From: Acidobacteriota bacterium
Lineage (GTDB): Bacteria; Acidobacteriota; Terriglobia; Bryobacterales; Bryobacteraceae
Direction of reading: 5' to 3'
Assembly (NCBI GenBank): GCA_029776225.1
Contig: JAKOTR010000043.1
Location: 39,195 to 103,194 of the forward strand
Length of the DNA: 64,000 nucleotides
The notes beneath the pieces were generated by a model. The model ran no database searches. It saw only the letters and a program-made list of their open reading frames with translations, and was not told where the DNA came from. A program made the position numbers and the translations under genes. Numbering within the stretch: position 1 is the first letter of the stretch; each line of letters starts with the position of its first letter. This document shows, piece after piece, positions 1 to 64,000 of the stretch.

Positions 1-366
1 CGGATACCAGGGCAACGACCACCCCGGAAAGAAACTGTCCGCGAAAAGCCCGCTGAAGAACGCCGAGCCCGGCGCGTTTACGCCGAGCGATGGAAGCGGC
101 GAGCCGATGGGCGGTATGCCCAGGTTAGCGAAATTCTGCGGCGTGCCGAAACCGATGACAGCCGAGCCAGGGCTGCGTATCCTTCCAAACGCTCCAAAGG
201 GGCCAAACCCGACTACGGCGCTGCTGCGGCCGAAGCCGCCCCTCACTGCCCCCGGACCGAAACCGATGCCGCCCCCAAATCCGCCTCCAAAGCCGCCCCC
301 GCGCTGAGCCCGCGCCGGCAGGACGAGGAGGAGGCATAGACCGAACCCCAAGCACATTCTGCGCAT
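1..366 (-). CDS. Partial (5' portion) secreted glycine-rich protein with GGFGGG repeats; runs off the window start, absent from ORF track
   Basis: Manual minus-strand translation from ATG (revcomp of cat 364-366): MRRMCLGFGLCLLLVLPARAQ then GGGFGGGFGGGIGFGPGAVRGGFG..., no stop down to position 1. Classic signal peptide with positive n-region. G-rich SD-like AGGGGGG ~6 nt upstream. Confidence 0.4.
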   Translation of the reverse strand, partial: MRRMCLGFGLCLLLVLPARAQRGGGFGGGFGGGIGFGPGAVRGGFGRSSAVVGFGPFGAFGRIRSPGSAVIGFGTPQNFANLGIPPIGSPLPSLGVNAPGSAFFSGLFADSFFPGWSLPWYP

Positions 367-457
367 AGCGATCCCCCCTGAGCACAAGCCTAGCGCCCGG
401 AGCGCTCGCAAGCAAGGCCGCGCGGCAGGGCCAAGCAGACCGCGATACAATTGCCGC

Positions 458-1255
458 ATGAATCGGAGAAGATTTCTCCGGCTCGGATCGCTTGGGAGCC
501 TGGGCCTCGGGCTGGAAGCCGCGCCGGCCGCCGCTTCCTGCATCGTGCTCTGGCAGCGCGGCGGAATGAGCCATCTCGACACGTTCGACATGAAGCCGGA
601 TGCTCCCGCGGACGTTCGCGGGGAGTTCCGCGAGATCCCGACGAACGTGCCTGGAATCCGCATTTGCGAGCATCTGCCGCGCACGGCGCGCATCATGGAC
701 AAGCTCACCATTATTCGGTCAATGTGTTCGAGCGAGACGAACCACGAGCGAGCAGGTTGGAAACTGGCGGGAATGCCGCCCGCGCTGCACGCCCCGGACG
801 CGGAGGCGGCGCTGCACATGATCGAGCGCGGCGCGCGCTTCGTCAGCCTGAGCACGGGGCAGGCGGATTACGACACCCACAGCGATAACTTCGGCCGCCT
901 GAAAAACTACTTGCTGCCTGCCTTCGACCGCGCCTTTTCGAAGCTGATCACCGGTCTGGACAGCCGCGGCATGCTTTCCTCCACGCTGGTGGTCGCCTTG
1001 ACCGAGTTCGGGCGCACGCCGCGCATCAACGCGCTCGGCGGGCGGGACCACCACTCGCGCGCGTGGTCGGTGGTGCTGGCCGGGGCGGGGCTGCCCGGCG
1101 GCCGCGTTCTCGGCGCAACCGACAGGACCGGGACCGAGGTCACAGACCTGCCGGTTTCCCCCGAAGACCTGCTCGCAACCATTTACGCAGTCCTGAGAAT
1201 CCGGCCAGAGGGGAAGCTCGCGGCGGGGCGTGTGATCGAGCCGGTGCTCGGCTGA
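458..1255 (+). CDS. DUF1501 family protein (alkaline-phosphatase/sulfatase-like superfamily), Tat signal, unusually short (265 aa)
   Basis: N-term RRRFLRLGSLGSLGLG Tat motif. Motifs LWQRGGMSHLDTFDMKPDAP, IPTNVPGIRICEHLPRTA and C-term TEFGRTP...GRDHH match DUF1501 as I remember it. Confidence 0.65.
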   Translation: MNRRRFLRLGSLGSLGLGLEAAPAAASCIVLWQRGGMSHLDTFDMKPDAPADVRGEFREIPTNVPGIRICEHLPRTARIMDKLTIIRSMCSSETNHERAGWKLAGMPPALHAPDAEAALHMIERGARFVSLSTGQADYDTHSDNFGRLKNYLLPAFDRAFSKLITGLDSRGMLSSTLVVALTEFGRTPRINALGGRDHHSRAWSVVLAGAGLPGGRVLGATDRTGTEVTDLPVSPEDLLATIYAVLRIRPEGKLAAGRVIEPVLG

Positions 1256-1302
1256 GCCGTTGTAGGATAGTAGGTTACCGAAACGCTCATGGGGAGGTGT
1301 GG

Positions 1303-1755
1303 ATGAGGCTGCTTCTGGTCGCTGTGCTGGCGTGCGCCCCTGCTTTGACAGGGGAGGTGAGGCTCGGGAAGCCTTTGGCGCTGAAAGAAGCCACCCCCAT
1401 TGACCAGCTCCTTGCCGATCCCGATCGATACGTCGGAAAGACAGTGCAGGTGAAGGGAACGGTGCGCGACGTGTGCCAGCGGATGGGATGCTGGACAGAA
1501 GTGGCCAACCCCGCGAGTGGACAATCCGTCCGCGTCAAAGTGAAGGACGGCGAAATCGTGTTTCCGAAAAACTCCATCGGCAAGACGATCGTCGTCGAAG
1601 GCACGCTCGCCAAGATTGAGCAGACGAGGGAACAGGCCATCGCGCAGGCTAAGCACGAGGCCGAGGAGAACAACCGCAAGTTCGACCCCTCCTCGATCAC
1701 AAGCGGAAGGACCTACTACCAAATTCAGGGAACGGGAGCGGTCATCCTTGAGTAG
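1303..1755 (+). CDS. DUF4920-like small secreted protein
   Basis: Signal peptide MRLLLVAVLACAPALTG. RBS ggggagg ~8 nt upstream. Motif VRDVCQRMGCWTEV typical of DUF4920. Confidence 0.55.
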   Translation: MRLLLVAVLACAPALTGEVRLGKPLALKEATPIDQLLADPDRYVGKTVQVKGTVRDVCQRMGCWTEVANPASGQSVRVKVKDGEIVFPKNSIGKTIVVEGTLAKIEQTREQAIAQAKHEAEENNRKFDPSSITSGRTYYQIQGTGAVILE

Positions 1756-1756
1756 C

Positions 1757-3058
1757 ATGGCTCTCACAAGAAGGCAATTATTACTTGCCGCGGCGGGCGC
1801 GCCGCTCGTGGCGCAGGCGAACCGGCCGCCAAACATCGTACTGATCATCGTGGACGAGCTGGGCGCCTGGATGCTCGGCTGCTATGGCAACCGCGAGATA
1901 CGGACGCCGAATATCGACCTGCTGGCGCGCGGCGGCACGCGGTTCCATACGCACATAGCCTCGGCGCCGGCGGGATCGCCCAACAGGGCAACGCTGTTCA
2001 CCGGACGCACTCCCCGGCAGCATGGCATCCGCGATTTCCTCACCCCCGAGCCGATCGAAGATCCGCCGCAGGGCCAGGCCGCGCCGCCGCCGTCGTTTCA
2101 AGAGGAGATCATGATTTCGGACGTGCTTGCCCGCGCCGGATACAACTGCGGTTATGCCGGCAAGTGGGACATGGGCGCCGAAGACAAGCCGCAGCACGGC
2201 TTCAAGCACTGGGCCACGCAGTTGAAAACGGCGGATGCGGTCACCGCGAGCGCGCTCGAGTTTCTCGACGCGCAGAAAGCCGGCCAGCCTTTCTTCCTCA
2301 CCGTGAGCTACCCCGGCCCGCAAGCGCCGTACGAGGGACTGGCCGCGAAATATTACGAGATGTACGCCGGCGTCAAATTCGAGACGATCGGCTGGGATCC
2401 CGCCGCGCCGAACGCCTCGCGGGGCAGGGAGATGCTGGGCGACATTGTCGGCAACATCCGCAAGTGCGCCGCCGCGCTCACCGCCATCGACGACCAGATT
2501 CCGCCGCTGATGAAGAGACTCAACGAGCGCGGCCTGCGCGACGACACGCTGATCGTTCTGACTGGCGCGAGCGGGAACCTGCTCGGACGGCACGGATTGT
2601 GGGGTAGCGGGCACGCCTCCAATCCCGTCAACATGTACGAAGAGTCGACGGCCACGCCGATGATCTGGAACTGGCGCGGAAGGTCGCCGGTGGAGGCTGC
2701 GCGGCCGGAACTGGTCGGCTCGTGCGATTTTCTGCCCACGATTTGCGAAGCGGTGGGAGCGCCCGTGCCGCAGCGCAACCTCCCGGGACGCAGCTATCTG
2801 ACCGCCGTCCTCGGCCAGCAGTTCCCCAGGAGCCAACCCTGGCGCAACCTGGTGTTCAGCGAACTGCGCAACACGCTGATGGCGCGCAACAACCGCTACA
2901 AGCTCGTTCTGAGGAACCAGGGGGAAGGGCCGAACGAGCTTTACGACCTCCGCGCGGACCCAGGGGAGAAAGTAAATCAGTATTCCAATCCATCCTTTGT
3001 CAGCGTCCGCGACCAGCTTGCTGCTGAACTCGATCGCTGGCAAAAAGAGTTTAAATAG
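1757..3058 (+). CDS. Sulfatase (alkaline phosphatase superfamily) family protein, Tat signal; formylglycine position is Gly
   Basis: MALTRRQLLLAAAGAPLVAQA Tat signal. NIVLIIVDELG N-term. Signature region reads AGSPNRATLFTGR, against canonical C/S-x-P-x-R-x-x-L-x-TGR. Confidence 0.8.
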   Translation: MALTRRQLLLAAAGAPLVAQANRPPNIVLIIVDELGAWMLGCYGNREIRTPNIDLLARGGTRFHTHIASAPAGSPNRATLFTGRTPRQHGIRDFLTPEPIEDPPQGQAAPPPSFQEEIMISDVLARAGYNCGYAGKWDMGAEDKPQHGFKHWATQLKTADAVTASALEFLDAQKAGQPFFLTVSYPGPQAPYEGLAAKYYEMYAGVKFETIGWDPAAPNASRGREMLGDIVGNIRKCAAALTAIDDQIPPLMKRLNERGLRDDTLIVLTGASGNLLGRHGLWGSGHASNPVNMYEESTATPMIWNWRGRSPVEAARPELVGSCDFLPTICEAVGAPVPQRNLPGRSYLTAVLGQQFPRSQPWRNLVFSELRNTLMARNNRYKLVLRNQGEGPNELYDLRADPGEKVNQYSNPSFVSVRDQLAAELDRWQKEFK

Positions 3059-3159
3059 TTTAAATAGAGTTTGCAGTAAGGTTTCTCGTACGGGACTTCG
3101 GCTTCGGCGGACGCTGGAGGCAAGAAGAGTTTCAGTAAAGTTCAAAGTAAGGTTTCGTC

Positions 3160-3843
3160 GTGTCAGCGCCGCAAAAAATGGAAACGTTCCGGCGCGTGCC
3201 GCTGTTCGCCGGGCTTACAGAAGAGGAACTGGCGTCTCTTGCCAGACGCGCGGTGGAAAAACGCTACTCCGCCGGCGAGGTGCTCTTCTATGAAGGCGAG
3301 CCGTGCACCGGGTTTTTCCTGATCGGGCAGGGATCGGTCAAGATCTACAAGACCTCGGGTTCCGGGCGCGAGATCATGCTGGCGATCGATACCGCCCCGT
3401 CCAGCGTGGCGGAGGTGCCGCTGTTTGACGGTGGTCCTTATCCGGCCACGGTGAGCGCGGTGAATGACGTGGTCGCCTACGTGGTGAGCAAGCAGGATTT
3501 CCATGCCGTGTGCCTGCAAAATCCCAACCTGCCTCTCAAAGTGCTGGCGGTGGTGGGGCGAAGGCTCAGGCACCTGGTGCGGATCGTGGAAAGCGTGACC
3601 TTCGGCAGCGTCCGCCAGAGGCTCGCGAGCGCGCTGCTGGAATTCGGCAACCAGGCCGGCTCGGACGTGTTCTCCCTCCCCGTTACCCACGAGGAACTCG
3701 CTTTGCGCCTCGGCACGGTGCGCGAAGTGGTCTCCCGAAATCTCAGCCGCTTTCAGGCCGAAGGCCTGCTGCGCGTCCAGCGGCGCGAGATCCATTTGCT
3801 GGACCGAGAGGGATTGCTCCGCGAGGCGGAAACCGAGTTGTAA
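3160..3843 (+). CDS. Crp/Fnr family transcriptional regulator (GTG start; alternative ATG at 3178)
   Basis: cNMP-binding-like N domain (LFAGLTEEELASLA...GEVLFYEGEP) and C-terminal HTH (THEELALRLGTVREVVSRNLSRFQAEGLL). Confidence 0.85.
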   Translation: MSAPQKMETFRRVPLFAGLTEEELASLARRAVEKRYSAGEVLFYEGEPCTGFFLIGQGSVKIYKTSGSGREIMLAIDTAPSSVAEVPLFDGGPYPATVSAVNDVVAYVVSKQDFHAVCLQNPNLPLKVLAVVGRRLRHLVRIVESVTFGSVRQRLASALLEFGNQAGSDVFSLPVTHEELALRLGTVREVVSRNLSRFQAEGLLRVQRREIHLLDREGLLREAETEL

Positions 3844-3867
3844 ACCTTTTTTTCGCCCGGAATTCCA

Positions 3868-3881
3868 GTGACTTACGTCAC
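3868..3881. promoter_or_regulatory. Perfect dyad GTGAC-N4-GTCAC (FNR-box geometry), centred ~42 bp upstream of the hemerythrin ATG
   Basis: Sequence gtgacttacgtcac read directly. Same 14-bp dyad type recurs three times at 9059-9265. Confidence 0.5.
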
Positions 3882-3916
3882 TTCACTTGCCTGTATACGC
3901 GGGTTAAGCTGGAAAT

Positions 3917-4471
3917 ATGTACACCGTGGAACGACTGCTGCGCGTCTCACGGGGGGAAGAGAGCGCACGCACCACCATCGACTACCCTTTGGAGCATCTC
4001 GTGGCATGTCACCGGCGTATCGAGGAGCGCCTGGAGATGCTGGAACGCGCCGGCGCCCACCTTGCCGGACGCCCCGACGACGCCCTTGAGGCTATCGATG
4101 CCGCTTTTCGCTACTTCGACTCCAGCGGCGTGCTTCACACGGCCGACGAGGAGCAGAGCCTGTTTCCGCGGCTCCGCCCGCGCCTGCTGCCCGACGAGCT
4201 GGAGATGGTCGCCCGGCTCGACCGGGAGCACCGCGAAGCCGAGGCCCTTTACGCCGAGCTCAAGGCCGCCGTGGCGCGCCTTCGAAAAGATCCTCACAAC
4301 GAGCAGCTCGGAGAGGAGTACCGGAATCTTGTGAAGCGGTTCACCGAGCTGTACAACTCGCACATCAGGCTCGAGGACAACGAGCTCGTCCGCGTGGCGA
4401 AGCGAGACCTCACCCGCCAGGAACTGGACGCGATTTCCCGGGAAATGAAGCAGCGGCGGAATTTGTTCTGA
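3917..4471 (+). CDS. Hemerythrin-like (HHE cation-binding) domain protein
   Basis: H/E-rich helical signature (HLVACHRRIEERLE...DREHREAEALY...HIRLEDNEL). Confidence 0.7.
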   Translation: MYTVERLLRVSRGEESARTTIDYPLEHLVACHRRIEERLEMLERAGAHLAGRPDDALEAIDAAFRYFDSSGVLHTADEEQSLFPRLRPRLLPDELEMVARLDREHREAEALYAELKAAVARLRKDPHNEQLGEEYRNLVKRFTELYNSHIRLEDNELVRVAKRDLTRQELDAISREMKQRRNLF

Positions 4472-4527
4472 AATTCCGAGGCGCTCGTCCGCTGGAACCC
4501 GTTCCGCTGTGGCAGACTGGTCTGGTT

Positions 4528-4959
4528 ATGAGAGTGCTCGTCGCTTTGGGGTTCCTGTTCGGACTTTTCTCGGGCATTGCCCGCGCGCAGGCCAGCCTGG
4601 AATTGCAGGCATGCAACGCCAGAGCCCGCTCCCAGGCCGAATTGAATAAGTGCGCCGAGGAAGAACTCGGGCGCGCCGACGAAGCGATGAACCGCGCGTA
4701 CGAAGCCCTTCTGGCGAAGGCCGCGAAGCACCCGGTGGCTGTGAAGAAAATCAAGGCCGCGCAGCAGGCCTGGCTTGCGTTTCGCGAAGCTCACCTGGAA
4801 GCTGTTTTCCCCGCCGAAGACAAGCTGGCCGCTTACGGAGCAGTCCAGCCGATGTGCGCCGCGCTGCTGCGCGCCGAGCTTGCCTGGGAGCGCGCCCAGG
4901 TCCTGGAATCGATGGCGAATCCCGAGGAAGGCGATGTGTGCTGCGGGCAGCGCTACTAG
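4528..4959 (+). CDS. DUF1311 / LprI-like lysozyme-inhibitor family secreted protein
   Basis: Signal peptide. Conserved Cys pattern and AQQAWLAFREAHLEA motif typical of DUF1311. Confidence 0.6.
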   Translation: MRVLVALGFLFGLFSGIARAQASLELQACNARARSQAELNKCAEEELGRADEAMNRAYEALLAKAAKHPVAVKKIKAAQQAWLAFREAHLEAVFPAEDKLAAYGAVQPMCAALLRAELAWERAQVLESMANPEEGDVCCGQRY

Positions 4960-5847
4960 CTACTCGGGCTCGGGGTGGACGATGACGTCGGCGCCGGGCG
5001 CCACACTCTGAATCGCCCGCTCGATGTCCTCGGTCAATGCGTGCGCCGCGCGAAGCGACTGATCGCCGTCAACGAGCACGTGGACATCGACAAACAACCG
5101 GGGGCCGGAATAGCGAAGCCGCACGTTGTGGCAGTCCTTCACCCCTTCCACGGACTGGGCCGCCCCGGTGATCTTCTCCTCCAGGCCGGCCGGCGCGGTG
5201 TCGATCAGCGATGCAATGCTGCGCACCCCGAGCCTCACGCTGATCAGGATCACGATTCCCGCAACGATGATGGCGGCCACGGCGTCCGCCTGGCGCAGCG
5301 CTCCCAAGGCCGGCACCCGCTCCGAAATCAACACGCAGATGAGGCCGAGGATCACCACCGCCGAGCTCCAGATGTCCGTGCTGAAATGCAGCGCGTCAGC
5401 TTCGAGCGCCTGGCTGTTGTACTTGCGGGCCGCCCGGTAGAGCACACGGGAGCGCGAGGCGTCGACGATGATCGAGGTGATCATAACGGCAAACGACCAG
5501 AACGTCACCTCGATTTCGATTCTCTGTTCGATGAGGCGGCCTGCGGCGCCGTAGATAATCCACACGCACGTCGCCAGCAGCAGCATGGTCTCGAACAGGG
5601 CCGAGAGGTTCTCTACTTTTCCGTGGCCGTAGGTGTGCGAGCGGTCGGCGGGCTTACCCGAGATCCGCACCGAAACCCAGGTCATCAGGGCGGCTACAAG
5701 GTCCAGCCCGGAGTGCGCCGCCTCAGCGAGAATTCCAAGGCTGCCTGTGGCGGCGCCCACCAGGGCTTTGAAGGTAGTTAAACCGATGGCCGCCAGCACC
5801 GAACTCGCGGCGGCCCACCGTTTTTCTTTTTCCGCCCGTTCTGTCAA
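4960..5847 (-). CDS. Cation diffusion facilitator (CDF) family transporter; TTG start overlapping the upstream gene's stop
   Basis: CDF signatures (SLGILAEAAHSGLDLVAAL, HTYGHGKVENL). C-terminal cytoplasmic domain. Four-base overlap with the upstream gene implies co-transcription. Confidence 0.8.
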   Translation of the reverse strand: MTERAEKEKRWAAASSVLAAIGLTTFKALVGAATGSLGILAEAAHSGLDLVAALMTWVSVRISGKPADRSHTYGHGKVENLSALFETMLLLATCVWIIYGAAGRLIEQRIEIEVTFWSFAVMITSIIVDASRSRVLYRAARKYNSQALEADALHFSTDIWSSAVVILGLICVLISERVPALGALRQADAVAAIIVAGIVILISVRLGVRSIASLIDTAPAGLEEKITGAAQSVEGVKDCHNVRLRYSGPRLFVDVHVLVDGDQSLRAAHALTEDIERAIQSVAPGADVIVHPEPE

Positions 5848-8171
5848 GTCGAAAGGCCGATTTGGCAGAGGTGTTTCTCAAGCACCGTCTTTTCTTGGGC
5901 GAGATAGGCGCGGTTCCTGCGCGTGAGCTCGTCGAAATCAACCTTGTGAGCGTCGAACTCCGGTCCGTCCACGCAGGCGAACTTAACCTCCCCGCCTACG
6001 GTAACGCGGCAGCCGCCGCACATGCCAGTACCGTCCACCATGATTGGATTCAGGCTGGCAAAAGTAGGCACACCCCATTCGCGGGTGAGTTCGGCCGCAG
6101 CGCGCATCATCGGGATTGGCCCGATGACGTGGACAACACCGGGAGTGATTCCGCTCTGCTCCTTCCACGCGCGCATAAGCTGAACTACATTCCCATGGAA
6201 CGCGCCCGATCCGTCGTCAGTGGCCCAATGGACTTCATCGGCCACGGAGCGCAATTCTTCATCCAGGATAATATGGGCCGTTGACCGCGCTCCGCAGAGC
6301 GCAATCACGCGGTTGCCGGCCTCATGGAACGCCCGCACGACGGGCAGCAGTTCGGCCGTCCCCACACCGCCGGCGACGCAGAGCGCCGTGCCGACTTTTT
6401 CGATGGTGGCGGGAAGGCCCAGCGGGCCGAGCAGGTCCGCGATGTAATCGCCTGCCTCCAGCGACAGCGTCTGCCGCGAGGTTTTTCCGAGCGCCTGAAC
6501 AACGAGCCTGATGGTGCCCGCCGCGGGGTCGCCGTCCACCAGCGTGAGCGGGATGCGCTCGCTCTCGGGAGTGGGCCGCAGAATGATGAACTGCCCGGCC
6601 TTCCAGTGCCTGGCGATTTCGGGCGCCTCGATTTCCAGGCTGGCGATCTCAGGCGTGAGCAGGCGCTTGGAAACTACGCGGTTGCCGCGGCCATTGGTGG
6701 CGGTGGGTATCCCGGAAACGGCAACGCTCTTTGCTTTCGGGCGCAGTTCGCGGTCGATAGCCTCGGCGGCCGCCCGGCCGTCGCGCATCGCCAGGATCAC
6801 GGTAGCCCCGCCGCGCACAACATCCCCTCCGGCGTAGACGTTCGGCAGGCTGGTCCTGCCGGCCTCGTCGATGACAATCTTACCGCGTTTCGTAATCAGT
6901 GTCGGGGTGGCGCGCTGGACGGTGGGGTTCGGGCTCTGGCCGATTGCCATCACCACGGTATCCACCGGCATGCGGTACTCGGAACCGGGTATCGGAACGG
7001 GCCTGGGGCGCCCGGACTCGTCCGGCTCTCCAAGCTGCATGCGCTGGACTTCCATTTCCTTCAACACGCCGTTTTCGTCCCCGAACAGCCGGACGGGCAC
7101 GGCCAGAAACTCGAACTGGACGCCCTCCTCCTCGGCGTGCTCGATCTCTTCGAGGCGGGCGCGCAGCTCGGCCCGGCCGCGGCGGAACATGATGATGCTT
7201 TCACTGCCCAACCGCTTGGCCCAGCGCGCGGCGTCCATCGCGGAATTGCCGCCGCCGATGACCACGGTCCGCTTGCCCACGAGGACCGGCGTGTCACTCG
7301 CCGGGAATTCGTAGGCCTGCATGAGGTTGATCCGGGTCAAATACTCGTTGGCGGTATACACGCCCACCAGGTTCTCTCCCGGAATGCCCATCAGGTGGGG
7401 CAGGCCGGCGCCGGTGCCGATGAACACGGCGGAGTAGCCCCACTCGAAAAGCTCATCGATCGTGGCGGTCTTGCCCACGATGAAGTTGGTGCGGAACTCG
7501 ACTCCAAGCGCGCGAAGCCGCTCGATCTCCTCGTCGATAATCTGGCGCGGCAAGCGAAATGGCGGGATGCCGTAGGCCAGGACGCCGCCCAGCCTGTGCA
7601 GCGCCTCGAAAACCGTGACGCCGTAGCCTTTGCGCACAAGGTCGAAGGCGGCGATCAGCGAGGCGGGTCCGCTGCCGACCAGCGCTACTTTCAGGCCGTT
7701 GGGCGGTTCCACAGGGGGAAGCCGCCGGTCGCTCGAACTCCGCTGATAATCCGCCAGGAAACGTTCGAGCGAGCCGATCGCCACCGGCTCCAGCTTCGTT
7801 TTCGGATTGCCGAGCAGGCAAGCCTTCTCGCAGAACAACTCGTGCTGGCAAACGCGTCCACAGATGCCCGGAAATGGTGTGTACTTGCTGATGGTTTCAA
7901 AAGCGCCACCGAAGTCGCCCTCCACCATGCGGGCGATCACACTCTTGATATCGATGTGGAGCGGGCAGGCTTCCACGCATTTCGGATCCCTGCAATTCAG
8001 GCAGCGGAGCGCTTCGGTCCAAGCCTGCTCCTGGTCGAACCCCAACGCCACTTCTTCACACGTAGTGGTCCGCTTCACCGGATCCAGCAACGGAAGTTGC
8101 TGGCGCGGAATTTTGGGGTTGCGCTTGCGTTTTACCGTTGGCACAGGGGTCACGTCAGCTTTTTCGGGCAT
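5844..8171 (-). CDS. Fused NfnB/GltD-like (N-term) and NfnA/SudB/PyrK-like (C-term) oxidoreductase, single 775-aa polypeptide
   Basis: N-term: Cys clusters (CEEVALGF..CLNCRDPKCVEACP; CGRVCQHELFCEKAC) and two Rossmann folds (VALVGSGPASLIAAFDL; VVIGGGNSAMDAA) as in GltD/NfnB. C-term: FNR-like FAD/NAD module ending in a 2Fe-2S motif (MCGGCRVTVGGEVKFACVDGPEF). Confidence 0.8.
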   Translation of the reverse strand: MPEKADVTPVPTVKRKRNPKIPRQQLPLLDPVKRTTTCEEVALGFDQEQAWTEALRCLNCRDPKCVEACPLHIDIKSVIARMVEGDFGGAFETISKYTPFPGICGRVCQHELFCEKACLLGNPKTKLEPVAIGSLERFLADYQRSSSDRRLPPVEPPNGLKVALVGSGPASLIAAFDLVRKGYGVTVFEALHRLGGVLAYGIPPFRLPRQIIDEEIERLRALGVEFRTNFIVGKTATIDELFEWGYSAVFIGTGAGLPHLMGIPGENLVGVYTANEYLTRINLMQAYEFPASDTPVLVGKRTVVIGGGNSAMDAARWAKRLGSESIIMFRRGRAELRARLEEIEHAEEEGVQFEFLAVPVRLFGDENGVLKEMEVQRMQLGEPDESGRPRPVPIPGSEYRMPVDTVVMAIGQSPNPTVQRATPTLITKRGKIVIDEAGRTSLPNVYAGGDVVRGGATVILAMRDGRAAAEAIDRELRPKAKSVAVSGIPTATNGRGNRVVSKRLLTPEIASLEIEAPEIARHWKAGQFIILRPTPESERIPLTLVDGDPAAGTIRLVVQALGKTSRQTLSLEAGDYIADLLGPLGLPATIEKVGTALCVAGGVGTAELLPVVRAFHEAGNRVIALCGARSTAHIILDEELRSVADEVHWATDDGSGAFHGNVVQLMRAWKEQSGITPGVVHVIGPIPMMRAAAELTREWGVPTFASLNPIMVDGTGMCGGCRVTVGGEVKFACVDGPEFDAHKVDFDELTRRNRAYLAQEKTVLEKHLCQIGLST

Positions 8172-8309
8172 CTTCTCTATGGGTGTCCTCTACAAAATGG
8201 ATGAAAGCAATTTCAATTCCCATTGTGGCGCACTAAGAGAAATCAGATCAAATTGCCCTTTTTGTGCGCCTGGAGGACACCCGATTGCGTGATATGACCC
8301 GCTCGCCGC

Positions 8310-9008
8310 TTAGAGTTCCCTCAGTGCCCTGGGGAACAGCACGTTGTTTTCCAGGTGAATGTGCTGGTGAAGGTCCGCTTCCAGTTCCTGCAGTCCCGTG
8401 TAGAGGGCGCGGAAGGTCGCGCAGGCATCGGGCGGAAGCGTATAGTCGCTGGTGATTTTGCGCATCTGTGCAAGCGCTTCCCCGGCGCTGTCGTGCTCAT
8501 GGATCATCATCCGGATCGGATTTTCGATATGGCCGAAGGGCATCGGCTCGGGCGGGCGCCCCTCCTGGCGCGCGCGCTCGGCTGACTCGATGGCGGGGAA
8601 CAGGATGAACTCTTCCTTCCTGAGGTGAGTCAGAAGCTCGTTTTGCAGCCCCTCAAAAACTTCTTGGAGCCTCTTCAGCATCTCCCCGTGCGCCGCACTA
8701 TGAGCCTCGATGACGCGGGCGAGCCTGGCATCGAGCGCGGGCAGTTCCGCTTTCAGATATTCGTGGTGTGTCGAGACGATGTGGTCGGTCAGTTCGCAGA
8801 GCGCGGCTTTGGTCCAGTCCTTCTCCGGCGCGCGGGCGGCAGCCGCCTGCACTTCGGCCAGAACGGCTTCGGGTGAGAGGCCTCGCTCGCGGCAGACTTC
8901 CTCGAGCGGCCGGTTCCCGCCGCAGCAGTAATCGATCTTGTACTTCTCAAAGACCCGCACGGATGCCGGCTGTTCAGCCGCAATCTCCCCAACGGTTTGC
9001 CGATTCAT
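8310..9008 (-). CDS. ric: Iron-sulfur cluster repair di-iron protein (RIC / ScdA / YtfE family)
   Basis: N-terminal DYCCGG motif and hemerythrin-like His/Glu repeats (HHEYLKAELP...HEHDSAGE...HQHIHLENNVLFP). Confidence 0.85.
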   Translation of the reverse strand: MNRQTVGEIAAEQPASVRVFEKYKIDYCCGGNRPLEEVCRERGLSPEAVLAEVQAAAARAPEKDWTKAALCELTDHIVSTHHEYLKAELPALDARLARVIEAHSAAHGEMLKRLQEVFEGLQNELLTHLRKEEFILFPAIESAERARQEGRPPEPMPFGHIENPIRMMIHEHDSAGEALAQMRKITSDYTLPPDACATFRALYTGLQELEADLHQHIHLENNVLFPRALREL

Positions 9009-9058
9009 TTACATTCCACCTCCATCCCCATGCTAGGGCGCAAGGGCCGGCGCGCTCA

Positions 9059-9072
9059 GTGACGGCGGTCAC
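9059..9072. promoter_or_regulatory. Perfect GTGAC-N4-GTCAC dyad, ~57 bp upstream of the ric start
   Basis: Sequence gtgacggcggtcac read directly. Confidence 0.45.
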
Positions 9073-9175
9073 AAGGGCGCAAGGGGGCAGCGTGCTCAGG
9101 GACGGGGTCACAAGGCGCAACGCGCGGCGGGGCGCGGTAACAAGGGTCACAAGGGCGCAAAGGACAGCGGGCGCG

Positions 9176-9189
9176 GTGACGAGTGTCAC
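9176..9189. promoter_or_regulatory. Perfect GTGAC-N4-GTCAC dyad
   Basis: Sequence gtgacgagtgtcac read directly. Confidence 0.45.
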
Positions 9190-9251
9190 AAGACCGCAAG
9201 GGATGGCGGGCTTGCTGAGATGGGGCACAAGGCGCCAAGCATGTCGGCGCG

Positions 9252-9265
9252 GTGACGAGTGTCAC
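9252..9265. promoter_or_regulatory. Perfect GTGAC-N4-GTCAC dyad centred 41.5 bp upstream of the radical SAM ATG (9300)
   Basis: Sequence gtgacgagtgtcac read directly. Spacing to the ATG matches the hemerythrin site, suggesting class-II-like activation and short or absent leaders. Confidence 0.5.
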
Positions 9266-9299
9266 AGAAAAGTCCGGCGTTCGGGATTACCCTCAAAGC

Positions 9300-10379
9300 A
9301 TGAGAGACTTCTCGCAGGCGCCCTTTCTGGTGATCTGGGAGGTGACTCAGGCCTGCGATTTGGCCTGCGTGCACTGCCGCGCCTCGGCCGAACCCCGCCG
9401 GCATCCGCTCGAACTCACCACCGAAGAAGGGTTTCGATTGCTAGATGAAGTCCGGGAGTTCGGCGATCCGCTGGTGGTTTTTACGGGCGGCGACCCGCTG
9501 AAGCGCCCGGACCTGTTCGAACTTCTGAAATACAGCGTGGACCTGGGGTTGCGGACCACCGTGACGCCGAGCGCCACGCCGCTGCTGACCGCCGAAGCCA
9601 TCGAGCGGTTTCGCGACTGCGGCGTTTCGCGCATGGCCGTCAGCGTCGACGGACCGGACGCGGCCACGCACGACGATTTCCGCCGCGTGCCGGGGTCCTT
9701 TGACCGCACCATGTTCGCGCTGGAGCACGCCCGGCGCATCGGGCTTGAAACCCAGGTCAACACCACCGTGACCCGGCTGAACAGGGACACGCTGCCGCGG
9801 ATAGCCAATCTGGTCGCCGCGTCGGGCGCCCGTCTATGGAGTGTCTTTTTCCTGGTTGCGACCGGCCGCGCCCTCCGCACCGATGACCTGGACGCGGACG
9901 CCTACGAGGAAGTCTTTGCCTACCTCTACGAACTGTCGAAGACCGCGCCTTTCGACATCAAGACCACCGAAGCGCAGCATTACCGCCGCTACGTCGCGCA
10001 ACAGAGGAAGCGTGAGGGCGGCGCCGCAGGTTCTCCCAAGGCGCCGGCCGGCCCCATCCAGCGCCAGGCGGGCATCAACGACGGCAAGGGGTTTGTCTTC
10101 ATTTCCCACACGGGGGAGATCTATCCCAGCGGCTTTCTGCCCGTGTCAGGGGGAAACGTCCGGCAGGATTCGCTGGTTGAGGTCTACCGGACGTCCCCGC
10201 TGTTTGTGGCGTTACGGAACCCGGACCGGCTGCGGGGCAAGTGCAGAATCTGCGAATACAGGAACTTGTGCGGGGGATCGCGGTCGCGGGCTTACGCGCT
10301 GACGGGGGACTGGCTGGCGGAGGACCCCAAGTGCGCGTACGAGCCGCGCGACAGGCATGTTGCACTTGTTAACAGTTAG
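9300..10379 (+). CDS. Radical SAM / SPASM-domain protein (AhbD/NirJ/PqqE-like architecture), function unknown
   Basis: CDLACVHC (CX3CX2C) after VIWEVTQA. GGDPL SAM-binding motif. C-terminal Cys-rich SPASM region (CRICEYRNLCGGSRSRAYALTG...CAYEP). Start placed at ATG 9300 (the ORF's 9252 start lies inside the dyad site). Confidence 0.8.
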   Translation: MRDFSQAPFLVIWEVTQACDLACVHCRASAEPRRHPLELTTEEGFRLLDEVREFGDPLVVFTGGDPLKRPDLFELLKYSVDLGLRTTVTPSATPLLTAEAIERFRDCGVSRMAVSVDGPDAATHDDFRRVPGSFDRTMFALEHARRIGLETQVNTTVTRLNRDTLPRIANLVAASGARLWSVFFLVATGRALRTDDLDADAYEEVFAYLYELSKTAPFDIKTTEAQHYRRYVAQQRKREGGAAGSPKAPAGPIQRQAGINDGKGFVFISHTGEIYPSGFLPVSGGNVRQDSLVEVYRTSPLFVALRNPDRLRGKCRICEYRNLCGGSRSRAYALTGDWLAEDPKCAYEPRDRHVALVNS

Positions 10380-10614
10380 GATTGTTGCGCTTTGCGACTT
10401 TTGACCCATGGGTGAGGTATTTTGCCCCACTCATTGCGGAGAATCGCACCCGTTCCTCCGAATCCTCATTTGAGGCTCCTCTGCATCCCCATTGAAAAAT
10501 AAAAAGATTCCATACTTTCCGATCTGTATTAAGATGCATGAATGTTGGAGGTACGCCTGCTCGGAATCGCAGCGCACTATTGTGAGTTGGCTAGGTTATC
10601 TGGAGGATGCGTTT

Positions 10615-12657
10615 ATGCGCTCACGGTTTTCTTTTTCGATCGCGGTCAAACTCGTGCTTGTCCTCGCCTTCCTGGCGGGTTCCGCAATTCTGTTAAGTAG
10701 TTCCGATAAGCCCGCGTTCACCGCGATGGACAAGGCGTTCTACGCCGACGCCAATGCTATCAACTTCGTCCGGCCGGGCCTGGACATCAAAATCGAGTCG
10801 GCCAGCATTGAAGCCGACGGCACGATCAAGGCCCGGATCAAGGTGACGGACCCCAAGGGCCTGCCGCTGGACCTCGATGGGGTTACGACGCCGGGAACCA
10901 TTTCGACGCGTTTCGTGATCGGTGTCATTCCGAATGGGCAGAAGCAGTACATCTCCTACATCACCCGGCAGGTGACCAGCACGATCACGAATCAGACCGC
11001 CACCCAGGCCACTTACGATTCCGGCGGCACATTCACCAAAGAGGCCGACGGGGTCTACACATACACCTTCGGGGCGAAAGCGCCGGCCAATTTTGACCGC
11101 AGCGCGACGCACAGCATCGGCGTATGGGCGGCCCGCGACCTGAGCGAGTTCGATCTGGATGCCGTTGCGAATTACGACTCCGACGTGTTCCACTTCGTTC
11201 CCAACGGCAGCCCGGTGACGGTGACGCGCGACGTAATCCGCACCCAGAGCTGCAACAAGTGCCACGATCCGCTGTCGGCGCACGACGAACGGCAGGGCAT
11301 TGAACTGTGCAATATCTGCCACAACCCCCAGAGCAGCGATCCCGACACCGGCAACACAATCGACATGGTTGTGATGACCCACAAGATCCACATGGGCAAG
11401 GATCTGCCGAGTGTGAAGGCGGGCGGCAAGTATCAGCTCATTGGCTACCGCAACACGGTGTACGACTATTCCACTGTGGGCTTCCCGGCCGATGCCCGGC
11501 GCTGCACCTTCTGCCACGAGCAGAACACTGGCGCGGCGCAGGCTACCGCTTATCTGAAGCCGAGCCGCGTGGCCTGCGGCTCCTGCCACGACAACGTGAA
11601 CTTCGCCACGGGCGAGAACCACGTGAACCTTCCGCAGCTCAGCGATAACCTGTGCGCGAATTGCCACATCCCGCAGGGCGAGCTGGACTTCGACGCCTCG
11701 GTTATCGGCGCGCACACGATTCCGGAGTTCTCGAACGAGCTGCCCGGCACGGTCTTTGAGATCGTCGACGTTCGCGACGGCGAGGCGGGCAAGAATCCGA
11801 CCGTAACCTTTACGGTGAAGGATAAGGCCGGCAACCCGGTCACGGACATTTCCGGGATGCGCCTATCGCTCGTTCTGGCCGGGCCGACGACGGACTACTC
11901 CAGCTACGTTTCGGAGACCGCCAACGGCGCGCAGGGCTCGGGCGGAACCTATACCTACACCTTCAAGCAGGCGATCCCGGCTGATGCCAAGGGCACCTTC
12001 GCGGTGGGCATCGAAGGATACCGCACTGTAACCCTGCTCGAGGGGACCACGCGGCAGATGAGCGTTCGCGATGCCGGCATGAACAAGGTGTATTACTTCT
12101 CCGTGGACGGCTCGCCGGTCACTCCGCGCCGGCAGGTGGTGAGCCTGGAGAAGTGCAACTCCTGCCATGCGTCGCTCTCCGCGCACGGCGGCAATCGCAA
12201 CACGATCGAACAGTGCGTGCTTTGCCACAACCCGCTTAAGACCGACGCCGCCGCCCGGCCCGCCGAAGAGAAGCCGGACATGACCATCCAGATGGCCTAC
12301 ATGATCCACCGGATCCACACCGGCGAGGACAGCCCGTCCGAAATCGTGATCTACGGGCACAACAGCACCCGTTACGACTTCGGCCACGTCCGGTATCCGG
12401 GTGACAGGCGCAATTGCAACGCTTGCCACGTCAACGGTTCCGAACAGCTTCCGCTTTCGGAAAGCCTCCTGAACGTCAACAACCCGCGGGGGGTGTTGAA
12501 CCCGATGGGACCGGCTACGGCGGCCTGCACCGGTTGCCACACCAGCATAGCGGCGGCTTCGCACGCTTTGTCGAACACGACCCAGCTTGGGGAAGCCTGC
12601 GCCGCGTGCCACAAGACCGGCAACGAATTCAGCGTGCCGAAGGTACACGCACGTTAG
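10615..12657 (+). CDS. Decahaem c-type cytochrome, OmcA/MtrC-like (outer-membrane/extracellular type)
   Basis: 10 CXXCH motifs arranged 5 + (~150-aa haem-free beta-rich domain) + 5. Signal peptide MRSRFSFSIAVKLVLVLAFLAGSA. GGAGGA RBS 7 nt upstream of ATG 10615. The ORF-track 10492 start is a TTG extension into AT-rich promoter DNA. Confidence 0.75.
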   Translation: MRSRFSFSIAVKLVLVLAFLAGSAILLSSSDKPAFTAMDKAFYADANAINFVRPGLDIKIESASIEADGTIKARIKVTDPKGLPLDLDGVTTPGTISTRFVIGVIPNGQKQYISYITRQVTSTITNQTATQATYDSGGTFTKEADGVYTYTFGAKAPANFDRSATHSIGVWAARDLSEFDLDAVANYDSDVFHFVPNGSPVTVTRDVIRTQSCNKCHDPLSAHDERQGIELCNICHNPQSSDPDTGNTIDMVVMTHKIHMGKDLPSVKAGGKYQLIGYRNTVYDYSTVGFPADARRCTFCHEQNTGAAQATAYLKPSRVACGSCHDNVNFATGENHVNLPQLSDNLCANCHIPQGELDFDASVIGAHTIPEFSNELPGTVFEIVDVRDGEAGKNPTVTFTVKDKAGNPVTDISGMRLSLVLAGPTTDYSSYVSETANGAQGSGGTYTYTFKQAIPADAKGTFAVGIEGYRTVTLLEGTTRQMSVRDAGMNKVYYFSVDGSPVTPRRQVVSLEKCNSCHASLSAHGGNRNTIEQCVLCHNPLKTDAAARPAEEKPDMTIQMAYMIHRIHTGEDSPSEIVIYGHNSTRYDFGHVRYPGDRRNCNACHVNGSEQLPLSESLLNVNNPRGVLNPMGPATAACTGCHTSIAAASHALSNTTQLGEACAACHKTGNEFSVPKVHAR

Positions 12658-12762
12658 TTGATCCGGGTATAACTAGTAAACGTGCGCACACAACCTATGA
12701 AGCACACGGTCTTGCCGCCGTGGCTGTCGAACGCAAACCGCATTCCTCCTCCTCCTCCTCCA

Positions 12763-13737
12763 ATGCCGATCGGGAGGCCCTGGGCGGGCCTCCCGTGTGC
12801 GTTCGCAGCCATGGCGGCTCTTGTACTTTTTTCCGTTTCCCTCGCGGCCCAGCAGGACCAGGAGAGCGAGCAGACTCAGCAGGCCCAACAGACCCAGCAA
12901 CAGTTGCCTCCGGGCTACGCAGGTTCAGACGTCTGTCTGGGGTGTCACGACGACCTTGGAAAAGCGTTCACCAGAAATCCGCACCACCTTGTCGAGACGG
13001 GCAAGGCCAAGACCAAGACGAACTGGCAGGGCATGGCTTGCGAGTCCTGCCACGGGCCGGGCGCCAAGCACGCGGAAACCGTCTCGCCGTCCGACATCAT
13101 CAACCCGGCTAAGCAGACCGCGGCGAAGGCGAGCCAGAGTTGCCTGGCGTGCCATCTGAATAATCCCATCCACGCCGGGTGGGCCCGCAGCAGCCACAAC
13201 AAGAACCAGACTCCCTGTACCTCCTGCCATGCGATTCACAAGGGCCAGGAGGCGCTGCGTCCGGCGAGGTTCATGGAGATCAACAAGCTCTGCGCGAGTT
13301 GCCACACCTCGGTCTGGGCCCAGTTCGCCAAACCTTACAAGCACCGGCTGGACGTAGGGGCGATGTCGTGCACGGATTGTCACAATCCTCACGGGACGTT
13401 TCTGCCGGGCTCCGTCCGGACGGTGGCCGCCAACGAGCGTGCGTGCTACAAGTGCCACCCGGACAAGACCGGCCCGTTCCCGTTCCCGCATGCTCCGGTG
13501 CAACTGGAGGGCTGCGGGACGTGCCATGAGCCGCACGGCTCAGCGAACCCGCGGATGCTGACGCGCTCCGAGGTGCGGTTCGTGTGCCTGGAGTGCCACT
13601 CGAATATCACCGCGGGTAAAACGATTGGCGGGGTGCCGCCGGCATTTCACGATATCAGGAGCCCGCGTTTCCAAAACTGCACCATATGCCACACCAAGAT
13701 TCACGGTTCCTATGTGGATCCGGGGCTGGAGCGATAG
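12763..13737 (+). CDS. Periplasmic decahaem c-type cytochrome, MtrA/DmsE/PioA-like (start uncertain: 12697, 12763 or 12811)
   Basis: 10 closely spaced CXXCH motifs in ~300 aa. Signal peptide. Low-complexity Q-rich linker after the signal. Confidence 0.75.
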   Translation: MPIGRPWAGLPCAFAAMAALVLFSVSLAAQQDQESEQTQQAQQTQQQLPPGYAGSDVCLGCHDDLGKAFTRNPHHLVETGKAKTKTNWQGMACESCHGPGAKHAETVSPSDIINPAKQTAAKASQSCLACHLNNPIHAGWARSSHNKNQTPCTSCHAIHKGQEALRPARFMEINKLCASCHTSVWAQFAKPYKHRLDVGAMSCTDCHNPHGTFLPGSVRTVAANERACYKCHPDKTGPFPFPHAPVQLEGCGTCHEPHGSANPRMLTRSEVRFVCLECHSNITAGKTIGGVPPAFHDIRSPRFQNCTICHTKIHGSYVDPGLER

Positions 13738-13739
13738 CG

Positions 13740-15743
13740 ATGAGAGCACTTCTGATTATCCTGATCGCGCTTCCGCTTGCGGCCCAGGCGCCGGTCGGTT
13801 CGCAGGCGCCCGTACCGCCGCCGCCGAAGGACGCCATTCCTCTGGTGCAGCAGCCGGACCTCACCGCTCCGCCCGACGAGCCTTTCCTCACCGGCAACCT
13901 GGATGTCGGCTACCGCTGGGTCAGTGGCGTGGGCGGCGACTTCAACACCTATCGCAGCGTCGTGAACCTCGGCGACGGACCCAGGCTGTTCAACCTCGAC
14001 GCGGTCATCGTGCCGCCGGCGTGGAAGTTTGCCGACCGGATCCAGGTGAACGCGAACAACTGGGGCGGGGATCCGTATAACTTCGCCCGGGTGAGCGCGC
14101 GCAAGCTGGGTGTCTACGACTTCTACTGGAACTACCGCAACATCGCGTACTTCAATTTCCTGCCGTCGTTCGCCAATCCGAACCTGGAGCGCGGCATTTT
14201 TCTCAACCAGCGGGGCTTCGACACCTTCAAGCGGATCAACGACGCCGAGCTGGTGCTGAGGCCGGGGCGGAGCATCACTCCGTACGTCGCCTACAGCCGC
14301 AGCGGCGACCGCGGCACGGGCACCACGAACATTGTTCTGGAAAGCAACGAATACACCGTGCCGGACCGGATCGATAACAACGTCAATATCTACCGCGCCG
14401 GCAGCAGGTTCCAGTTCAACCGGTACAACCTGACGCTGGAAGCCGGCGGGATCTCCTACGACAACGACCAGCGCGTTGAGATCGGAGATACGCCGAATTT
14501 CGGCAACCGCACGACTCCCTTCTTGGGGCAGACTCTGTTTCTGACGCAGGGTTTGCAGAGCTACAACGTCAGCGGCAGCGGCGTCTTCACGCGGGGGATG
14601 TTTGCCGCGAACCCGGTGAATTGGGCCGATGTGTTCGGGCAATTCGAGTTCAGCCAACTGAAGAGCACGACCCGCTTCAGCGAGAACGCCGCCGGGAACC
14701 TGGTGAACCTGGCGGCGGTATCGTTCTTCAACGAACTGATCCGGACGGCGGACTCGCGCGTCAAGCAGCCGCACCCGTCGGGCCAGATCGGGGCCGAATT
14801 GCGGCCCACGCGATGGCTGCGCATCCTGGAGTTCGCCTCCACCAACCGCCTGCACAACGCCGGTACAGAACTGCTGATTGACCGCATGCTGTTTGCGGGC
14901 CTTCCGCCGACGGAAGAGGTCGTGAACCTGGCCGAGCGGCTGGAAGTGACCTACAACCAGCAGCAGGTGAACTTCCTGTTCGACGTCACGCCGAGGCTCA
15001 TGCTTCGAGCCGGGCACCGGTACGTCTGGGGAGAAGCGGAGGCGCCCGCCGCCCTTATCCTGGGGGGCGTGGGAACGGAATCGGCCAAACTGCGCAGGAA
15101 CGTGGCGCTGGCCGGAGCCACCTGGCGCAGCCCGCGCAAGCTGCGCGTCACGGTGGAGTACGAAGGCTCGCCGGGCGACCGTTCGTTCTTCCGCACCAGT
15201 GTGAACGAGTACCAGAAGGGGCGCGTGATGGCGCGCTATCAGGCGCTGCCCTCGCTGGCGCTAACCTTCAATTTCGGAATCTTCGACAACCACAACCCGG
15301 CGCCGAGCCAGTACGATTTCCAGAGCCGGGACGCCTCGCTTTCCGCCTACTGGGCGCCCCAGGGAGGCAAGCGGGTGAGTTTCATTGCCGAATACGCGCG
15401 GGCAACCGTGAGCTCGGATATCAGTTTCGTGGTGCCGAACACGCTTCAGGAGGCGCTCTCGGTTTATCGGGAACGTTCGCACACGGGACTGCTGCTTGCG
15501 GAATTCCCGCTTCCGGGGCGCGGGGTGTTCCAGCCCAGGCTGGATGTCGGGGGATCGCTGTTCTATTCGACGGGCACGCGTCCCTCGCGGTACTACCAGC
15601 CGTTCGGCAGGTTCCGCCTGCCCCTCGGCGAGCACGTCGCCTGGTACGGCGAGTGGCGGTGGTACGGCTTCACCCAGCCGACGTTCCTGTTTGAGGGATT
15701 CCGCTCCAACCAGGTGATCACCGGCCTGCGGTTCTTCATGTAG
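13740..15743 (+). CDS. Putative outer-membrane beta-barrel porin, MtrB/PioB-like (~667 aa)
   Basis: Signal peptide MRALLIILIALPLAAQA. No Cys. Rich in Y/F/N/G/S/T/R with aromatic C-terminus (GLRFFM). Sits directly downstream of two decahaem genes in mtrC-A-B order. Confidence 0.55.
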   Translation: MRALLIILIALPLAAQAPVGSQAPVPPPPKDAIPLVQQPDLTAPPDEPFLTGNLDVGYRWVSGVGGDFNTYRSVVNLGDGPRLFNLDAVIVPPAWKFADRIQVNANNWGGDPYNFARVSARKLGVYDFYWNYRNIAYFNFLPSFANPNLERGIFLNQRGFDTFKRINDAELVLRPGRSITPYVAYSRSGDRGTGTTNIVLESNEYTVPDRIDNNVNIYRAGSRFQFNRYNLTLEAGGISYDNDQRVEIGDTPNFGNRTTPFLGQTLFLTQGLQSYNVSGSGVFTRGMFAANPVNWADVFGQFEFSQLKSTTRFSENAAGNLVNLAAVSFFNELIRTADSRVKQPHPSGQIGAELRPTRWLRILEFASTNRLHNAGTELLIDRMLFAGLPPTEEVVNLAERLEVTYNQQQVNFLFDVTPRLMLRAGHRYVWGEAEAPAALILGGVGTESAKLRRNVALAGATWRSPRKLRVTVEYEGSPGDRSFFRTSVNEYQKGRVMARYQALPSLALTFNFGIFDNHNPAPSQYDFQSRDASLSAYWAPQGGKRVSFIAEYARATVSSDISFVVPNTLQEALSVYRERSHTGLLLAEFPLPGRGVFQPRLDVGGSLFYSTGTRPSRYYQPFGRFRLPLGEHVAWYGEWRWYGFTQPTFLFEGFRSNQVITGLRFFM

Positions 15744-15806
15744 GGTGGGGGACCGCCGGCCGGGGCGGCGTTGGGCAGACGCCTCAACTCTGCCAAAATA
15801 AGGAAT

Positions 15807-16880
15807 ATGCGAGCGAAGTTGGCGCTCCTGGTGTTCGTGGCGTCGCTGTTGTGCCCCGCGCAAAACAAGCTGACCGTAGAGCAAGTCGTCAAATTTATCC
15901 GGTCCGCCATCGAGCTGAAACAATCCGACAGAGAGGTCGCCGACTACCTTCGCAGACAGGCGATGCGCGAGCGCCTGGACGACCGCACTATAGAAGAGCT
16001 CGAAGGTCTGGGAGCCGGTCCCAGAACGGTGGAGGCGCTGCGGCGGCTGCGCGACGCTTCGAAAAATTTGCCCGCTCCGGAGACCCCGCCGGCGCAGGAG
16101 GCGCCCGCTCCGGCGCCGATGCCGCCGCCCAGCCCGGAAGAGCAGCGCAGAGTCATCGAGCAGGCGCGCGATTACGCGCTCAGCTACACAAAGAACCTGC
16201 CGAACTTTATCTGCACGCAGGTTACGCGCCGCTACTTCGATCCGAGCGGGCTGGAATTCTGGAAACAGCACGACGTGCTGACCGCGCGGCTCAGCTTCTT
16301 CGAGCAGAAGGAAGACTACAAGCTGGTGATGGTGAACAACCGCGCCATCACCACCGAAGTCCCTTACCTTTCGGTGGGCGGCGCTATTTCCACCGGCGAG
16401 TTCGGCACCATGATGAAGGAGCTGTTCGAGCCGGAAACCCAGGCGGACTTCCGCTGGGAGCGCTGGGGCAAACTGCGCGGGCGCATCGCACACGTGTTCT
16501 CCTACCGCGTGGCGCAAGAGCGCTCGAAGTGGCACGTCTCTTACGAGAACTCAAATGAAATCGTGCCCGGCTATCACGGCTTGGTCTATGTCGATCGTGA
16601 CACCAACATGGTGCTGCGGATCACGCTGGTAGCGGATCTCCCGCCGACGTATCCGCTCCAGGAAGTCAGCGACACGCTGGATTACGACCTCGCCCCCATC
16701 GGCACGCAAGAGTATATGCTGCCGTTGAAAGCGGTCGTGCGCACGAGGCAGGGAAGACTGCTCGCCAGGAACGACGTTGAGTTCCGCATGTACCGCCGGT
16801 TCACCGCCGAGGCTGAAATCAAGTTCGAAACTCCCGACCCGCTTCCCGAGGAGAAAACAACCGAGCAGCCGCCGCAATAG
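15807..16880 (+). CDS. Hypothetical secreted protein with Pro/Ala-rich linker (no family recognised)
   Basis: Signal peptide MRAKLALLVFVASLLCPAQ. AAGGA RBS. Follows the mtrB-like gene with a 64-bp gap. Confidence 0.5.
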   Translation: MRAKLALLVFVASLLCPAQNKLTVEQVVKFIRSAIELKQSDREVADYLRRQAMRERLDDRTIEELEGLGAGPRTVEALRRLRDASKNLPAPETPPAQEAPAPAPMPPPSPEEQRRVIEQARDYALSYTKNLPNFICTQVTRRYFDPSGLEFWKQHDVLTARLSFFEQKEDYKLVMVNNRAITTEVPYLSVGGAISTGEFGTMMKELFEPETQADFRWERWGKLRGRIAHVFSYRVAQERSKWHVSYENSNEIVPGYHGLVYVDRDTNMVLRITLVADLPPTYPLQEVSDTLDYDLAPIGTQEYMLPLKAVVRTRQGRLLARNDVEFRMYRRFTAEAEIKFETPDPLPEEKTTEQPPQ

Positions 16881-16897
16881 TTTGCGAATTTGCCGGC

Positions 16898-18571
<1,674 letters not shown>

Positions 18572-18630
18572 CGGTACCCCGTCGCCCTGTCAAACTCACC
18601 CAGTAATTGTACAACAGCCGCCCACCGCAT

Positions 18631-20361
18631 TCAGTTCCTGTCAAGGCGGCTCAGTTCCTCTGTAATTCGCAAAGCTTCTTCCAGCATACCAGCACGCTCG
18701 GCTTCCTTGATCCGAGTCTTAAGCTCGCTCCGCCGCGCCTCGCGCTCCGCTTCTTCGAGCGTGCGGATGCAGGCCAGCGCCTGCTCCAGCGAATACTCCT
18801 CGTCTTCCGGCTTATCGGCGAAGACTACGGCCGCGAGCGCTTCCTTATCGGAATCGGCCAGCCGCGCCTCGAGTTCCGCGAACCGGAAAGGCGCGCCCGA
18901 TTCTTCGATTTGAATCAGCGTTTCGAAAATGCGCCGCGTTGCAAAACGCTTCCACTCGGAAATTCCCTTGAGTTTCGGCAATACCGCCTTCCGCACCTCT
19001 TCGCTCGCCAGCAGCGCGTTCAACAGAATTTGCTCCACCGGCCGCGGCAGCTCCCGGACTTTCTCCAGCGTCTCGCGCCGCCCCGCGGCAGCTTTGCGGA
19101 AATGCTCGAGCACGAGCCCGCGCTCGATGTGCAGATAGTTGGCCACCTCTTCGGCTATCGCCGCGCGCTCCAGTTTGTCGTTGACGCGCCGAATGGCCGG
19201 GAGCAGAAATTGCAGGCCCGCGATGCGCCCTTCCGCGGTCTGCATATCAAAGCGCGCCCGCGCCCGGTCCGCCAGCCATTGAAAATACCCCGGAGCTTGT
19301 TCCACCCGCGCGCGGTACATCTCCGCGCCGTTCTTCTTGATGTACTCGTCGGGGTCGTCGCCCCCTTCGAGTTCGAGAACGCGCACGCGCACATTCTCTT
19401 CCAGCAGGATTTCGATCGACCGCTCCGCCGCGGCCACGCCCGCCTGGTCGGGATCGAAATTTACGACCACGCGCTCGGTGTGCCGCCGCAGCGAGCGCAC
19501 CTGGTCCGATACCAGCGCCGTTCCGCAGGATGCCACCACCTCGCGCACGCCGGCCGCCCATACGCCGATCACATCCATGTATCCTTCGACCAGCACCGCG
19601 CGGTTCGATTTCCGGATCGCTTCTTTGGCGCGGTGCAGATTAAACAGGACACGCTTCTTGTGATAGATCTCCGTGTCCGAGGAGTTCAGGTATTTCGGCT
19701 CCTGGCCGTCGGCCAGCGCCCGCCCGCCGAAGGCGATCACTTTCCCCTGTTCGTTGTGTATGGGAAACATCAGCCGGCCGCGGAAGCGGTCGTAAAACCT
19801 GCCGTCCTCCTGGCGCCTGATCACCAGGCCGGACGCCTCCATCTGCTCGGCATTGAAACCTTCCTTTTCGAAGGCGCGGGTAAGCAGGTGGCCCGAGGCG
19901 TCCGCATAGCCGAGTTCAAACTCCTGAACGAGGGCGGCGCTCACTCCGCGTTTTGCCAGGTACGCGCGCGCGGCGGCGCCCTCGCTCGACCTCAACGCCG
20001 CCCGGAACAGGTCGCGCGCGATTTCGTGCATCCAGTACAGCGCCGCCCGCAGTTTCGTTTCGGGGTCCGAATACTCGGCGCGTTTCGGCATGGGAATGCC
20101 GTATCGCTCGGCCAGCGACTTCAGCGCCTCGTAGAACGTGAGCCCCTCGATCTCCATCACGAACTTGATCACGTCGCCGCCTGCGCCGCAGCCGAAGCAC
20201 TTGTAGAACTGGTGAACGCTGTGAACGCCGAAGGAAGGTGTTCTTTCCGTGTGGAACGGGCACAGCCCGATGTACCGCGTGCCCGCTTTGCGCAGGCGCA
20301 CATACTGCCCGACGACATCGACAATATCGATCGAGGACTTGAGCTGGTCGACGAAGTCCAT
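18631..20361 (-). CDS. dnaG: DNA primase DnaG
   Basis: Zinc-binding CPFHTERTPSF...CFGCGAGGD. Toprim EGYMDVI. dnaG-rpoD synteny. Confidence 0.9.
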   Translation of the reverse strand: MDFVDQLKSSIDIVDVVGQYVRLRKAGTRYIGLCPFHTERTPSFGVHSVHQFYKCFGCGAGGDVIKFVMEIEGLTFYEALKSLAERYGIPMPKRAEYSDPETKLRAALYWMHEIARDLFRAALRSSEGAAARAYLAKRGVSAALVQEFELGYADASGHLLTRAFEKEGFNAEQMEASGLVIRRQEDGRFYDRFRGRLMFPIHNEQGKVIAFGGRALADGQEPKYLNSSDTEIYHKKRVLFNLHRAKEAIRKSNRAVLVEGYMDVIGVWAAGVREVVASCGTALVSDQVRSLRRHTERVVVNFDPDQAGVAAAERSIEILLEENVRVRVLELEGGDDPDEYIKKNGAEMYRARVEQAPGYFQWLADRARARFDMQTAEGRIAGLQFLLPAIRRVNDKLERAAIAEEVANYLHIERGLVLEHFRKAAAGRRETLEKVRELPRPVEQILLNALLASEEVRKAVLPKLKGISEWKRFATRRIFETLIQIEESGAPFRFAELEARLADSDKEALAAVVFADKPEDEEYSLEQALACIRTLEEAEREARRSELKTRIKEAERAGMLEEALRITEELSRLDRN

Positions 20362-20487
20362 GTGACGCGCTTTTCATCGTAACGCACGCGAAACGGTGGA
20401 ACTACCGCCCGCGGGACGCCGTTCATCCGGGTGTAAAATGGACTCAACACTGGAAAGGTCTGGGGCGAACGATTCCGAGGGGCGATC

Positions 20488-21663
20488 ATGCGGCATTCGA
20501 ACGCACCGAAAAGCGCGACTTCCCACGAAACTGTCCCCCGATATTACGAATGGAAAGTTGAGGGGCGTGTTCCGTCGATTCAGCTAAGCCTGGCCGTTGT
20601 TGAGCGAATGGAAGCCGACATCATGAAAGGCTTCTGGGCCGTCCCCAAGCGCGGCATGGAGGTGGGCGGCGTCCTCCTCGGACGCGTCGAAACGAACGGC
20701 GATCCGGTGGTCATTGTCGACGACTATGAGGCCGTTCCCTGCGAACACCGGCGCGGTCCTTCCTACGTGCTTTCCGAACCCGACCGCAAGCGGCTCGAAA
20801 AGGTGCTGCGGCGGGCAACCGGGAGCAAGCAGGTCGTGGGTTTCTACCGCAGCCACACGCGTCTCGGGCTCTATCTCGACCAGGACGACATGGCCGTGAT
20901 CGACAACTACTTCGCCGGCCCGAACCATGTTTTTCTCCTCGTCCGGCCGGACGCCACCAAGCCGGGCGCGGCTGGCTTCTTCATCCGCGAGGAAGGGGAT
21001 ATACACAGACAGTCCACCTACCTGGAATTCCCGTTCAGCCGCAGGGAGCTCCTGAAACAGAGCGGGGCCGCGATCGAGCAATTGGAAGAACCCGCTCCCG
21101 CGCCGCCGCCGCCCCCTACGCGGATTTCACTCCCGCGTCCTGTCGCGCTGCCCGCACTACCGCTGCGCATGCCGCGGGTGAAGTGGGGGCTGGTTGGAAA
21201 GATCGCGGCGGGCCTGGCCGCATTCGCCTTCCTCGAATACCAGGTGCTCACTCAGACCCGCTCTCCGGAAATTGTTCTTGTGGACTTCGCACCCTCGCTT
21301 TCGGTTGCGCCGAGCGGCGCCTACCTGCAAGTGAGCTGGAACCGCAACGCCCCGGCGGTGCTCAAGGCGGAACGCGGCATCCTGCACATTACCGAAGGCG
21401 GATTCCGGAAAGAATTGAACCTGGACGAACAGCAGCTCCGCACCGGCGCGGTGATCTACGCGCCCCGAAGCAACGAGGTGAACTTCCGGCTCGACCTTCT
21501 GAAAGGGCGGACAACGGTGACCGAATCGCTGCACTTCCTTTCGGCGCGCAAAGAGCCGGTGGAGGTTGCCGCGGCGCCCCCGCCGGAAGAGCCCAAGAAG
21601 CCCAGCTCCGTGGAGGTCAAAACGCCGCCGCGGCAGCGGGTGTTTTTCGATGACGGCCTGTAA
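20488..21663 (+). CDS. MPN/JAMM-like domain protein with one TM segment and long C-terminal extension; JAMM metal motif degenerate
   Basis: EVGGVLLG...VVGFYRSHTRLGLYLDQDD resembles the MPN fold but has HxR in place of HxH. Hydrophobic segment WGLVGKIAAGLAAFAFL. Confidence 0.5.
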   Translation: MRHSNAPKSATSHETVPRYYEWKVEGRVPSIQLSLAVVERMEADIMKGFWAVPKRGMEVGGVLLGRVETNGDPVVIVDDYEAVPCEHRRGPSYVLSEPDRKRLEKVLRRATGSKQVVGFYRSHTRLGLYLDQDDMAVIDNYFAGPNHVFLLVRPDATKPGAAGFFIREEGDIHRQSTYLEFPFSRRELLKQSGAAIEQLEEPAPAPPPPPTRISLPRPVALPALPLRMPRVKWGLVGKIAAGLAAFAFLEYQVLTQTRSPEIVLVDFAPSLSVAPSGAYLQVSWNRNAPAVLKAERGILHITEGGFRKELNLDEQQLRTGAVIYAPRSNEVNFRLDLLKGRTTVTESLHFLSARKEPVEVAAAPPPEEPKKPSSVEVKTPPRQRVFFDDGL

Positions 21664-21699
21664 TCGCGGCGCAAACGCCGCGTGATCGAGGGCGGGGAA

Positions 21700-23349
21700 C
21701 TACCCCAGTTGAACCAGGACCGGCTTTTCGGTCTTCAGCCCCAGCATCTCCAACTGCTTCTCGAACGGCATCGAATACTTGCGCTCGATCTTTTCCCGGT
21801 AGGTCGGCCCGGCGTTGTAGGCGCAGAACGGATAGATCAACCCGTTCGGGGCCGCATAGTGGATCACGCAGCGCTTCACCCGCTCGATGTCGTAGTTGTA
21901 GGCATCCATGAAGTGCATGCCCGCAACCATCAGCGTCTTGTAGGTGTAGCCTTGCTCCTCCATCTTGCCGCGGCCGTATTCCTTGTCCATCAGCCCCTGA
22001 AGCGTCTCCAGGAATTTGGCGAACGTAAGGCCCTCGGGCGCGCGGTCCTCGTGATAGTGCTTGCGCAGCGAGTTCCACGCCTTCATCTTGGAGAAGAACT
22101 TGATCCGCTGTTTGCCGAGGGTCCGCGACATCATGTCGAGATCCTGGAGAAACGCGCCGATGTCGACAAACCGGGTGATCGGCGTGGCCTTCTTGTTCTT
22201 GTCCACGAAGAGGTAGGTGCCCATCGAACAGTGCGGGTTCGGCGTCAGAGTGGGAATTTCCTCTCCGCGCAGCGCGCCGAGGAACTTGGAGAACGGCGCC
22301 ACGCAGGACAGCGGGAACCAGTCGTCGAACGGATCGCAGATGCCCGTCTGCTCGTGCACCGCCCGCGCTACGTCCGACATCGTGAACCGCTTGGCCTCCA
22401 GCTCCTTGCGCGAAATCCGCCCCGTGAAGGAAACCGGCTGGTAGCTGATGGCGCTCACCACGTCGATATTCTCCAGAGCGAGCCGGAGAATGTCGCCGAT
22501 CTGGTGATCGTTGAATCCCTTCACGATCGTCGGCACGAAGCAGATCTTCATCCCGGCCTTGCGGACGTTCTCGATGCACTTGAGTTTCTTGTCCAGCAGG
22601 GACTCGCCGCGGGTGCGCTGGTAGATGTCCTCGCAAACGCCGTCGAACTGAAGGTACAGCGTGTGCAGGCCGGCCTCTTTCGCCTTCATGGCGAACTCGA
22701 GGTCCGTGAACATGATGCCGTTGGTGGCGCACTGGATGTGCGAGAAGCCCATCTCCTTGGCCATCCTCAGGACTTCGAAGAAGTGCGGATAGATGGTCGG
22801 TTCGCCGCCTGAGAACTGTACGATGCGGTTCGCTACCGGTTTTTCGTTGCGGAGCGCGGTGAGCATGCGGCGGACCTGCTCCAGGCTCGGCTCATAGAGG
22901 TACCCTGCCGCGTTGGCATTGGCGAAGCAGACCGGGCAGGTCAGGTTGCAGCGGTTCGTCAGGTCCACGTTCGAGAGCACCGTGTGGCTCATGTGCATCG
23001 AGCACAGGCCGCACTGGTCCGGGCAGCGGCTCGCGTTGGGAATCGCCGGGTTGCTGACCCCCCGGTTGTCTCCGAAGCTCCAGTTCTCCATCTTGAGATA
23101 CAGCCGGACGTCCGAGTAGACCATGTCCTTGAAATAGCCGTGCTGCGGGCAGGTCTTCTCCATCATGACCTTCCCGTCCTCCTCGAACACCCGGGCGTCA
23201 ATGACCCGTATACACTCCGGGCACAGCGACTGCGTAATCTTCGGCAGACCGCGGCGGATCGGCTCGATCGGCGAGCCTCCGAAGGTGGTTTCCGGCTGGA
23301 TGATCTTGAAATCCTTCGCTGTCTCCGGCGAAAAGGTTTGGGTACTCAA
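21700..23349 (-). CDS. Radical SAM protein with N-terminal Cys-rich/zinc-ribbon region and tandem CX3CX2C motifs; candidate tetraether/membrane-spanning lipid synthase (Tes/GDGT-MAS)-like
   Basis: CPEC...CPQH, then CPDQCGLC and CNLTCPVC 20 aa apart. VQFSGGEPTIYPHF SAM motif. TTG start with AGGAGG 8 nt upstream. Confidence 0.7.
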   Translation of the reverse strand: MSTQTFSPETAKDFKIIQPETTFGGSPIEPIRRGLPKITQSLCPECIRVIDARVFEEDGKVMMEKTCPQHGYFKDMVYSDVRLYLKMENWSFGDNRGVSNPAIPNASRCPDQCGLCSMHMSHTVLSNVDLTNRCNLTCPVCFANANAAGYLYEPSLEQVRRMLTALRNEKPVANRIVQFSGGEPTIYPHFFEVLRMAKEMGFSHIQCATNGIMFTDLEFAMKAKEAGLHTLYLQFDGVCEDIYQRTRGESLLDKKLKCIENVRKAGMKICFVPTIVKGFNDHQIGDILRLALENIDVVSAISYQPVSFTGRISRKELEAKRFTMSDVARAVHEQTGICDPFDDWFPLSCVAPFSKFLGALRGEEIPTLTPNPHCSMGTYLFVDKNKKATPITRFVDIGAFLQDLDMMSRTLGKQRIKFFSKMKAWNSLRKHYHEDRAPEGLTFAKFLETLQGLMDKEYGRGKMEEQGYTYKTLMVAGMHFMDAYNYDIERVKRCVIHYAAPNGLIYPFCAYNAGPTYREKIERKYSMPFEKQLEMLGLKTEKPVLVQLG

Positions 23350-23515
23350 TGCTTACGTCCTCCTGGAACTTCGTCTTGGACAGGGCCAGTGTGATTATAA
23401 GGATAACAAGATCCTCTATACACCATAAGTACAGCAGAATGCGAGGTTTCCCGGTTGTACGGTGATATTTGGGATTGAACGGGGCGCCCCTCCGGCGGAA
23501 GCGCCCCCGCTGCGG

Positions 23516-24016
23516 CTAGGACACTGCTTTCCGTTTCACCGGAATGTAGAGAAACATGGGGCCGCCGGCGTCGAACTCCGGCGTGTAGTACTCAAAGCAG
23601 GGATGCGTCGCGCACTCGCACCCGGCTGGACCGCAGTACGGCTCCCACTCCGTGAGCCGGCTGAGCGTTTCCGGCGCTGAGCCCCATGCCTGGCCCAGTT
23701 CCCCCAGCCCGGAGACCGGGATCACCACGTAATCACCCCGGGGGATATCGACCGCCACCATCCCGGCCGGCGGCGCCGCGCCCGGTTTGGCCTCCACCGC
23801 GGCCACGTACTCGAACGTGCCGTCCCTGGCTCCGGGGACGCAGCGGCATATCCCGAACGCGGCGGGGCGCTCCGGCATGTCGATTTCATGCCGCCGCGGC
23901 ATAAACTGCTGTTCCCACAACCGTGCGACCTCCTGGTTTTCGTTCTTGCCGGTATAGGACAACCCGATAATGCGGCATGGCCCGAATTCTTTGATTTCGA
24001 CCTGACCCTGGCTCAT
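23516..24016 (-). CDS. GyrI-like small-molecule-binding domain protein
   Basis: IKEFGPCRIIGLSYTG...WEPY...FEYY pattern typical of GyrI-like/AraC effector domains. ATG 24016 with GGAGGG RBS preferred over the ORF's TTG at 24031. Confidence 0.55.
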   Translation of the reverse strand: MSQGQVEIKEFGPCRIIGLSYTGKNENQEVARLWEQQFMPRRHEIDMPERPAAFGICRCVPGARDGTFEYVAAVEAKPGAAPPAGMVAVDIPRGDYVVIPVSGLGELGQAWGSAPETLSRLTEWEPYCGPAGCECATHPCFEYYTPEFDAGGPMFLYIPVKRKAVS

Positions 24017-24100
24017 TGGAAGACCCTCCAAGAGCCACTGTGGGCGAAAAGGAGGCGAAAATCAAGGGGAAAATACACTGCCCGGCGGGCCGGCCGGCTA

Positions 24101-25702
24101 TCAAGCCAGCCGGACTATCGCCGTGCTCATCGATATCGGCGGCAGATTGAGCCGGACGCGCGAGCCTTCCACCGACACCGGGTGGTCCTTCGGCACGATC
24201 ACGTTCGGATTTTCGAAGGTATTGCAGGCGTTGTAGTCCGGATGGGAGAGCAGTTGCGCCTTCGCGGAGACCGCCGAAGCGCCCACCAGCGCGCAGTCCA
24301 CCCTCATCTCCACGTCGTGCTTCGGGTTGCAGAAGGTGAGCACCAGTTCGTTATCCTTCCGCGAGGCCGATACCGAAATGCCCAGCGGCGAGGTGTCGTT
24401 CGTCTCCACCCGCAGCGCGGTCTTCGAGCGGTGCGGCTTCTGCAGCAGGAACGCGTAGTAGCTGGAAGTCCGGACGCAGTTGTTCCGGTGGGCCAGGATA
24501 ACGGAATGGAGCACGTTCACCGTCTGCGCGATGTTGCACATGTAGAGCTTGTCGGCCTGGCGGTGGAACACGTTCAGTCCCATTCCCGCCGCCACCGCGC
24601 TGCGCATTGTGCTCTGCATCCAGAGCCGGCCGTAGGTCTTTTCCTCCTCCGGAACCATTCGGTCCCACACGCCCCACTCGTCCACGAGCAGGTGGACCTG
24701 GGGCCGCGGCCGGCCGGGCGCCGTCTGCGCGCGCACGTAGCTGTCCAGAAGCCCGCGCTGCACCACGATGGCATTTTCCAGTTCCGCGAACGAGGACAAT
24801 TGCTCCCGCATGTTCTCGACGGTGAACTTTGTGGGCACGTCCCTGCCGTTCGAGTAGAAGTGCATCGCCCAGCCGTGCGGGTACAAGCCGGGTCCGCCGC
24901 GCGCCGAGAGAGCGTCAAAGAACCGGCGCGTCCAGTTCACATCGTTGCGGTTCGGCCCGCAGGCGATCATGAACGGGCGCGTTCCCCCGAAGTCCCGGAC
25001 GTAGGTGCGGAACCGGCGGTAGAGGTCGGCGTAATACTCCGGAGTCATGTTGCCTCCGCAGCCCCAGTTTTCGTTGCCGACGCCCCAATATCGCACGTTG
25101 AACGGCTCGGGAGAACCGTTCGCGGCGCGCTCGTCGGAAAGCGTGCTTCCGGAGGGATAGTTGCAGTACTCGACCCAGTCGCGCAGTTCCTGGGGGGTGC
25201 CGCTGCCGACGTTACCGGCCAGGTAGGGTTCCGCGCCGATGAGCCGGCACAGCCGGATAAACTCGTGCGTGCCGAAGCTGTTGTCTTCCGTGTAGTTGCC
25301 CCAGTGGATGTTGACCGTCTTCGGGCGTTTGTCGGCGGGGCCGATGCCGTCGCGCCAGTGATAATCGTCGGCAAAGCAGCCGCCCGGCCAGCGGAGCACC
25401 GGAATGCCGAGCTCCTTAAGCCAGTCGACCGCCTGTTTGCGGAAGCCCTCGACGTTAGGAACCGAAGAGTCCTTCCCTACCCAGAGACCGCCGTAGACGC
25501 AACTGCCCAGATGCTCGGCGAACGACCCGTGGAGCAGCGGGCTGATGGTTCCGATCTCGGCGGTGGCGTGGACGGCCACGCGCTGGTCCTGAGCTGGAGC
25601 CGAAAAGCCCTTGCGGGAGGTGATCACGGAGAAAAGCGCTGCGCCAGCGCCGCCGGCAAAGGCACGGCGGGAAAGAGTCTTATTCATAAGCCACCTCTTC
25701 AT
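24101..25702 (-). CDS. Alpha-L-arabinofuranosidase (GH51), Tat signal
   Basis: LRWPGGCFADDYHWRDGIGP and NENWGCGG motifs. SRRAFAGGAGAALF Tat signal. Start ATG 25702 or 25687, duplicated by a 15-bp tandem repeat. Confidence 0.8.
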   Translation of the reverse strand: MKRWLMNKTLSRRAFAGGAGAALFSVITSRKGFSAPAQDQRVAVHATAEIGTISPLLHGSFAEHLGSCVYGGLWVGKDSSVPNVEGFRKQAVDWLKELGIPVLRWPGGCFADDYHWRDGIGPADKRPKTVNIHWGNYTEDNSFGTHEFIRLCRLIGAEPYLAGNVGSGTPQELRDWVEYCNYPSGSTLSDERAANGSPEPFNVRYWGVGNENWGCGGNMTPEYYADLYRRFRTYVRDFGGTRPFMIACGPNRNDVNWTRRFFDALSARGGPGLYPHGWAMHFYSNGRDVPTKFTVENMREQLSSFAELENAIVVQRGLLDSYVRAQTAPGRPRPQVHLLVDEWGVWDRMVPEEEKTYGRLWMQSTMRSAVAAGMGLNVFHRQADKLYMCNIAQTVNVLHSVILAHRNNCVRTSSYYAFLLQKPHRSKTALRVETNDTSPLGISVSASRKDNELVLTFCNPKHDVEMRVDCALVGASAVSAKAQLLSHPDYNACNTFENPNVIVPKDHPVSVEGSRVRLNLPPISMSTAIVRLA

Positions 25703-26059
25703 AAGCCACCTCGCTGAAATTGAGAGCGGCTCGCGCCGTCCTGAAATCGGATCGAGTATATTGCAATGGCGGCCAGCCGTGCAAGCGCTTTCAGCGCCCT
25801 TTTCGCCCGAGTTCTGCCCGCCGGTCATCGTCGCCAGGGGAATTGGAATGAAGTGTTGAGGGAGATGGGAGAAGGCCGAGGTGGCCGGCGAGTGCGCCGC
25901 CTGCGTGCCGGCCCGAAAACCTCCTGACTAAACCGTCCGCAACTCATCACCGGCCGGTTTGCTCCTGTGCGCGTTCGCTATTGATGGGTGACGGTCCTGC
26001 CCGGGACTGCACGGAAGCGTGCTCTGCCGCGTCTTGCTGGTGTGGGAGAATTTGGTTGT

Positions 26060-26686
26060 ATGCGCGTCTGGCTTGCTGGAGCGGTTCTCGCGCTGGCGGG
26101 ACAGGCGTGTGCGGGAGAGTACGCGGTTTTGTCCAACGGCTTCGTGCTCCGGATAGAGCGGCACGAAACCGCGGGGTCCTTCGTCCGCCTTTATGCGAAC
26201 GGCGGATTCATGGAACTGCCGGCCTCTGAAGTAGTCCGCTTCGAGCCGGAATATGTCCCCAAGGAAACCACGCCCGTAGCCGCAGCAGATCCCGCGCCGG
26301 CGAATCCCGAGCAACTGATCGACGAGGCCGCCCGGCGCCACGGACTGCCGGCATCCTTTGTGCGTAGCGTCGCGAAGGCCGAATCCGGGTTGCGCCAGGA
26401 CGCAGTCTCCCCGAAGGGGGCTATCGGCATTATGCAGCTCATGCCGGAGACGGCCCGCATGCTCGGAGCCGATCCGGCGGATCCGCGGCAGAACGTGGAC
26501 GCGGGCACACGCTATCTCCGGGAGCTGCTCATCAAATATAAAGACGATCCCTACCAGTTGCGGAAGGCGCTTGCGGCCTACAACGCCGGGCCGGGAGCGG
26601 TGGAGCGCTACAACGGCGTCCCGCCCTATCGCGAGACGATCAAGTACGTCGAGCGCGTGATCAAGCAGGCCGGTTTGGGAAAATAG
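26060..26686 (+). CDS. Lytic transglycosylase (SLT domain) protein
   Basis: AKAESGLRQDAVSPKGAIGIMQLMPETA...AYNAGPGAV SLT motifs. Signal peptide. Confidence 0.75.
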   Translation: MRVWLAGAVLALAGQACAGEYAVLSNGFVLRIERHETAGSFVRLYANGGFMELPASEVVRFEPEYVPKETTPVAAADPAPANPEQLIDEAARRHGLPASFVRSVAKAESGLRQDAVSPKGAIGIMQLMPETARMLGADPADPRQNVDAGTRYLRELLIKYKDDPYQLRKALAAYNAGPGAVERYNGVPPYRETIKYVERVIKQAGLGK

Positions 26687-26749
26687 CCCCCCGAAGTCGG
26701 GGAAAGGCCGCCCGAAAGCCTCTGATATACTGGCAACAGAGCTTTTTTT

Positions 26750-28003
26750 ATGAGCAGCCGCTTAAGAAACCGCGTGGTGGTAGTGTCCACGGTTCTGGTC
26801 GCCGTGCTGTTGATGGGCGCTTTGCTGGGCAAGAGCGCCGCCGAAGACGGGGCTTACAGACAACTTGCTGTCTACACCGAAGTGCTGTCGCACATCAAGA
26901 GCGACTACGTCGAGGAACCGGACCTGAAAAGCGTGACTTTGGGAGCGGTGAACGGCTTGCTCGAATCGATCGATCCGTTTGCCAGCTATCTGAACGCCGA
27001 GCAGTATAAGGAGTATCAGAAGAACAAGGGCACCCACCAGGGCGGAGTCGGGCTGGTGCTCTCCAAGCGATTCGGCTACGTGGGAGTGGTGGCCGCCATA
27101 CCCGGATCGCCCGCGGCGAAAGCCGGCCTGACCACCGGCGACATGGTGGAGAGCATCAACGGCGTCGCCACACGCGACATGCCGCTGGCATATGCGGAGT
27201 TGCTCCTGCAAGGCAAGCCGGGCACGACGGTGGAACTCTCGGTGCTTTCCGTCCGCCACCCCGAACCCAAGAAGATCACGCTCACGCGGGCGGTGATCGA
27301 GTACCCGAAGGTCGAGTCCAAGATGCTTCCGGGCGAGATCGGGTATCTGAAGGTCCAGGCGATGGTGCCGGGCACCGCCGCGGACCTGGCCGCCGCCATC
27401 AAGAAACTTGAGCAGGAGGGCGCCAAGAGGTTGATTCTGGACCTGCGGAATTCCGGCGCGGGCACGCCGGAGGAAGGGATACAGGCAGCCAACCTCTTTC
27501 AGGAGAGCGGCCTGATTTCGTACCTGCAGGGCCAGAGGGTGCCGCGCCGTGACTTTGAGGCGGATCCCGCCAAAGCCGTCACGAAGCTGCCCATGGTCGT
27601 GCTGACCAACCGCGGAACGGCCAACGGCGCTGAAATCGTTGCGGCTGCTCTGCTCGAGAGCAAACGCGCCGAAGTCGTGGGCGAGCGCACCTACGGCGAT
27701 GCAGCGCTTCGCCGCCCCATCCCGATGGACGACGGCGGCGCGATCATTCTCTCAGTGGCGAAGTATTACTCGCCAGGCGGCAAGGCGATCCAGGACACCG
27801 GCGTGACGCCCACTCACCAGGTGAGCGAGTCCGAACCGCTGGGTGAGCCCGGCGAGGAAGAAGTGCCCGAGGAGGCGCTTCCACCCAGTTCGCCGGAAGA
27901 CGATCCAATTCTCAAGAAAGGAATTGAAGTCCTCACGAAGAACGCGCAGGCGAAGGATGATTCGCAGCGGGCTGCTCTGGCTGCGCCGCAGCCCGGACCG
28001 TAG
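26750..28003 (+). CDS. S41 family C-terminal processing peptidase (Ctp/Prc-like)
   Basis: PDZ domain (GLTTGDMVESINGV) and S41 catalytic region (VVLTNRGTANGAEIVAAAL). Confidence 0.85.
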   Translation: MSSRLRNRVVVVSTVLVAVLLMGALLGKSAAEDGAYRQLAVYTEVLSHIKSDYVEEPDLKSVTLGAVNGLLESIDPFASYLNAEQYKEYQKNKGTHQGGVGLVLSKRFGYVGVVAAIPGSPAAKAGLTTGDMVESINGVATRDMPLAYAELLLQGKPGTTVELSVLSVRHPEPKKITLTRAVIEYPKVESKMLPGEIGYLKVQAMVPGTAADLAAAIKKLEQEGAKRLILDLRNSGAGTPEEGIQAANLFQESGLISYLQGQRVPRRDFEADPAKAVTKLPMVVLTNRGTANGAEIVAAALLESKRAEVVGERTYGDAALRRPIPMDDGGAIILSVAKYYSPGGKAIQDTGVTPTHQVSESEPLGEPGEEEVPEEALPPSSPEDDPILKKGIEVLTKNAQAKDDSQRAALAAPQPGP

Positions 28004-28042
28004 CCGCAGCGCTCTTCTGGTTCTGACTCTTTGGATTCTGAT

Positions 28043-28321
28043 ATGCCGATTTACGAGTACAAATGCAGTAAATGTAATACCACCTTTGAAGTGTTGCAGA
28101 GGTTTACCGATCCTCCGCTGACGACCCACGATGGGTGCGGCGGCGCGGTAGAGCGTCTGATCTCTCCAGCCGGATTGCACTTCAAGGGAAGCGGCTGGTA
28201 CATCACCGATTACGCCCGCAAGTCTGGCGGCAACGGCGGTTCCGCGAAGAAGGGCGAGTCCAAAGAGCCCGCCGCAAAGAGTGAAAAAGCGGACGCCTCC
28301 GCCGAGTCTTCCAAGAGCTGA
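28043..28321 (+). CDS. FmdB-family zinc-ribbon protein
   Basis: MPIYEYKCSKCNTTFE...HDGCGG signature. Low-complexity K/E-rich C-terminal tail. Confidence 0.6.
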   Translation: MPIYEYKCSKCNTTFEVLQRFTDPPLTTHDGCGGAVERLISPAGLHFKGSGWYITDYARKSGGNGGSAKKGESKEPAAKSEKADASAESSKS

Positions 28322-28342
28322 GCGCGCTCCACGGATGGCGCG

Positions 28343-29044
28343 CTAGTCTTTCTCAGGGCCGCGCACCATGGGAACAAACATGACCGGGAGGACGGATTTC
28401 TTCCTGGTCTTCCCATCCGCGGCCTTTTCAATCACCACCAGTTCCTGGCCAAACACAGACGCGCCCTCGGGCGCCACGAGCCTCCCTCCCGGTTTGAGCT
28501 GGTCGATCAATTCCTGAGGCACCTTGGGCGGCGCGGCGGTAAGGATGATGCGGTCGAACGGCGCTTGTTCCGGCCAGCCCTTGTATCCGTCGCCGAGCCG
28601 GACGGTGATGTTGTCGTAGCCTAACTTCTTCAGCGTGGCTGCCGCCGAACGCGCCAGTTCGGGCACGATTTCAATGGTGTAAACGTGGCCCACGAGCGGG
28701 GAAAGCACGGCCGCCTGGTAGCCCGACCCGGTTCCGATTTCGAGCACCTTGTGGGTTCGCTCCGGCGCTAGAAGCTCCGTCATGAAAGCGACGATATAGG
28801 GCTGGGAGATGGTCTGGCCGTATCCCACCGGCACCGGCTGGTCCGCGTAGGCCAGCGCGCGGACGTTCTCGGGCATGAACAGGTGGCGCGGCACCCGGCG
28901 CATCACGTCCAGCACGGCGGGATTGCGCACGCCGCGCGCCTCGATCTGCGTGCGAACCATGTGTTCGCGCTTCCCGGCGTACGGGTCCTGCGCCCAGACG
29001 AGCGCCGGCGCCGCCAGCGACGCGGCCAAAGTCCAGAACAGCAT
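28343..29044 (-). CDS. pcm: Protein-L-isoaspartate O-methyltransferase (Pcm) with signal peptide
   Basis: VLEIGTGSGYQAAVL SAM motif. QTISQPYIVA. DRIILTAAPP. Confidence 0.85.
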   Translation of the reverse strand: MLFWTLAASLAAPALVWAQDPYAGKREHMVRTQIEARGVRNPAVLDVMRRVPRHLFMPENVRALAYADQPVPVGYGQTISQPYIVAFMTELLAPERTHKVLEIGTGSGYQAAVLSPLVGHVYTIEIVPELARSAAATLKKLGYDNITVRLGDGYKGWPEQAPFDRIILTAAPPKVPQELIDQLKPGGRLVAPEGASVFGQELVVIEKAADGKTRKKSVLPVMFVPMVRGPEKD

Positions 29045-29083
29045 TTCCGACCTCTCGATCAGTATTCAAGATACAATGCGAAG

Positions 29084-30493
29084 GTGCCAGAGAGGACATC
29101 GGCTATCAGGCAATCGGGTATCGATAAGGCCGGCAAGCCGGCTCTATTGCGTCAAATCGGGATCGTCAGCGCCACGGCGCTGGTGATTTCGAACATGGTG
29201 GGGACCGGGATTTTCACCACCACGGGTTTTCTCGCGGGCGATCTCGGCGACCCCAAAGTGGTGTTGTTCATCTGGGTGGTGGGTGCGATGATCGCGCTTG
29301 CGGGCGCGTTCTGCTACTCCGAGCTGGGGATCAACTTCCCGAGTTCGGGAGGCGAGTACGTCTACCTCACCCGCGCATACGGACCCACGTGGGGTTTTAT
29401 GACCGGCTGGGTATCGCTGTTCGCGGGCTTTTCCGCGCCCATCGCCGCTACTTCGCTGGCTTTCTCCGACTACCTGGGATACTTCTTTCCGGCGCTGCGG
29501 CAGGACCAGACGCTCGTGACGATCGGCTCGGGCGCGTTCTCGATCAGGCTGGGCGGCGCGCAGGCGGCGGCCTGCTGCCTGATCGCCGTGCTGACGCTGC
29601 TGAATTTCATCGGCGTGCGGCGCGTGGCCCGCGTGCAGAATCTGCTGACCGCGACCAAGGTGGGCGTTCTGCTGGCCTTCATCGGCCTGGCTTTTCTGTC
29701 GGGCACGGGGAACTGGGACCACTTTTCGCAGCCGGCGCAGCGCACCTCCACGCTTCCCCTCGCCGGGCAGTTCGCCATTTCCCTCTTCTGGATTTACGTC
29801 TGCTACAGCGGCTGGAACGCCGCCACCTACGTCGCCGAGGAGTTGAAGAAACCCGAACGGACGCTTCCGATCGCGCTGACGCTGGGCACGGCCCTCGTGG
29901 CGCTGTTCTACGTGCTGCTGAACGTGGTGTTCATTTACGCTCTGCCGCTTGAGCAGATGAAGGGCGTGGTCGCGATCGGTTCGCTGACGGCCACGCACCT
30001 GTTCGGTCCGGAAACGGCCGGCATCTTTAGTGCGCTCATGGCGCTGTCGCTCGTGGCGACAGTGAACGCCGAAGTCACCATCGGTCCGCGCGTCTATTAC
30101 GCCATGGCCCAGAACGGCGCATTTTTCAAGTGGGCCGCGCACGTCCACCCGCGCTGGCACACGCCGGTTTACGCGATTCTCTGCCAGGGAGTCTGCTCGG
30201 TGCTGATGTGCCTCACTCCGTTTCCCGCGCTGATGGTTTACATCGGATTTACTCTTACCTTCTTCGCGGTACTCTCGGTTTCTTCGCTGTTCTTCTTCCG
30301 CCGGCGTCCGGAGTGGCAAAAGCTGCGCGTAGTAAGTTTCGCGTTCCCGCTGATCCCGGTCGCATTTATTCTCGTCGGCGGTTGGACTATCATTTACGGC
30401 GTGATGCTGGCTCCGAAAGTTTCCGTGGCCGGCATCATCACGATTGCAGCCGGAGCGGTCATTTACCATTTCCGCCGCAGCCGCCGCGCATAG
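29084..30493 (+). CDS. Amino acid permease (APC superfamily); non-ATG start (GTG 29084 or TTG 29147)
   Basis: 12-TM profile. N-term ATALVISNMVGTGIFTTTGF consensus. No in-frame ATG before the first TM segment. Confidence 0.75.
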   Translation: MPERTSAIRQSGIDKAGKPALLRQIGIVSATALVISNMVGTGIFTTTGFLAGDLGDPKVVLFIWVVGAMIALAGAFCYSELGINFPSSGGEYVYLTRAYGPTWGFMTGWVSLFAGFSAPIAATSLAFSDYLGYFFPALRQDQTLVTIGSGAFSIRLGGAQAAACCLIAVLTLLNFIGVRRVARVQNLLTATKVGVLLAFIGLAFLSGTGNWDHFSQPAQRTSTLPLAGQFAISLFWIYVCYSGWNAATYVAEELKKPERTLPIALTLGTALVALFYVLLNVVFIYALPLEQMKGVVAIGSLTATHLFGPETAGIFSALMALSLVATVNAEVTIGPRVYYAMAQNGAFFKWAAHVHPRWHTPVYAILCQGVCSVLMCLTPFPALMVYIGFTLTFFAVLSVSSLFFFRRRPEWQKLRVVSFAFPLIPVAFILVGGWTIIYGVMLAPKVSVAGIITIAAGAVIYHFRRSRRA

Positions 30494-30568
30494 TACCCGC
30501 GGACAGCCTTTTCGGACTAGCGCAAATTAGACTGCCCACTGCCGGTCTAAATAGCCGGACTAAATTGG

Positions 30569-30597
30569 TTGACTTGCAGTACCGGCTCATATAGACT
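30569..30597 (+). promoter_or_regulatory. Putative sigma-70 promoter (TTGACT -35 ... TAGACT/TATAGA -10) for the nfeD-flotillin operon
   Basis: TTGACT at 30569-30574; TATAGACT at 30590-30597; AAGGAGGG RBS before ATG 30629. Confidence 0.35.
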
Positions 30598-30628
30598 ACG
30601 CACGAACCGCGTAAGGAGGGTGGCGCCT

Positions 30629-31201
30629 ATGCCTGAATGGCTGTCGCAGGTTTCCGCCTTCACCGTCTTTCTATCTATTGCCGGGGTTGGGTTCTTATTC
30701 CTGCTGATTTCGCTTATCTTCGGAGAAATTTTCGAGCACTTCGAAGGCGGCTTCGATCACGACATCGATGACGGAGGTCCGGGCTTCCTGAGCACCCGCG
30801 TGCTCAGCGTGTTTGTCACCGCTTTCGGAGGCTCCGGCGCCGTCGCCACGCATTACGGGCTCTCGGCGGTTGCGGCGTCGGGCGTGGGATTCGCCAGCGG
30901 CATGCTCTTTGCCTCGATGATCTATGCGTTCGCGCGGTTCCTCTGGGCGCAGCAGGCCACCAGCGAAATGCGGGTTGCGGACCTGGTGGGGCAGACAGCG
31001 CGGGTGGTTGTTGGCATTCCAAGCGGCGGTGTCGGGCAGGTGCGCTGCCGCATTGGCGAACAACTGATCGATAAGATTGCGCGCGCGGCCGACGGCGGCG
31101 CGATCGCCGAGCATAGCGTCGTTCGAATTCTCGAAGCGCTTGGCGAAACCGTAATCGTGGTGCGCGCGGACGCAGCGCAGCAGAGTGGAACGGAGGGTTG
31201 A
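30629..31201 (+). CDS. NfeD-family membrane protein (stomatin/flotillin partner)
   Basis: N-terminal TM segments followed by OB-fold-like C-terminus (GQTARVVVGIPSGGVGQVRC). Immediately upstream of the flotillin gene. Confidence 0.7.
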   Translation: MPEWLSQVSAFTVFLSIAGVGFLFLLISLIFGEIFEHFEGGFDHDIDDGGPGFLSTRVLSVFVTAFGGSGAVATHYGLSAVAASGVGFASGMLFASMIYAFARFLWAQQATSEMRVADLVGQTARVVVGIPSGGVGQVRCRIGEQLIDKIARAADGGAIAEHSVVRILEALGETVIVVRADAAQQSGTEG

Positions 31202-31207
31202 TACAAG

Positions 31208-32794
31208 ATGTCGCTCTTTTCCGAATCCTCGGGTTTACTGCTTCCCTTTGTGGTTCTTCTGGTCGTCCTGGCGCTGTCTATCGCGGTCTGGCTGTTCAGC
31301 CGGAATTACCTGAAAGTCTCACCAAATACCGTGGCGGTGCTCAGCGGGCGCAAGCGCAAGCTCCCCGACGGCCGCATCGTCGGCTACCGCATGGTGCGGG
31401 GCGGCGCGGCTCTCAAGTTCCCTCTGCTGGAGAAGGTGGATTATCTCTCGCTCAACGTCATGACGATCCCGCTCGAAATCAGGCGGGCGTACACGGCGAA
31501 AGGCGTGCCCGTATCGGTCAAAGCGGTGGCGAACGTGAAAGTGCGCGGCGACGACACCTCTTTGCAAGCGGCGGCCGAGCGCTTCCTTGGCATGACCCAC
31601 GACGAGATGCGGAAGGTCGTGTTTCAGACGCTCGAAGGCCACCTGCGGTCGATTCTTGGCACCCTCACTGTCGAGGAGATCAACTGCGACCGCCAGAGCT
31701 TCGCCCAGAAACTGACGAGTGAAGCTGCCCTCGATTTGGAGAAGATGGGCCTCGGCGTGGACGTGCTCACCATCCAGGAGATCAGCGACGACGAGGGCTA
31801 CCTCGACGCGCTCGGCAAGCGCCGCACAGCGGAAGTGAAGCGCGACGCCACCATTGGCGAGGCCGAAGCGACCCGCGACGCGAAGATGCGTTCCGCCGTG
31901 GCGCTTCAGGAAGGCGAGCAGGCGCGGCTGGCGGCCGACGCCGAAATCGCCCGGGCGCAACGGGATTTCGAGATTCGCCAGGCACAGTACCAGGCCGAAG
32001 TGGAAACCCAGAGGGCGCGGGCCGCGCAGGCCGGCCCGCTCGCGGAAGCGCAGGCGAAACAGGCGGTAGTGGCGGAAGAGGTGAAGGTCGAGCGCACGCG
32101 CACGCAGGAAATGATCTCCGTGCAGGAGCAGGAGGTCCTGCGCAAGCAGAAGGAGCTCGAAGCCACCGTCATCAAGCCGGCCGATGCGGAACGAACGGCG
32201 GCGATCATGCGCGCCGAGGCGGCCAAGCAGGCCGCAATCCTGGAAGCCGAAGGCCGGCGTGCCGCCCTAATCGCAATCGCCGAAGCCGAGCAGGAGAGAC
32301 TTCGTAAGGAGGGCATCGGGCGGGCGGCGGCGGTGGAAGCCGAAGGCAAGGCCGAAGCCGCCAGGATCGAGGCCGTCGGCATCGCGCAGGCCAAAGCCAT
32401 CGAGGCGCAGGGCATCGCCGAAGCCACCGCCATTCTCCGCAAGGCGCAAGCATGGAAGGAGTTCAACGAAGCCGCGCGGTTGCAGACCATTTTGGAAAAG
32501 CTGCCTGCCATCCTCCAAGCTTCCACCGGCGTCTTCGGCGCTGTGGCCGCCCCGCTCGGCAATATCGACAAGCTCGTCATGATCGACCAGAGCGGGGGAA
32601 CGGACGCGGCCGGCGGGCTCGCGCGGCTGGCTAAGGTTGCTCCCGCCGTAGTGTTCAATCTGCTCCAACAACTGGAGGCGCTCGGCTTGAACCTGCCGGC
32701 GCTGATGCAGCAACTCGGCGTGAAGGACGCCGCCGCTTCTGCCGACGGGCACAGCGTGAAAGTCGAGGAAGAGACGAAACCAGCGGCCGTGTGA
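31208..32794 (+). CDS. Flotillin-like SPFH/Band-7 domain protein
   Basis: SPFH domain. Long Ala/Glu-rich coiled-coil (EAEGKAEAARIEAVGIAQAKAIEAQGIAEA). Confidence 0.85.
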   Translation: MSLFSESSGLLLPFVVLLVVLALSIAVWLFSRNYLKVSPNTVAVLSGRKRKLPDGRIVGYRMVRGGAALKFPLLEKVDYLSLNVMTIPLEIRRAYTAKGVPVSVKAVANVKVRGDDTSLQAAAERFLGMTHDEMRKVVFQTLEGHLRSILGTLTVEEINCDRQSFAQKLTSEAALDLEKMGLGVDVLTIQEISDDEGYLDALGKRRTAEVKRDATIGEAEATRDAKMRSAVALQEGEQARLAADAEIARAQRDFEIRQAQYQAEVETQRARAAQAGPLAEAQAKQAVVAEEVKVERTRTQEMISVQEQEVLRKQKELEATVIKPADAERTAAIMRAEAAKQAAILEAEGRRAALIAIAEAEQERLRKEGIGRAAAVEAEGKAEAARIEAVGIAQAKAIEAQGIAEATAILRKAQAWKEFNEAARLQTILEKLPAILQASTGVFGAVAAPLGNIDKLVMIDQSGGTDAAGGLARLAKVAPAVVFNLLQQLEALGLNLPALMQQLGVKDAAASADGHSVKVEEETKPAAV

Positions 32795-32826
32795 ACGTGT
32801 CAAGGGTGGAGTGTGTTTGAAGCGCT

Positions 32827-33732
32827 ATGATTACGCGGCGTGCATTCATTGCGGGCGCGGCCGGCGCCGCGCTCCAAGGGATTGAGGGAAGCACCCTGGT
32901 CCACGAGCACATTCTGGTCGACTTCGGCGGCATCGTGTCCCCGGGCCGGTACAGCCGCGCGGAAGTCGTCCGGATTGCCCGCCCCAAACTGGAAGAGGTC
33001 AAAAAACTCGGCTGCCAGCGCTTCCTCGAATGCACCCCCAACTACCTTGGCCGCGATCCGGAACTGCTGGCGCGGCTCTCCGACGCCGTGGGCATCGAGA
33101 TCTGGACCAACACCGGCATCTACGGCGCGGCGGACCGCAAGGCCGTGCCGTCTTTCGTCCATAGCCTGACAGCCGAGCGGCTCGCCCGGCGCTTCATTTC
33201 AGAAGCAACCAACGGTATTGGTGCGATGAAGCCCCGCTTCATCAAGACCGGCGTCCAGACCTCGCCGCTCGATGAGCTGGACCGCAAGCTGGTGCGCGCC
33301 GCCGCCATCGCCTCGCGCGAAACCGGGCTCACCGTGGCCTCCCACACGGGGACGGGCAGGGCAGCGCTCGAGGAGTTGGAGATCTTTGCCGACGAAAAGG
33401 TAAGCGCGGAAAAATTCGTCTGGGTCCACGCAAACGCCGAAAAGGACCGCTCGATTCACGAAAAAGTGGCGCGCGCGGGCGGCTGGGTGGAGTTCGACGG
33501 CGTGTCGGAAAGCGGCGCCGCGTGGCATCGCGACTGCATACGGTGGATGGCCGAACGCAACCTGCTGGGCAAGGTCCTCATCTCCCAGGATTCCGGCTGG
33601 TACAACGTAGGCGAACCCGGCGGCGGCAACTTCAGGGGCTACACGTACATTTACACGGGGTTTCTGCCGCTGCTGGAACCGGCCTGGCGCCGGCAGTTGA
33701 TGGTGACGAATCCGAAGGCCGCTTTCGGATAG
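32827..33732 (+). CDS. Phosphotriesterase-family (PTE/aryldialkylphosphatase-related) protein, Tat signal
   Basis: TLVHEHILVDF HxH metal site. Tat-like N-term MITRRAFIAGAAGAAL. Confidence 0.7.
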   Translation: MITRRAFIAGAAGAALQGIEGSTLVHEHILVDFGGIVSPGRYSRAEVVRIARPKLEEVKKLGCQRFLECTPNYLGRDPELLARLSDAVGIEIWTNTGIYGAADRKAVPSFVHSLTAERLARRFISEATNGIGAMKPRFIKTGVQTSPLDELDRKLVRAAAIASRETGLTVASHTGTGRAALEELEIFADEKVSAEKFVWVHANAEKDRSIHEKVARAGGWVEFDGVSESGAAWHRDCIRWMAERNLLGKVLISQDSGWYNVGEPGGGNFRGYTYIYTGFLPLLEPAWRRQLMVTNPKAAFG

Positions 33733-33745
33733 GAGGGACGGCCTT

Positions 33746-34630
33746 CTATCCCTTCAAATCTTTGAACGCGGCTTCGATCTCTTTCTGAGCCTCGGGGCTG
33801 GGCGGCGTCAGCGGGAGCCGCGGCGGTCCGCCATAGTAGCCGTTCAAGTCCATCGCGTATTTCAAGCCGGGCACGCCGTAGCGCGATGTGACCAGCACCG
33901 CTGCATGCGCGATGCGGTTCTGCCAGTCTTGCGCCGCCTCCTGCTCCCGCGCGCGGAATGCTTCCCAGAGCGCCACGGTCGCGTAAGGTGCGGCGTTCGC
34001 AAACGCAAGCACGGCGCCCACCGCTCCTACAACCAGCGACGGCCACAGCGTCGGCGCCGACCCCACCAGCACCTGGAAGCCCGGCTTCACTTCCCGGATC
34101 ATCTGCATCACCTTCTCAAGGTTCCCCGAGCTCTCCTTGATGGCGATGATGTTGGGGTGCTCGGACAACTCGGCAACCGTGCTCGCCGGGATATCGACGC
34201 CGGTGGTCTGCGGCCAGTTGTAGATCATGATGGGGATCTTCGACTGGTCGGCCACGGCGCGGAAATACAGCGCCTGCGCGGCGGAGTTGTTCACCAGGTT
34301 CTTGTAGTAGTGCGGCGTCCGCACCATTGCGGCCTTGTAGCCCATTTCCGCGGCCCGGTTGGTAAGCGCTACGGTCTCGCGTACGCTTTCCATTCCGGTG
34401 CCCGCGATGAGGAGCTTGCCGGGAGCCGCGTACTCCGCTACCCACTCCCACATGCAGTACTTTTCCTCGGGCGTGAGCATCACGCTTTCGCCCGTCGAAC
34501 CGCAGACCACGTAGCCCGCAAGGCCCGTCTGGTTCCACTTTTCGATGTTGTGCTTCACCTTGGCCCGGTACAGCTCACCGTCACGGGTGAAGGGAGTGGT
34601 AATCGGAGGGAAAATTCCTTGGAGTTTCAT
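33746..34630 (-). CDS. Dihydrodipicolinate synthase/N-acetylneuraminate lyase family (DapA-like) protein
   Basis: TTPF...GYVVCGSTGE...IMIYN...AIKESSG signatures. Confidence 0.8.
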   Translation of the reverse strand: MKLQGIFPPITTPFTRDGELYRAKVKHNIEKWNQTGLAGYVVCGSTGESVMLTPEEKYCMWEWVAEYAAPGKLLIAGTGMESVRETVALTNRAAEMGYKAAMVRTPHYYKNLVNNSAAQALYFRAVADQSKIPIMIYNWPQTTGVDIPASTVAELSEHPNIIAIKESSGNLEKVMQMIREVKPGFQVLVGSAPTLWPSLVVGAVGAVLAFANAAPYATVALWEAFRAREQEAAQDWQNRIAHAAVLVTSRYGVPGLKYAMDLNGYYGGPPRLPLTPPSPEAQKEIEAAFKDLKG

Positions 34631-34676
34631 GAGAATAGCAGGGGCCGGGCAGTGCCCGGCCCGTATGATGCCTAAC

Positions 34677-34988
34677 CTAAGCTGCGACCTTGATGAAGAT
34701 GATCACCAGCGTGTAGAGCGCCAGCGATTCAATCAGCACCAGACCGAAAATCAGAGCGAAACGGATGGAAGCCGCGGCGCCCGGATTGCGCGCCATGCCC
34801 TCGCAGGCCTTTCCGACAGCCAGTCCCTGGGCCAGACCGCAGACCGCCGAAGCGATCGCCATCGCAAAACCCGAAGTGATCCACACCCAGGGAACAGCCG
34901 GCGCGGCAGCCGCGCCCTCAGCCTGGGCGAACATGGGGGTGGCGAGCAGGAACATCGCCGCCATCAACACCAACAGCTTTGTCTTCAT
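34677..34988 (-). CDS. atpE: F0F1 ATP synthase subunit c with N-terminal signal-like extension and Na+-binding-type signature
   Basis: GLAQGLAVGKACEGMARNPG loop. LVLIESLALYTLV has the Q/E-S/Y positions as in the Ilyobacter Na+ c-ring. ATG 34988 with AAGGAG RBS preferred over GTG 34994. Confidence 0.8.
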   Translation of the reverse strand: MKTKLLVLMAAMFLLATPMFAQAEGAAAAPAVPWVWITSGFAMAIASAVCGLAQGLAVGKACEGMARNPGAAASIRFALIFGLVLIESLALYTLVIIFIKVAA

Positions 34989-35095
34989 CTGCACTTTTCT
35001 CCTTGAATGAATGGCTCCCAGGAGGTGGTTCCCAACATCCCTTGGGAGAAATGCGGGCTCACACTGGCAGCCGATAAAGCCGGTATAAAACGGAA

Positions 35096-35836
35096 TCAGT
35101 GCTCGCCGTGGGGAAGCACGTCTCCCACGTAAATCATCGTCATCAACATGAAAACGTACGCTTGTAAGAATGCGACGAAGATATGAAGCCCCATGAAAGG
35201 CAACGGCAGCAGCACCGGGAAAATCGCCATGAACGCCAGGGTGACCTGCTCGCCCGCGAACATGTTCGCGAAGAGACGAACGGTGAGCGAGAGCGGCCGC
35301 GCCAGGTTGCTTATGATTTCGATGGGAAACATCAGCGGGGCCAGCGCCGGCAGCGGCCCGGCAAAATGCTTTATGTAATGGAAGACCCCCTGCGCCCGGG
35401 CGCCCGCGTAGTTGTAATAGCCAAAGGCGGCCAGGGCACAGCCGAGCGGAACCGCGGCAAACATGGTCGGGGATTCAAACGTGGGAATAATGCCGATCAG
35501 GTTGCCGAACAGGATGAAGATGAAAATCGTGCCGAAGAAAGCCATGTGTCGCCGGCCTTCGGGTCCGACGACATCGGTGGACTGCCCCCGCAGAAACTCG
35601 TAAATCATTTCGAAGATGTGCTGGAACTTTCCCGGCCGGTCCACGGAAAGCCGCGGGCGCAGCAACGCGAACACCACAATGATGACGAGCGCCACCACGA
35701 TTTCCATGGTGACGAAGTTGGACCACGGGTGCGCCGGGTTTTCAGCCGGCATCCCCGCCCAGTTCCGCACGGCGTTGGCAGGTCCCGCCAGGTACTGGTT
35801 GAATAAGGCCGTTATCCAAAGTTCATGTTCGGTCAT
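35096..35836 (-). CDS. atpB: F0F1 ATP synthase subunit a
   Basis: Conserved LSLTVRLFANMFAGE (Arg) and LQAYVFMLMT motifs. Confidence 0.85.
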   Translation of the reverse strand: MTEHELWITALFNQYLAGPANAVRNWAGMPAENPAHPWSNFVTMEIVVALVIIVVFALLRPRLSVDRPGKFQHIFEMIYEFLRGQSTDVVGPEGRRHMAFFGTIFIFILFGNLIGIIPTFESPTMFAAVPLGCALAAFGYYNYAGARAQGVFHYIKHFAGPLPALAPLMFPIEIISNLARPLSLTVRLFANMFAGEQVTLAFMAIFPVLLPLPFMGLHIFVAFLQAYVFMLMTMIYVGDVLPHGEH

Positions 35837-36206
35837 GGATCAGCTCGTAGAAGATCTCCCCTATCACCGCAGCAACAGGTACGAATAAGCCCGAAAGGGC
35901 GGCTATCACGTTCAGACCAAAGACTTTCACTATAACATAGCCGGCCCCGCCCAAAAGCAGATACCGCAGGGAGGCCAGCCAGAACACGCGCTTGCGCGTC
36001 GGGCGGGCATTCGGGCCAAGCGCATTCACCACCTGGTGCAGCCAGACGAAGTTCAGGTACGATGCCGCCGCGCCCAGCAGGAACGCCAGCGCCCACAGGC
36101 CGCCCAAAAACGGCAGCGCCGCAAGCGCAACCGCCCCCGCCAGCCACTTCATGCCGCGGTAAATGCGCCCGACTGCCTGCTCGTAGATGAGTTCTTCAGC
36201 TTCCAT
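35823..36206 (-). CDS. ATP synthase protein I-like (AtpI) small membrane protein
   Basis: Hydrophobic, 127 aa. Directly upstream of atpB with 14-bp overlap. Confidence 0.45.
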   Translation of the reverse strand: MEAEELIYEQAVGRIYRGMKWLAGAVALAALPFLGGLWALAFLLGAAASYLNFVWLHQVVNALGPNARPTRKRVFWLASLRYLLLGGAGYVIVKVFGLNVIAALSGLFVPVAAVIGEIFYELIHDRT

Positions 36207-36417
36207 CTCTTTTCGTGGCGATGTTCAACTCACGGAAAAACTGAACGAAGCCCGCCACAATCCCCAGTACCAGGAAAGGAATGTAGAAGAAATCGGTGTG
36301 GAACAGCCGGTCCAGCAGATAGCCGATCAGGTAGCCGACCAGCGTGCTCACCGGCAGGATGAAGGCAAGCGACGTGTAGCGGCCGACCTGCGCCCAGATG
36401 TTGTTGTTGCGGTTCAT
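36196..36417 (-). CDS. AtpZ/AtpI-family small membrane protein
   Basis: 73 aa, two TM. Overlaps the atpI-like gene start. Typical leader position of atp operons. Confidence 0.4.
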   Translation of the reverse strand: MNRNNNIWAQVGRYTSLAFILPVSTLVGYLIGYLLDRLFHTDFFYIPFLVLGIVAGFVQFFRELNIATKRDGS

Positions 36418-36549
36418 GGGCGGGGCAGATGCCCATATTCATCATATCGATCCCCGGGGAGACCGGCTCAGCAGCACTCTTCACCAGTGGCTTCGGGCCC
36501 GGCCCCGGCGCAGGCCGAAGAGTCTCCCGGCGCTGAGGTATGCTGAGAG

Positions 36550-37515
36550 TTGCGGCTAGATTCAGTCTGTTCGATCCCTTTAGAGGAATTTCTCGCCACG
36601 CGGCTGGCTTTTACCCCGGACGGCCAGCATCTTGTAATCGGTCACCGTAGTCTAACGCAATACCAGATTCTCTCCGGCAAGACGGTACGCACATTCCCCT
36701 TCGAAGCGTTCGCGGGCGCCATCGATTTCTCGCCGGACGGCCGCTATCTGGGCTGCGTCAACGCCGATGACCGCCAGCCGCAATCGCGCGGCCTCGCCAA
36801 GATTTTCGATACGGAAACCGGCAGCGAACTATGGCGGCAGGAAACAGCGCGCCCGATCGAAACCGGATGCTTTATCCAGGACCGCGACGGGCTCGCTTTT
36901 CTCTACCGGGATACGGGCTGCCTGGCTGGGGTCCGGGTCCCCTCGTTCGAACCGCTGCCGCCAGTCGAACTTCCCGATTGGAACCTGCGGGAACTGACGG
37001 CCAACGGAGAATCCCTCATCCTTTTCGGTCAGGACCGCGAGCCCACGGTCTGCCAGATCGAGGGCGCCGCGCTGAACTATTACGCGTTCAAAGTAGGAAC
37101 GCTCGATTACCCCGCCAACGGCCGGGCGCGAGTGCGTAAAGTGGCCGTTGGGGCGGGGCAGTCGAAGCTATCGCCCGGCGGGCGGCTGCTCGCCATCGAG
37201 TGGATCGACTTCGCCGCGGGCGCCCATGTTCTTTCGCTCATCGCCGTGGAAACCGGAGCCGAGGGCCGCCTGACGCTCCCCGTGGATTCGGTTCCGGCTT
37301 TCGCATTTTCGGACGACGGTGGGCAGTTCCTCTGCCTGGTCGACGATGAAGAAAGCGGCGGCGGGCTTCTGCGCCTGTGGGAGACCCGGACTATGAAGCT
37401 GCTCGGGCGGACGCCGTTCCCTTCGCACTATCACACGCTGGCCCTGCACTGGCCGACGCGCAGGCTGGCGGCTATCGGCGGCGGCCGCTGCGACATCGGC
37501 CTGATTCAGATCTGA
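36550..37515 (+). CDS. Hypothetical beta-propeller-like protein (TTG start)
   Basis: Repeated FSPDG/FSDDG motifs. No signal peptide. Start codon uncertain. Confidence 0.35.
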   Translation: MRLDSVCSIPLEEFLATRLAFTPDGQHLVIGHRSLTQYQILSGKTVRTFPFEAFAGAIDFSPDGRYLGCVNADDRQPQSRGLAKIFDTETGSELWRQETARPIETGCFIQDRDGLAFLYRDTGCLAGVRVPSFEPLPPVELPDWNLRELTANGESLILFGQDREPTVCQIEGAALNYYAFKVGTLDYPANGRARVRKVAVGAGQSKLSPGGRLLAIEWIDFAAGAHVLSLIAVETGAEGRLTLPVDSVPAFAFSDDGGQFLCLVDDEESGGGLLRLWETRTMKLLGRTPFPSHYHTLALHWPTRRLAAIGGGRCDIGLIQI

Positions 37516-37614
37516 CTCCGTAAATCAAGCACTTGAGCGGACCTGCCGCTCGCGTAGTGCGCGGTTGCCTGAGTCCCTTGACGCTCATGACGCAGTGCGT
37601 TATAACGGTAGCGG

Positions 37615-38040
37615 ATGCCTCGCCCCATTAAGCGGTATGAAAACCGGAAGCTCTACGACACCGTCGCTAAGAAATACATTTCGCTGGAAGAGATAGCGAG
37701 ACTCGTCCGGGCGGGCGAGGAAGTCACGGTCACCGATAACGCAACCGGGGCCGACCTGACGGCCGAAACCCTGACCAAGGTCATCCTGGAGGAGCAGGCG
37801 AGCCGGCGCCGGCCGCTTCCGCCGCAGTTTCTCCACGACCTGCTGCGCGGAAGCGGGAAATTCGTCAACCGCAATCTGGACCTCCTGATCGAAGCCTCGC
37901 TGCGGCGCCTGGGACCCGTCAGGGAAACCCTCGAGGAGCTGGCCCGGTTGCGGGAGCGGTTGGACAAACTGGAAAAACTCATCGAGTCGTTCGAGAGGGA
38001 GGAGCAACATGGGGACGACACCAAACAACACACCCAATGA
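37615..38040 (+). CDS. phaR: PHA synthesis repressor PhaR
   Basis: N-terminal IKRYENRKLYDTVAKKYISLEEIARLV motif diagnostic for PhaR. Confidence 0.8.
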   Translation: MPRPIKRYENRKLYDTVAKKYISLEEIARLVRAGEEVTVTDNATGADLTAETLTKVILEEQASRRRPLPPQFLHDLLRGSGKFVNRNLDLLIEASLRRLGPVRETLEELARLRERLDKLEKLIESFEREEQHGDDTKQHTQ

Positions 38041-38443
38041 GCAGGGCGGCGCGCGCGACAAGCGCTTCGAGGAGCCGCTGCTGGACGCGCTACGTCACGT
38101 GTGGTGGGCCGGGCTCGGCCTTGCCGCCGTGGCCGGCGAACAGACGGGGCGCGTTATCGACGCGCTCGTGGAACGGGGCAAGCAGGTCGAGCCTACCGTG
38201 ATCGAGCAGGGCAAGAAAGCCGGCCAGGAGGTTTCCGAAGCGGTCAACGACGTAGGGGAGAAGCTCAAGGCGTTCATCGACAGGGTGGGCCGCAGCGCCG
38301 GGGCCGCCGAAGCCGCTCTCGATGAGCGGGCCGCGGCGGCGCTGGAGCGTTTGGGCTTCCCAAAGAAAGCGGATCTTGATGCGCTTGCGGCGAAGATTGA
38401 TGCGCTGACCGCTCGGCTTGAGGAGTTGCAGAAGCGGGCGTAA
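38009..38443 (+). CDS. Phasin-family (PHA granule-associated) protein
   Basis: Strong RBS GAGAGGGAGGAG. Amphipathic Ala/Glu-rich helices. Overlaps the phaR end by 32 nt. Confidence 0.6.
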   Translation: MGTTPNNTPNEQGGARDKRFEEPLLDALRHVWWAGLGLAAVAGEQTGRVIDALVERGKQVEPTVIEQGKKAGQEVSEAVNDVGEKLKAFIDRVGRSAGAAEAALDERAAAALERLGFPKKADLDALAAKIDALTARLEELQKRA

Positions 38444-38446
38444 CCG

Positions 38447-39249
38447 CTAGCGGCGGTTTCCGGCCATCGGCTCCTCGGCGGGCTGATCCTCGCGGAAGCC
38501 CGGTTTTTGCCTGCCTGTCCACGCGGCATGCAGGTAGTCACGGTGCATCCGCGCGATCACATCCAGCTTGATCTCCTTGGGGCAGACCGCTTCGCACTCG
38601 CCGATGTTGGTGCAGTGCCCGAAGCCTTCTTTGGTCATCTGAACCACCATAGCGACGGCGCGGCGGTCCCGCTCCGGCTGGCCCTGCGGCAGCAATCCGA
38701 GATGGGCGATCTTGGCGCCCGTGAACAGCGCGGCCGACCCGTTAGGGCACTGGGCGACGCAGGCGCCGCACGCGATGCACGCGGCCGCATCCATGGCCAG
38801 CTCGGCGTTCTCCTTGGGGACCGGAATCGCGTTGGCGTCCGGGGCGCTGCCGGTACGTACGGAGATGTAGCCGCCCGCGGCGATGATGCGGTCGAACGCG
38901 CTCCGGTCCACCACCAGGTCCTTGATCACCGGGAAAGCGCGGGAGCGCCAGGGCTCGATGTAAAGCTCGTCGCCGTCTTTGAAGTGGCGCATGTGGAGCT
39001 GGCAGACGGTGGTGCCGCGCTCCGGACCGTGCGCCACGCCGTTGATCATGAAGCCGCACATGCCGCAGATGCCTTCGCGGCAGTCGTGATCGAAGGCGAT
39101 CGGCTCCTCTCCCCGGGCGATGAGCTCTTCATTCACCACATCAAGCATCTCCAGAAAAGACATGTGGGCGCTGATGTTTCTGGCTTCGTAGCGGACCATT
39201 CTGCCCGGATCTTTCGCGTTCTTCTGGCGCCACACGTGGAGAATCAGGT

Positions 39250-39253
<4 letters not shown>
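38447..39253 (-). CDS. sdhB: Succinate dehydrogenase/fumarate reductase iron-sulfur subunit
   Basis: 2Fe-2S ([10 protein letters not shown]), 4Fe-4S ([12 protein letters not shown]) and 3Fe-4S ([12 protein letters not shown]) motifs. Confidence 0.9.
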
Positions 39254-41162
<1,909 letters not shown>

Positions 41163-41166
<4 letters not shown>

Positions 41167-41876
41167 TTCACTCCAAATCGGATCATCACGTAGACCGGGA
41201 TCGAGATGTAGCCCGCCGCGATCGCGATCGAGAACACGTGGGCCAGACTTTTCAGCAGCGGCGTGTACCGCGGATGGCTGATCCCGACCGACTGGAACAT
41301 GCTCCACATCCCGTGATACAGGTGCATGGTCAGCAGTGCAATCGCGAAGATGTACGCCGCCGAAACCGCCGGATACCGGAACCCGTTCACCACGTTCTCG
41401 TACGCATAGAAGGCCTCGCCTGTGGGGCCTGCCGTGGGCGGCTGAAAGCCGAGACCCACATCGCCGGTGGTCAGGTGCAGGACGTGGAAGACAACGAATG
41501 CGGCGATGATCGGCCCGCTCCACATCATCGTGCGCGAGGCGTACGATGCCGGGATGTCATCCTTCTTGACGTAGCCGATGGGCCGCGCGCGGCGCTTATC
41601 CCGCCACAGGAGAAACGAAGACCAGATATGCGCCCCTACAGCCGCCAGCAACACGATGCGTGCCGTCCACAGCAGCCCCGGCTGGCTGTGGAGAAACGCT
41701 GCGTACTGGTTCATCTGCTCGGGACCGGCATAGATTTGCAGGTTCCCCAACAGGTGCCCAATGATATAGAGCACCAGGACCACCCCGGTCCCGGCCATAA
41801 CCAGCTTCTTGCCGATATAGACCTCGTAAAGGCCCCAGGTGCGTTTCAAACGGGGTTCAACCGCGGCTGTGCTCAT
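41163..41876 (-). CDS. sdhC: Succinate dehydrogenase cytochrome b subunit (single-subunit, b558-type)
   Basis: 5-TM profile with conserved His. ATG 41876 with AGGAAA RBS preferred over TTG 41915. Confidence 0.7.
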
Positions 41877-42036
41877 TCCGAGTTTCCTCTGGGTGTGAAT
41901 TTTCTCCGGCGACAAAGAACGGTGGAGAAGCAGGTGTCAGGAATTCGCTCATTGGAGATCGTAAGGTCATTATTATAGGCGTATACCAAAGCAGAGGGGA
42001 AAAAGACAACAGTATCTTTAAACACTCCCCCCGGCT

Positions 42037-42555
42037 TTACGGCGTCTTTTCTCCATGCGCTGCCGCCTTCAGATGCCGGTAATAGCCCAGATCCTCGCCT
42101 GTTAACAACTTAGTTGCGAAGATAATCTGGCCCGTGTGCTGCGCGAAGTGCTCCGTAACATGGCCGATGGCTTCCAGAACCGAAACGTCGTACCCCTGGA
42201 TGCGCACGCGTTCCAGCAGCCGTTCGGCTGTTGTGTTTTTGATCACCCCTACCGCTTCGGCCACAGTGGATTCGAGTTGTGCCGCCAGCTCGGGACCGGA
42301 AACGCCCCCACGCGCCGCGAACTCGGCGTCCCGCTGGCGAACGTCCGGCTGGCCGGCAACGCCCGACAGAATCCACTGGCGCACGTTTCCGCAGAGATGC
42401 AGCACCAGGTTCCCCACGGCGTTCTGATTCTCGCTGCCGCGCGCCCAGATCTGCTCGGTGGAAAGGCGCCCAAGACAGTCCACGATCCGCGAGGCGAGTT
42501 GGTTCAGTTTTCCGGCAGCAAATTTCAGGAACAGCCCCTCCGCCGTGGTCGCCAT
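42037..42555 (-). CDS. DinB-family (DUF1572/DinB_2) protein
   Basis: NLVLHLCGNVRQWI...HVTEHFAQHTGQIIF His-triad pattern. Confidence 0.65.
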   Translation of the reverse strand: MATTAEGLFLKFAAGKLNQLASRIVDCLGRLSTEQIWARGSENQNAVGNLVLHLCGNVRQWILSGVAGQPDVRQRDAEFAARGGVSGPELAAQLESTVAEAVGVIKNTTAERLLERVRIQGYDVSVLEAIGHVTEHFAQHTGQIIFATKLLTGEDLGYYRHLKAAAHGEKTP

Positions 42556-42674
42556 ACGATTCGAGTATAGAACCGCGGCCCGGCCGGTGAAAGAAGCGGT
42601 GACAGCGCCCCCAAAGTGCGTTTTCCTCCCCGTGTGGGGCAGTCCCGCGGACCGGCGTCAGATTCCTGAAATTT

Positions 42675-42863
42675 TCAGGATTTTACGCCGAGTTTTCTCA
42701 GGAAGGTCATCATCGGGCACCAGTTGGTGAATGCCGACTGAAACAGGTTCAGCCCGACAAAGGCAGTGAAGTAGTACCAGTTATGATCGACCCAGGTTCC
42801 CAGCGCCAGGCTGAGCAGAATAAACAGCCCGGCTATCATTCTCAGGTAACGCTCCACGGTCAT
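42675..42863 (-). CDS. DUF2892 (YgaP-like) small membrane protein
   Basis: RYLRMIAGLFILLSLALG...NWCP motif. ATG 42863 preferred over TTG 42869. Confidence 0.55.
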   Translation of the reverse strand: MTVERYLRMIAGLFILLSLALGTWVDHNWYYFTAFVGLNLFQSAFTNWCPMMTFLRKLGVKS

Positions 42864-42952
42864 AGACAAGACTCCTTCACCAGGATAGATTCAAAAAATG
42901 TCTTGATGTCACAGTCCGCGCGCGCAGTTTTTCGGAGAGAATAGACCTACCC

Positions 42953-44695
42953 ATGACCGCAAAAGTTTCGATGAGGAGGCGCTGGCATTGGGCGCTCGCC
43001 TGGGTGGACCCCGGCGTGCCGGCAGCCGGGCCTTCACCGCAGACACTGCGTGCCATAACGACGAGCGCAATGGCGTTGGTGCTGGCGATGCTAACCATAG
43101 CGGTGCCGTTTCTGAGCGCCGCCAAACTAATCGCCGCGACCCTCTGCCTGGCCGAAGTGATCATCGGGATTGCGGTCATGTTTTTCGTTCACCTCGGGCG
43201 CGTCCGGCTGGCTACCTGGGTTTTCCTGGCCGGCACCTGGTGTGTCATCACGGCGGTGACGTTCCTGAGTGGGGGCCTGAGAAGCGTCGGGCCCGTGTCC
43301 TACCTCGGGCTAACGGTAATGGCGGGGTGTTTTCTCGGCCAGAGAGCCGCGCTTGCGGTCGCGGGGTTCAGCACGGCGGTGACCCTCGTTTTCGCGATTC
43401 TCGAGAATCGCGGCAATCCCTTACCGCGCTACCTGCTTTCCAGCCCGTTTGCCGCCTGGTTGCTCCTGTGGTTCGCGGTGGCAATCACCGTGATCCCGAT
43501 GAGCCAGATGCTACGCAGGCTTGACAAGTCCCTACGCCTCAGCAGCCGGAGAATCGAAGAATTGAGGATCACCCAGGAGGCTCTGAGGGAGGGCGAGGAG
43601 AAGTACCGGGAACTTTTTGAAATGGTGTCCGACGCCCTCTTCCTCATCGACAACCGGGATGGCCGGTTGCTTGAGGTCAATCCCAGCGCGGCCAACATGT
43701 ACGGCTACTCCCGCGAGGAACTGCTCGGCATGAAAAACACCGATCTGTCCGCCGAACCGGAGTCCACCCGCACCGCCACCGTTACGGGCAAGACGTTTGT
43801 TCCCTTGCGCTGGCACCGGAAGAGGGACGGCACCGTGTTTCCGGTGGAAATCACCGCCCGACATTTCACTCGTCAGGGGCGCCCCGTCCACATCGCCGCC
43901 ATCCGGGACATAACGGACCGCGTGCGGGCGGAGGAGGAGCACAGCCGGATCGAAGAGCAGCTACGGCAGTCCCAGAGGCTCGAAAGCGTCGGCCGGCTGG
44001 CCGGCGGCGTCGCGCACGACTTCAACAACCTGCTCACCGTCATCAACGGCTACGCCGACATGCTGCGTTACGATCTGGCCGAAGGCGATCCGCTGCGCGC
44101 CGGGCTGGATGAAATCAAAAAAGCCGGGGAGCGGGCCGCGAGCCTCACGCAGCAATTGCTCGCTTTCAGCCGCAAGCAGATGATCGAGCCCAGACCGATC
44201 GATCTCAACGCCATCGTGGCGGAGTCCGAAAAGATGCTGCGGCGGCTGGTGGGCGAGGATATCCAGTTCGTCACCACCCTGCGCGCCTCACCCGGCACGG
44301 TGATGGCCGATCCCGGCCAGATCCACCAGATCCTCATGAACCTCGTCGTGAACGCGCGCGACGCCATGCCCAGCGGCGGCGTGCTTTGCGTCGAGACCGC
44401 GAACGTCGATCTCTCGGAAGAAGACGTGGCGGGACGCCAGGACGCAGAGCCGGGGGCCTACGTCCGGCTGAGCGTGCGCGACAGCGGCTCCGGCATGGAC
44501 CACGAGACCTTGCAGCGCATTTTCGAGCCCTTCTTCACCACGAAAAAGCAGGGCGAAGGCACCGGTCTCGGTCTTTCCGTGGTTTACGGAATCCTGAGGC
44601 AGAGCGGCGGTTGGATACAGGTCTCCAGCGAAGTGGGCAAGGGATCGGTTTTCGATATTTACCTGCCCAGGCTGAATGGTACAGCTGCGGCATGA
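42953..44695 (+). CDS. PAS-domain sensor histidine kinase with N-terminal multi-TM sensor region
   Basis: ~5 TM helices. PAS domain (FEMVSDALFLID...NPSAANMYGYSREEL). HisKA (VAHDFNNLL). HATPase (NLVVNARDAM...GTGLGLSVV). Confidence 0.85.
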   Translation: MTAKVSMRRRWHWALAWVDPGVPAAGPSPQTLRAITTSAMALVLAMLTIAVPFLSAAKLIAATLCLAEVIIGIAVMFFVHLGRVRLATWVFLAGTWCVITAVTFLSGGLRSVGPVSYLGLTVMAGCFLGQRAALAVAGFSTAVTLVFAILENRGNPLPRYLLSSPFAAWLLLWFAVAITVIPMSQMLRRLDKSLRLSSRRIEELRITQEALREGEEKYRELFEMVSDALFLIDNRDGRLLEVNPSAANMYGYSREELLGMKNTDLSAEPESTRTATVTGKTFVPLRWHRKRDGTVFPVEITARHFTRQGRPVHIAAIRDITDRVRAEEEHSRIEEQLRQSQRLESVGRLAGGVAHDFNNLLTVINGYADMLRYDLAEGDPLRAGLDEIKKAGERAASLTQQLLAFSRKQMIEPRPIDLNAIVAESEKMLRRLVGEDIQFVTTLRASPGTVMADPGQIHQILMNLVVNARDAMPSGGVLCVETANVDLSEEDVAGRQDAEPGAYVRLSVRDSGSGMDHETLQRIFEPFFTTKKQGEGTGLGLSVVYGILRQSGGWIQVSSEVGKGSVFDIYLPRLNGTAAA

Positions 44696-44802
44696 GCGGC
44701 CGGAGGGAGTGTCCGGCCAGAAGATCCCGGGCCTTAGGATCCGTTCGCGCCCGGGCAACCGGTGCGAAAAGTGCGCGAGCTGCCCGGGCTGTAAATCGAG
44801 AC

Positions 44803-45828
44803 TCACTGCGGCTTCGGCGCCGGCAGCGTGATTACCCCCATATCGTCCGGCGACGAGTGAACCGTCACGCCGGAATCCTGCGGTTTCGCCCCCTGGATCA
44901 CGACTCCGGAGGAGCCTGCCGTAGCGCGCTCGCGCTTGCGCGCCTGCTCGATCGCGGTGATCACGTGCTCTTCCGGAATCGGCAGATCGAGCTTCACCAT
45001 GTTTGCGTCCACCCGGAGTTCGAGGCCGTCGAGCATCGGCCGGATTTGCTGCGCATTCTTTCCTGAAACCGCCAGCCCGATGAGCATTTTCAGCGCGTCC
45101 CCCATGGCCGCGGCCTCCTTCTGGGTGCGCATCGCCAGGTTCACGGAGATTCGCATCATCGGACCGAAGGCCAGCCCGGCGCCGATCTGCTCGATCGATT
45201 TTTCCATCCCGCCCGCCAGCGTGTTGAATTCCGGCCGCGGCGCGTGCCGCGCAAGGTCCATCAATGAGGCGCGGGCCACCAGCCACGCATCGTACGATGC
45301 GTTCATCTCGCGCGCTTGCGCCATCAGCACGGGGTCGGGGGCGCCGGACGATCCGCGGCGCGCGATGAAGGCGCGCACGGTCTCCGGGTCGCCGCCCACA
45401 AGCAGCGAGGGTTCCCAGAAAGCGACAGCGACCGGCTGCTTCTGCTGCTTCGTGAAAATGCGGACGCCCTGAAAGCTGGATTCCACGGCCCCCGCGGCGA
45501 ACGTCTGAAGGGCGGCGGGAGGGAAAGAGCCGCGGACCAGCACAAGGCCGCGCCCCCCACGGTTGTTCGCCGGTGCGGCAAGCAGAATACCGCGAATGCC
45601 GCGGATAAATTCGAGCTGCGCGTTGCTGGCGTCCCCGATGAGACTCCGGCTCTCCTCTTCGATCTGGCGGCGAATCGTCTGTCCGAAGCGCGTGGAGGCG
45701 ATCCTTTCCAGGTCGATGCCAATGATTACTCCCGAATCGGCCGGAACCATATCCAGCAAGGCAGGGTCAGCCGCGGCCGCCAGTGAAACGGCAAAAAGAG
45801 CGCAAATACACCCAGTGAGGAGGCGCAT
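44803..45828 (-). CDS. Hypothetical secreted protein (paralog A of tandem pair)
   Basis: Signal peptide. Shares ADPxLL...RFGQ...GDPxxVRxAIxRR blocks with the adjacent gene. Confidence 0.5.
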   Translation of the reverse strand: MRLLTGCICALFAVSLAAAADPALLDMVPADSGVIIGIDLERIASTRFGQTIRRQIEEESRSLIGDASNAQLEFIRGIRGILLAAPANNRGGRGLVLVRGSFPPAALQTFAAGAVESSFQGVRIFTKQQKQPVAVAFWEPSLLVGGDPETVRAFIARRGSSGAPDPVLMAQAREMNASYDAWLVARASLMDLARHAPRPEFNTLAGGMEKSIEQIGAGLAFGPMMRISVNLAMRTQKEAAAMGDALKMLIGLAVSGKNAQQIRPMLDGLELRVDANMVKLDLPIPEEHVITAIEQARKRERATAGSSGVVIQGAKPQDSGVTVHSSPDDMGVITLPAPKPQ

Positions 45829-45849
45829 ATTGCCTGATTATACAGGCGA

Positions 45850-46749
45850 TTAGCGCCGGGCCGGTTGCAAAATTCCGGCGTTCGGTTCTATTACTTCGCT
45901 GGGGATCATCAGGGCGATCGTCACCACGTTTTCCAGCGCCTTGATGTCCAGGCTGTTCCACACCGGCCGGAGGCGTTCCGCGGCTGGATTGCGCGCCGAC
46001 TGTGCGAGAGTGGCCAAAAGACGCGCTGCGCCGGCAAGCTCGGCGGCGCCCTGCGGCGTGCGGGAAATGATTTCGACCTTCACGTCCGCCGTGTTCCCGA
46101 ATGCCGCTCCGCCGCTGGCCCCCTCGACTTCGTTCACGACGTTGCCCAGCGCCGGATTCGCTTGATGCCGGGGCAGGTTCAGCTCGGACACCGGAATCTT
46201 CGAAACGAACCACACCTGCTGGGCGGCGCTGAGGGCCTGGATTCGGGCGGTGAGGTCGGGATCCAGCGCGGATCCGCCGGTACGGCGGTCGATAGCATCG
46301 CGCACGCTGCCGGGATCGCCGGCCACCGCCGTCGTGCTGTCGAGGAACGCAAGAGCCGATTGCCGTGTTTCGATGATGTCCACGCCACCGTAGTGGGTAA
46401 GCCGTGCGCCGTGGTTGACAGCGTAACTGATGAAACGGGGCGGGTCGAACCAGCCGCGGGCCAGGATCAGCTTGCCCGCGTTTCGATCAGCGCCGGTCGC
46501 GACAACGACGATCTCTTCCACGTCGCGCCGCGGGTCGAATCCGGTGCCGGCGATGAAACGGCGAAAATGCTCGTCTTCCCGCGCTGACAAGCGGTCCAGC
46601 AGGAGCTGTCCGAACGGCGATTTGCGGATTTCGGCTACGTTGAGTCCCGCAACCACGCGGGCATCCGGCATGGCCAGGCCCAGTAAGCCGGGATCCGCGG
46701 CAGGCGCGGCAAGCGCTGCCGCCAGCATCAGTCCCAGGTGTTTGGTCAT
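45850..46749 (-). CDS. Hypothetical secreted protein (paralog B of tandem pair)
   Basis: ATG 46749 with GGAGGGG RBS matches the paralog length better than ATG 46770. Conserved blocks shared with 44803-45828. Confidence 0.5.
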   Translation of the reverse strand: MTKHLGLMLAAALAAPAADPGLLGLAMPDARVVAGLNVAEIRKSPFGQLLLDRLSAREDEHFRRFIAGTGFDPRRDVEEIVVVATGADRNAGKLILARGWFDPPRFISYAVNHGARLTHYGGVDIIETRQSALAFLDSTTAVAGDPGSVRDAIDRRTGGSALDPDLTARIQALSAAQQVWFVSKIPVSELNLPRHQANPALGNVVNEVEGASGGAAFGNTADVKVEIISRTPQGAAELAGAARLLATLAQSARNPAAERLRPVWNSLDIKALENVVTIALMIPSEVIEPNAGILQPARR

Positions 46750-46989
46750 TGCCCCTCCACTTAACAGCATACGACCGCGGTGGGAACGGGGTTCCGGGGT
46801 GCGAACCGGAGGACAAAGGGGGGTAGATTCCTTGCACAGAGGCGCCGATCCCGGTTACCCGCGAGTGAGGTATGCGCGGTACGAAAGTTTGGCTCTCTGT
46901 TGCAGCGGCTTGGTACTAAAAGAATGGTAGTCCTAGGGCTTGACGGGCGAATATTCGGATTGGGAAAGATTTTTAATTATTACTTCCGT

Positions 46990-47019
46990 TGACTCAGTAC
47001 TAACCTGCAATTTAGAATC
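46990..47019 (+). promoter_or_regulatory. Putative sigma-70 promoter (TTGACT -18- TAGAAT) ~12 bp upstream of the response-regulator ATG
   Basis: TTGACT at 46990-46995; TAGAAT at 47014-47019. AT-rich island in a GC-rich region. Confidence 0.4.
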
Positions 47020-47030
47020 TACTCATCCCA

Positions 47031-47759
47031 ATGACAGAGGATACTGCAGCGCTCCAGTGCGAGAGCCCACGTACTAGTTCTGCCGGTCAAGCTCCTATTC
47101 GGATCGTCATCGCCGATGACCATCCGATTTTCCGCGATGGTTTGCGAAAGCTGCTGAGTCTTAAGCCGGATTTTGAAGTGGTCGGCGAGGCGCGTGACGG
47201 CGCCGAAGTGCTCGAGTTGATGCGCGAGAAGGAGCCTGACATCCTGCTGCTCGACTTGCGCATGCCGGGAATGGATGGCCTGTCGGTGCTCCAAAGCCTG
47301 AAATGCTCGGGCTGCCGGAGCAAGATCATCATTCTCACCGCTTCGGAAGACAAGAATGAGTTCGTGCAGGCGATGAAGCTTGGGTGCTCGGGTATAGTAC
47401 TCAAGCAGACGGCGACCGAACTCCTGTACAAGAGCATCCGGAAGGTGAACGCCGGCGAGATCTGGCTGGACTCGCACACCACCGCCGCGGTGATGCGGCA
47501 GTTCGCCTCACCCGGCCGCGTCGGCGCCGCCGAGCGCAAGGGGCGGGAACGCAGCTCTCTGAGCCAGCGCGAGCGGGAAATCGTAGCGCTGGTCGCGCAG
47601 GGCTTCAAGAACAAGGAAATCGCCGAAAAAATCTTCATCAGCGAGCAGACGGTCAAGAACCACCTGCACAACATTTTCGACAAGCTCGGTGTTTCCGACC
47701 GCCTGGAGCTGGCGCTCTACGCCATTCACAAAGGCCTCCACAGCGACCTGGACGCCTGA
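47031..47759 (+). CDS. LuxR/FixJ-family response regulator
   Basis: REC domain (IVIADDHPIFRDGL...DILLLDLRMPGMDG) plus C-terminal LuxR HTH (LSQREREIVALVAQGFKNKEIAEKIFISEQTVKNH). Confidence 0.85.
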   Translation: MTEDTAALQCESPRTSSAGQAPIRIVIADDHPIFRDGLRKLLSLKPDFEVVGEARDGAEVLELMREKEPDILLLDLRMPGMDGLSVLQSLKCSGCRSKIIILTASEDKNEFVQAMKLGCSGIVLKQTATELLYKSIRKVNAGEIWLDSHTTAAVMRQFASPGRVGAAERKGRERSSLSQREREIVALVAQGFKNKEIAEKIFISEQTVKNHLHNIFDKLGVSDRLELALYAIHKGLHSDLDA

Positions 47760-47886
47760 GCCTTATTTTTCATTAATTTCCCCGGAATCCCGGTGTGTCC
47801 GAGGAGGGCTACGGGGTTTTCGGGCGCGCCACTACAGCGCTCAGGGGATAGGACCAGAGCTGGTTTCCGCCTATCTTGAAAGTGTC

Positions 47887-48699
47887 ATGAAAATCGTGTT
47901 CAGCGACCTCGACGGTACCCTGCTGCATTTGCAGAGCTACTCCTGCGAAGCGGCGAAACCAGCTCTTGACGCCTTGAAGGAGCGCGGGATCCCGCTGGTT
48001 TTCTGTACCAGCAAGACGCGCGTGGAAGTCGAGGGCTGGCGCGAGCGGCTTGGTAATACGCACCCGTTTATTGTCGAAAACGGCGGGGCGATTTACATTC
48101 CGAAAGGCTATTTCGGCAAGCCGGTCGAGGGCGCGGTGCAGCGCGGCGAATACGAGGTGATCGAGTTTGGAACGCCCTACGCCCAGTTGGTGGAAGACCT
48201 CCGGGCGGCATCCCAGGAAAGCGGATGCCAGGTGCTTGGGTTCAACGAGATGACGGTCGCCGAGATCGCCGTTCGCACGCTGCTTCCCGTCCAGCAGGCG
48301 GAACTTGCCAAGATCCGCGAGTACGACGAGCCGTTCGTCATTCTCGGGCAGGGGACCCACAGCCTGCTGCTGGAAATCGAGAAGCGAGGCCGAACCTGGA
48401 CGCGAGGGAACCGCTTCTACCACATCACGGGAAAGAACGACAAGGTCGAAGCAGTGAAGCGGTTGACCGCCTTGTACCGGGAGAAATACGGGGAGATCGA
48501 GACAATCGGCTTGGGAGACGGGCACAACGACGCCGGTTTCCTGGGCGCTGTCGACATGCCGGTCATCGTCCGGTCGCCATTCGCCACGGTACTGAAGAAG
48601 CTGGTGCCGAAGGGCATGGTGACAAATGCGCCGGGGCCCCACGGCTGGAACGAGGCGATTCTGCAACTGCTCAAAGGCGCTGCCGCGCTGGCGGTGTAA
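47887..48699 (+). CDS. HAD-IIB hydrolase (mannosyl-3-phosphoglycerate phosphatase / YedP-like)
   Basis: MKIVFSDLDGTLL motif I. TSKTR motif II. GLGDGHNDAGFL motif IV. Confidence 0.75.
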   Translation: MKIVFSDLDGTLLHLQSYSCEAAKPALDALKERGIPLVFCTSKTRVEVEGWRERLGNTHPFIVENGGAIYIPKGYFGKPVEGAVQRGEYEVIEFGTPYAQLVEDLRAASQESGCQVLGFNEMTVAEIAVRTLLPVQQAELAKIREYDEPFVILGQGTHSLLLEIEKRGRTWTRGNRFYHITGKNDKVEAVKRLTALYREKYGEIETIGLGDGHNDAGFLGAVDMPVIVRSPFATVLKKLVPKGMVTNAPGPHGWNEAILQLLKGAAALAV

Positions 48700-48706
48700 G
48701 TTCCCC

Positions 48707-49945
48707 TTACAGCTTTGACGTCTGCACGACCGCCGCGGGGTGGTTCCACACCTCGGGCTTGACCAGCATTCCGAAGCCGGGCAAATCCGGAGCGCGCACA
48801 AACCCTTTTTGTGGCACGATGGGGTTTTCCAGCATGTGGCCCCAGTCCGATTCGTAGAAACGCTGGACGCTCTCCTGGATCCAGACGTTGGTGGACGCAG
48901 TGGTGAGATGCGTCGAAGCGTAAAAGAGCAGGGGCCCGCCCGCGGTGTGCGGCGCGATGGGGAGCTGATACCCTTCGGCCAGGGTCGCGATCTTGCGCGC
49001 CTCGCTCAATCCTCCGCACCAGCAGACGTCGAACATCACGTACTTGGCCGAGCGCGATTCCATCAGGTCTATGAACTGGTAGCGGCCGGCCATGCGCTCG
49101 CTGATACAGAGCGGGAGTGAGGTGGCCTGCGCCAGCTCGCGGTACTGCGCGAAGTTGCCGGGCAGCAGCATGTCTTCCAGCCACATCGGCTTGTAGGGCT
49201 CCAGCGCCTGGGCGATGCGGATGGCCGACGTGAGATTCCAGTTGCAGTGGAACTCCATGGCGATCTCGATGTCGTCGCCGAAGGCGTCGCGCAGCTTGCG
49301 GACCGGCGCGAGCCCTTCCTCGATATCCGCCTTGCCGATGTACTCGTGCCGGTTGCGCGCAGCTGCCCGGTCGAACGGCCAGATTTTGATCGCCTTCACG
49401 CCGCGCGTGTCGATCAGTTCGCGCATGATCTTTTCGGGCTCGGTCATGAAGTTGTACTTGTACGGAAAGCACGTGTTGTAAACGCGCACTTCGGGATTCG
49501 AACGGCCGCCGATCAGGCGATACACCGGCGCTCCCAGCATCTTTCCCAGCAGGTCCCATAAGGCCAGGTCGATGGCGCTGATGGCGCGCATCTCGGCGCC
49601 GCCGGTCACCTGGTAATCGAATGTCCGGTAGAGGGTGGCCCAGATGCGGTCGATATCGCGAGGGTCGCGGCCCAGCAGAGCGGGAGCGGCGCCCGCGTGA
49701 ATGGCCGCGGCCTCTACGGGACTGCGCGGGTAGGTCTCGCCGATGCCGACGTGGCCGGAATCGGTATGGATGCGCACCCAGGTCCAATGCGGCCAGAACG
49801 GCGCGTCGTCGCGGCTCTTCCAATACACGGTATCGATGCGGGTGATCTTTGTGCCCTTGACCTGGCTCCAGGCGGCCCGGAGCGCCAGCGGGACTCCCAG
49901 CAGGAACGAACGGCGTGCGATGCGGCGTGAATCGCGAGCTGTCAT
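48707..49945 (-). CDS. Enolase-superfamily (mandelate racemase/muconate lactonizing enzyme-type) protein, Tat signal
   Basis: SRRIARRSFLLG Tat motif. MR/MLE N-terminal and TIM-barrel metal-ligand regions. First in-frame ATG at 49945 (ORF-track start is TTG). Confidence 0.75.
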   Translation of the reverse strand: MTARDSRRIARRSFLLGVPLALRAAWSQVKGTKITRIDTVYWKSRDDAPFWPHWTWVRIHTDSGHVGIGETYPRSPVEAAAIHAGAAPALLGRDPRDIDRIWATLYRTFDYQVTGGAEMRAISAIDLALWDLLGKMLGAPVYRLIGGRSNPEVRVYNTCFPYKYNFMTEPEKIMRELIDTRGVKAIKIWPFDRAAARNRHEYIGKADIEEGLAPVRKLRDAFGDDIEIAMEFHCNWNLTSAIRIAQALEPYKPMWLEDMLLPGNFAQYRELAQATSLPLCISERMAGRYQFIDLMESRSAKYVMFDVCWCGGLSEARKIATLAEGYQLPIAPHTAGGPLLFYASTHLTTASTNVWIQESVQRFYESDWGHMLENPIVPQKGFVRAPDLPGFGMLVKPEVWNHPAAVVQTSKL

Positions 49946-50025
49946 ACGGTTGAGAATACCCAGGCAGCCGCGCCTGGGCAAGCGCTATGGTGTCTAATAG
50001 AAGTCAACAGGGGTAGTGGGGAGAC

Positions 50026-51312
50026 ATGGGACAACTCAGACAATTCAGAAATGGCAAGCTTTCGATCTGGCAATCGGCCGCTGACTCCGTAGTAGCGGCA
50101 CGCACCGGCGCGCCGGGCAGGCCGGATCCGGAAGACCCCATCATGGGCGCCGCCATTGAACTCGCGGCGAGGATCGACGCAGGGGAGACGCTGCGGGTCG
50201 CGTCTCTGGCGAGTCCAGCCATGATGGACCCGGCGGAGGGCGTGCTCTACTGCGCGCGCCTGGCGATGGCGCTGGGCGAAGCCAAGGCCGCCGCGCGCGT
50301 CCGCGACGTAGAGCGCTTCCAGGAAGAACTGGACCCTGAAACCGGCCTCTGCGATGCGGAATGGACCGAGATTGCCGAAAAGTACGCCGCCGGGCTCGTT
50401 TTCCATTTCGGCGACGTCCCCTACCGCCGGCACCGGTCGCTCAGCGATTTCGTCATCGAGGACCAGTTGCCGGCCAACGCGCGGGTTGCCATAGTCTCCC
50501 AACTGGGAACCGGATCGAGCGGCGCCATACGGGTGCTGAAGCAGATCGCGGCAAAGAAGCCCGACGTGCTGATCCACCTCGGCGACATTTACTACTCCGG
50601 CACGCCTTACGAGGTCGAGCGGTATTTTCTTGCGCCGCTGCGCGAACACCTGGATCTGTCTCAGGCGCGCTGCTTCTCCCTTTGCGGGAACCACGACGTT
50701 TATTCGGACGGAGCGGGATACTATGACACGCTGCTTCCGGCTCTTTCACAGCCGGCAAGCTATTTCTGTCTCCGGAACGACTACTGGCAGTTCATCGCCC
50801 TCGATACCGGATTGCGCGCGCGCGTCCCGGGCCGCAGCCCGACGTACCTCGAGCATTCGGAGGCCGAGTGGCTGCGCGACAAAATGCGGACCGCAGGAAA
50901 CCGGCAAACGGTGCTCCTGTCGCACCACCAGCTTTTTTCGGCGTTCGAAAGCACCGGCGAGACGTACTACAACGACACCCTCTACGCACAGATGGCGGAC
51001 GTGATCGAGCATGTCGCCCTGTGGTTCTGGGGACACGAGCACCGGCTGACGATCTACGACGCCTTCGATCCGCTCAAACCCGGCCTGGAGCGGGCCCGTT
51101 CGATCGGCCGGGGCGTCGAGGGATCCGCAGCCGCCCCGGTATTCCCCGAAGTGCGCATCCGGCATCACGAGGAACTGCCGGAGGACGCCTACGGCTACGC
51201 GATCATGGAACTCCAGGACGCAGGAGCGCGCATCGAATACTTTATCGACACCGGCGAGGGCAAGCCTCTGTTCGAAGAGACTATCGGGGCGGTCGCGCTG
51301 CGGGCCACTTAG
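50026..51312 (+). CDS. Metallophosphoesterase (calcineurin-like) family protein
   Basis: GDIYYSG, GNHD and GHEH motifs. GGGGAG RBS. Confidence 0.7.
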   Translation: MGQLRQFRNGKLSIWQSAADSVVAARTGAPGRPDPEDPIMGAAIELAARIDAGETLRVASLASPAMMDPAEGVLYCARLAMALGEAKAAARVRDVERFQEELDPETGLCDAEWTEIAEKYAAGLVFHFGDVPYRRHRSLSDFVIEDQLPANARVAIVSQLGTGSSGAIRVLKQIAAKKPDVLIHLGDIYYSGTPYEVERYFLAPLREHLDLSQARCFSLCGNHDVYSDGAGYYDTLLPALSQPASYFCLRNDYWQFIALDTGLRARVPGRSPTYLEHSEAEWLRDKMRTAGNRQTVLLSHHQLFSAFESTGETYYNDTLYAQMADVIEHVALWFWGHEHRLTIYDAFDPLKPGLERARSIGRGVEGSAAAPVFPEVRIRHHEELPEDAYGYAIMELQDAGARIEYFIDTGEGKPLFEETIGAVALRAT

Positions 51313-51366
51313 AGAGCCGCGCCGATTGCTACTCTGCGTGATCGTGTGTTATACGTCGGTTTTTCC

Positions 51367-52524
51367 ATGGACCGGCGTAAATTCCTTGGGCTCACCGCTG
51401 CGGCCGCCGTGGCCGCGTCAGCGCAGCAGAAGGAGGAGACCGCTATAGCATCGGCCACGCGCGATGAGACCCCGCGTGTGGCGATTGTTCTTTCCAGCTT
51501 CACCGGCGGCGAGGATCACGACGGCACCAAGTATAGCGGCCTTGCGGACCCGCAACCCGTGACCGCGAATCTCACCGCGGCGCAGATCGATGCGATGGTG
51601 CGCAAGGCCATCGAACTCGGCGTGACTCCGCAAGGCACGTTGGGCGACATCATCGCCGAGGACGAATGGGTTGTGATCAAGCCCAACATCGTCGCCTGTC
51701 ACGGACTTGGCCCGGAGGACAAGGACGGCGGCGCACACCACCGTTACATAAAGGGCACGGTGACCGATTTGCGCGTCGTGCAAAGCCTGATCGCGTATCT
51801 GGTGGAGCACAAGTGCGGGGCGCGCATCACCATCGCCGAGGGCTCGGGGGAATGGCTGCCTAAGGAGCGCTCGAAATCCCCCGTGGACGGATGGACCACG
51901 GAATGGGGTGGCGAGTTCGGCGGCCTGAGCTACCGCAAGATGGTGGACGAGTTCTCCAAAAAGCATCCCGGGATTCAGTTCGACATTGTCGATCTCAACT
52001 TCGACGGCACGGTCGAAATGCCCGCGCCTGCGAACCCGGAGCGTACTTACCACATACCGAAGACAATCCAGCAGTGCGACCGCCTGATCAGTGTCTGCCC
52101 GCTCAAGACGCACACCGGAACGGGCATTTCGGCGGCCATGAAAAACTACATCGGGATCGCGCCCGGCTCGCACTATGGATTCCCGAAAATGGCGCTGCAC
52201 AAGCTCGGCCCGCTGGAGCAGACCATCGTGGATTTGTACAGCATCCATCCGGCGGATTACGCGATCGTCGGGGGCTGCTGGGGCATCGGCGGCAAGGGAC
52301 CGTTCTATCCGGGCGGGGTCAGCGTTCATCACAACCTGATTCTGGCGGGCGCGAGCACAGTGGCCGTCGACGCTGTCGCGGCGGCCATCATGGGCTTCAA
52401 GCCGGAAGAGATCAAGTACTTCGCAATCGCGGAACGCAGGGGATTCGGCGGTTCCGATACCGACCTGATCTGGACGCGCGGCAACGAGATCGAGCAGGCG
52501 CGGCGCGATTTCCGCAATCCCTAA
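51367..52524 (+). CDS. DUF362 domain protein, Tat signal
   Basis: MDRRKFLGLTAAAAVAASA Tat signal. DUF362-like core (VCPLKTHTGTGISAAMKNYIG). Confidence 0.6.
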   Translation: MDRRKFLGLTAAAAVAASAQQKEETAIASATRDETPRVAIVLSSFTGGEDHDGTKYSGLADPQPVTANLTAAQIDAMVRKAIELGVTPQGTLGDIIAEDEWVVIKPNIVACHGLGPEDKDGGAHHRYIKGTVTDLRVVQSLIAYLVEHKCGARITIAEGSGEWLPKERSKSPVDGWTTEWGGEFGGLSYRKMVDEFSKKHPGIQFDIVDLNFDGTVEMPAPANPERTYHIPKTIQQCDRLISVCPLKTHTGTGISAAMKNYIGIAPGSHYGFPKMALHKLGPLEQTIVDLYSIHPADYAIVGGCWGIGGKGPFYPGGVSVHHNLILAGASTVAVDAVAAAIMGFKPEEIKYFAIAERRGFGGSDTDLIWTRGNEIEQARRDFRNP

Positions 52525-52576
52525 GCTCCAGAGCGCGCGCGGCCGGGGGCCTGTGCGATAAAAGAGAGAGGCCCTC

Positions 52577-53437
52577 ATGCAAATCGGTTTCCACACGGAC
52601 GCATTCAACAGCAGCTACTGGAACTTCGAGCAGTGCCTTCGGTGGGCGAACCGGAATGGGGTGCGTTTCATTGAGTGCGGCAGCATCGACGGCGTGAGCT
52701 GGATTCACGGGCTCGGATACCAGCCCCACATCGCGCTGTGGGAAGACCCGCTGATGGTTCGCCGGAAAATGGAAAGCTACGGCGTGAGCTTTTCGCAGCT
52801 CGATGCGGCATTCCCGCTCTCGCGGCCGGAGGGTGCGACGCTCGGGGTTGAATACATCCTCCACACCATGCGCTGGGCCAAGCTGGCCGGATGCCCGCGC
52901 ATCGACACCACGGACGACCGCGACAAACCCGCCGGCGCGACCGACCGCGAGGTGCTCGACCACATGCGCCGCATTTACCGCCAGGTGCTCCCGTTCGCCG
53001 AGGCGTACGGCATCGTCATTAACATCGAACCGCACGGCTACTATACAACGCGCCCCGAGTTCATGGCCGAGATGCTGTCTTTCTCCGATTCGCCGTTCCT
53101 GCGCATGAACATGGACACCGGCAACACTTTCATCGCCGGGCAGGACCCTGTGGCGTTCCTCGAGCGCTTCAAGGACAAGGTGGACCACGTACACATCAAG
53201 GACGTTAGCAAGAGCCTGGCCGCCGCCATGCGGGGCGAGCTGACAGGGATCGCCGTAAGCCAGTGTGCCGTCGGGGAGGGCGTGAACGCGGAGAACATCC
53301 GCCGCTGCCTCGCGATTCTTGCGGCTAGCGGCTATGACGGCGTGCTCAGCCTGGAGTGCGAAGGCCATGGAGGTCCGATGATTGAGCGCAGCCTCGCCTG
53401 GCTTCGGAGCGCAATATGCGCGGCTACCACGGGATAG
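52577..53437 (+). CDS. Sugar phosphate isomerase/epimerase (xylose isomerase-like TIM barrel)
   Basis: AP-endonuclease-2/xylose-isomerase-like fold residues (NIEPHGYY, HVHIKD). Confidence 0.7.
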   Translation: MQIGFHTDAFNSSYWNFEQCLRWANRNGVRFIECGSIDGVSWIHGLGYQPHIALWEDPLMVRRKMESYGVSFSQLDAAFPLSRPEGATLGVEYILHTMRWAKLAGCPRIDTTDDRDKPAGATDREVLDHMRRIYRQVLPFAEAYGIVINIEPHGYYTTRPEFMAEMLSFSDSPFLRMNMDTGNTFIAGQDPVAFLERFKDKVDHVHIKDVSKSLAAAMRGELTGIAVSQCAVGEGVNAENIRRCLAILAASGYDGVLSLECEGHGGPMIERSLAWLRSAICAATTG

Positions 53438-55368
53438 GGAGAGCGGACCGGCCGGTTCATTCAAGAGGAGTCAGAGGGGCGGAAACTCAAAAACAAGAGA
53501 AGGAGGCCCCCACCTCCGAGCGGTTACGCGCGCTGTGGCCCGACATCTGGGAGCTCCTCAGGCCGCGGCGGTGGTCGCTCGCGCTGGGCTTTGTCCTGAT
53601 CGCGATCAACCGCGCCGCCGGGCTGGTTCTGCCCGCCTCGACGAAATATCTGGTTGACGACGTCATCGGCAAGCGCCAGACCGAAATGCTCGTCCCGCTG
53701 GTAGCGGCGGTGCTGGCGGCGACGGCGGTGCAGGGCATCACGTCGTTTTCGCTCACACAGTTGCTCGCGAAATCCGCGCAGCGGCTGATTGCGGAGCTTC
53801 GCCGCAAGGTGCAGGCGCACGTTGGCAGGCTGCCCGTCGCCTACTACGATTCGAATAAGACCGGCACGCTCGTGTCGCGGATCATGACCGACGTGGAGGG
53901 CATACGGAACCTGATGGGCACGGGCCTGATCGAGTTCCTCGGCGGGCTGGTCACGGCGGCGATCGCGCTGGTGGTGCTCCTGCACATCAACGTGCTCATG
54001 ACGGCGATCGCCATTGTGCTGATCGGCGGGTTCATGTTCTTCCTGAGGCGCGCCTTTCGCACCATACGTCCTATCTTCCGCGAGCGCGGGCGCATCAATG
54101 CCGAGGTGACCGGCCGGCTCACCGAATCGCTCGGCGGAGTTCGCGTGGTGAAGGGCTACCATGCGGAAGCGCGCGAGGCCGAGGTTTTTTCGCGCGGCGT
54201 GCAGCGGCTGCTCGATAACATCCTGCGGACGCTCACCGCAACGTCGCTGATGAGCCTGAGCGCCACTCTGCTGCTCGGCGTTGTGGGCGGACTCATGATG
54301 TACGCCGGTGCGCGCCAGATCTTCGCGGGCGCCCTCACGCTGGGCGGGTTCGTCACTTTCACCGCCTTCCTCGCTTTCCTGGTGGCGCCAGCGTTCCAGA
54401 TCGTCGGCATCGGCACGCAGCTAACGGAAGCGATTGCCGGGCTCGAGCGCACGCGCGAAGTGCTCCGCGAAGCGCCCGAGGACAGCGACCCGCGGCGTAC
54501 GGTCGAGATGGGCCGGATACGCGGCGAGGTGGTGTTCGATCAGGTCAGCTTCGGTTATGAGGACGGCAAGCCTGTGCTGCACGACGTATCCTTCGAGGCC
54601 AATCCGGGCACGGTGACGGCGCTGGTGGGCTCGTCGGGATCGGGCAAGTCCACCATCATCGGCCTGATCGCGGCTTTCTATACGCCGTCGAGCGGCATGG
54701 TGCGGGTGGATGGCGTGGATCTGTCGACCGTGCGGTTAAGTTCTTACCGCACGCAGCTCGGCGTGGTGCTCCAGGACACCTTCCTGTTCGACGGAACCAT
54801 CCGGGAAAACATCATGTTCGGGCGGCCCGGCGCGAGCGAGGAAGAGTTCCTGGAAGCCTGCCGCATCGCGCGCGTGGACGAGTTCGCCGAAGGCTTCGCG
54901 GAGAAATACGACACGATAGTCGGCGAGCGCGGCGTCAAGCTTTCCGGCGGCCAGCGCCAGCGCGTTTCCATCGCGCGCGCGATCCTTGCAAGGCCGCGCA
55001 TCCTGATTCTCGACGAGGCTACTTCCAGCCTCGATTCCGAATCCGAGGCCTCGATCCAGCAGGGGCTGGCCTACCTCATGCAGGGGCGGACCACGTTCGT
55101 CATCGCGCACCGGCTTTCGACGATCCGCCGCGCCGACCAGATTCTGGTGGTGGAAGCGGGACGCATCGTCGAGCGCGGGACGCATGAATCGCTGCTTGCC
55201 GCGGGCGGCCGCTACTACGATCTCTACACCCGGCAGCACGGCATCGAGCAAAACCTGTTCCTCGCGCCGGGCGAGGGTGAACCGCCGCCCGCGGAAGAGG
55301 CGGTCCCGGCGCCGCCTCCGGATGGCAAGACCTCGCTCAGCGACGCGATGCGCCTGCTCGAAAACTGA
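53416..55368 (+). CDS. ABC exporter, fused permease + ATPase (MsbA-like)
   Basis: 6-TM domain. Walker A GSSGSGKST. Signature LSGGQRQRVSIARA. Walker B ILILDEATSSLD. Start ATG 53416 overlaps the previous gene by 22 nt; an internal AGGAGG RBS at 53501 has no nearby canonical start codon. Confidence 0.85.
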   Translation: MRGYHGIGRADRPVHSRGVRGAETQKQEKEAPTSERLRALWPDIWELLRPRRWSLALGFVLIAINRAAGLVLPASTKYLVDDVIGKRQTEMLVPLVAAVLAATAVQGITSFSLTQLLAKSAQRLIAELRRKVQAHVGRLPVAYYDSNKTGTLVSRIMTDVEGIRNLMGTGLIEFLGGLVTAAIALVVLLHINVLMTAIAIVLIGGFMFFLRRAFRTIRPIFRERGRINAEVTGRLTESLGGVRVVKGYHAEAREAEVFSRGVQRLLDNILRTLTATSLMSLSATLLLGVVGGLMMYAGARQIFAGALTLGGFVTFTAFLAFLVAPAFQIVGIGTQLTEAIAGLERTREVLREAPEDSDPRRTVEMGRIRGEVVFDQVSFGYEDGKPVLHDVSFEANPGTVTALVGSSGSGKSTIIGLIAAFYTPSSGMVRVDGVDLSTVRLSSYRTQLGVVLQDTFLFDGTIRENIMFGRPGASEEEFLEACRIARVDEFAEGFAEKYDTIVGERGVKLSGGQRQRVSIARAILARPRILILDEATSSLDSESEASIQQGLAYLMQGRTTFVIAHRLSTIRRADQILVVEAGRIVERGTHESLLAAGGRYYDLYTRQHGIEQNLFLAPGEGEPPPAEEAVPAPPPDGKTSLSDAMRLLEN

Positions 55369-55449
55369 CGCGTTCCACTTGTTAATTCTCCGTTAAAGCA
55401 AGCCTCTCCCGCGCGCCGCTGGCTGTATTCTGATACGCACGGAGGGGCG

Positions 55450-58218
55450 GTGCGAAGTCCGGGATCGCATAGACTGCTGGCCGGCGGCGCCCTTGTGCTG
55501 CTCATCAACACCGCGTACGTGTGGGCGTTCGCCTCGCCGACGATCTTCTACATGGGGAATGTGCTGTTGCACGTCGTGCTGGGAACGGCGGTTGTGGCGG
55601 GCTTTCTCGTGTTGTGGCGCCAGCGCGTCCCCACGCTTGCCGCCGCGGCGCTCATCGTCTCCCTTGCGCTCGGCCTTTTTCTCACCTGGGCCGGCGCGAC
55701 CACGCCGAACCGCTGGGCCTTGTGGGCGCACATCCTCGCTGCCGCGCTGGCGCTTGGCGCTCTCGGCCGTTTCGTGGCGAAGCACGCCACGCGGGGCTAT
55801 GCGCGCGCGTTCCGGCTCTGCCTGGTTCTGTTTGTCGCGCTGCCGCTTTCGGCGCGGCTTTACGAAAAATTTTTTCCCGATCCGGCTCACCGCATCGTGA
55901 ACTCGCGCCCCGCGCCCACGAGCATGGAAGGCGAAGGGGGCGGCCCGGATTCGCCGTTTTTCCCGTCCTCGGCCCGGACCAACACCGGCGGGTTCATCCC
56001 CGCCAGCTTCTTTCTGGATTCGGAGACCTGCGGCGAGTGCCACAAGGACATCTACGAGCAGTGGCGGAGCTCAATGCACCACTTCGCCAGCTTCAATAAC
56101 CAGTTCTACCGGAAGTCCATCGAGTACATGCAGGAGGTGGTGGGCACGCGTCCGAGCCGGTGGTGCGCCGGATGCCACGATCACGCGATGCTCTTCAGCG
56201 GCCGGTTCGACCAGCCTGCGGTGGAACAGATCGACACGCCCGAGGCGCAGGCTGGCCTGGGCTGCGTCTCCTGCCACGCCATAACGCACGTCGACAGCAC
56301 CATGGGCAACGGCGGATTCACGATCAGCTATCCGCCGCTTCACGAGCTGGCAAGCAGCCGCAACAAGTATCTTCGCGCGCTCGACCGCTTCCTTACTTAT
56401 CTCGATCCGGAACCCCACCGCCGCACGTTTATGAAGCCCTTCATGCGCGAGCAGCCCGCCGAGTTCTGCTCCGCTTGCCACAAGGTGCACCTGGACGTTC
56501 CAGTGAACAGTTATCGCTGGATCCGCGGATTCAACGATTACGACAACTGGCAGGCCAGCGGCGTCTCGGGCCAGGGCGCGCGCTCTTTCTATTACCCGGC
56601 AACACCCATGCACTGCTCCACATGCCACATGCCGCTTGTGCCGTCACGCGATCCGGGCAATGTGAACGGCATGGTCCACTCGCATCGCTTTGCGGCGGCG
56701 AACACGGCAGTGCCGCACGTCAACCGGGACGCCGAGCAGTTGCGCGCGGTCGAAGAGTTTTTGAAATCCGGCTTCATCACGGTGGATATTTTCGCCGCGG
56801 CGCCGGCGGAAGAAGCGCCACCCGCGCCTATGTGGCGGCGGCGCGGCGAAACACCGCAACTGAGTTCCACCTTCGCGGTGGGCGAGGAAGCCGAGCAGAC
56901 CGGGCACGTATTCCTTCGCGATCCCGGCCAGGTGGCAGCGCCGCTGGACCGCGCGGACCTCGTGCTTCGTCCGGGCGCGACCGTGCGCCTCGATGTGGTG
57001 GTGCGCACCCGCGCCATCGGTCACTTTTTCCCGGCCGGCACAGTGGATGCGTTCGACGTCTGGCTCGAACTGAAAGGGGAGGACGCCGAGGGCCGCGTCA
57101 TTTTCTGGAGCGGCGCGGTCGAGGACGGCGGCCGCGGCCCGGTGGAGCGCGGCGCGCACTTCTACCGCTCGTTCCTGTTGGATGGCGAGGGCAATCCGAT
57201 CAACAAGCGCAACGCCTGGATGGCGCGCAGCACTCTCTACGTGCGTTTGATCCCGCCCGGCGCTGCCGATTGCGTGCACTACCGGGTGAAAATTCCCGAC
57301 AACGCGCGCGGGCCCATTCACTTCACCGCGAAGCTCAACTATCGCAAGTTCTCGCACTACTACACCGAGTTCGCCTACGCCGGCAAGCCCGGAGCGGGAA
57401 GCGTCGCAGCGGACCACGATAACCGCGAATTCACCTTCCATCCGGCCGCGATCCCAAAGAACGTTTCCGGGGATGTCCGGGGCGAGATTCCGAATTTGCC
57501 CATCGTCACTCTCGCCCGCGCCGAGGCCGTGCTGCGGGTCGGGGATCGCATGACTGAAACGTCGTGGCGGCCCGTGGTGCGCAAAGAGGACCGCGAGCGG
57601 TGGAACGACTGGGGCATCGGCCTGCTGCTTCAGGGCGATCTGAAGGGCGCCGGCTTCGCTTTCAAAAAAGTCACCGAGGCCGAACCGGAATACGCCGACG
57701 GCTGGCTGAACGTCGCACGCGCGCTCATACAGGAAGGCGAAACGGAAGCGGCCAAGCCCTATATAGGGCGCGCCCTCGCCATCGATTCCACGCTCCCCCG
57801 CATACACTTCTTTAAGGCCATGATCGAGAAGGCCGAGGGCGACTACGACGCCGCAATCGCCTCGTTGCGCCGGGTTGAGAAAAGTTTTCCGCGCGACCGC
57901 GTGGTGTTGAACCAGTTGGGACGCCTGCTGTTCCTGAAGCGGCAGTACGCCGAAGCCGTCGCGGTGTTCGAAAGGACGCTGAGCGTGGACCCCGAAGACC
58001 TCCAGGCGCACTACAACCTCATGCTCTGCTACCGCGGGCTCGGCGATATCGAGCGCGCCCGCCGCGCCGAAGCGCTCTTCAAGCGGTTCAAGGCCGACGA
58101 AGACGCGCAGGAGATCACCGCGAAACCGCGCATGCTCAGCCCCGAAGACAACAACGAGCGGCAGATCATTCACGAGCACGTCAGCATTCCGCTCAGAGAA
58201 ATTGGAGGCGGGCTGTGA
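55450..58218 (+). CDS. Membrane-anchored pentahaem c-type cytochrome with C-terminal TPR repeats (GTG start)
   Basis: 4 N-terminal TM helices. 5 CXXCH motifs. TPR-like C-terminus (AEPEYADGWLNVARALIQEGE...). Confidence 0.75.
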   Translation: MRSPGSHRLLAGGALVLLINTAYVWAFASPTIFYMGNVLLHVVLGTAVVAGFLVLWRQRVPTLAAAALIVSLALGLFLTWAGATTPNRWALWAHILAAALALGALGRFVAKHATRGYARAFRLCLVLFVALPLSARLYEKFFPDPAHRIVNSRPAPTSMEGEGGGPDSPFFPSSARTNTGGFIPASFFLDSETCGECHKDIYEQWRSSMHHFASFNNQFYRKSIEYMQEVVGTRPSRWCAGCHDHAMLFSGRFDQPAVEQIDTPEAQAGLGCVSCHAITHVDSTMGNGGFTISYPPLHELASSRNKYLRALDRFLTYLDPEPHRRTFMKPFMREQPAEFCSACHKVHLDVPVNSYRWIRGFNDYDNWQASGVSGQGARSFYYPATPMHCSTCHMPLVPSRDPGNVNGMVHSHRFAAANTAVPHVNRDAEQLRAVEEFLKSGFITVDIFAAAPAEEAPPAPMWRRRGETPQLSSTFAVGEEAEQTGHVFLRDPGQVAAPLDRADLVLRPGATVRLDVVVRTRAIGHFFPAGTVDAFDVWLELKGEDAEGRVIFWSGAVEDGGRGPVERGAHFYRSFLLDGEGNPINKRNAWMARSTLYVRLIPPGAADCVHYRVKIPDNARGPIHFTAKLNYRKFSHYYTEFAYAGKPGAGSVAADHDNREFTFHPAAIPKNVSGDVRGEIPNLPIVTLARAEAVLRVGDRMTETSWRPVVRKEDRERWNDWGIGLLLQGDLKGAGFAFKKVTEAEPEYADGWLNVARALIQEGETEAAKPYIGRALAIDSTLPRIHFFKAMIEKAEGDYDAAIASLRRVEKSFPRDRVVLNQLGRLLFLKRQYAEAVAVFERTLSVDPEDLQAHYNLMLCYRGLGDIERARRAEALFKRFKADEDAQEITAKPRMLSPEDNNERQIIHEHVSIPLREIGGGL

Positions 58219-59876
58219 GGACCGGGCTCGCACTGGCGGCGGCAATCGTGTTCGCCGCCGCGGTTCCCGACGCGCCGCCGAAGATTCGCTTCACCGACGT
58301 CACCGCCGCGGCGGGCATCAGGTTCACGCACAACAGCGGCAGGGCGGGGAAGAAGTGGCTTCCCGAAACCATGGGCGCCGGCTGCGCGTTCTTCGATGCC
58401 GACGGCGACGGCTGGCCGGACATCCTGCTTGTCAACGGCAAGGACTGGACGCCGCGCGGCCGCAAGTCGCTGCCCGCGCTCTACCGCAACAACCGCGACG
58501 GCACGTTCACGGATGTCACGAGAGCAAGCGGCCTGGCGATCGAAATCTACGGATTCGGCGTCGCGATCGCCGACTACGACAACGATGGCCGCGAGGACAT
58601 CTACCTCACCGCGCTCGGCGGCGACCGCCTGTTCCACAACGAGGGCCAGTTCAAGTTTCGCGACGTGACCCGGGAATCCGGCATCGACAACAACACGTTC
58701 TCATCCAGCGCCGCGTGGTTCGATTATGACCGCGACGGAAAGGCGGACCTGTTCGTCGCGAACTACGTCCAGTGGACGCCGAAGACTGACCTCTGGTGCT
58801 CGCTCGACGGCGCGACGAAATCCTACTGTACGCCCGAATCCTACAAGGGCACGTCATCGAAGCTCTACCGCAATCTGGGCGGCGGCAAATTCCAGGACGT
58901 CACGGAAAAGGCCGGCCTGGCCGACCCCACCAGCAAGTCGCTCGGCGTCGCCGTGCTCGACTACAACAACGACGGCTGGCTCGACCTGTTCGTCGCCAAC
59001 GACACGCAGCCCAACAAGCTCTATCGCAACCGGGGCGACGGCACGTTCGCCGAGGAAGGACTCGCCGCCGGAGTCGCTTACGGTGAGGACGGCGCGGCGC
59101 GCGGCGCGATGGGCGTCGACGCCGCCGATTACGACCGCTCGGGCCGCGAGCACCTGCTGGTCGGCAACTTCTCCAACGAGATGCTCGCCCTCTACCACAA
59201 CGAAAGCAACGGGCTGTTCGTCGATGAGGCCCCGCGCTCCACCGTCGGCCGGGCCAGCCTGCTCTCGCTGACCTTCGGTGCGTTCTTTTTCGATTACGAC
59301 CTCGACGGTTACCCCGACATCTTCGCCGCAAACGGCCATATCGATGAGGAGATCAACCGCGTGCAGCCAACCGTGCAATTCCGGCAGCCGCCGCTGCTGC
59401 TCCGCAACATGGGAAAGGGCCGCTTCGAAGATGTCTCGCGAGTCGTGGGAGAGGATTTTCAGCTCCCGATGGTCGCGCGCGGCGCCGCCCACGGCGATTA
59501 CGACCGCGACGGCGATCGCGATATCCTCGTGACCACGAATCACGGCCCGGCGCGGCTGCTTCGCAATGACGGCGGCAATCGCAACCGCTGGCTCGCCATT
59601 AAGCTCGAAGGCACGCGTTCAAATCGCAGCGCCCTGGGCGCGCTCGTGACCGTGCGGAGCGCCTCCGGAACGCAATCGCAGCGCGTGCGCAGCGGTTCGA
59701 GTTACTGCTCGCAAAGCGATCTCACTCTCACCTTCGGCCTCGGTCGCGATGCGAAGGCTGACGAGATCGTTATCAACTGGCCGAACGGCGTCATCGAGCG
59801 CCTGACGAATGTCGCCGCCAACCAGCACTTGACGGTGCGCGAAGGGCAGGGCATCGTCGTGCCGCGTACACGCTAA
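58215..59876 (+). CDS. CRTAC1-family protein (FG-GAP/VCBS repeats + ASPIC/UnbV domain); GTG start overlapping the upstream stop (GTGA)
   Basis: Repeated DxDxDGxxD FG-GAP motifs. C-terminal ASPIC/UnbV-like region. GGAGG RBS 8 nt upstream. Confidence 0.8.
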   Translation: MRTGLALAAAIVFAAAVPDAPPKIRFTDVTAAAGIRFTHNSGRAGKKWLPETMGAGCAFFDADGDGWPDILLVNGKDWTPRGRKSLPALYRNNRDGTFTDVTRASGLAIEIYGFGVAIADYDNDGREDIYLTALGGDRLFHNEGQFKFRDVTRESGIDNNTFSSSAAWFDYDRDGKADLFVANYVQWTPKTDLWCSLDGATKSYCTPESYKGTSSKLYRNLGGGKFQDVTEKAGLADPTSKSLGVAVLDYNNDGWLDLFVANDTQPNKLYRNRGDGTFAEEGLAAGVAYGEDGAARGAMGVDAADYDRSGREHLLVGNFSNEMLALYHNESNGLFVDEAPRSTVGRASLLSLTFGAFFFDYDLDGYPDIFAANGHIDEEINRVQPTVQFRQPPLLLRNMGKGRFEDVSRVVGEDFQLPMVARGAAHGDYDRDGDRDILVTTNHGPARLLRNDGGNRNRWLAIKLEGTRSNRSALGALVTVRSASGTQSQRVRSGSSYCSQSDLTLTFGLGRDAKADEIVINWPNGVIERLTNVAANQHLTVREGQGIVVPRTR

Positions 59877-59896
59877 GCGGGTACAATAACTCCGTA

Positions 59897-60760
59897 ATGA
59901 AAACGAAACTGCGAACCGCTGCAATTACAGATGAATTCTGCCCGGATATCGAAGCCGCCGCGCAGGCGATGGCCGATATCGGCATGACCGGCGCCGAGTT
60001 GCGCGTTGTTTTCGGAAAAAACATTCTCGATCTGACGGACTCCGAGGTCGAGGCCGCCAAAGCCGCGGTGAACGCTAAAGGCCTCGAGGTTGTTTCGCTC
60101 TCCTCCCCGCTGCTGAAGTGCGTGCTGCCGGACTCCCCGCCGGTGGACACCCGGTTCCAGCACGATGTTTTCGCCTCTCAGCATACCTTTGAGGACCAGC
60201 CGCGCCTGGCCCGCCGCGCGTTCGAGATTGCCCACAAGACCGGCGCGCGCGTGATCCGCGTCTTTTCCTACTGGCGGACCGTCGAACCCGAAAAGTGTTT
60301 TGACCGCATCGCGGAAGCGCTCGGCTGCCTCGCCCGGGACGCCGCCAAAGAAGACCTCATTATCGGCGTTGAGAACGAGCACGCGTGTAACATCTCGACC
60401 GGCGCGGATACCGCACGCCTGCTGGCCGCCGTCGATCATCCGAATTTACAAGTGGTTTGGGACCCGGCCAACGCCTACGTGGCGGGCGAGATTCCGTTCC
60501 CCGATGGTTACCGCGCATTGCCCGCGAATCGCATTGCCCACGTGCACGCCAAAGACTGCCGCATCCTCGAGCAGCACAAGCCCATCTGGGGCCCGCTCGG
60601 CACCTGCGACATTGATTGGAAAGGCCAGATCGCCGCGCTGCTCGCCGACGGCTACAGCGGCTGGGTGAGCCTCGAAACCCACTGGCCCGGCCCGCAGGGA
60701 AATAAATTACAGGCCAGCATCATTTGCGGTTGCAACCTTCAGAGCCTGCTTTCCGTCTGA
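59897..60760 (+). CDS. Sugar phosphate isomerase/epimerase (xylose isomerase-like TIM barrel)
   Basis: TIM-barrel AP-endonuclease-2-like motifs (IGVENEH, HVHAKD). Confidence 0.7.
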   Translation: MKTKLRTAAITDEFCPDIEAAAQAMADIGMTGAELRVVFGKNILDLTDSEVEAAKAAVNAKGLEVVSLSSPLLKCVLPDSPPVDTRFQHDVFASQHTFEDQPRLARRAFEIAHKTGARVIRVFSYWRTVEPEKCFDRIAEALGCLARDAAKEDLIIGVENEHACNISTGADTARLLAAVDHPNLQVVWDPANAYVAGEIPFPDGYRALPANRIAHVHAKDCRILEQHKPIWGPLGTCDIDWKGQIAALLADGYSGWVSLETHWPGPQGNKLQASIICGCNLQSLLSV

Positions 60761-60862
60761 AGACCTGTTGATCGCACCGCCGGATGGCGCCGGCCACATC
60801 TCTAACGCTGTGGCCGGCGGAGACGCCATGGTATTCTGAATGCAATCGGGCGGAGCACCGCA

Positions 60863-61651
60863 ATGCGCAAACTGGGCTGGGCACTTCTCGCTGTCTTCTT
60901 GTTGGGGGGCGCGCTGTCGGCTTGGCAGGTGGGTTTTCGTCCTCCGGACGAATACGACGACGACGCGCCTATCCCTCCCGACGCCAATGAAAAAACCGAG
61001 TGGGCGTTCGCCCGCCTGAAGTATCCTTCGATTTGGCGCCGGCGCTGGCGCGGCGGAAGTTGGACGACCGACTACCCCCGCGCGGACCGCCAGTTTGTCC
61101 AGGGCGTCCGCCGCCTTTCGCGCGTTCATGCTTGCTCGGCGGAGCGCGTTATCGACCTTTCCACCGACGAAATCTTCTACTGGCCGTGGGTGTACGCAGT
61201 CGAAGTCGGGCAGTGGGACCTTGGAGAAGCCGAGGCCGCCCGCTTGCGGGAATACCTGCTTCGCGGCGGCTTCCTCATGGTGGACGACTTCCACGGCACC
61301 TATGAGTGGCAGACTTTCATGGCCAGCATGAGGCGCGTCTTTCCGGACCGTCCCGTCGTGGATATCGACGACAAGGATCCTATCTTCCACGTGATCTACG
61401 ATCTTGACGAACGTTTCCAGGTTCCCGGGGTTCAATATCTCTACAGTGGAAGACTTTACGAAAGAGATGGGATCGAGCCGAAGTGGCGCGGCATCTACGA
61501 TGATAAGGGCCGCATTATGGTGGCCATCTGCCACAACATGGATCTTGGCGACGCGTGGGAATGGGCGGACGATCCGCGCTATCCCGAGCGTTTCGCGTCG
61601 CTCGCTTATCGCATAGGGGTCAACTACATCGTATATGCCATGACGCACTGA
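60863..61651 (+). CDS. DUF4159 domain protein
   Basis: Signal anchor. Conserved FYWPWVYAV...GGFLMVDDFHG block. Followed by a BatA-like gene as in aerotolerance-type operons. Confidence 0.65.
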   Translation: MRKLGWALLAVFLLGGALSAWQVGFRPPDEYDDDAPIPPDANEKTEWAFARLKYPSIWRRRWRGGSWTTDYPRADRQFVQGVRRLSRVHACSAERVIDLSTDEIFYWPWVYAVEVGQWDLGEAEAARLREYLLRGGFLMVDDFHGTYEWQTFMASMRRVFPDRPVVDIDDKDPIFHVIYDLDERFQVPGVQYLYSGRLYERDGIEPKWRGIYDDKGRIMVAICHNMDLGDAWEWADDPRYPERFASLAYRIGVNYIVYAMTH

Positions 61652-61663
61652 GGCGCGCCGCCG

Positions 61664-63892
61664 ATGTTCGAGTTTCTGTTCAAATATCCGGCAACGGTCT
61701 TTGCCAAGGGCAACCTCGTGCTGCTCTCGGGATGGCCGGTGTGGATTCTGGGCGCTGCCGTCGCGGCGCTGGCGGCGGTCCTCGGCTGGCAAGTCTGGCG
61801 GAATAGCACTCTCGGCGCGCGGCGCGTTGCGGTCTGGCTGCTCGAAACGGCGTTCGCCGCGCTGCTGTTGCTGCTGCTCTGGCATCCCGCCATCAGCATC
61901 GCGAGTCTCAAGCCGCAGGAAAATATCGTGGCCGTGCTGGTGGACGATTCGCGGAGCATGGGGATCCGCGAGGACGGCAAAACGCGCATCGAGCAAGCGC
62001 TCGCGACCCTGAACGGCGGCCTGCTCTCGGATTTGAAGCAGAAATTTCAGGTGCGCATCTACCGCTTCGGCGCGGATTTGGAGCGCGTGGACAATACCGA
62101 ATCGCTCACCGCGGCCCAGCCCGCGTCGCATCTGGCGGCGAGTCTCCGGCAGATGGCTGCCGAAGCTTCCAGCCTGCCCATCGGCGCAGCCATCGTGCTG
62201 AGCGATGGAGCGGAGAATTCCGGAGGCATCGAACTCGACACCATCTCGCAGCTCAAACGGCGCCGCTTGCCCGTGCATACCATCGGCTACGGCCGCGAGC
62301 ATCCGGCGCGCGACGTGGAGATTCAGGACGCCGTGCTGCCCGAGCGGGCTTTGGCAAATTCGAATGTAGTCGCCGTGGTCACGCTCCGCCAGTATGGCTA
62401 CGACCGGCAGAAGACGCGGCTGGTTGCGCGGGATGGCGGAAAGACGCTCGCCAGCAGGGAGATCACGCTCAAGGGAGCGGGCGTCGACCAGACCGAAACG
62501 CTCATGATTGAGGCCGGCGCCGCCGGCGCGCGCAGCATCGAAATTACGGTGGAATCCCTGCCGGACGAGGAGAACGTGCGCAACAACAAGCTCACGCGCG
62601 TGGTGAACGTGAGCGCGCAGAAGCCGCGCATCCTTTACGTCGAGGGCGAGCCGCGCTGGGAGATGAAATTTATCCGGCGCGCGCTCGAGGAAGACACGGC
62701 GCTTCGTCTCGTCTCGATTCTGCGCACTACCGAAAACAAGATTTACCGGCAGGGCATCGATCATCCCTCGGAGCTGGAAAAGGGGTTCCCCTCGAAGGCT
62801 GAGGAGCTTTTCGCGTTTCACGGCCTGATTTTCGGCAGCGTGGACGCGAACTACTTCACTCCCGGCCAGCAGGAACTCATCCGCGATTTCGTCGACCGCC
62901 GCGGCGGCGGCGTGCTCTTTCTCGGTGGCCGGGCCGCGCTTGCCGAGGGTGGCTACTCGCGGCCGCCGTTTTCCGATTTACTGCCGGTCACGCTGCCGGA
63001 CCGCAAGGGCACGTTCCATCGCGATCCGGCCGTTCTCGAAATGACTCCCATGGGCCGCGAGAGCGTCATTCTACGGCTGGTCGAGGACCCGGAAGCGAAC
63101 GTCGAGCGGTGGAAGAAGATGCCGCCGCTGGCGGATTACCAGGAGGTGGGCGAACCGAAACCTGGCGCCATCACGCTGGCCGTGCGCGGGCGCCATCCGC
63201 TGCTGGTCACGCAGAACTACGGGCGCGGCCGCACTGCCGTGTTCGCCACCGGCGGAAGCTGGCGCTGGCGCATGCTCCAGGATCACAAGGACCGCACGCA
63301 CGAGATTTTCTGGCGCCAGTTCCTGCGCTGGCTCGTAGCCGGCACTCCGGGCACGGTGACCTCCTCGACGCCGAAGCCCGTGCTCTACGACGAGGGCGCG
63401 GTGACGCTGGCGGCTGAGGTGCGCGACAAGTCCTTCCATCTCGTCTCGGACGCGCGCGTTGAGGCGCGAATCATCGGCCCGGGCGGCGCTACCGCTACTG
63501 TCGAGCTGACGCCCAACCCACAGGAGCAGGGCGCCTACACCGCTGCGTGGAGCGCGGATGAGCCCGGTTCCTATCTCGCCGAGATTATCGCCACCCGCGG
63601 CGGCGAGGAGTTGGGGCGCGACGTGGTGACCTTCAGCCGCGAGGACAGCGTCGCCGAGAACTTCCGCACCGGGCAGAATCGCGAGCTGCTAACCCGGCTT
63701 TCGGCCGAAACCGGCGGGCGCTACTACAGGCCCAATGAAGTCGCGAAGCTCGCCGAGGAAATTCAGTACTCCGAGGCCGGCATCACCGTCCGCGAGACGC
63801 GCGACCTTTGGGACATGCCCGCCGTGTTCTTGCTTGCGCTGATGTTGCGCGCGGCCGAATGGCTGCTGCGCCGGAAGTGGGGTGCGGTATGA
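61664..63892 (+). CDS. BatA-like membrane protein with N-terminal double-TM domain (TIGR02226-type), vWA-like region and C-terminal glutamine-amidotransferase-like fold
   Basis: N-term FKYPATVFAKGNLVLLSGWPVWILGAAVA double-TM. Large extracytoplasmic remainder. Confidence 0.6.
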   Translation: MFEFLFKYPATVFAKGNLVLLSGWPVWILGAAVAALAAVLGWQVWRNSTLGARRVAVWLLETAFAALLLLLLWHPAISIASLKPQENIVAVLVDDSRSMGIREDGKTRIEQALATLNGGLLSDLKQKFQVRIYRFGADLERVDNTESLTAAQPASHLAASLRQMAAEASSLPIGAAIVLSDGAENSGGIELDTISQLKRRRLPVHTIGYGREHPARDVEIQDAVLPERALANSNVVAVVTLRQYGYDRQKTRLVARDGGKTLASREITLKGAGVDQTETLMIEAGAAGARSIEITVESLPDEENVRNNKLTRVVNVSAQKPRILYVEGEPRWEMKFIRRALEEDTALRLVSILRTTENKIYRQGIDHPSELEKGFPSKAEELFAFHGLIFGSVDANYFTPGQQELIRDFVDRRGGGVLFLGGRAALAEGGYSRPPFSDLLPVTLPDRKGTFHRDPAVLEMTPMGRESVILRLVEDPEANVERWKKMPPLADYQEVGEPKPGAITLAVRGRHPLLVTQNYGRGRTAVFATGGSWRWRMLQDHKDRTHEIFWRQFLRWLVAGTPGTVTSSTPKPVLYDEGAVTLAAEVRDKSFHLVSDARVEARIIGPGGATATVELTPNPQEQGAYTAAWSADEPGSYLAEIIATRGGEELGRDVVTFSREDSVAENFRTGQNRELLTRLSAETGGRYYRPNEVAKLAEEIQYSEAGITVRETRDLWDMPAVFLLALMLRAAEWLLRRKWGAV

Positions 63893-64000
63893 GGACGTTC
63901 CATCGGCTGCTTCTTGAATCCGCCGCCGTGCTCTGGCTGGCCGCTCTGCCGGCATCCGCCGCAACCTATTACGTCACCGTGGCGGGACTCGGCGGCGAAC
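63889..64000 (+). CDS. Partial (5' end) hypothetical secreted protein, translationally coupled to the previous gene (ATGA)
   Basis: MRTFHRLLLESAAVLWLAALPASAATYYV... signal peptide. Runs off the window end. Confidence 0.4.
   Translation, partial: MRTFHRLLLESAAVLWLAALPASAATYYVTVAGLGGE

Follow-up and report, generated by a model that had tools for sequence, protein, structure and literature searches.

BrGDGTs are among the most used terrestrial proxies for palaeotemperature and pH. The enzymes that make them remain unproven candidates, and knowledge of the producers and of their physiological response is therefore limited. For the step that couples the tails in Acidobacteria, homologues of archaeal Tes are the foremost candidates; they were proposed in 2022 as synthases of brGDGTs and iso-diabolic acid (PMC8941075, PMC10087280). 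Here we ask whether a gene within a 64-kb stretch of acidobacterial DNA (the window) encodes an enzyme of this type. The original prediction, which was made from the letters of the sequence, described its product as a radical SAM protein resembling Tes/GDGT-MAS, and noted that bacterial Tes homologues are discussed for branched GDGT and iso-diabolic lipids in Acidobacteria, which is indeed a published hypothesis.

The gene, called tes here, is real, and its codon-position GC (0.54/0.39/0.88) is typical of the real genes of the window. Its TTG start is well supported by an in-frame stop two codons 5′ of it, by an AGGAGG sequence 9 nt ahead of it, by close homologues of 549 residues whose alignments span 100% of the protein length, and by independent gene calls on four public contigs, each of which gives a 549-residue product identical to that in the window. 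The upstream intergenic region, in which there is an exact TATAAT, probably holds a promoter of the gene's own. A scan of this region with the sigma-70 consensus found no promoter, a search of its 166 nt for an FNR/CRP-type box (TTGAT-N4-ATCAA, with up to two mismatches) found none, and the sole terminator-like site from the scan falls within the neighbouring gene. The identical protein is present in many public assemblies, and NCBI already names one member of its 90%-identity cluster ‘tetraether lipid synthase Tes’. The host is an uncultured, soil-type acidobacterium of the Bryobacteraceae type, from a lineage that has been assembled recurrently.

Table 1. Location of tes and of its predicted features in the window, with the evidence for each.
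Feature	Position (nt)	Strand	Evidence
tes, Tes/GDGT-MAS-family radical SAM enzyme (CDS including stop; 549 aa, TTG start)	21700..23349	-	Window ORF list, NF045702, 7tol_A, 7TOM superposition, public gene calls
Upstream intergenic region, 166 nt	23350..23515	-	Shine-Dalgarno AGGAGG 23359-23364; exact TATAAT 23394-23399
N-terminal rubredoxin-like ribbon, residues 36-78	23116..23244	-	Pfam PF23545 Zn_ribbon_HMPTM, E 8.5e-21
N-terminal auxiliary [4Fe-4S] motif CPDQCGLCSMH, residues 109-119	22993..23025	-	Alignment to MJ0619
Radical SAM core, residues 130-291	22477..22962	-	Pfam PF04055, E 2e-27
C-terminal auxiliary-cluster domain, residues 374-509	21823..22230	-	Invariant Cys, M478, Y498

The protein belongs to the Tes/GDGT-MAS family. 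NF045702, the curated NCBIfam equivalog model for tetraether lipid synthase Tes, matches residues 39-528 over profile positions 2-485 of 486, with a score of 587.9 bits that exceeds the cut-off of 450 by 138 bits. In a search of the PDB, GDGT-MAS MJ0619 of Methanocaldococcus jannaschii (7tol_A) was the sole strong match (E 3.6e-141; runner-up, E 1.6e-06), and identity to the crystallised enzyme (PDB 7TOL/7TOM) is 44% across 492 aligned residues. Because this match is full-length, with so low an E value, the resemblance in motifs to GDGT-MAS is far beyond chance. The comparison that had been suggested as a check, in which the curated model and MJ0619 took the place of MA_1486, thus came out for Tes. 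A better match to another subfamily, coupled with no similarity to Tes/GDGT-MAS, had been named as the result that would speak against the assignment; TrsS (NF045646), the next distinct NCBIfam family, gives 339.9 bits and does not reach its cut-off of 490.

The metal sites and active-site residues were mapped by aligning the protein to MJ0619, with metal ligands as given in PMC9433317, and conservation was assessed in a set of 44 diverse family sequences. An N-terminal Cys-rich, zinc-ribbon-like segment in a protein of 549 residues had been described, and it is there. Its CX2C...CX2H pattern (CPEC at 43-46, C67 and H70) corresponds to C9, C12, C33 and H36 of MJ0619, which form a rubredoxin-like mononuclear Fe site (PMC9433317); C67 and H70 are invariant, C43 and C46 are at least 90% conserved, and the ribbon of tes is likewise a predicted mononuclear Fe site. 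In the N-terminal auxiliary motif, C109, C113 and C116 correspond to C73, C77 and C80 of MJ0619, and H119 is a conserved His (H83 by alignment), all four being at least 90% conserved. The sequence CNLTCPVC (134-141; nt 22927-22950) supplies C134, C138 and C141, the equivalents of C98, C102 and C105, which are invariant together with the GGEP motif at 181-184. Both of the CX3CX2C motifs noticed originally are therefore present, but they are separated by 17 residues (25 from start to start) and not by 20. The radical SAM core was also correctly recognised, although it does not follow both motifs, since CNLTCPVC is itself the radical SAM motif.

Residues F142, N144, A145, G182, Y232, D236, R247, Q304, S307 and R311, which contact SAM or 5′-dA, are identical in MJ0619; the last three lie just past the 3′ end of the radical SAM range in Table 1. 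The long C-terminal domain that had been reported corresponds to about 250 residues beyond the radical SAM domain. Here, C374, C494 and C509 are invariant across the 44 sequences, from which we infer that they are the ligands of the C-terminal auxiliary [4Fe-4S] cluster. M478 (conserved in 40 of 44) is the equivalent of the labile Met439 of MJ0619 and Y498 (39 of 44) that of the strictly conserved Tyr459, both of them named in PMC9433317. Altogether, the 15 named SAM and active-site residues and every published metal ligand of MJ0619 are identical in the protein, and the original prediction was right in proposing a layout with several [4Fe-4S] clusters and one rubredoxin-like site.

Structure prediction had been advised as a check alongside this mapping. 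By Foldseek, an AlphaFold model of the protein (pLDDT 86.7, pTM 0.89) superposes on 7TOM with an E value of 2.2e-55, a TM score of 0.84 normalised to the query and 0.92 to the target, and an rmsd of 2.4 Å, in an alignment of 502 columns. The next fold, MoaA, reaches a TM score of about 0.5, for the radical SAM core alone. As modelled, the protein shares the four-domain fold of GDGT-MAS, consisting of a ribbon, an N-terminal auxiliary cluster, a radical SAM core, and a C-terminal auxiliary cluster. It differs from MJ0619 in coming from a bacterial host, in about 35 additional N-terminal residues, which are modelled with low confidence, and in having Gly477 and Val495 in place of Cys438 and Cys456.

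These similarities make it likely that tes encodes a bacterial Tes/GDGT-MAS orthologue that couples lipid tails to form membrane-spanning lipids of the iso-diabolic-acid type, with the substrate and product predicted by homology. As in MJ0619, the C134/C138/C141 cluster would reductively cleave SAM, and the resulting 5′-deoxyadenosyl radical would take a hydrogen off a lipid tail at its terminal methyl carbon, the tail lying in a hydrophobic tunnel. The C-terminal auxiliary cluster (C374/C494/C509, with M478 as its cap) would then hold this carbon radical through a C-S bond. Another SAM would give rise to a further tail radical, whose attack on the parked carbon would form a Csp3-Csp3 bond. 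Bacterial lipids fit the pocket of the Tes/GDGT-MAS family. The expected substrate of tes is an iso-branched fatty acyl or alkyl glycerolipid, with tails such as iso-C15, whereas that of MJ0619 is a phytanyl ether; the isopropyl end of an iso-branched chain is chemically equivalent to a phytanyl terminus. The products may be membrane-spanning tetraesters of the iso-diabolic-acid type, or brGDGTs and brGTGTs if an ester-to-ether reductase is present elsewhere in the genome. Radical SAM chemistry is oxygen-sensitive and many Bryobacteraceae are aerobic, which counts against a role in membrane-spanning lipids.

Several related systems have been described in bacteria. Tes homologues are described in Ca. 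Solibacter usitatus Ellin6076 and Ca. Koribacter versatilis Ellin345 (Zeng et al. 2022; Halamka et al. 2022); they come from the same phylum as the tes host, are similar to tes in their identity to archaeal Tes (40-42% to MA_1486; PMC8941075), and have the same proposed role in brGDGT and iso-diabolic lipids; the two genomes are not among the 80 related loci compared here. S. usitatus, which belongs to the same acidobacterial group as the host (database matches bear the label Bryobacteraceae or Solibacteraceae), has Tes homologues and produces both brGDGTs and brGTGTs (PMC10087280); for this species a brGDGT pathway made up of Tes, PlsAR/Ger or ElbD, and Grs has been proposed. According to the summary in PMC13023045, possession of Tes alone or of Tes with Ger tracks the production of tetraesters or brGDGTs, respectively, in two cultured Acidobacteria. 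The culture study of Chen et al. 2025 (Geochim Cosmochim Acta 401:190) is cited here as summarised by PMC13023045 and PMC13274423. Tes is not the general acidobacterial route to iso-diabolic acid, because only 3 of 14 Acidobacteria that make it have a homologue (PMC13159169). The only bacterial enzyme with experimental proof of such coupling is Mss, from Thermotoga maritima and Thermoanaerobacter ethanolicus (Sahonero-Canavesi et al. 2022), which joins two fatty-acid tails tail-to-tail to give diabolic and iso-diabolic acids. It is a radical SAM enzyme like tes, but of another family by its published description; species bearing Mss lack a Tes homologue and the Acidobacteria examined lack Mss (PMC13159169).

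Gene order in related genomes points towards a function in lipid metabolism. Seven loci of related acidobacteria have a Tes-equivalog gene that scores 560-572 bits and lies directly upstream of a PlsA-like gene, with a PlsR-like gene next on the same strand. The PlsA-like gene has two BcrAD_BadFG domains and a DUF2229 domain; PMC13159169 gives the same layout for the ether-lipid enzymes PlsA/Ger. At an eighth locus, a distant one, the PlsAR-like gene is fused and stands 4 kb from the Tes gene. The linkage was seen in essentially two lineages, neither of them that of the tes host. Since Tes-equivalog genes adjoin PlsA/PlsR-like genes in another acidobacterial lineage, a role for them in membrane lipids is supported. 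A more tentative proposal, to which we give rather less than even weight, is that Tes and a PlsA/PlsR-like reductase make up a compact, sometimes operonic module, for coupling then reduction or the reverse, that defines bacterial producers of brGDGTs, with tes of the window as the coupling half, acting in a facultative anaerobe when oxygen is low; the window also contains an MtrCAB-like cytochrome cluster and further genes of an anaerobic type. The pair of tes and plsAR could in that case mark environmental sources of brGDGTs.

The same radical chemistry might instead act on another substrate, either some other hydrophobic molecule that ends in a methyl group or, if coupling is intramolecular only, a lipid that becomes macrocyclic. 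MJ0619 itself also yields macrocyclic archaeol (PMC9433317), many producers of iso-diabolic acid lack Tes (PMC13159169), and papers as late as June 2026 still treat bacterial Tes activity as a candidate that awaits validation by genetics or enzymology (PMC11868695; preprint 10.64898/2026.06.23.733905). The Tes family has also diversified in bacteria, as some relatives have a divergent second paralogue with a score of 307 bits, under the cut-off of 450. This longer protein (ORF of about 700-780 aa) has the Zn_ribbon_HMPTM and Radical_SAM domains of tes and is 33-35% identical to it; its gene and tes form a tandem pair in some Bryobacterales/Solibacteraceae MAGs (L014, L041, L044, L076) and was absent from the window by tblastn. 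By its score, the protein studied here is of the high-scoring Tes type, distinct from the divergent paralogue. It retains every named active-site residue of MJ0619, and the PlsA/PlsR-like linkage in relatives suggests glycerolipids, which makes a different substrate unlikely. Even less probable is that the product is macrocyclic archaeol or a true isoprenoid GDGT, in a host also equipped with ether-lipid genes of the archaeal type. The identity of 44% to an archaeal enzyme and the conservation of the substrate tunnel residues that were checked would be in keeping with such a product, but no GGGPS/DGGGPS-type gene was found among the approximately 55 window genes scanned, no GDGT-making bacterium was known to Zeng et al. 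(PMC8941075), and S. usitatus, cultured and of the same group, makes branched and not isoprenoid tetraethers (PMC10087280).

Two further readings have a negligible probability. Several homologues carry the JGI label 7,8-dihydro-6-hydroxymethylpterin dimethyltransferase (HMPTM), a pterin C-methylase, which also appears in the Pfam name of the ribbon domain; this is a legacy annotation spread by similarity, and nothing in the scanned window genes points to methanopterin biosynthesis. Lloyd et al. could not corroborate this activity of MJ0619, and what they demonstrated for it was the coupling of lipids (PMC9433317), so that the HMPTM identity is effectively refuted for the type member of the family. 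That the product is a radical SAM (seleno)protein like TrsS, or belongs to some other subfamily close by, is suggested by the rank of TrsS as the next distinct NCBIfam match, but its score is well under its cut-off, that of the Tes model is clearly surpassed, and the tes reading frame is unbroken and thus contains no internal UGA for selenocysteine.

Membrane-lipid coupling by a Tes enzyme is a well-founded and unsurprising proposal for this gene, with its functional part a candidate based on sequence. The overall picture is unchanged by tes, since the hypothesis was put forward in 2022 and the Tes name is already in use at NCBI for such proteins. As a clean and complete orthologue whose catalytic features are all intact, and which comes from a Bryobacteraceae lineage that has been assembled repeatedly, the gene is a reasonable choice for synthesis and testing.

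The neighbours of tes are unrelated to it. The 64-kb window lacks PlsA/PlsR, Ger, ElbD and Grs-like genes; a Pfam scan of approximately 55 window genes found no further lipid gene, and tblastn with PlsA-like, PlsR-like and long-Tes-paralogue queries found none besides tes. The order tes-dnaG-rpoD is kept in 7 of the 80 related loci, all of them Bryobacterales-like, and only the closest MAG retains the JAB-domain and GyrI-like neighbours; the neighbourhood therefore appears to reflect lineage history and not a functional cluster. The only other tblastn match in the window was an unrelated SPASM-type radical SAM gene (9252-10379).

The protein encoded by tes belongs to the Tes/GDGT-MAS family, as the original prediction had proposed. 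It matches the NCBIfam equivalog NF045702, 'tetraether lipid synthase Tes', over the full profile with 587.9 bits (cut-off 450), rather than fitting best to another characterised radical SAM subfamily. Among all PDB sequences, the sole strong match is the GDGT-MAS of Methanocaldococcus jannaschii, MJ0619 (7TOL/7TOM; E 3.6e-141, query residues 30-535), to which it is 44% identical over 492 aligned native residues; the next match has an E of 1.6e-06. The family is sizeable: 652 clusters reached E <= 1e-30 when 1.84 billion cluster representatives were searched exhaustively with HMMER.

The open reading frame is a real gene. An in-frame stop lies two codons 5' of its TTG start, a 9-nt spacer separates AGGAGG from this start, and the GC content by codon position (0.54/0.39/0.88) is in line with the real genes of the window. 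The identical protein occurs on four independent public contigs, where the gene call gives the same 549-aa product that had been predicted, and 47 blocks of the assembly collection index it, including the NCBI MAG GCA_035402105.1, with constant neighbours.

Lloyd et al. described four metal sites in MJ0619 (PMC9433317), and predicted ligands for all of them align in the tes protein (see table), in agreement with the several [4Fe-4S] clusters and rubredoxin-like site of the layout originally proposed. The cysteine-rich, zinc-ribbon-like N-terminus is evident as CPEC (43-46) with C67 and H70. Both proposed CX3CX2C motifs are present, CPDQCGLC (109-116) and CNLTCPVC (134-141), spaced by 17 residues rather than 20. 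The radical SAM core does not follow both of them: the Radical_SAM Pfam domain spans 130-291, and CNLTCPVC is itself the radical SAM motif. The expected long C-terminal domain comprises ∼250 residues beyond this. In an alignment of 44 sequences (32-93% identity), also used as AlphaFold2 input, the radical SAM cysteines, C67, H70, C374, C494 and C509 are invariant, and conservation of the remaining metal ligands is 90% or more. C374, C494 and C509, the three cysteines that are invariant in the C-terminal part, probably ligate the C-terminal cluster. Residues of the 5'-deoxyadenosine/methionine site of MJ0619 (F106, N108, A109, G145, Y195, D199, R210, V236, T238, Q268, S271, T273 and R275) are identical in the tes protein, and the strictly conserved Tyr459 corresponds to Y498. 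The predicted structure (mean pLDDT 86.7, pTM 0.89) has 7TOM/7TOL as by far its top Foldseek match (E ∼2e-55, target-normalised TM 0.92, rmsd 2.4 Å over ∼500 columns). The next matches, MoaA, SkfB and viperin, cover the radical SAM core only (TM ∼0.5).

Features of the window, of related tes loci (L handles) and of the tes protein
Feature	Position	Strand	Details
tes	21700-23349	-	549-aa ORF, TTG start
GyrI-like small-molecule-binding protein	23516-24031	-	upstream of tes, same strand
alpha-L-arabinofuranosidase		-	upstream of tes, same strand
JAB/MPN-domain protein	20488-21663	+	391 aa; convergent with tes; then dnaG, rpoD downstream
Crp/Fnr-family regulator	3160-3843		
Hemerythrin	3917-4471		
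775-aa protein	5844-8171	-	Fer4_20, Pyr_redox_2, DHODB Fe-S domains
ScdA/RIC-type di-iron repair protein	8310-9008	-	
TIGR04053 radical SAM/SPASM protein	9252-10379	+	475 bits (cut-off 395); precedes MtrCAB-like set
MtrC/MtrF-like protein	within 10492-15743	+	721 aa; 10 CXXCH motifs
MtrA-like protein	within 10492-15743	+	351 aa; 10 CXXCH motifs
MtrB/PioB porin candidate	within 10492-15743	+	685 aa; weak match, 23.5 bits
Multihaem-TPR protein	55450-58218	+	922 aa; 5 CXXCH motifs, C-terminal TPR repeats
tes in L061, L064, L065, L066, L070, L073	about 10001-11580		
tes in L067	5021-6580		
Fused PlsA/PlsR-like gene	L063:1234-5673		1480 aa; 4 kb upstream of tes; eighth, distant locus
Longer Tes-family paralogue	L014:7469-9817, L041:7520-9625, L044:3452-5695, L076:4827-7049		upstream of tes
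Cys-rich protein (examples)	L028:7071-7487, L038:9209-9634		∼140 aa
Rubredoxin-type Fe	C43, C46, C67, H70		MJ0619 C9, C12, C33, H36
N-terminal auxiliary [4Fe-4S]	C109, C113, C116, H119		MJ0619 C73, C77, C80, conserved His
Radical SAM cluster CX3CX2C	C134, C138, C141		MJ0619 C98, C102, C105
C-terminal auxiliary [4Fe-4S]	M478, with C374, C494, C509		MJ0619 labile Met439 (+ Cys)

By homology with MJ0619, SAM would be cleaved at the radical SAM cluster and a hydrogen abstracted from the terminal methyl carbon of a lipid tail; the radical would be trapped as a C-S adduct at the C-terminal cluster until a second SAM generated a second tail radical, and a C-C bond would then join the tails. Ester or ether lipids of bacteria are structurally plausible substrates, since an iso-C15 terminus is chemically equivalent to a phytanyl terminus (PMC8941075) and MJ0619 binds ester-linked bacterial phosphatidic acid without reading the head group (PMC9433317). 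Use of another substrate, or macrocyclisation that is purely intramolecular, is unlikely, and true isoprenoid GDGT synthesis much more so, with no supporting genes seen among the ∼55 scanned in the window. Several homologues carry the JGI name '7,8-dihydro-6-hydroxymethylpterin dimethyltransferase', a legacy of the original assignment of MJ0619, which Lloyd et al. were unable to reproduce (PMC9433317); that the protein is a pterin methylase is highly improbable. Membership of TrsS, its nearest other NCBIfam family, is just as improbable, at 339.9 bits under a cut-off of 490. All four readings are weaker than coupling of bacterial lipid tails by a Tes enzyme.

The original prediction was thus right in observation and family, and tes is a new and complete addition to a bacterial Tes clade that had already been recognised. 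The suggestion that bacterial Tes proteins are candidates for branched GDGT and iso-diabolic acid lipids in Acidobacteria has published precedent. Zeng et al. 2022 identified 456 homologues in bacteria, with the best ones in Ca. Koribacter versatilis and Ca. Solibacter usitatus, and suggested that they take part in brGDGT synthesis (PMC8941075); Halamka et al. 2022 reported brGDGTs and brGTGTs in S. usitatus and proposed the order PlsAR, Tes, Grs (PMC10087280). A different radical SAM enzyme, Mss, is proven in Thermotoga and Thermoanaerobacter; no Mss was found in the Acidobacteria examined, and of 14 producers of iso-diabolic acid only 3 had Tes (Sahonero-Canavesi et al. 2022, PMC13159169). 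As summarised in PMC13023045, iso-diabolic tetraesters are made by K. versatilis, which has Tes only, and brGDGTs by S. usitatus, which has Tes and Ger. Bacterial Tes activity was described as experimentally unvalidated in 2025 (PMC11868695) and June 2026 (10.64898/2026.06.23.733905). The functional hypothesis is already published and automated annotation already uses the Tes name; tes is of value as a well-characterised candidate with which to obtain the experimental proof that is still missing, and tes-plsA-plsR linkage in its relatives lends supporting context.

Within the window, tes is a stand-alone gene. An exact TATAAT in the 166-nt spacer 5' of it suggests that it is probably transcribed separately; a consensus promoter scan called nothing upstream. 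No obvious lipid-biosynthesis gene was seen among the ∼55 genes scanned over 64 kb, and tblastn of the window found neither a PlsA/PlsR-like nor a second Tes-type gene. The convergent JAB/MPN protein has a weak N-terminal domain match (24 bits), a linker rich in proline and a C-terminal part without family match, and is kept in the closest MAG only (66% identity).

The closest homologues (71-93% identical), some already named 'tetraether lipid synthase Tes' by NCBI, come from Bryobacteraceae, Bryobacterales and Solibacteraceae MAGs. One member of the protein's 90%-identity cluster is labelled as a 'Rhodospirillales bacterium' MAG, probably mis-binned because all others are Bryobacteraceae. Scanning one genome per GTDB species gave 240 relatives, mostly from Acidobacteriota, of which 80 were fetched as loci; relatives with 50-60% identity are found in MAGs of Eisenbacteria, Poribacteria, Auribacterota, Gemmatimonadota, Thermodesulfobacteriota, Nitrospirae and Actinomycetota. 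The tes-dnaG-rpoD order is kept in only 7 of the 80 loci, all Bryobacterales-type.

One functionally informative pattern emerged when all neighbouring ORFs were clustered. Seven related Acidobacteriota loci (L061, L064-L067, L070 and L073) have, on the strand of tes and ∼0-350 nt downstream of it, a ∼1035-aa PlsA-like gene, which a ∼430-aa PlsR-like ORF overlaps and follows. The PlsA-like protein has two BcrAD_BadFG ATPase domains and DUF2229, as reported for Ger and for PlsA of the plasmalogen system PlsA/PlsR; Ger and PlsA/PlsR turn the ester bonds of glycerolipids into ether bonds (PMC13159169; 10.64898/2026.06.23.733905). The linked tes genes score 560-572 bits and, having passed the equivalog cut-off of NF045702, belong to the same family as that of the window. 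These genes apparently form a three-gene cluster for ether/membrane-spanning lipids in one Acidobacteriota lineage. The linkage is guilt by association in about two lineages, neither that of the window's organism. PMC13023045 and 10.64898/2026.06.23.733905 report that tes co-occurs with ger or elbD at the level of the genome; no mention of physical tes-plsA-plsR linkage was found in the literature consulted.

Other neighbours recur. Some Bryobacterales/Solibacteraceae MAGs carry a longer Tes paralogue (Zn_ribbon_HMPTM and Radical_SAM, 33-35% identity to tes; 307 bits, under the Tes cut-off), adjoining tes in three loci and ∼3.5 kb away in L044, which may be the 'second Tes homologue' described for S. 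usitatus. In 15 Terriglobia loci, a ∼140-aa cysteine-rich protein that contains CxxC pairs and matches no Pfam or NCBIfam family is encoded upstream on the same strand. In most of these loci its gene lies ∼370 nt from tes, but in L040 and L043 the distance is ∼3.7 kb; the protein may be a redox partner or have no connection with tes. A LolA-like lipoprotein-carrier-fold gene lies directly 3' of tes in six non-acidobacterial MAG loci (L053, L054, L057, L072, L075 and L078; Eisenbacteria, Actinomycetota-labelled and Deltaproteobacteria-labelled), which hints at a lipid-handling partner.

Elsewhere in the window, an MtrCAB-like porin-cytochrome set and the preceding TIGR04053 protein, a relative of the haem b synthase AhbD, suggest extracellular electron transfer and a facultatively anaerobic lifestyle. 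Genes of oxygen/NO-stress type cluster at 3160-9008. The multihaem-TPR protein has weak cytochrome c554 and MtrC-domain matches, and its gene is followed by one for an FG-GAP/ASPIC-UnbV protein.
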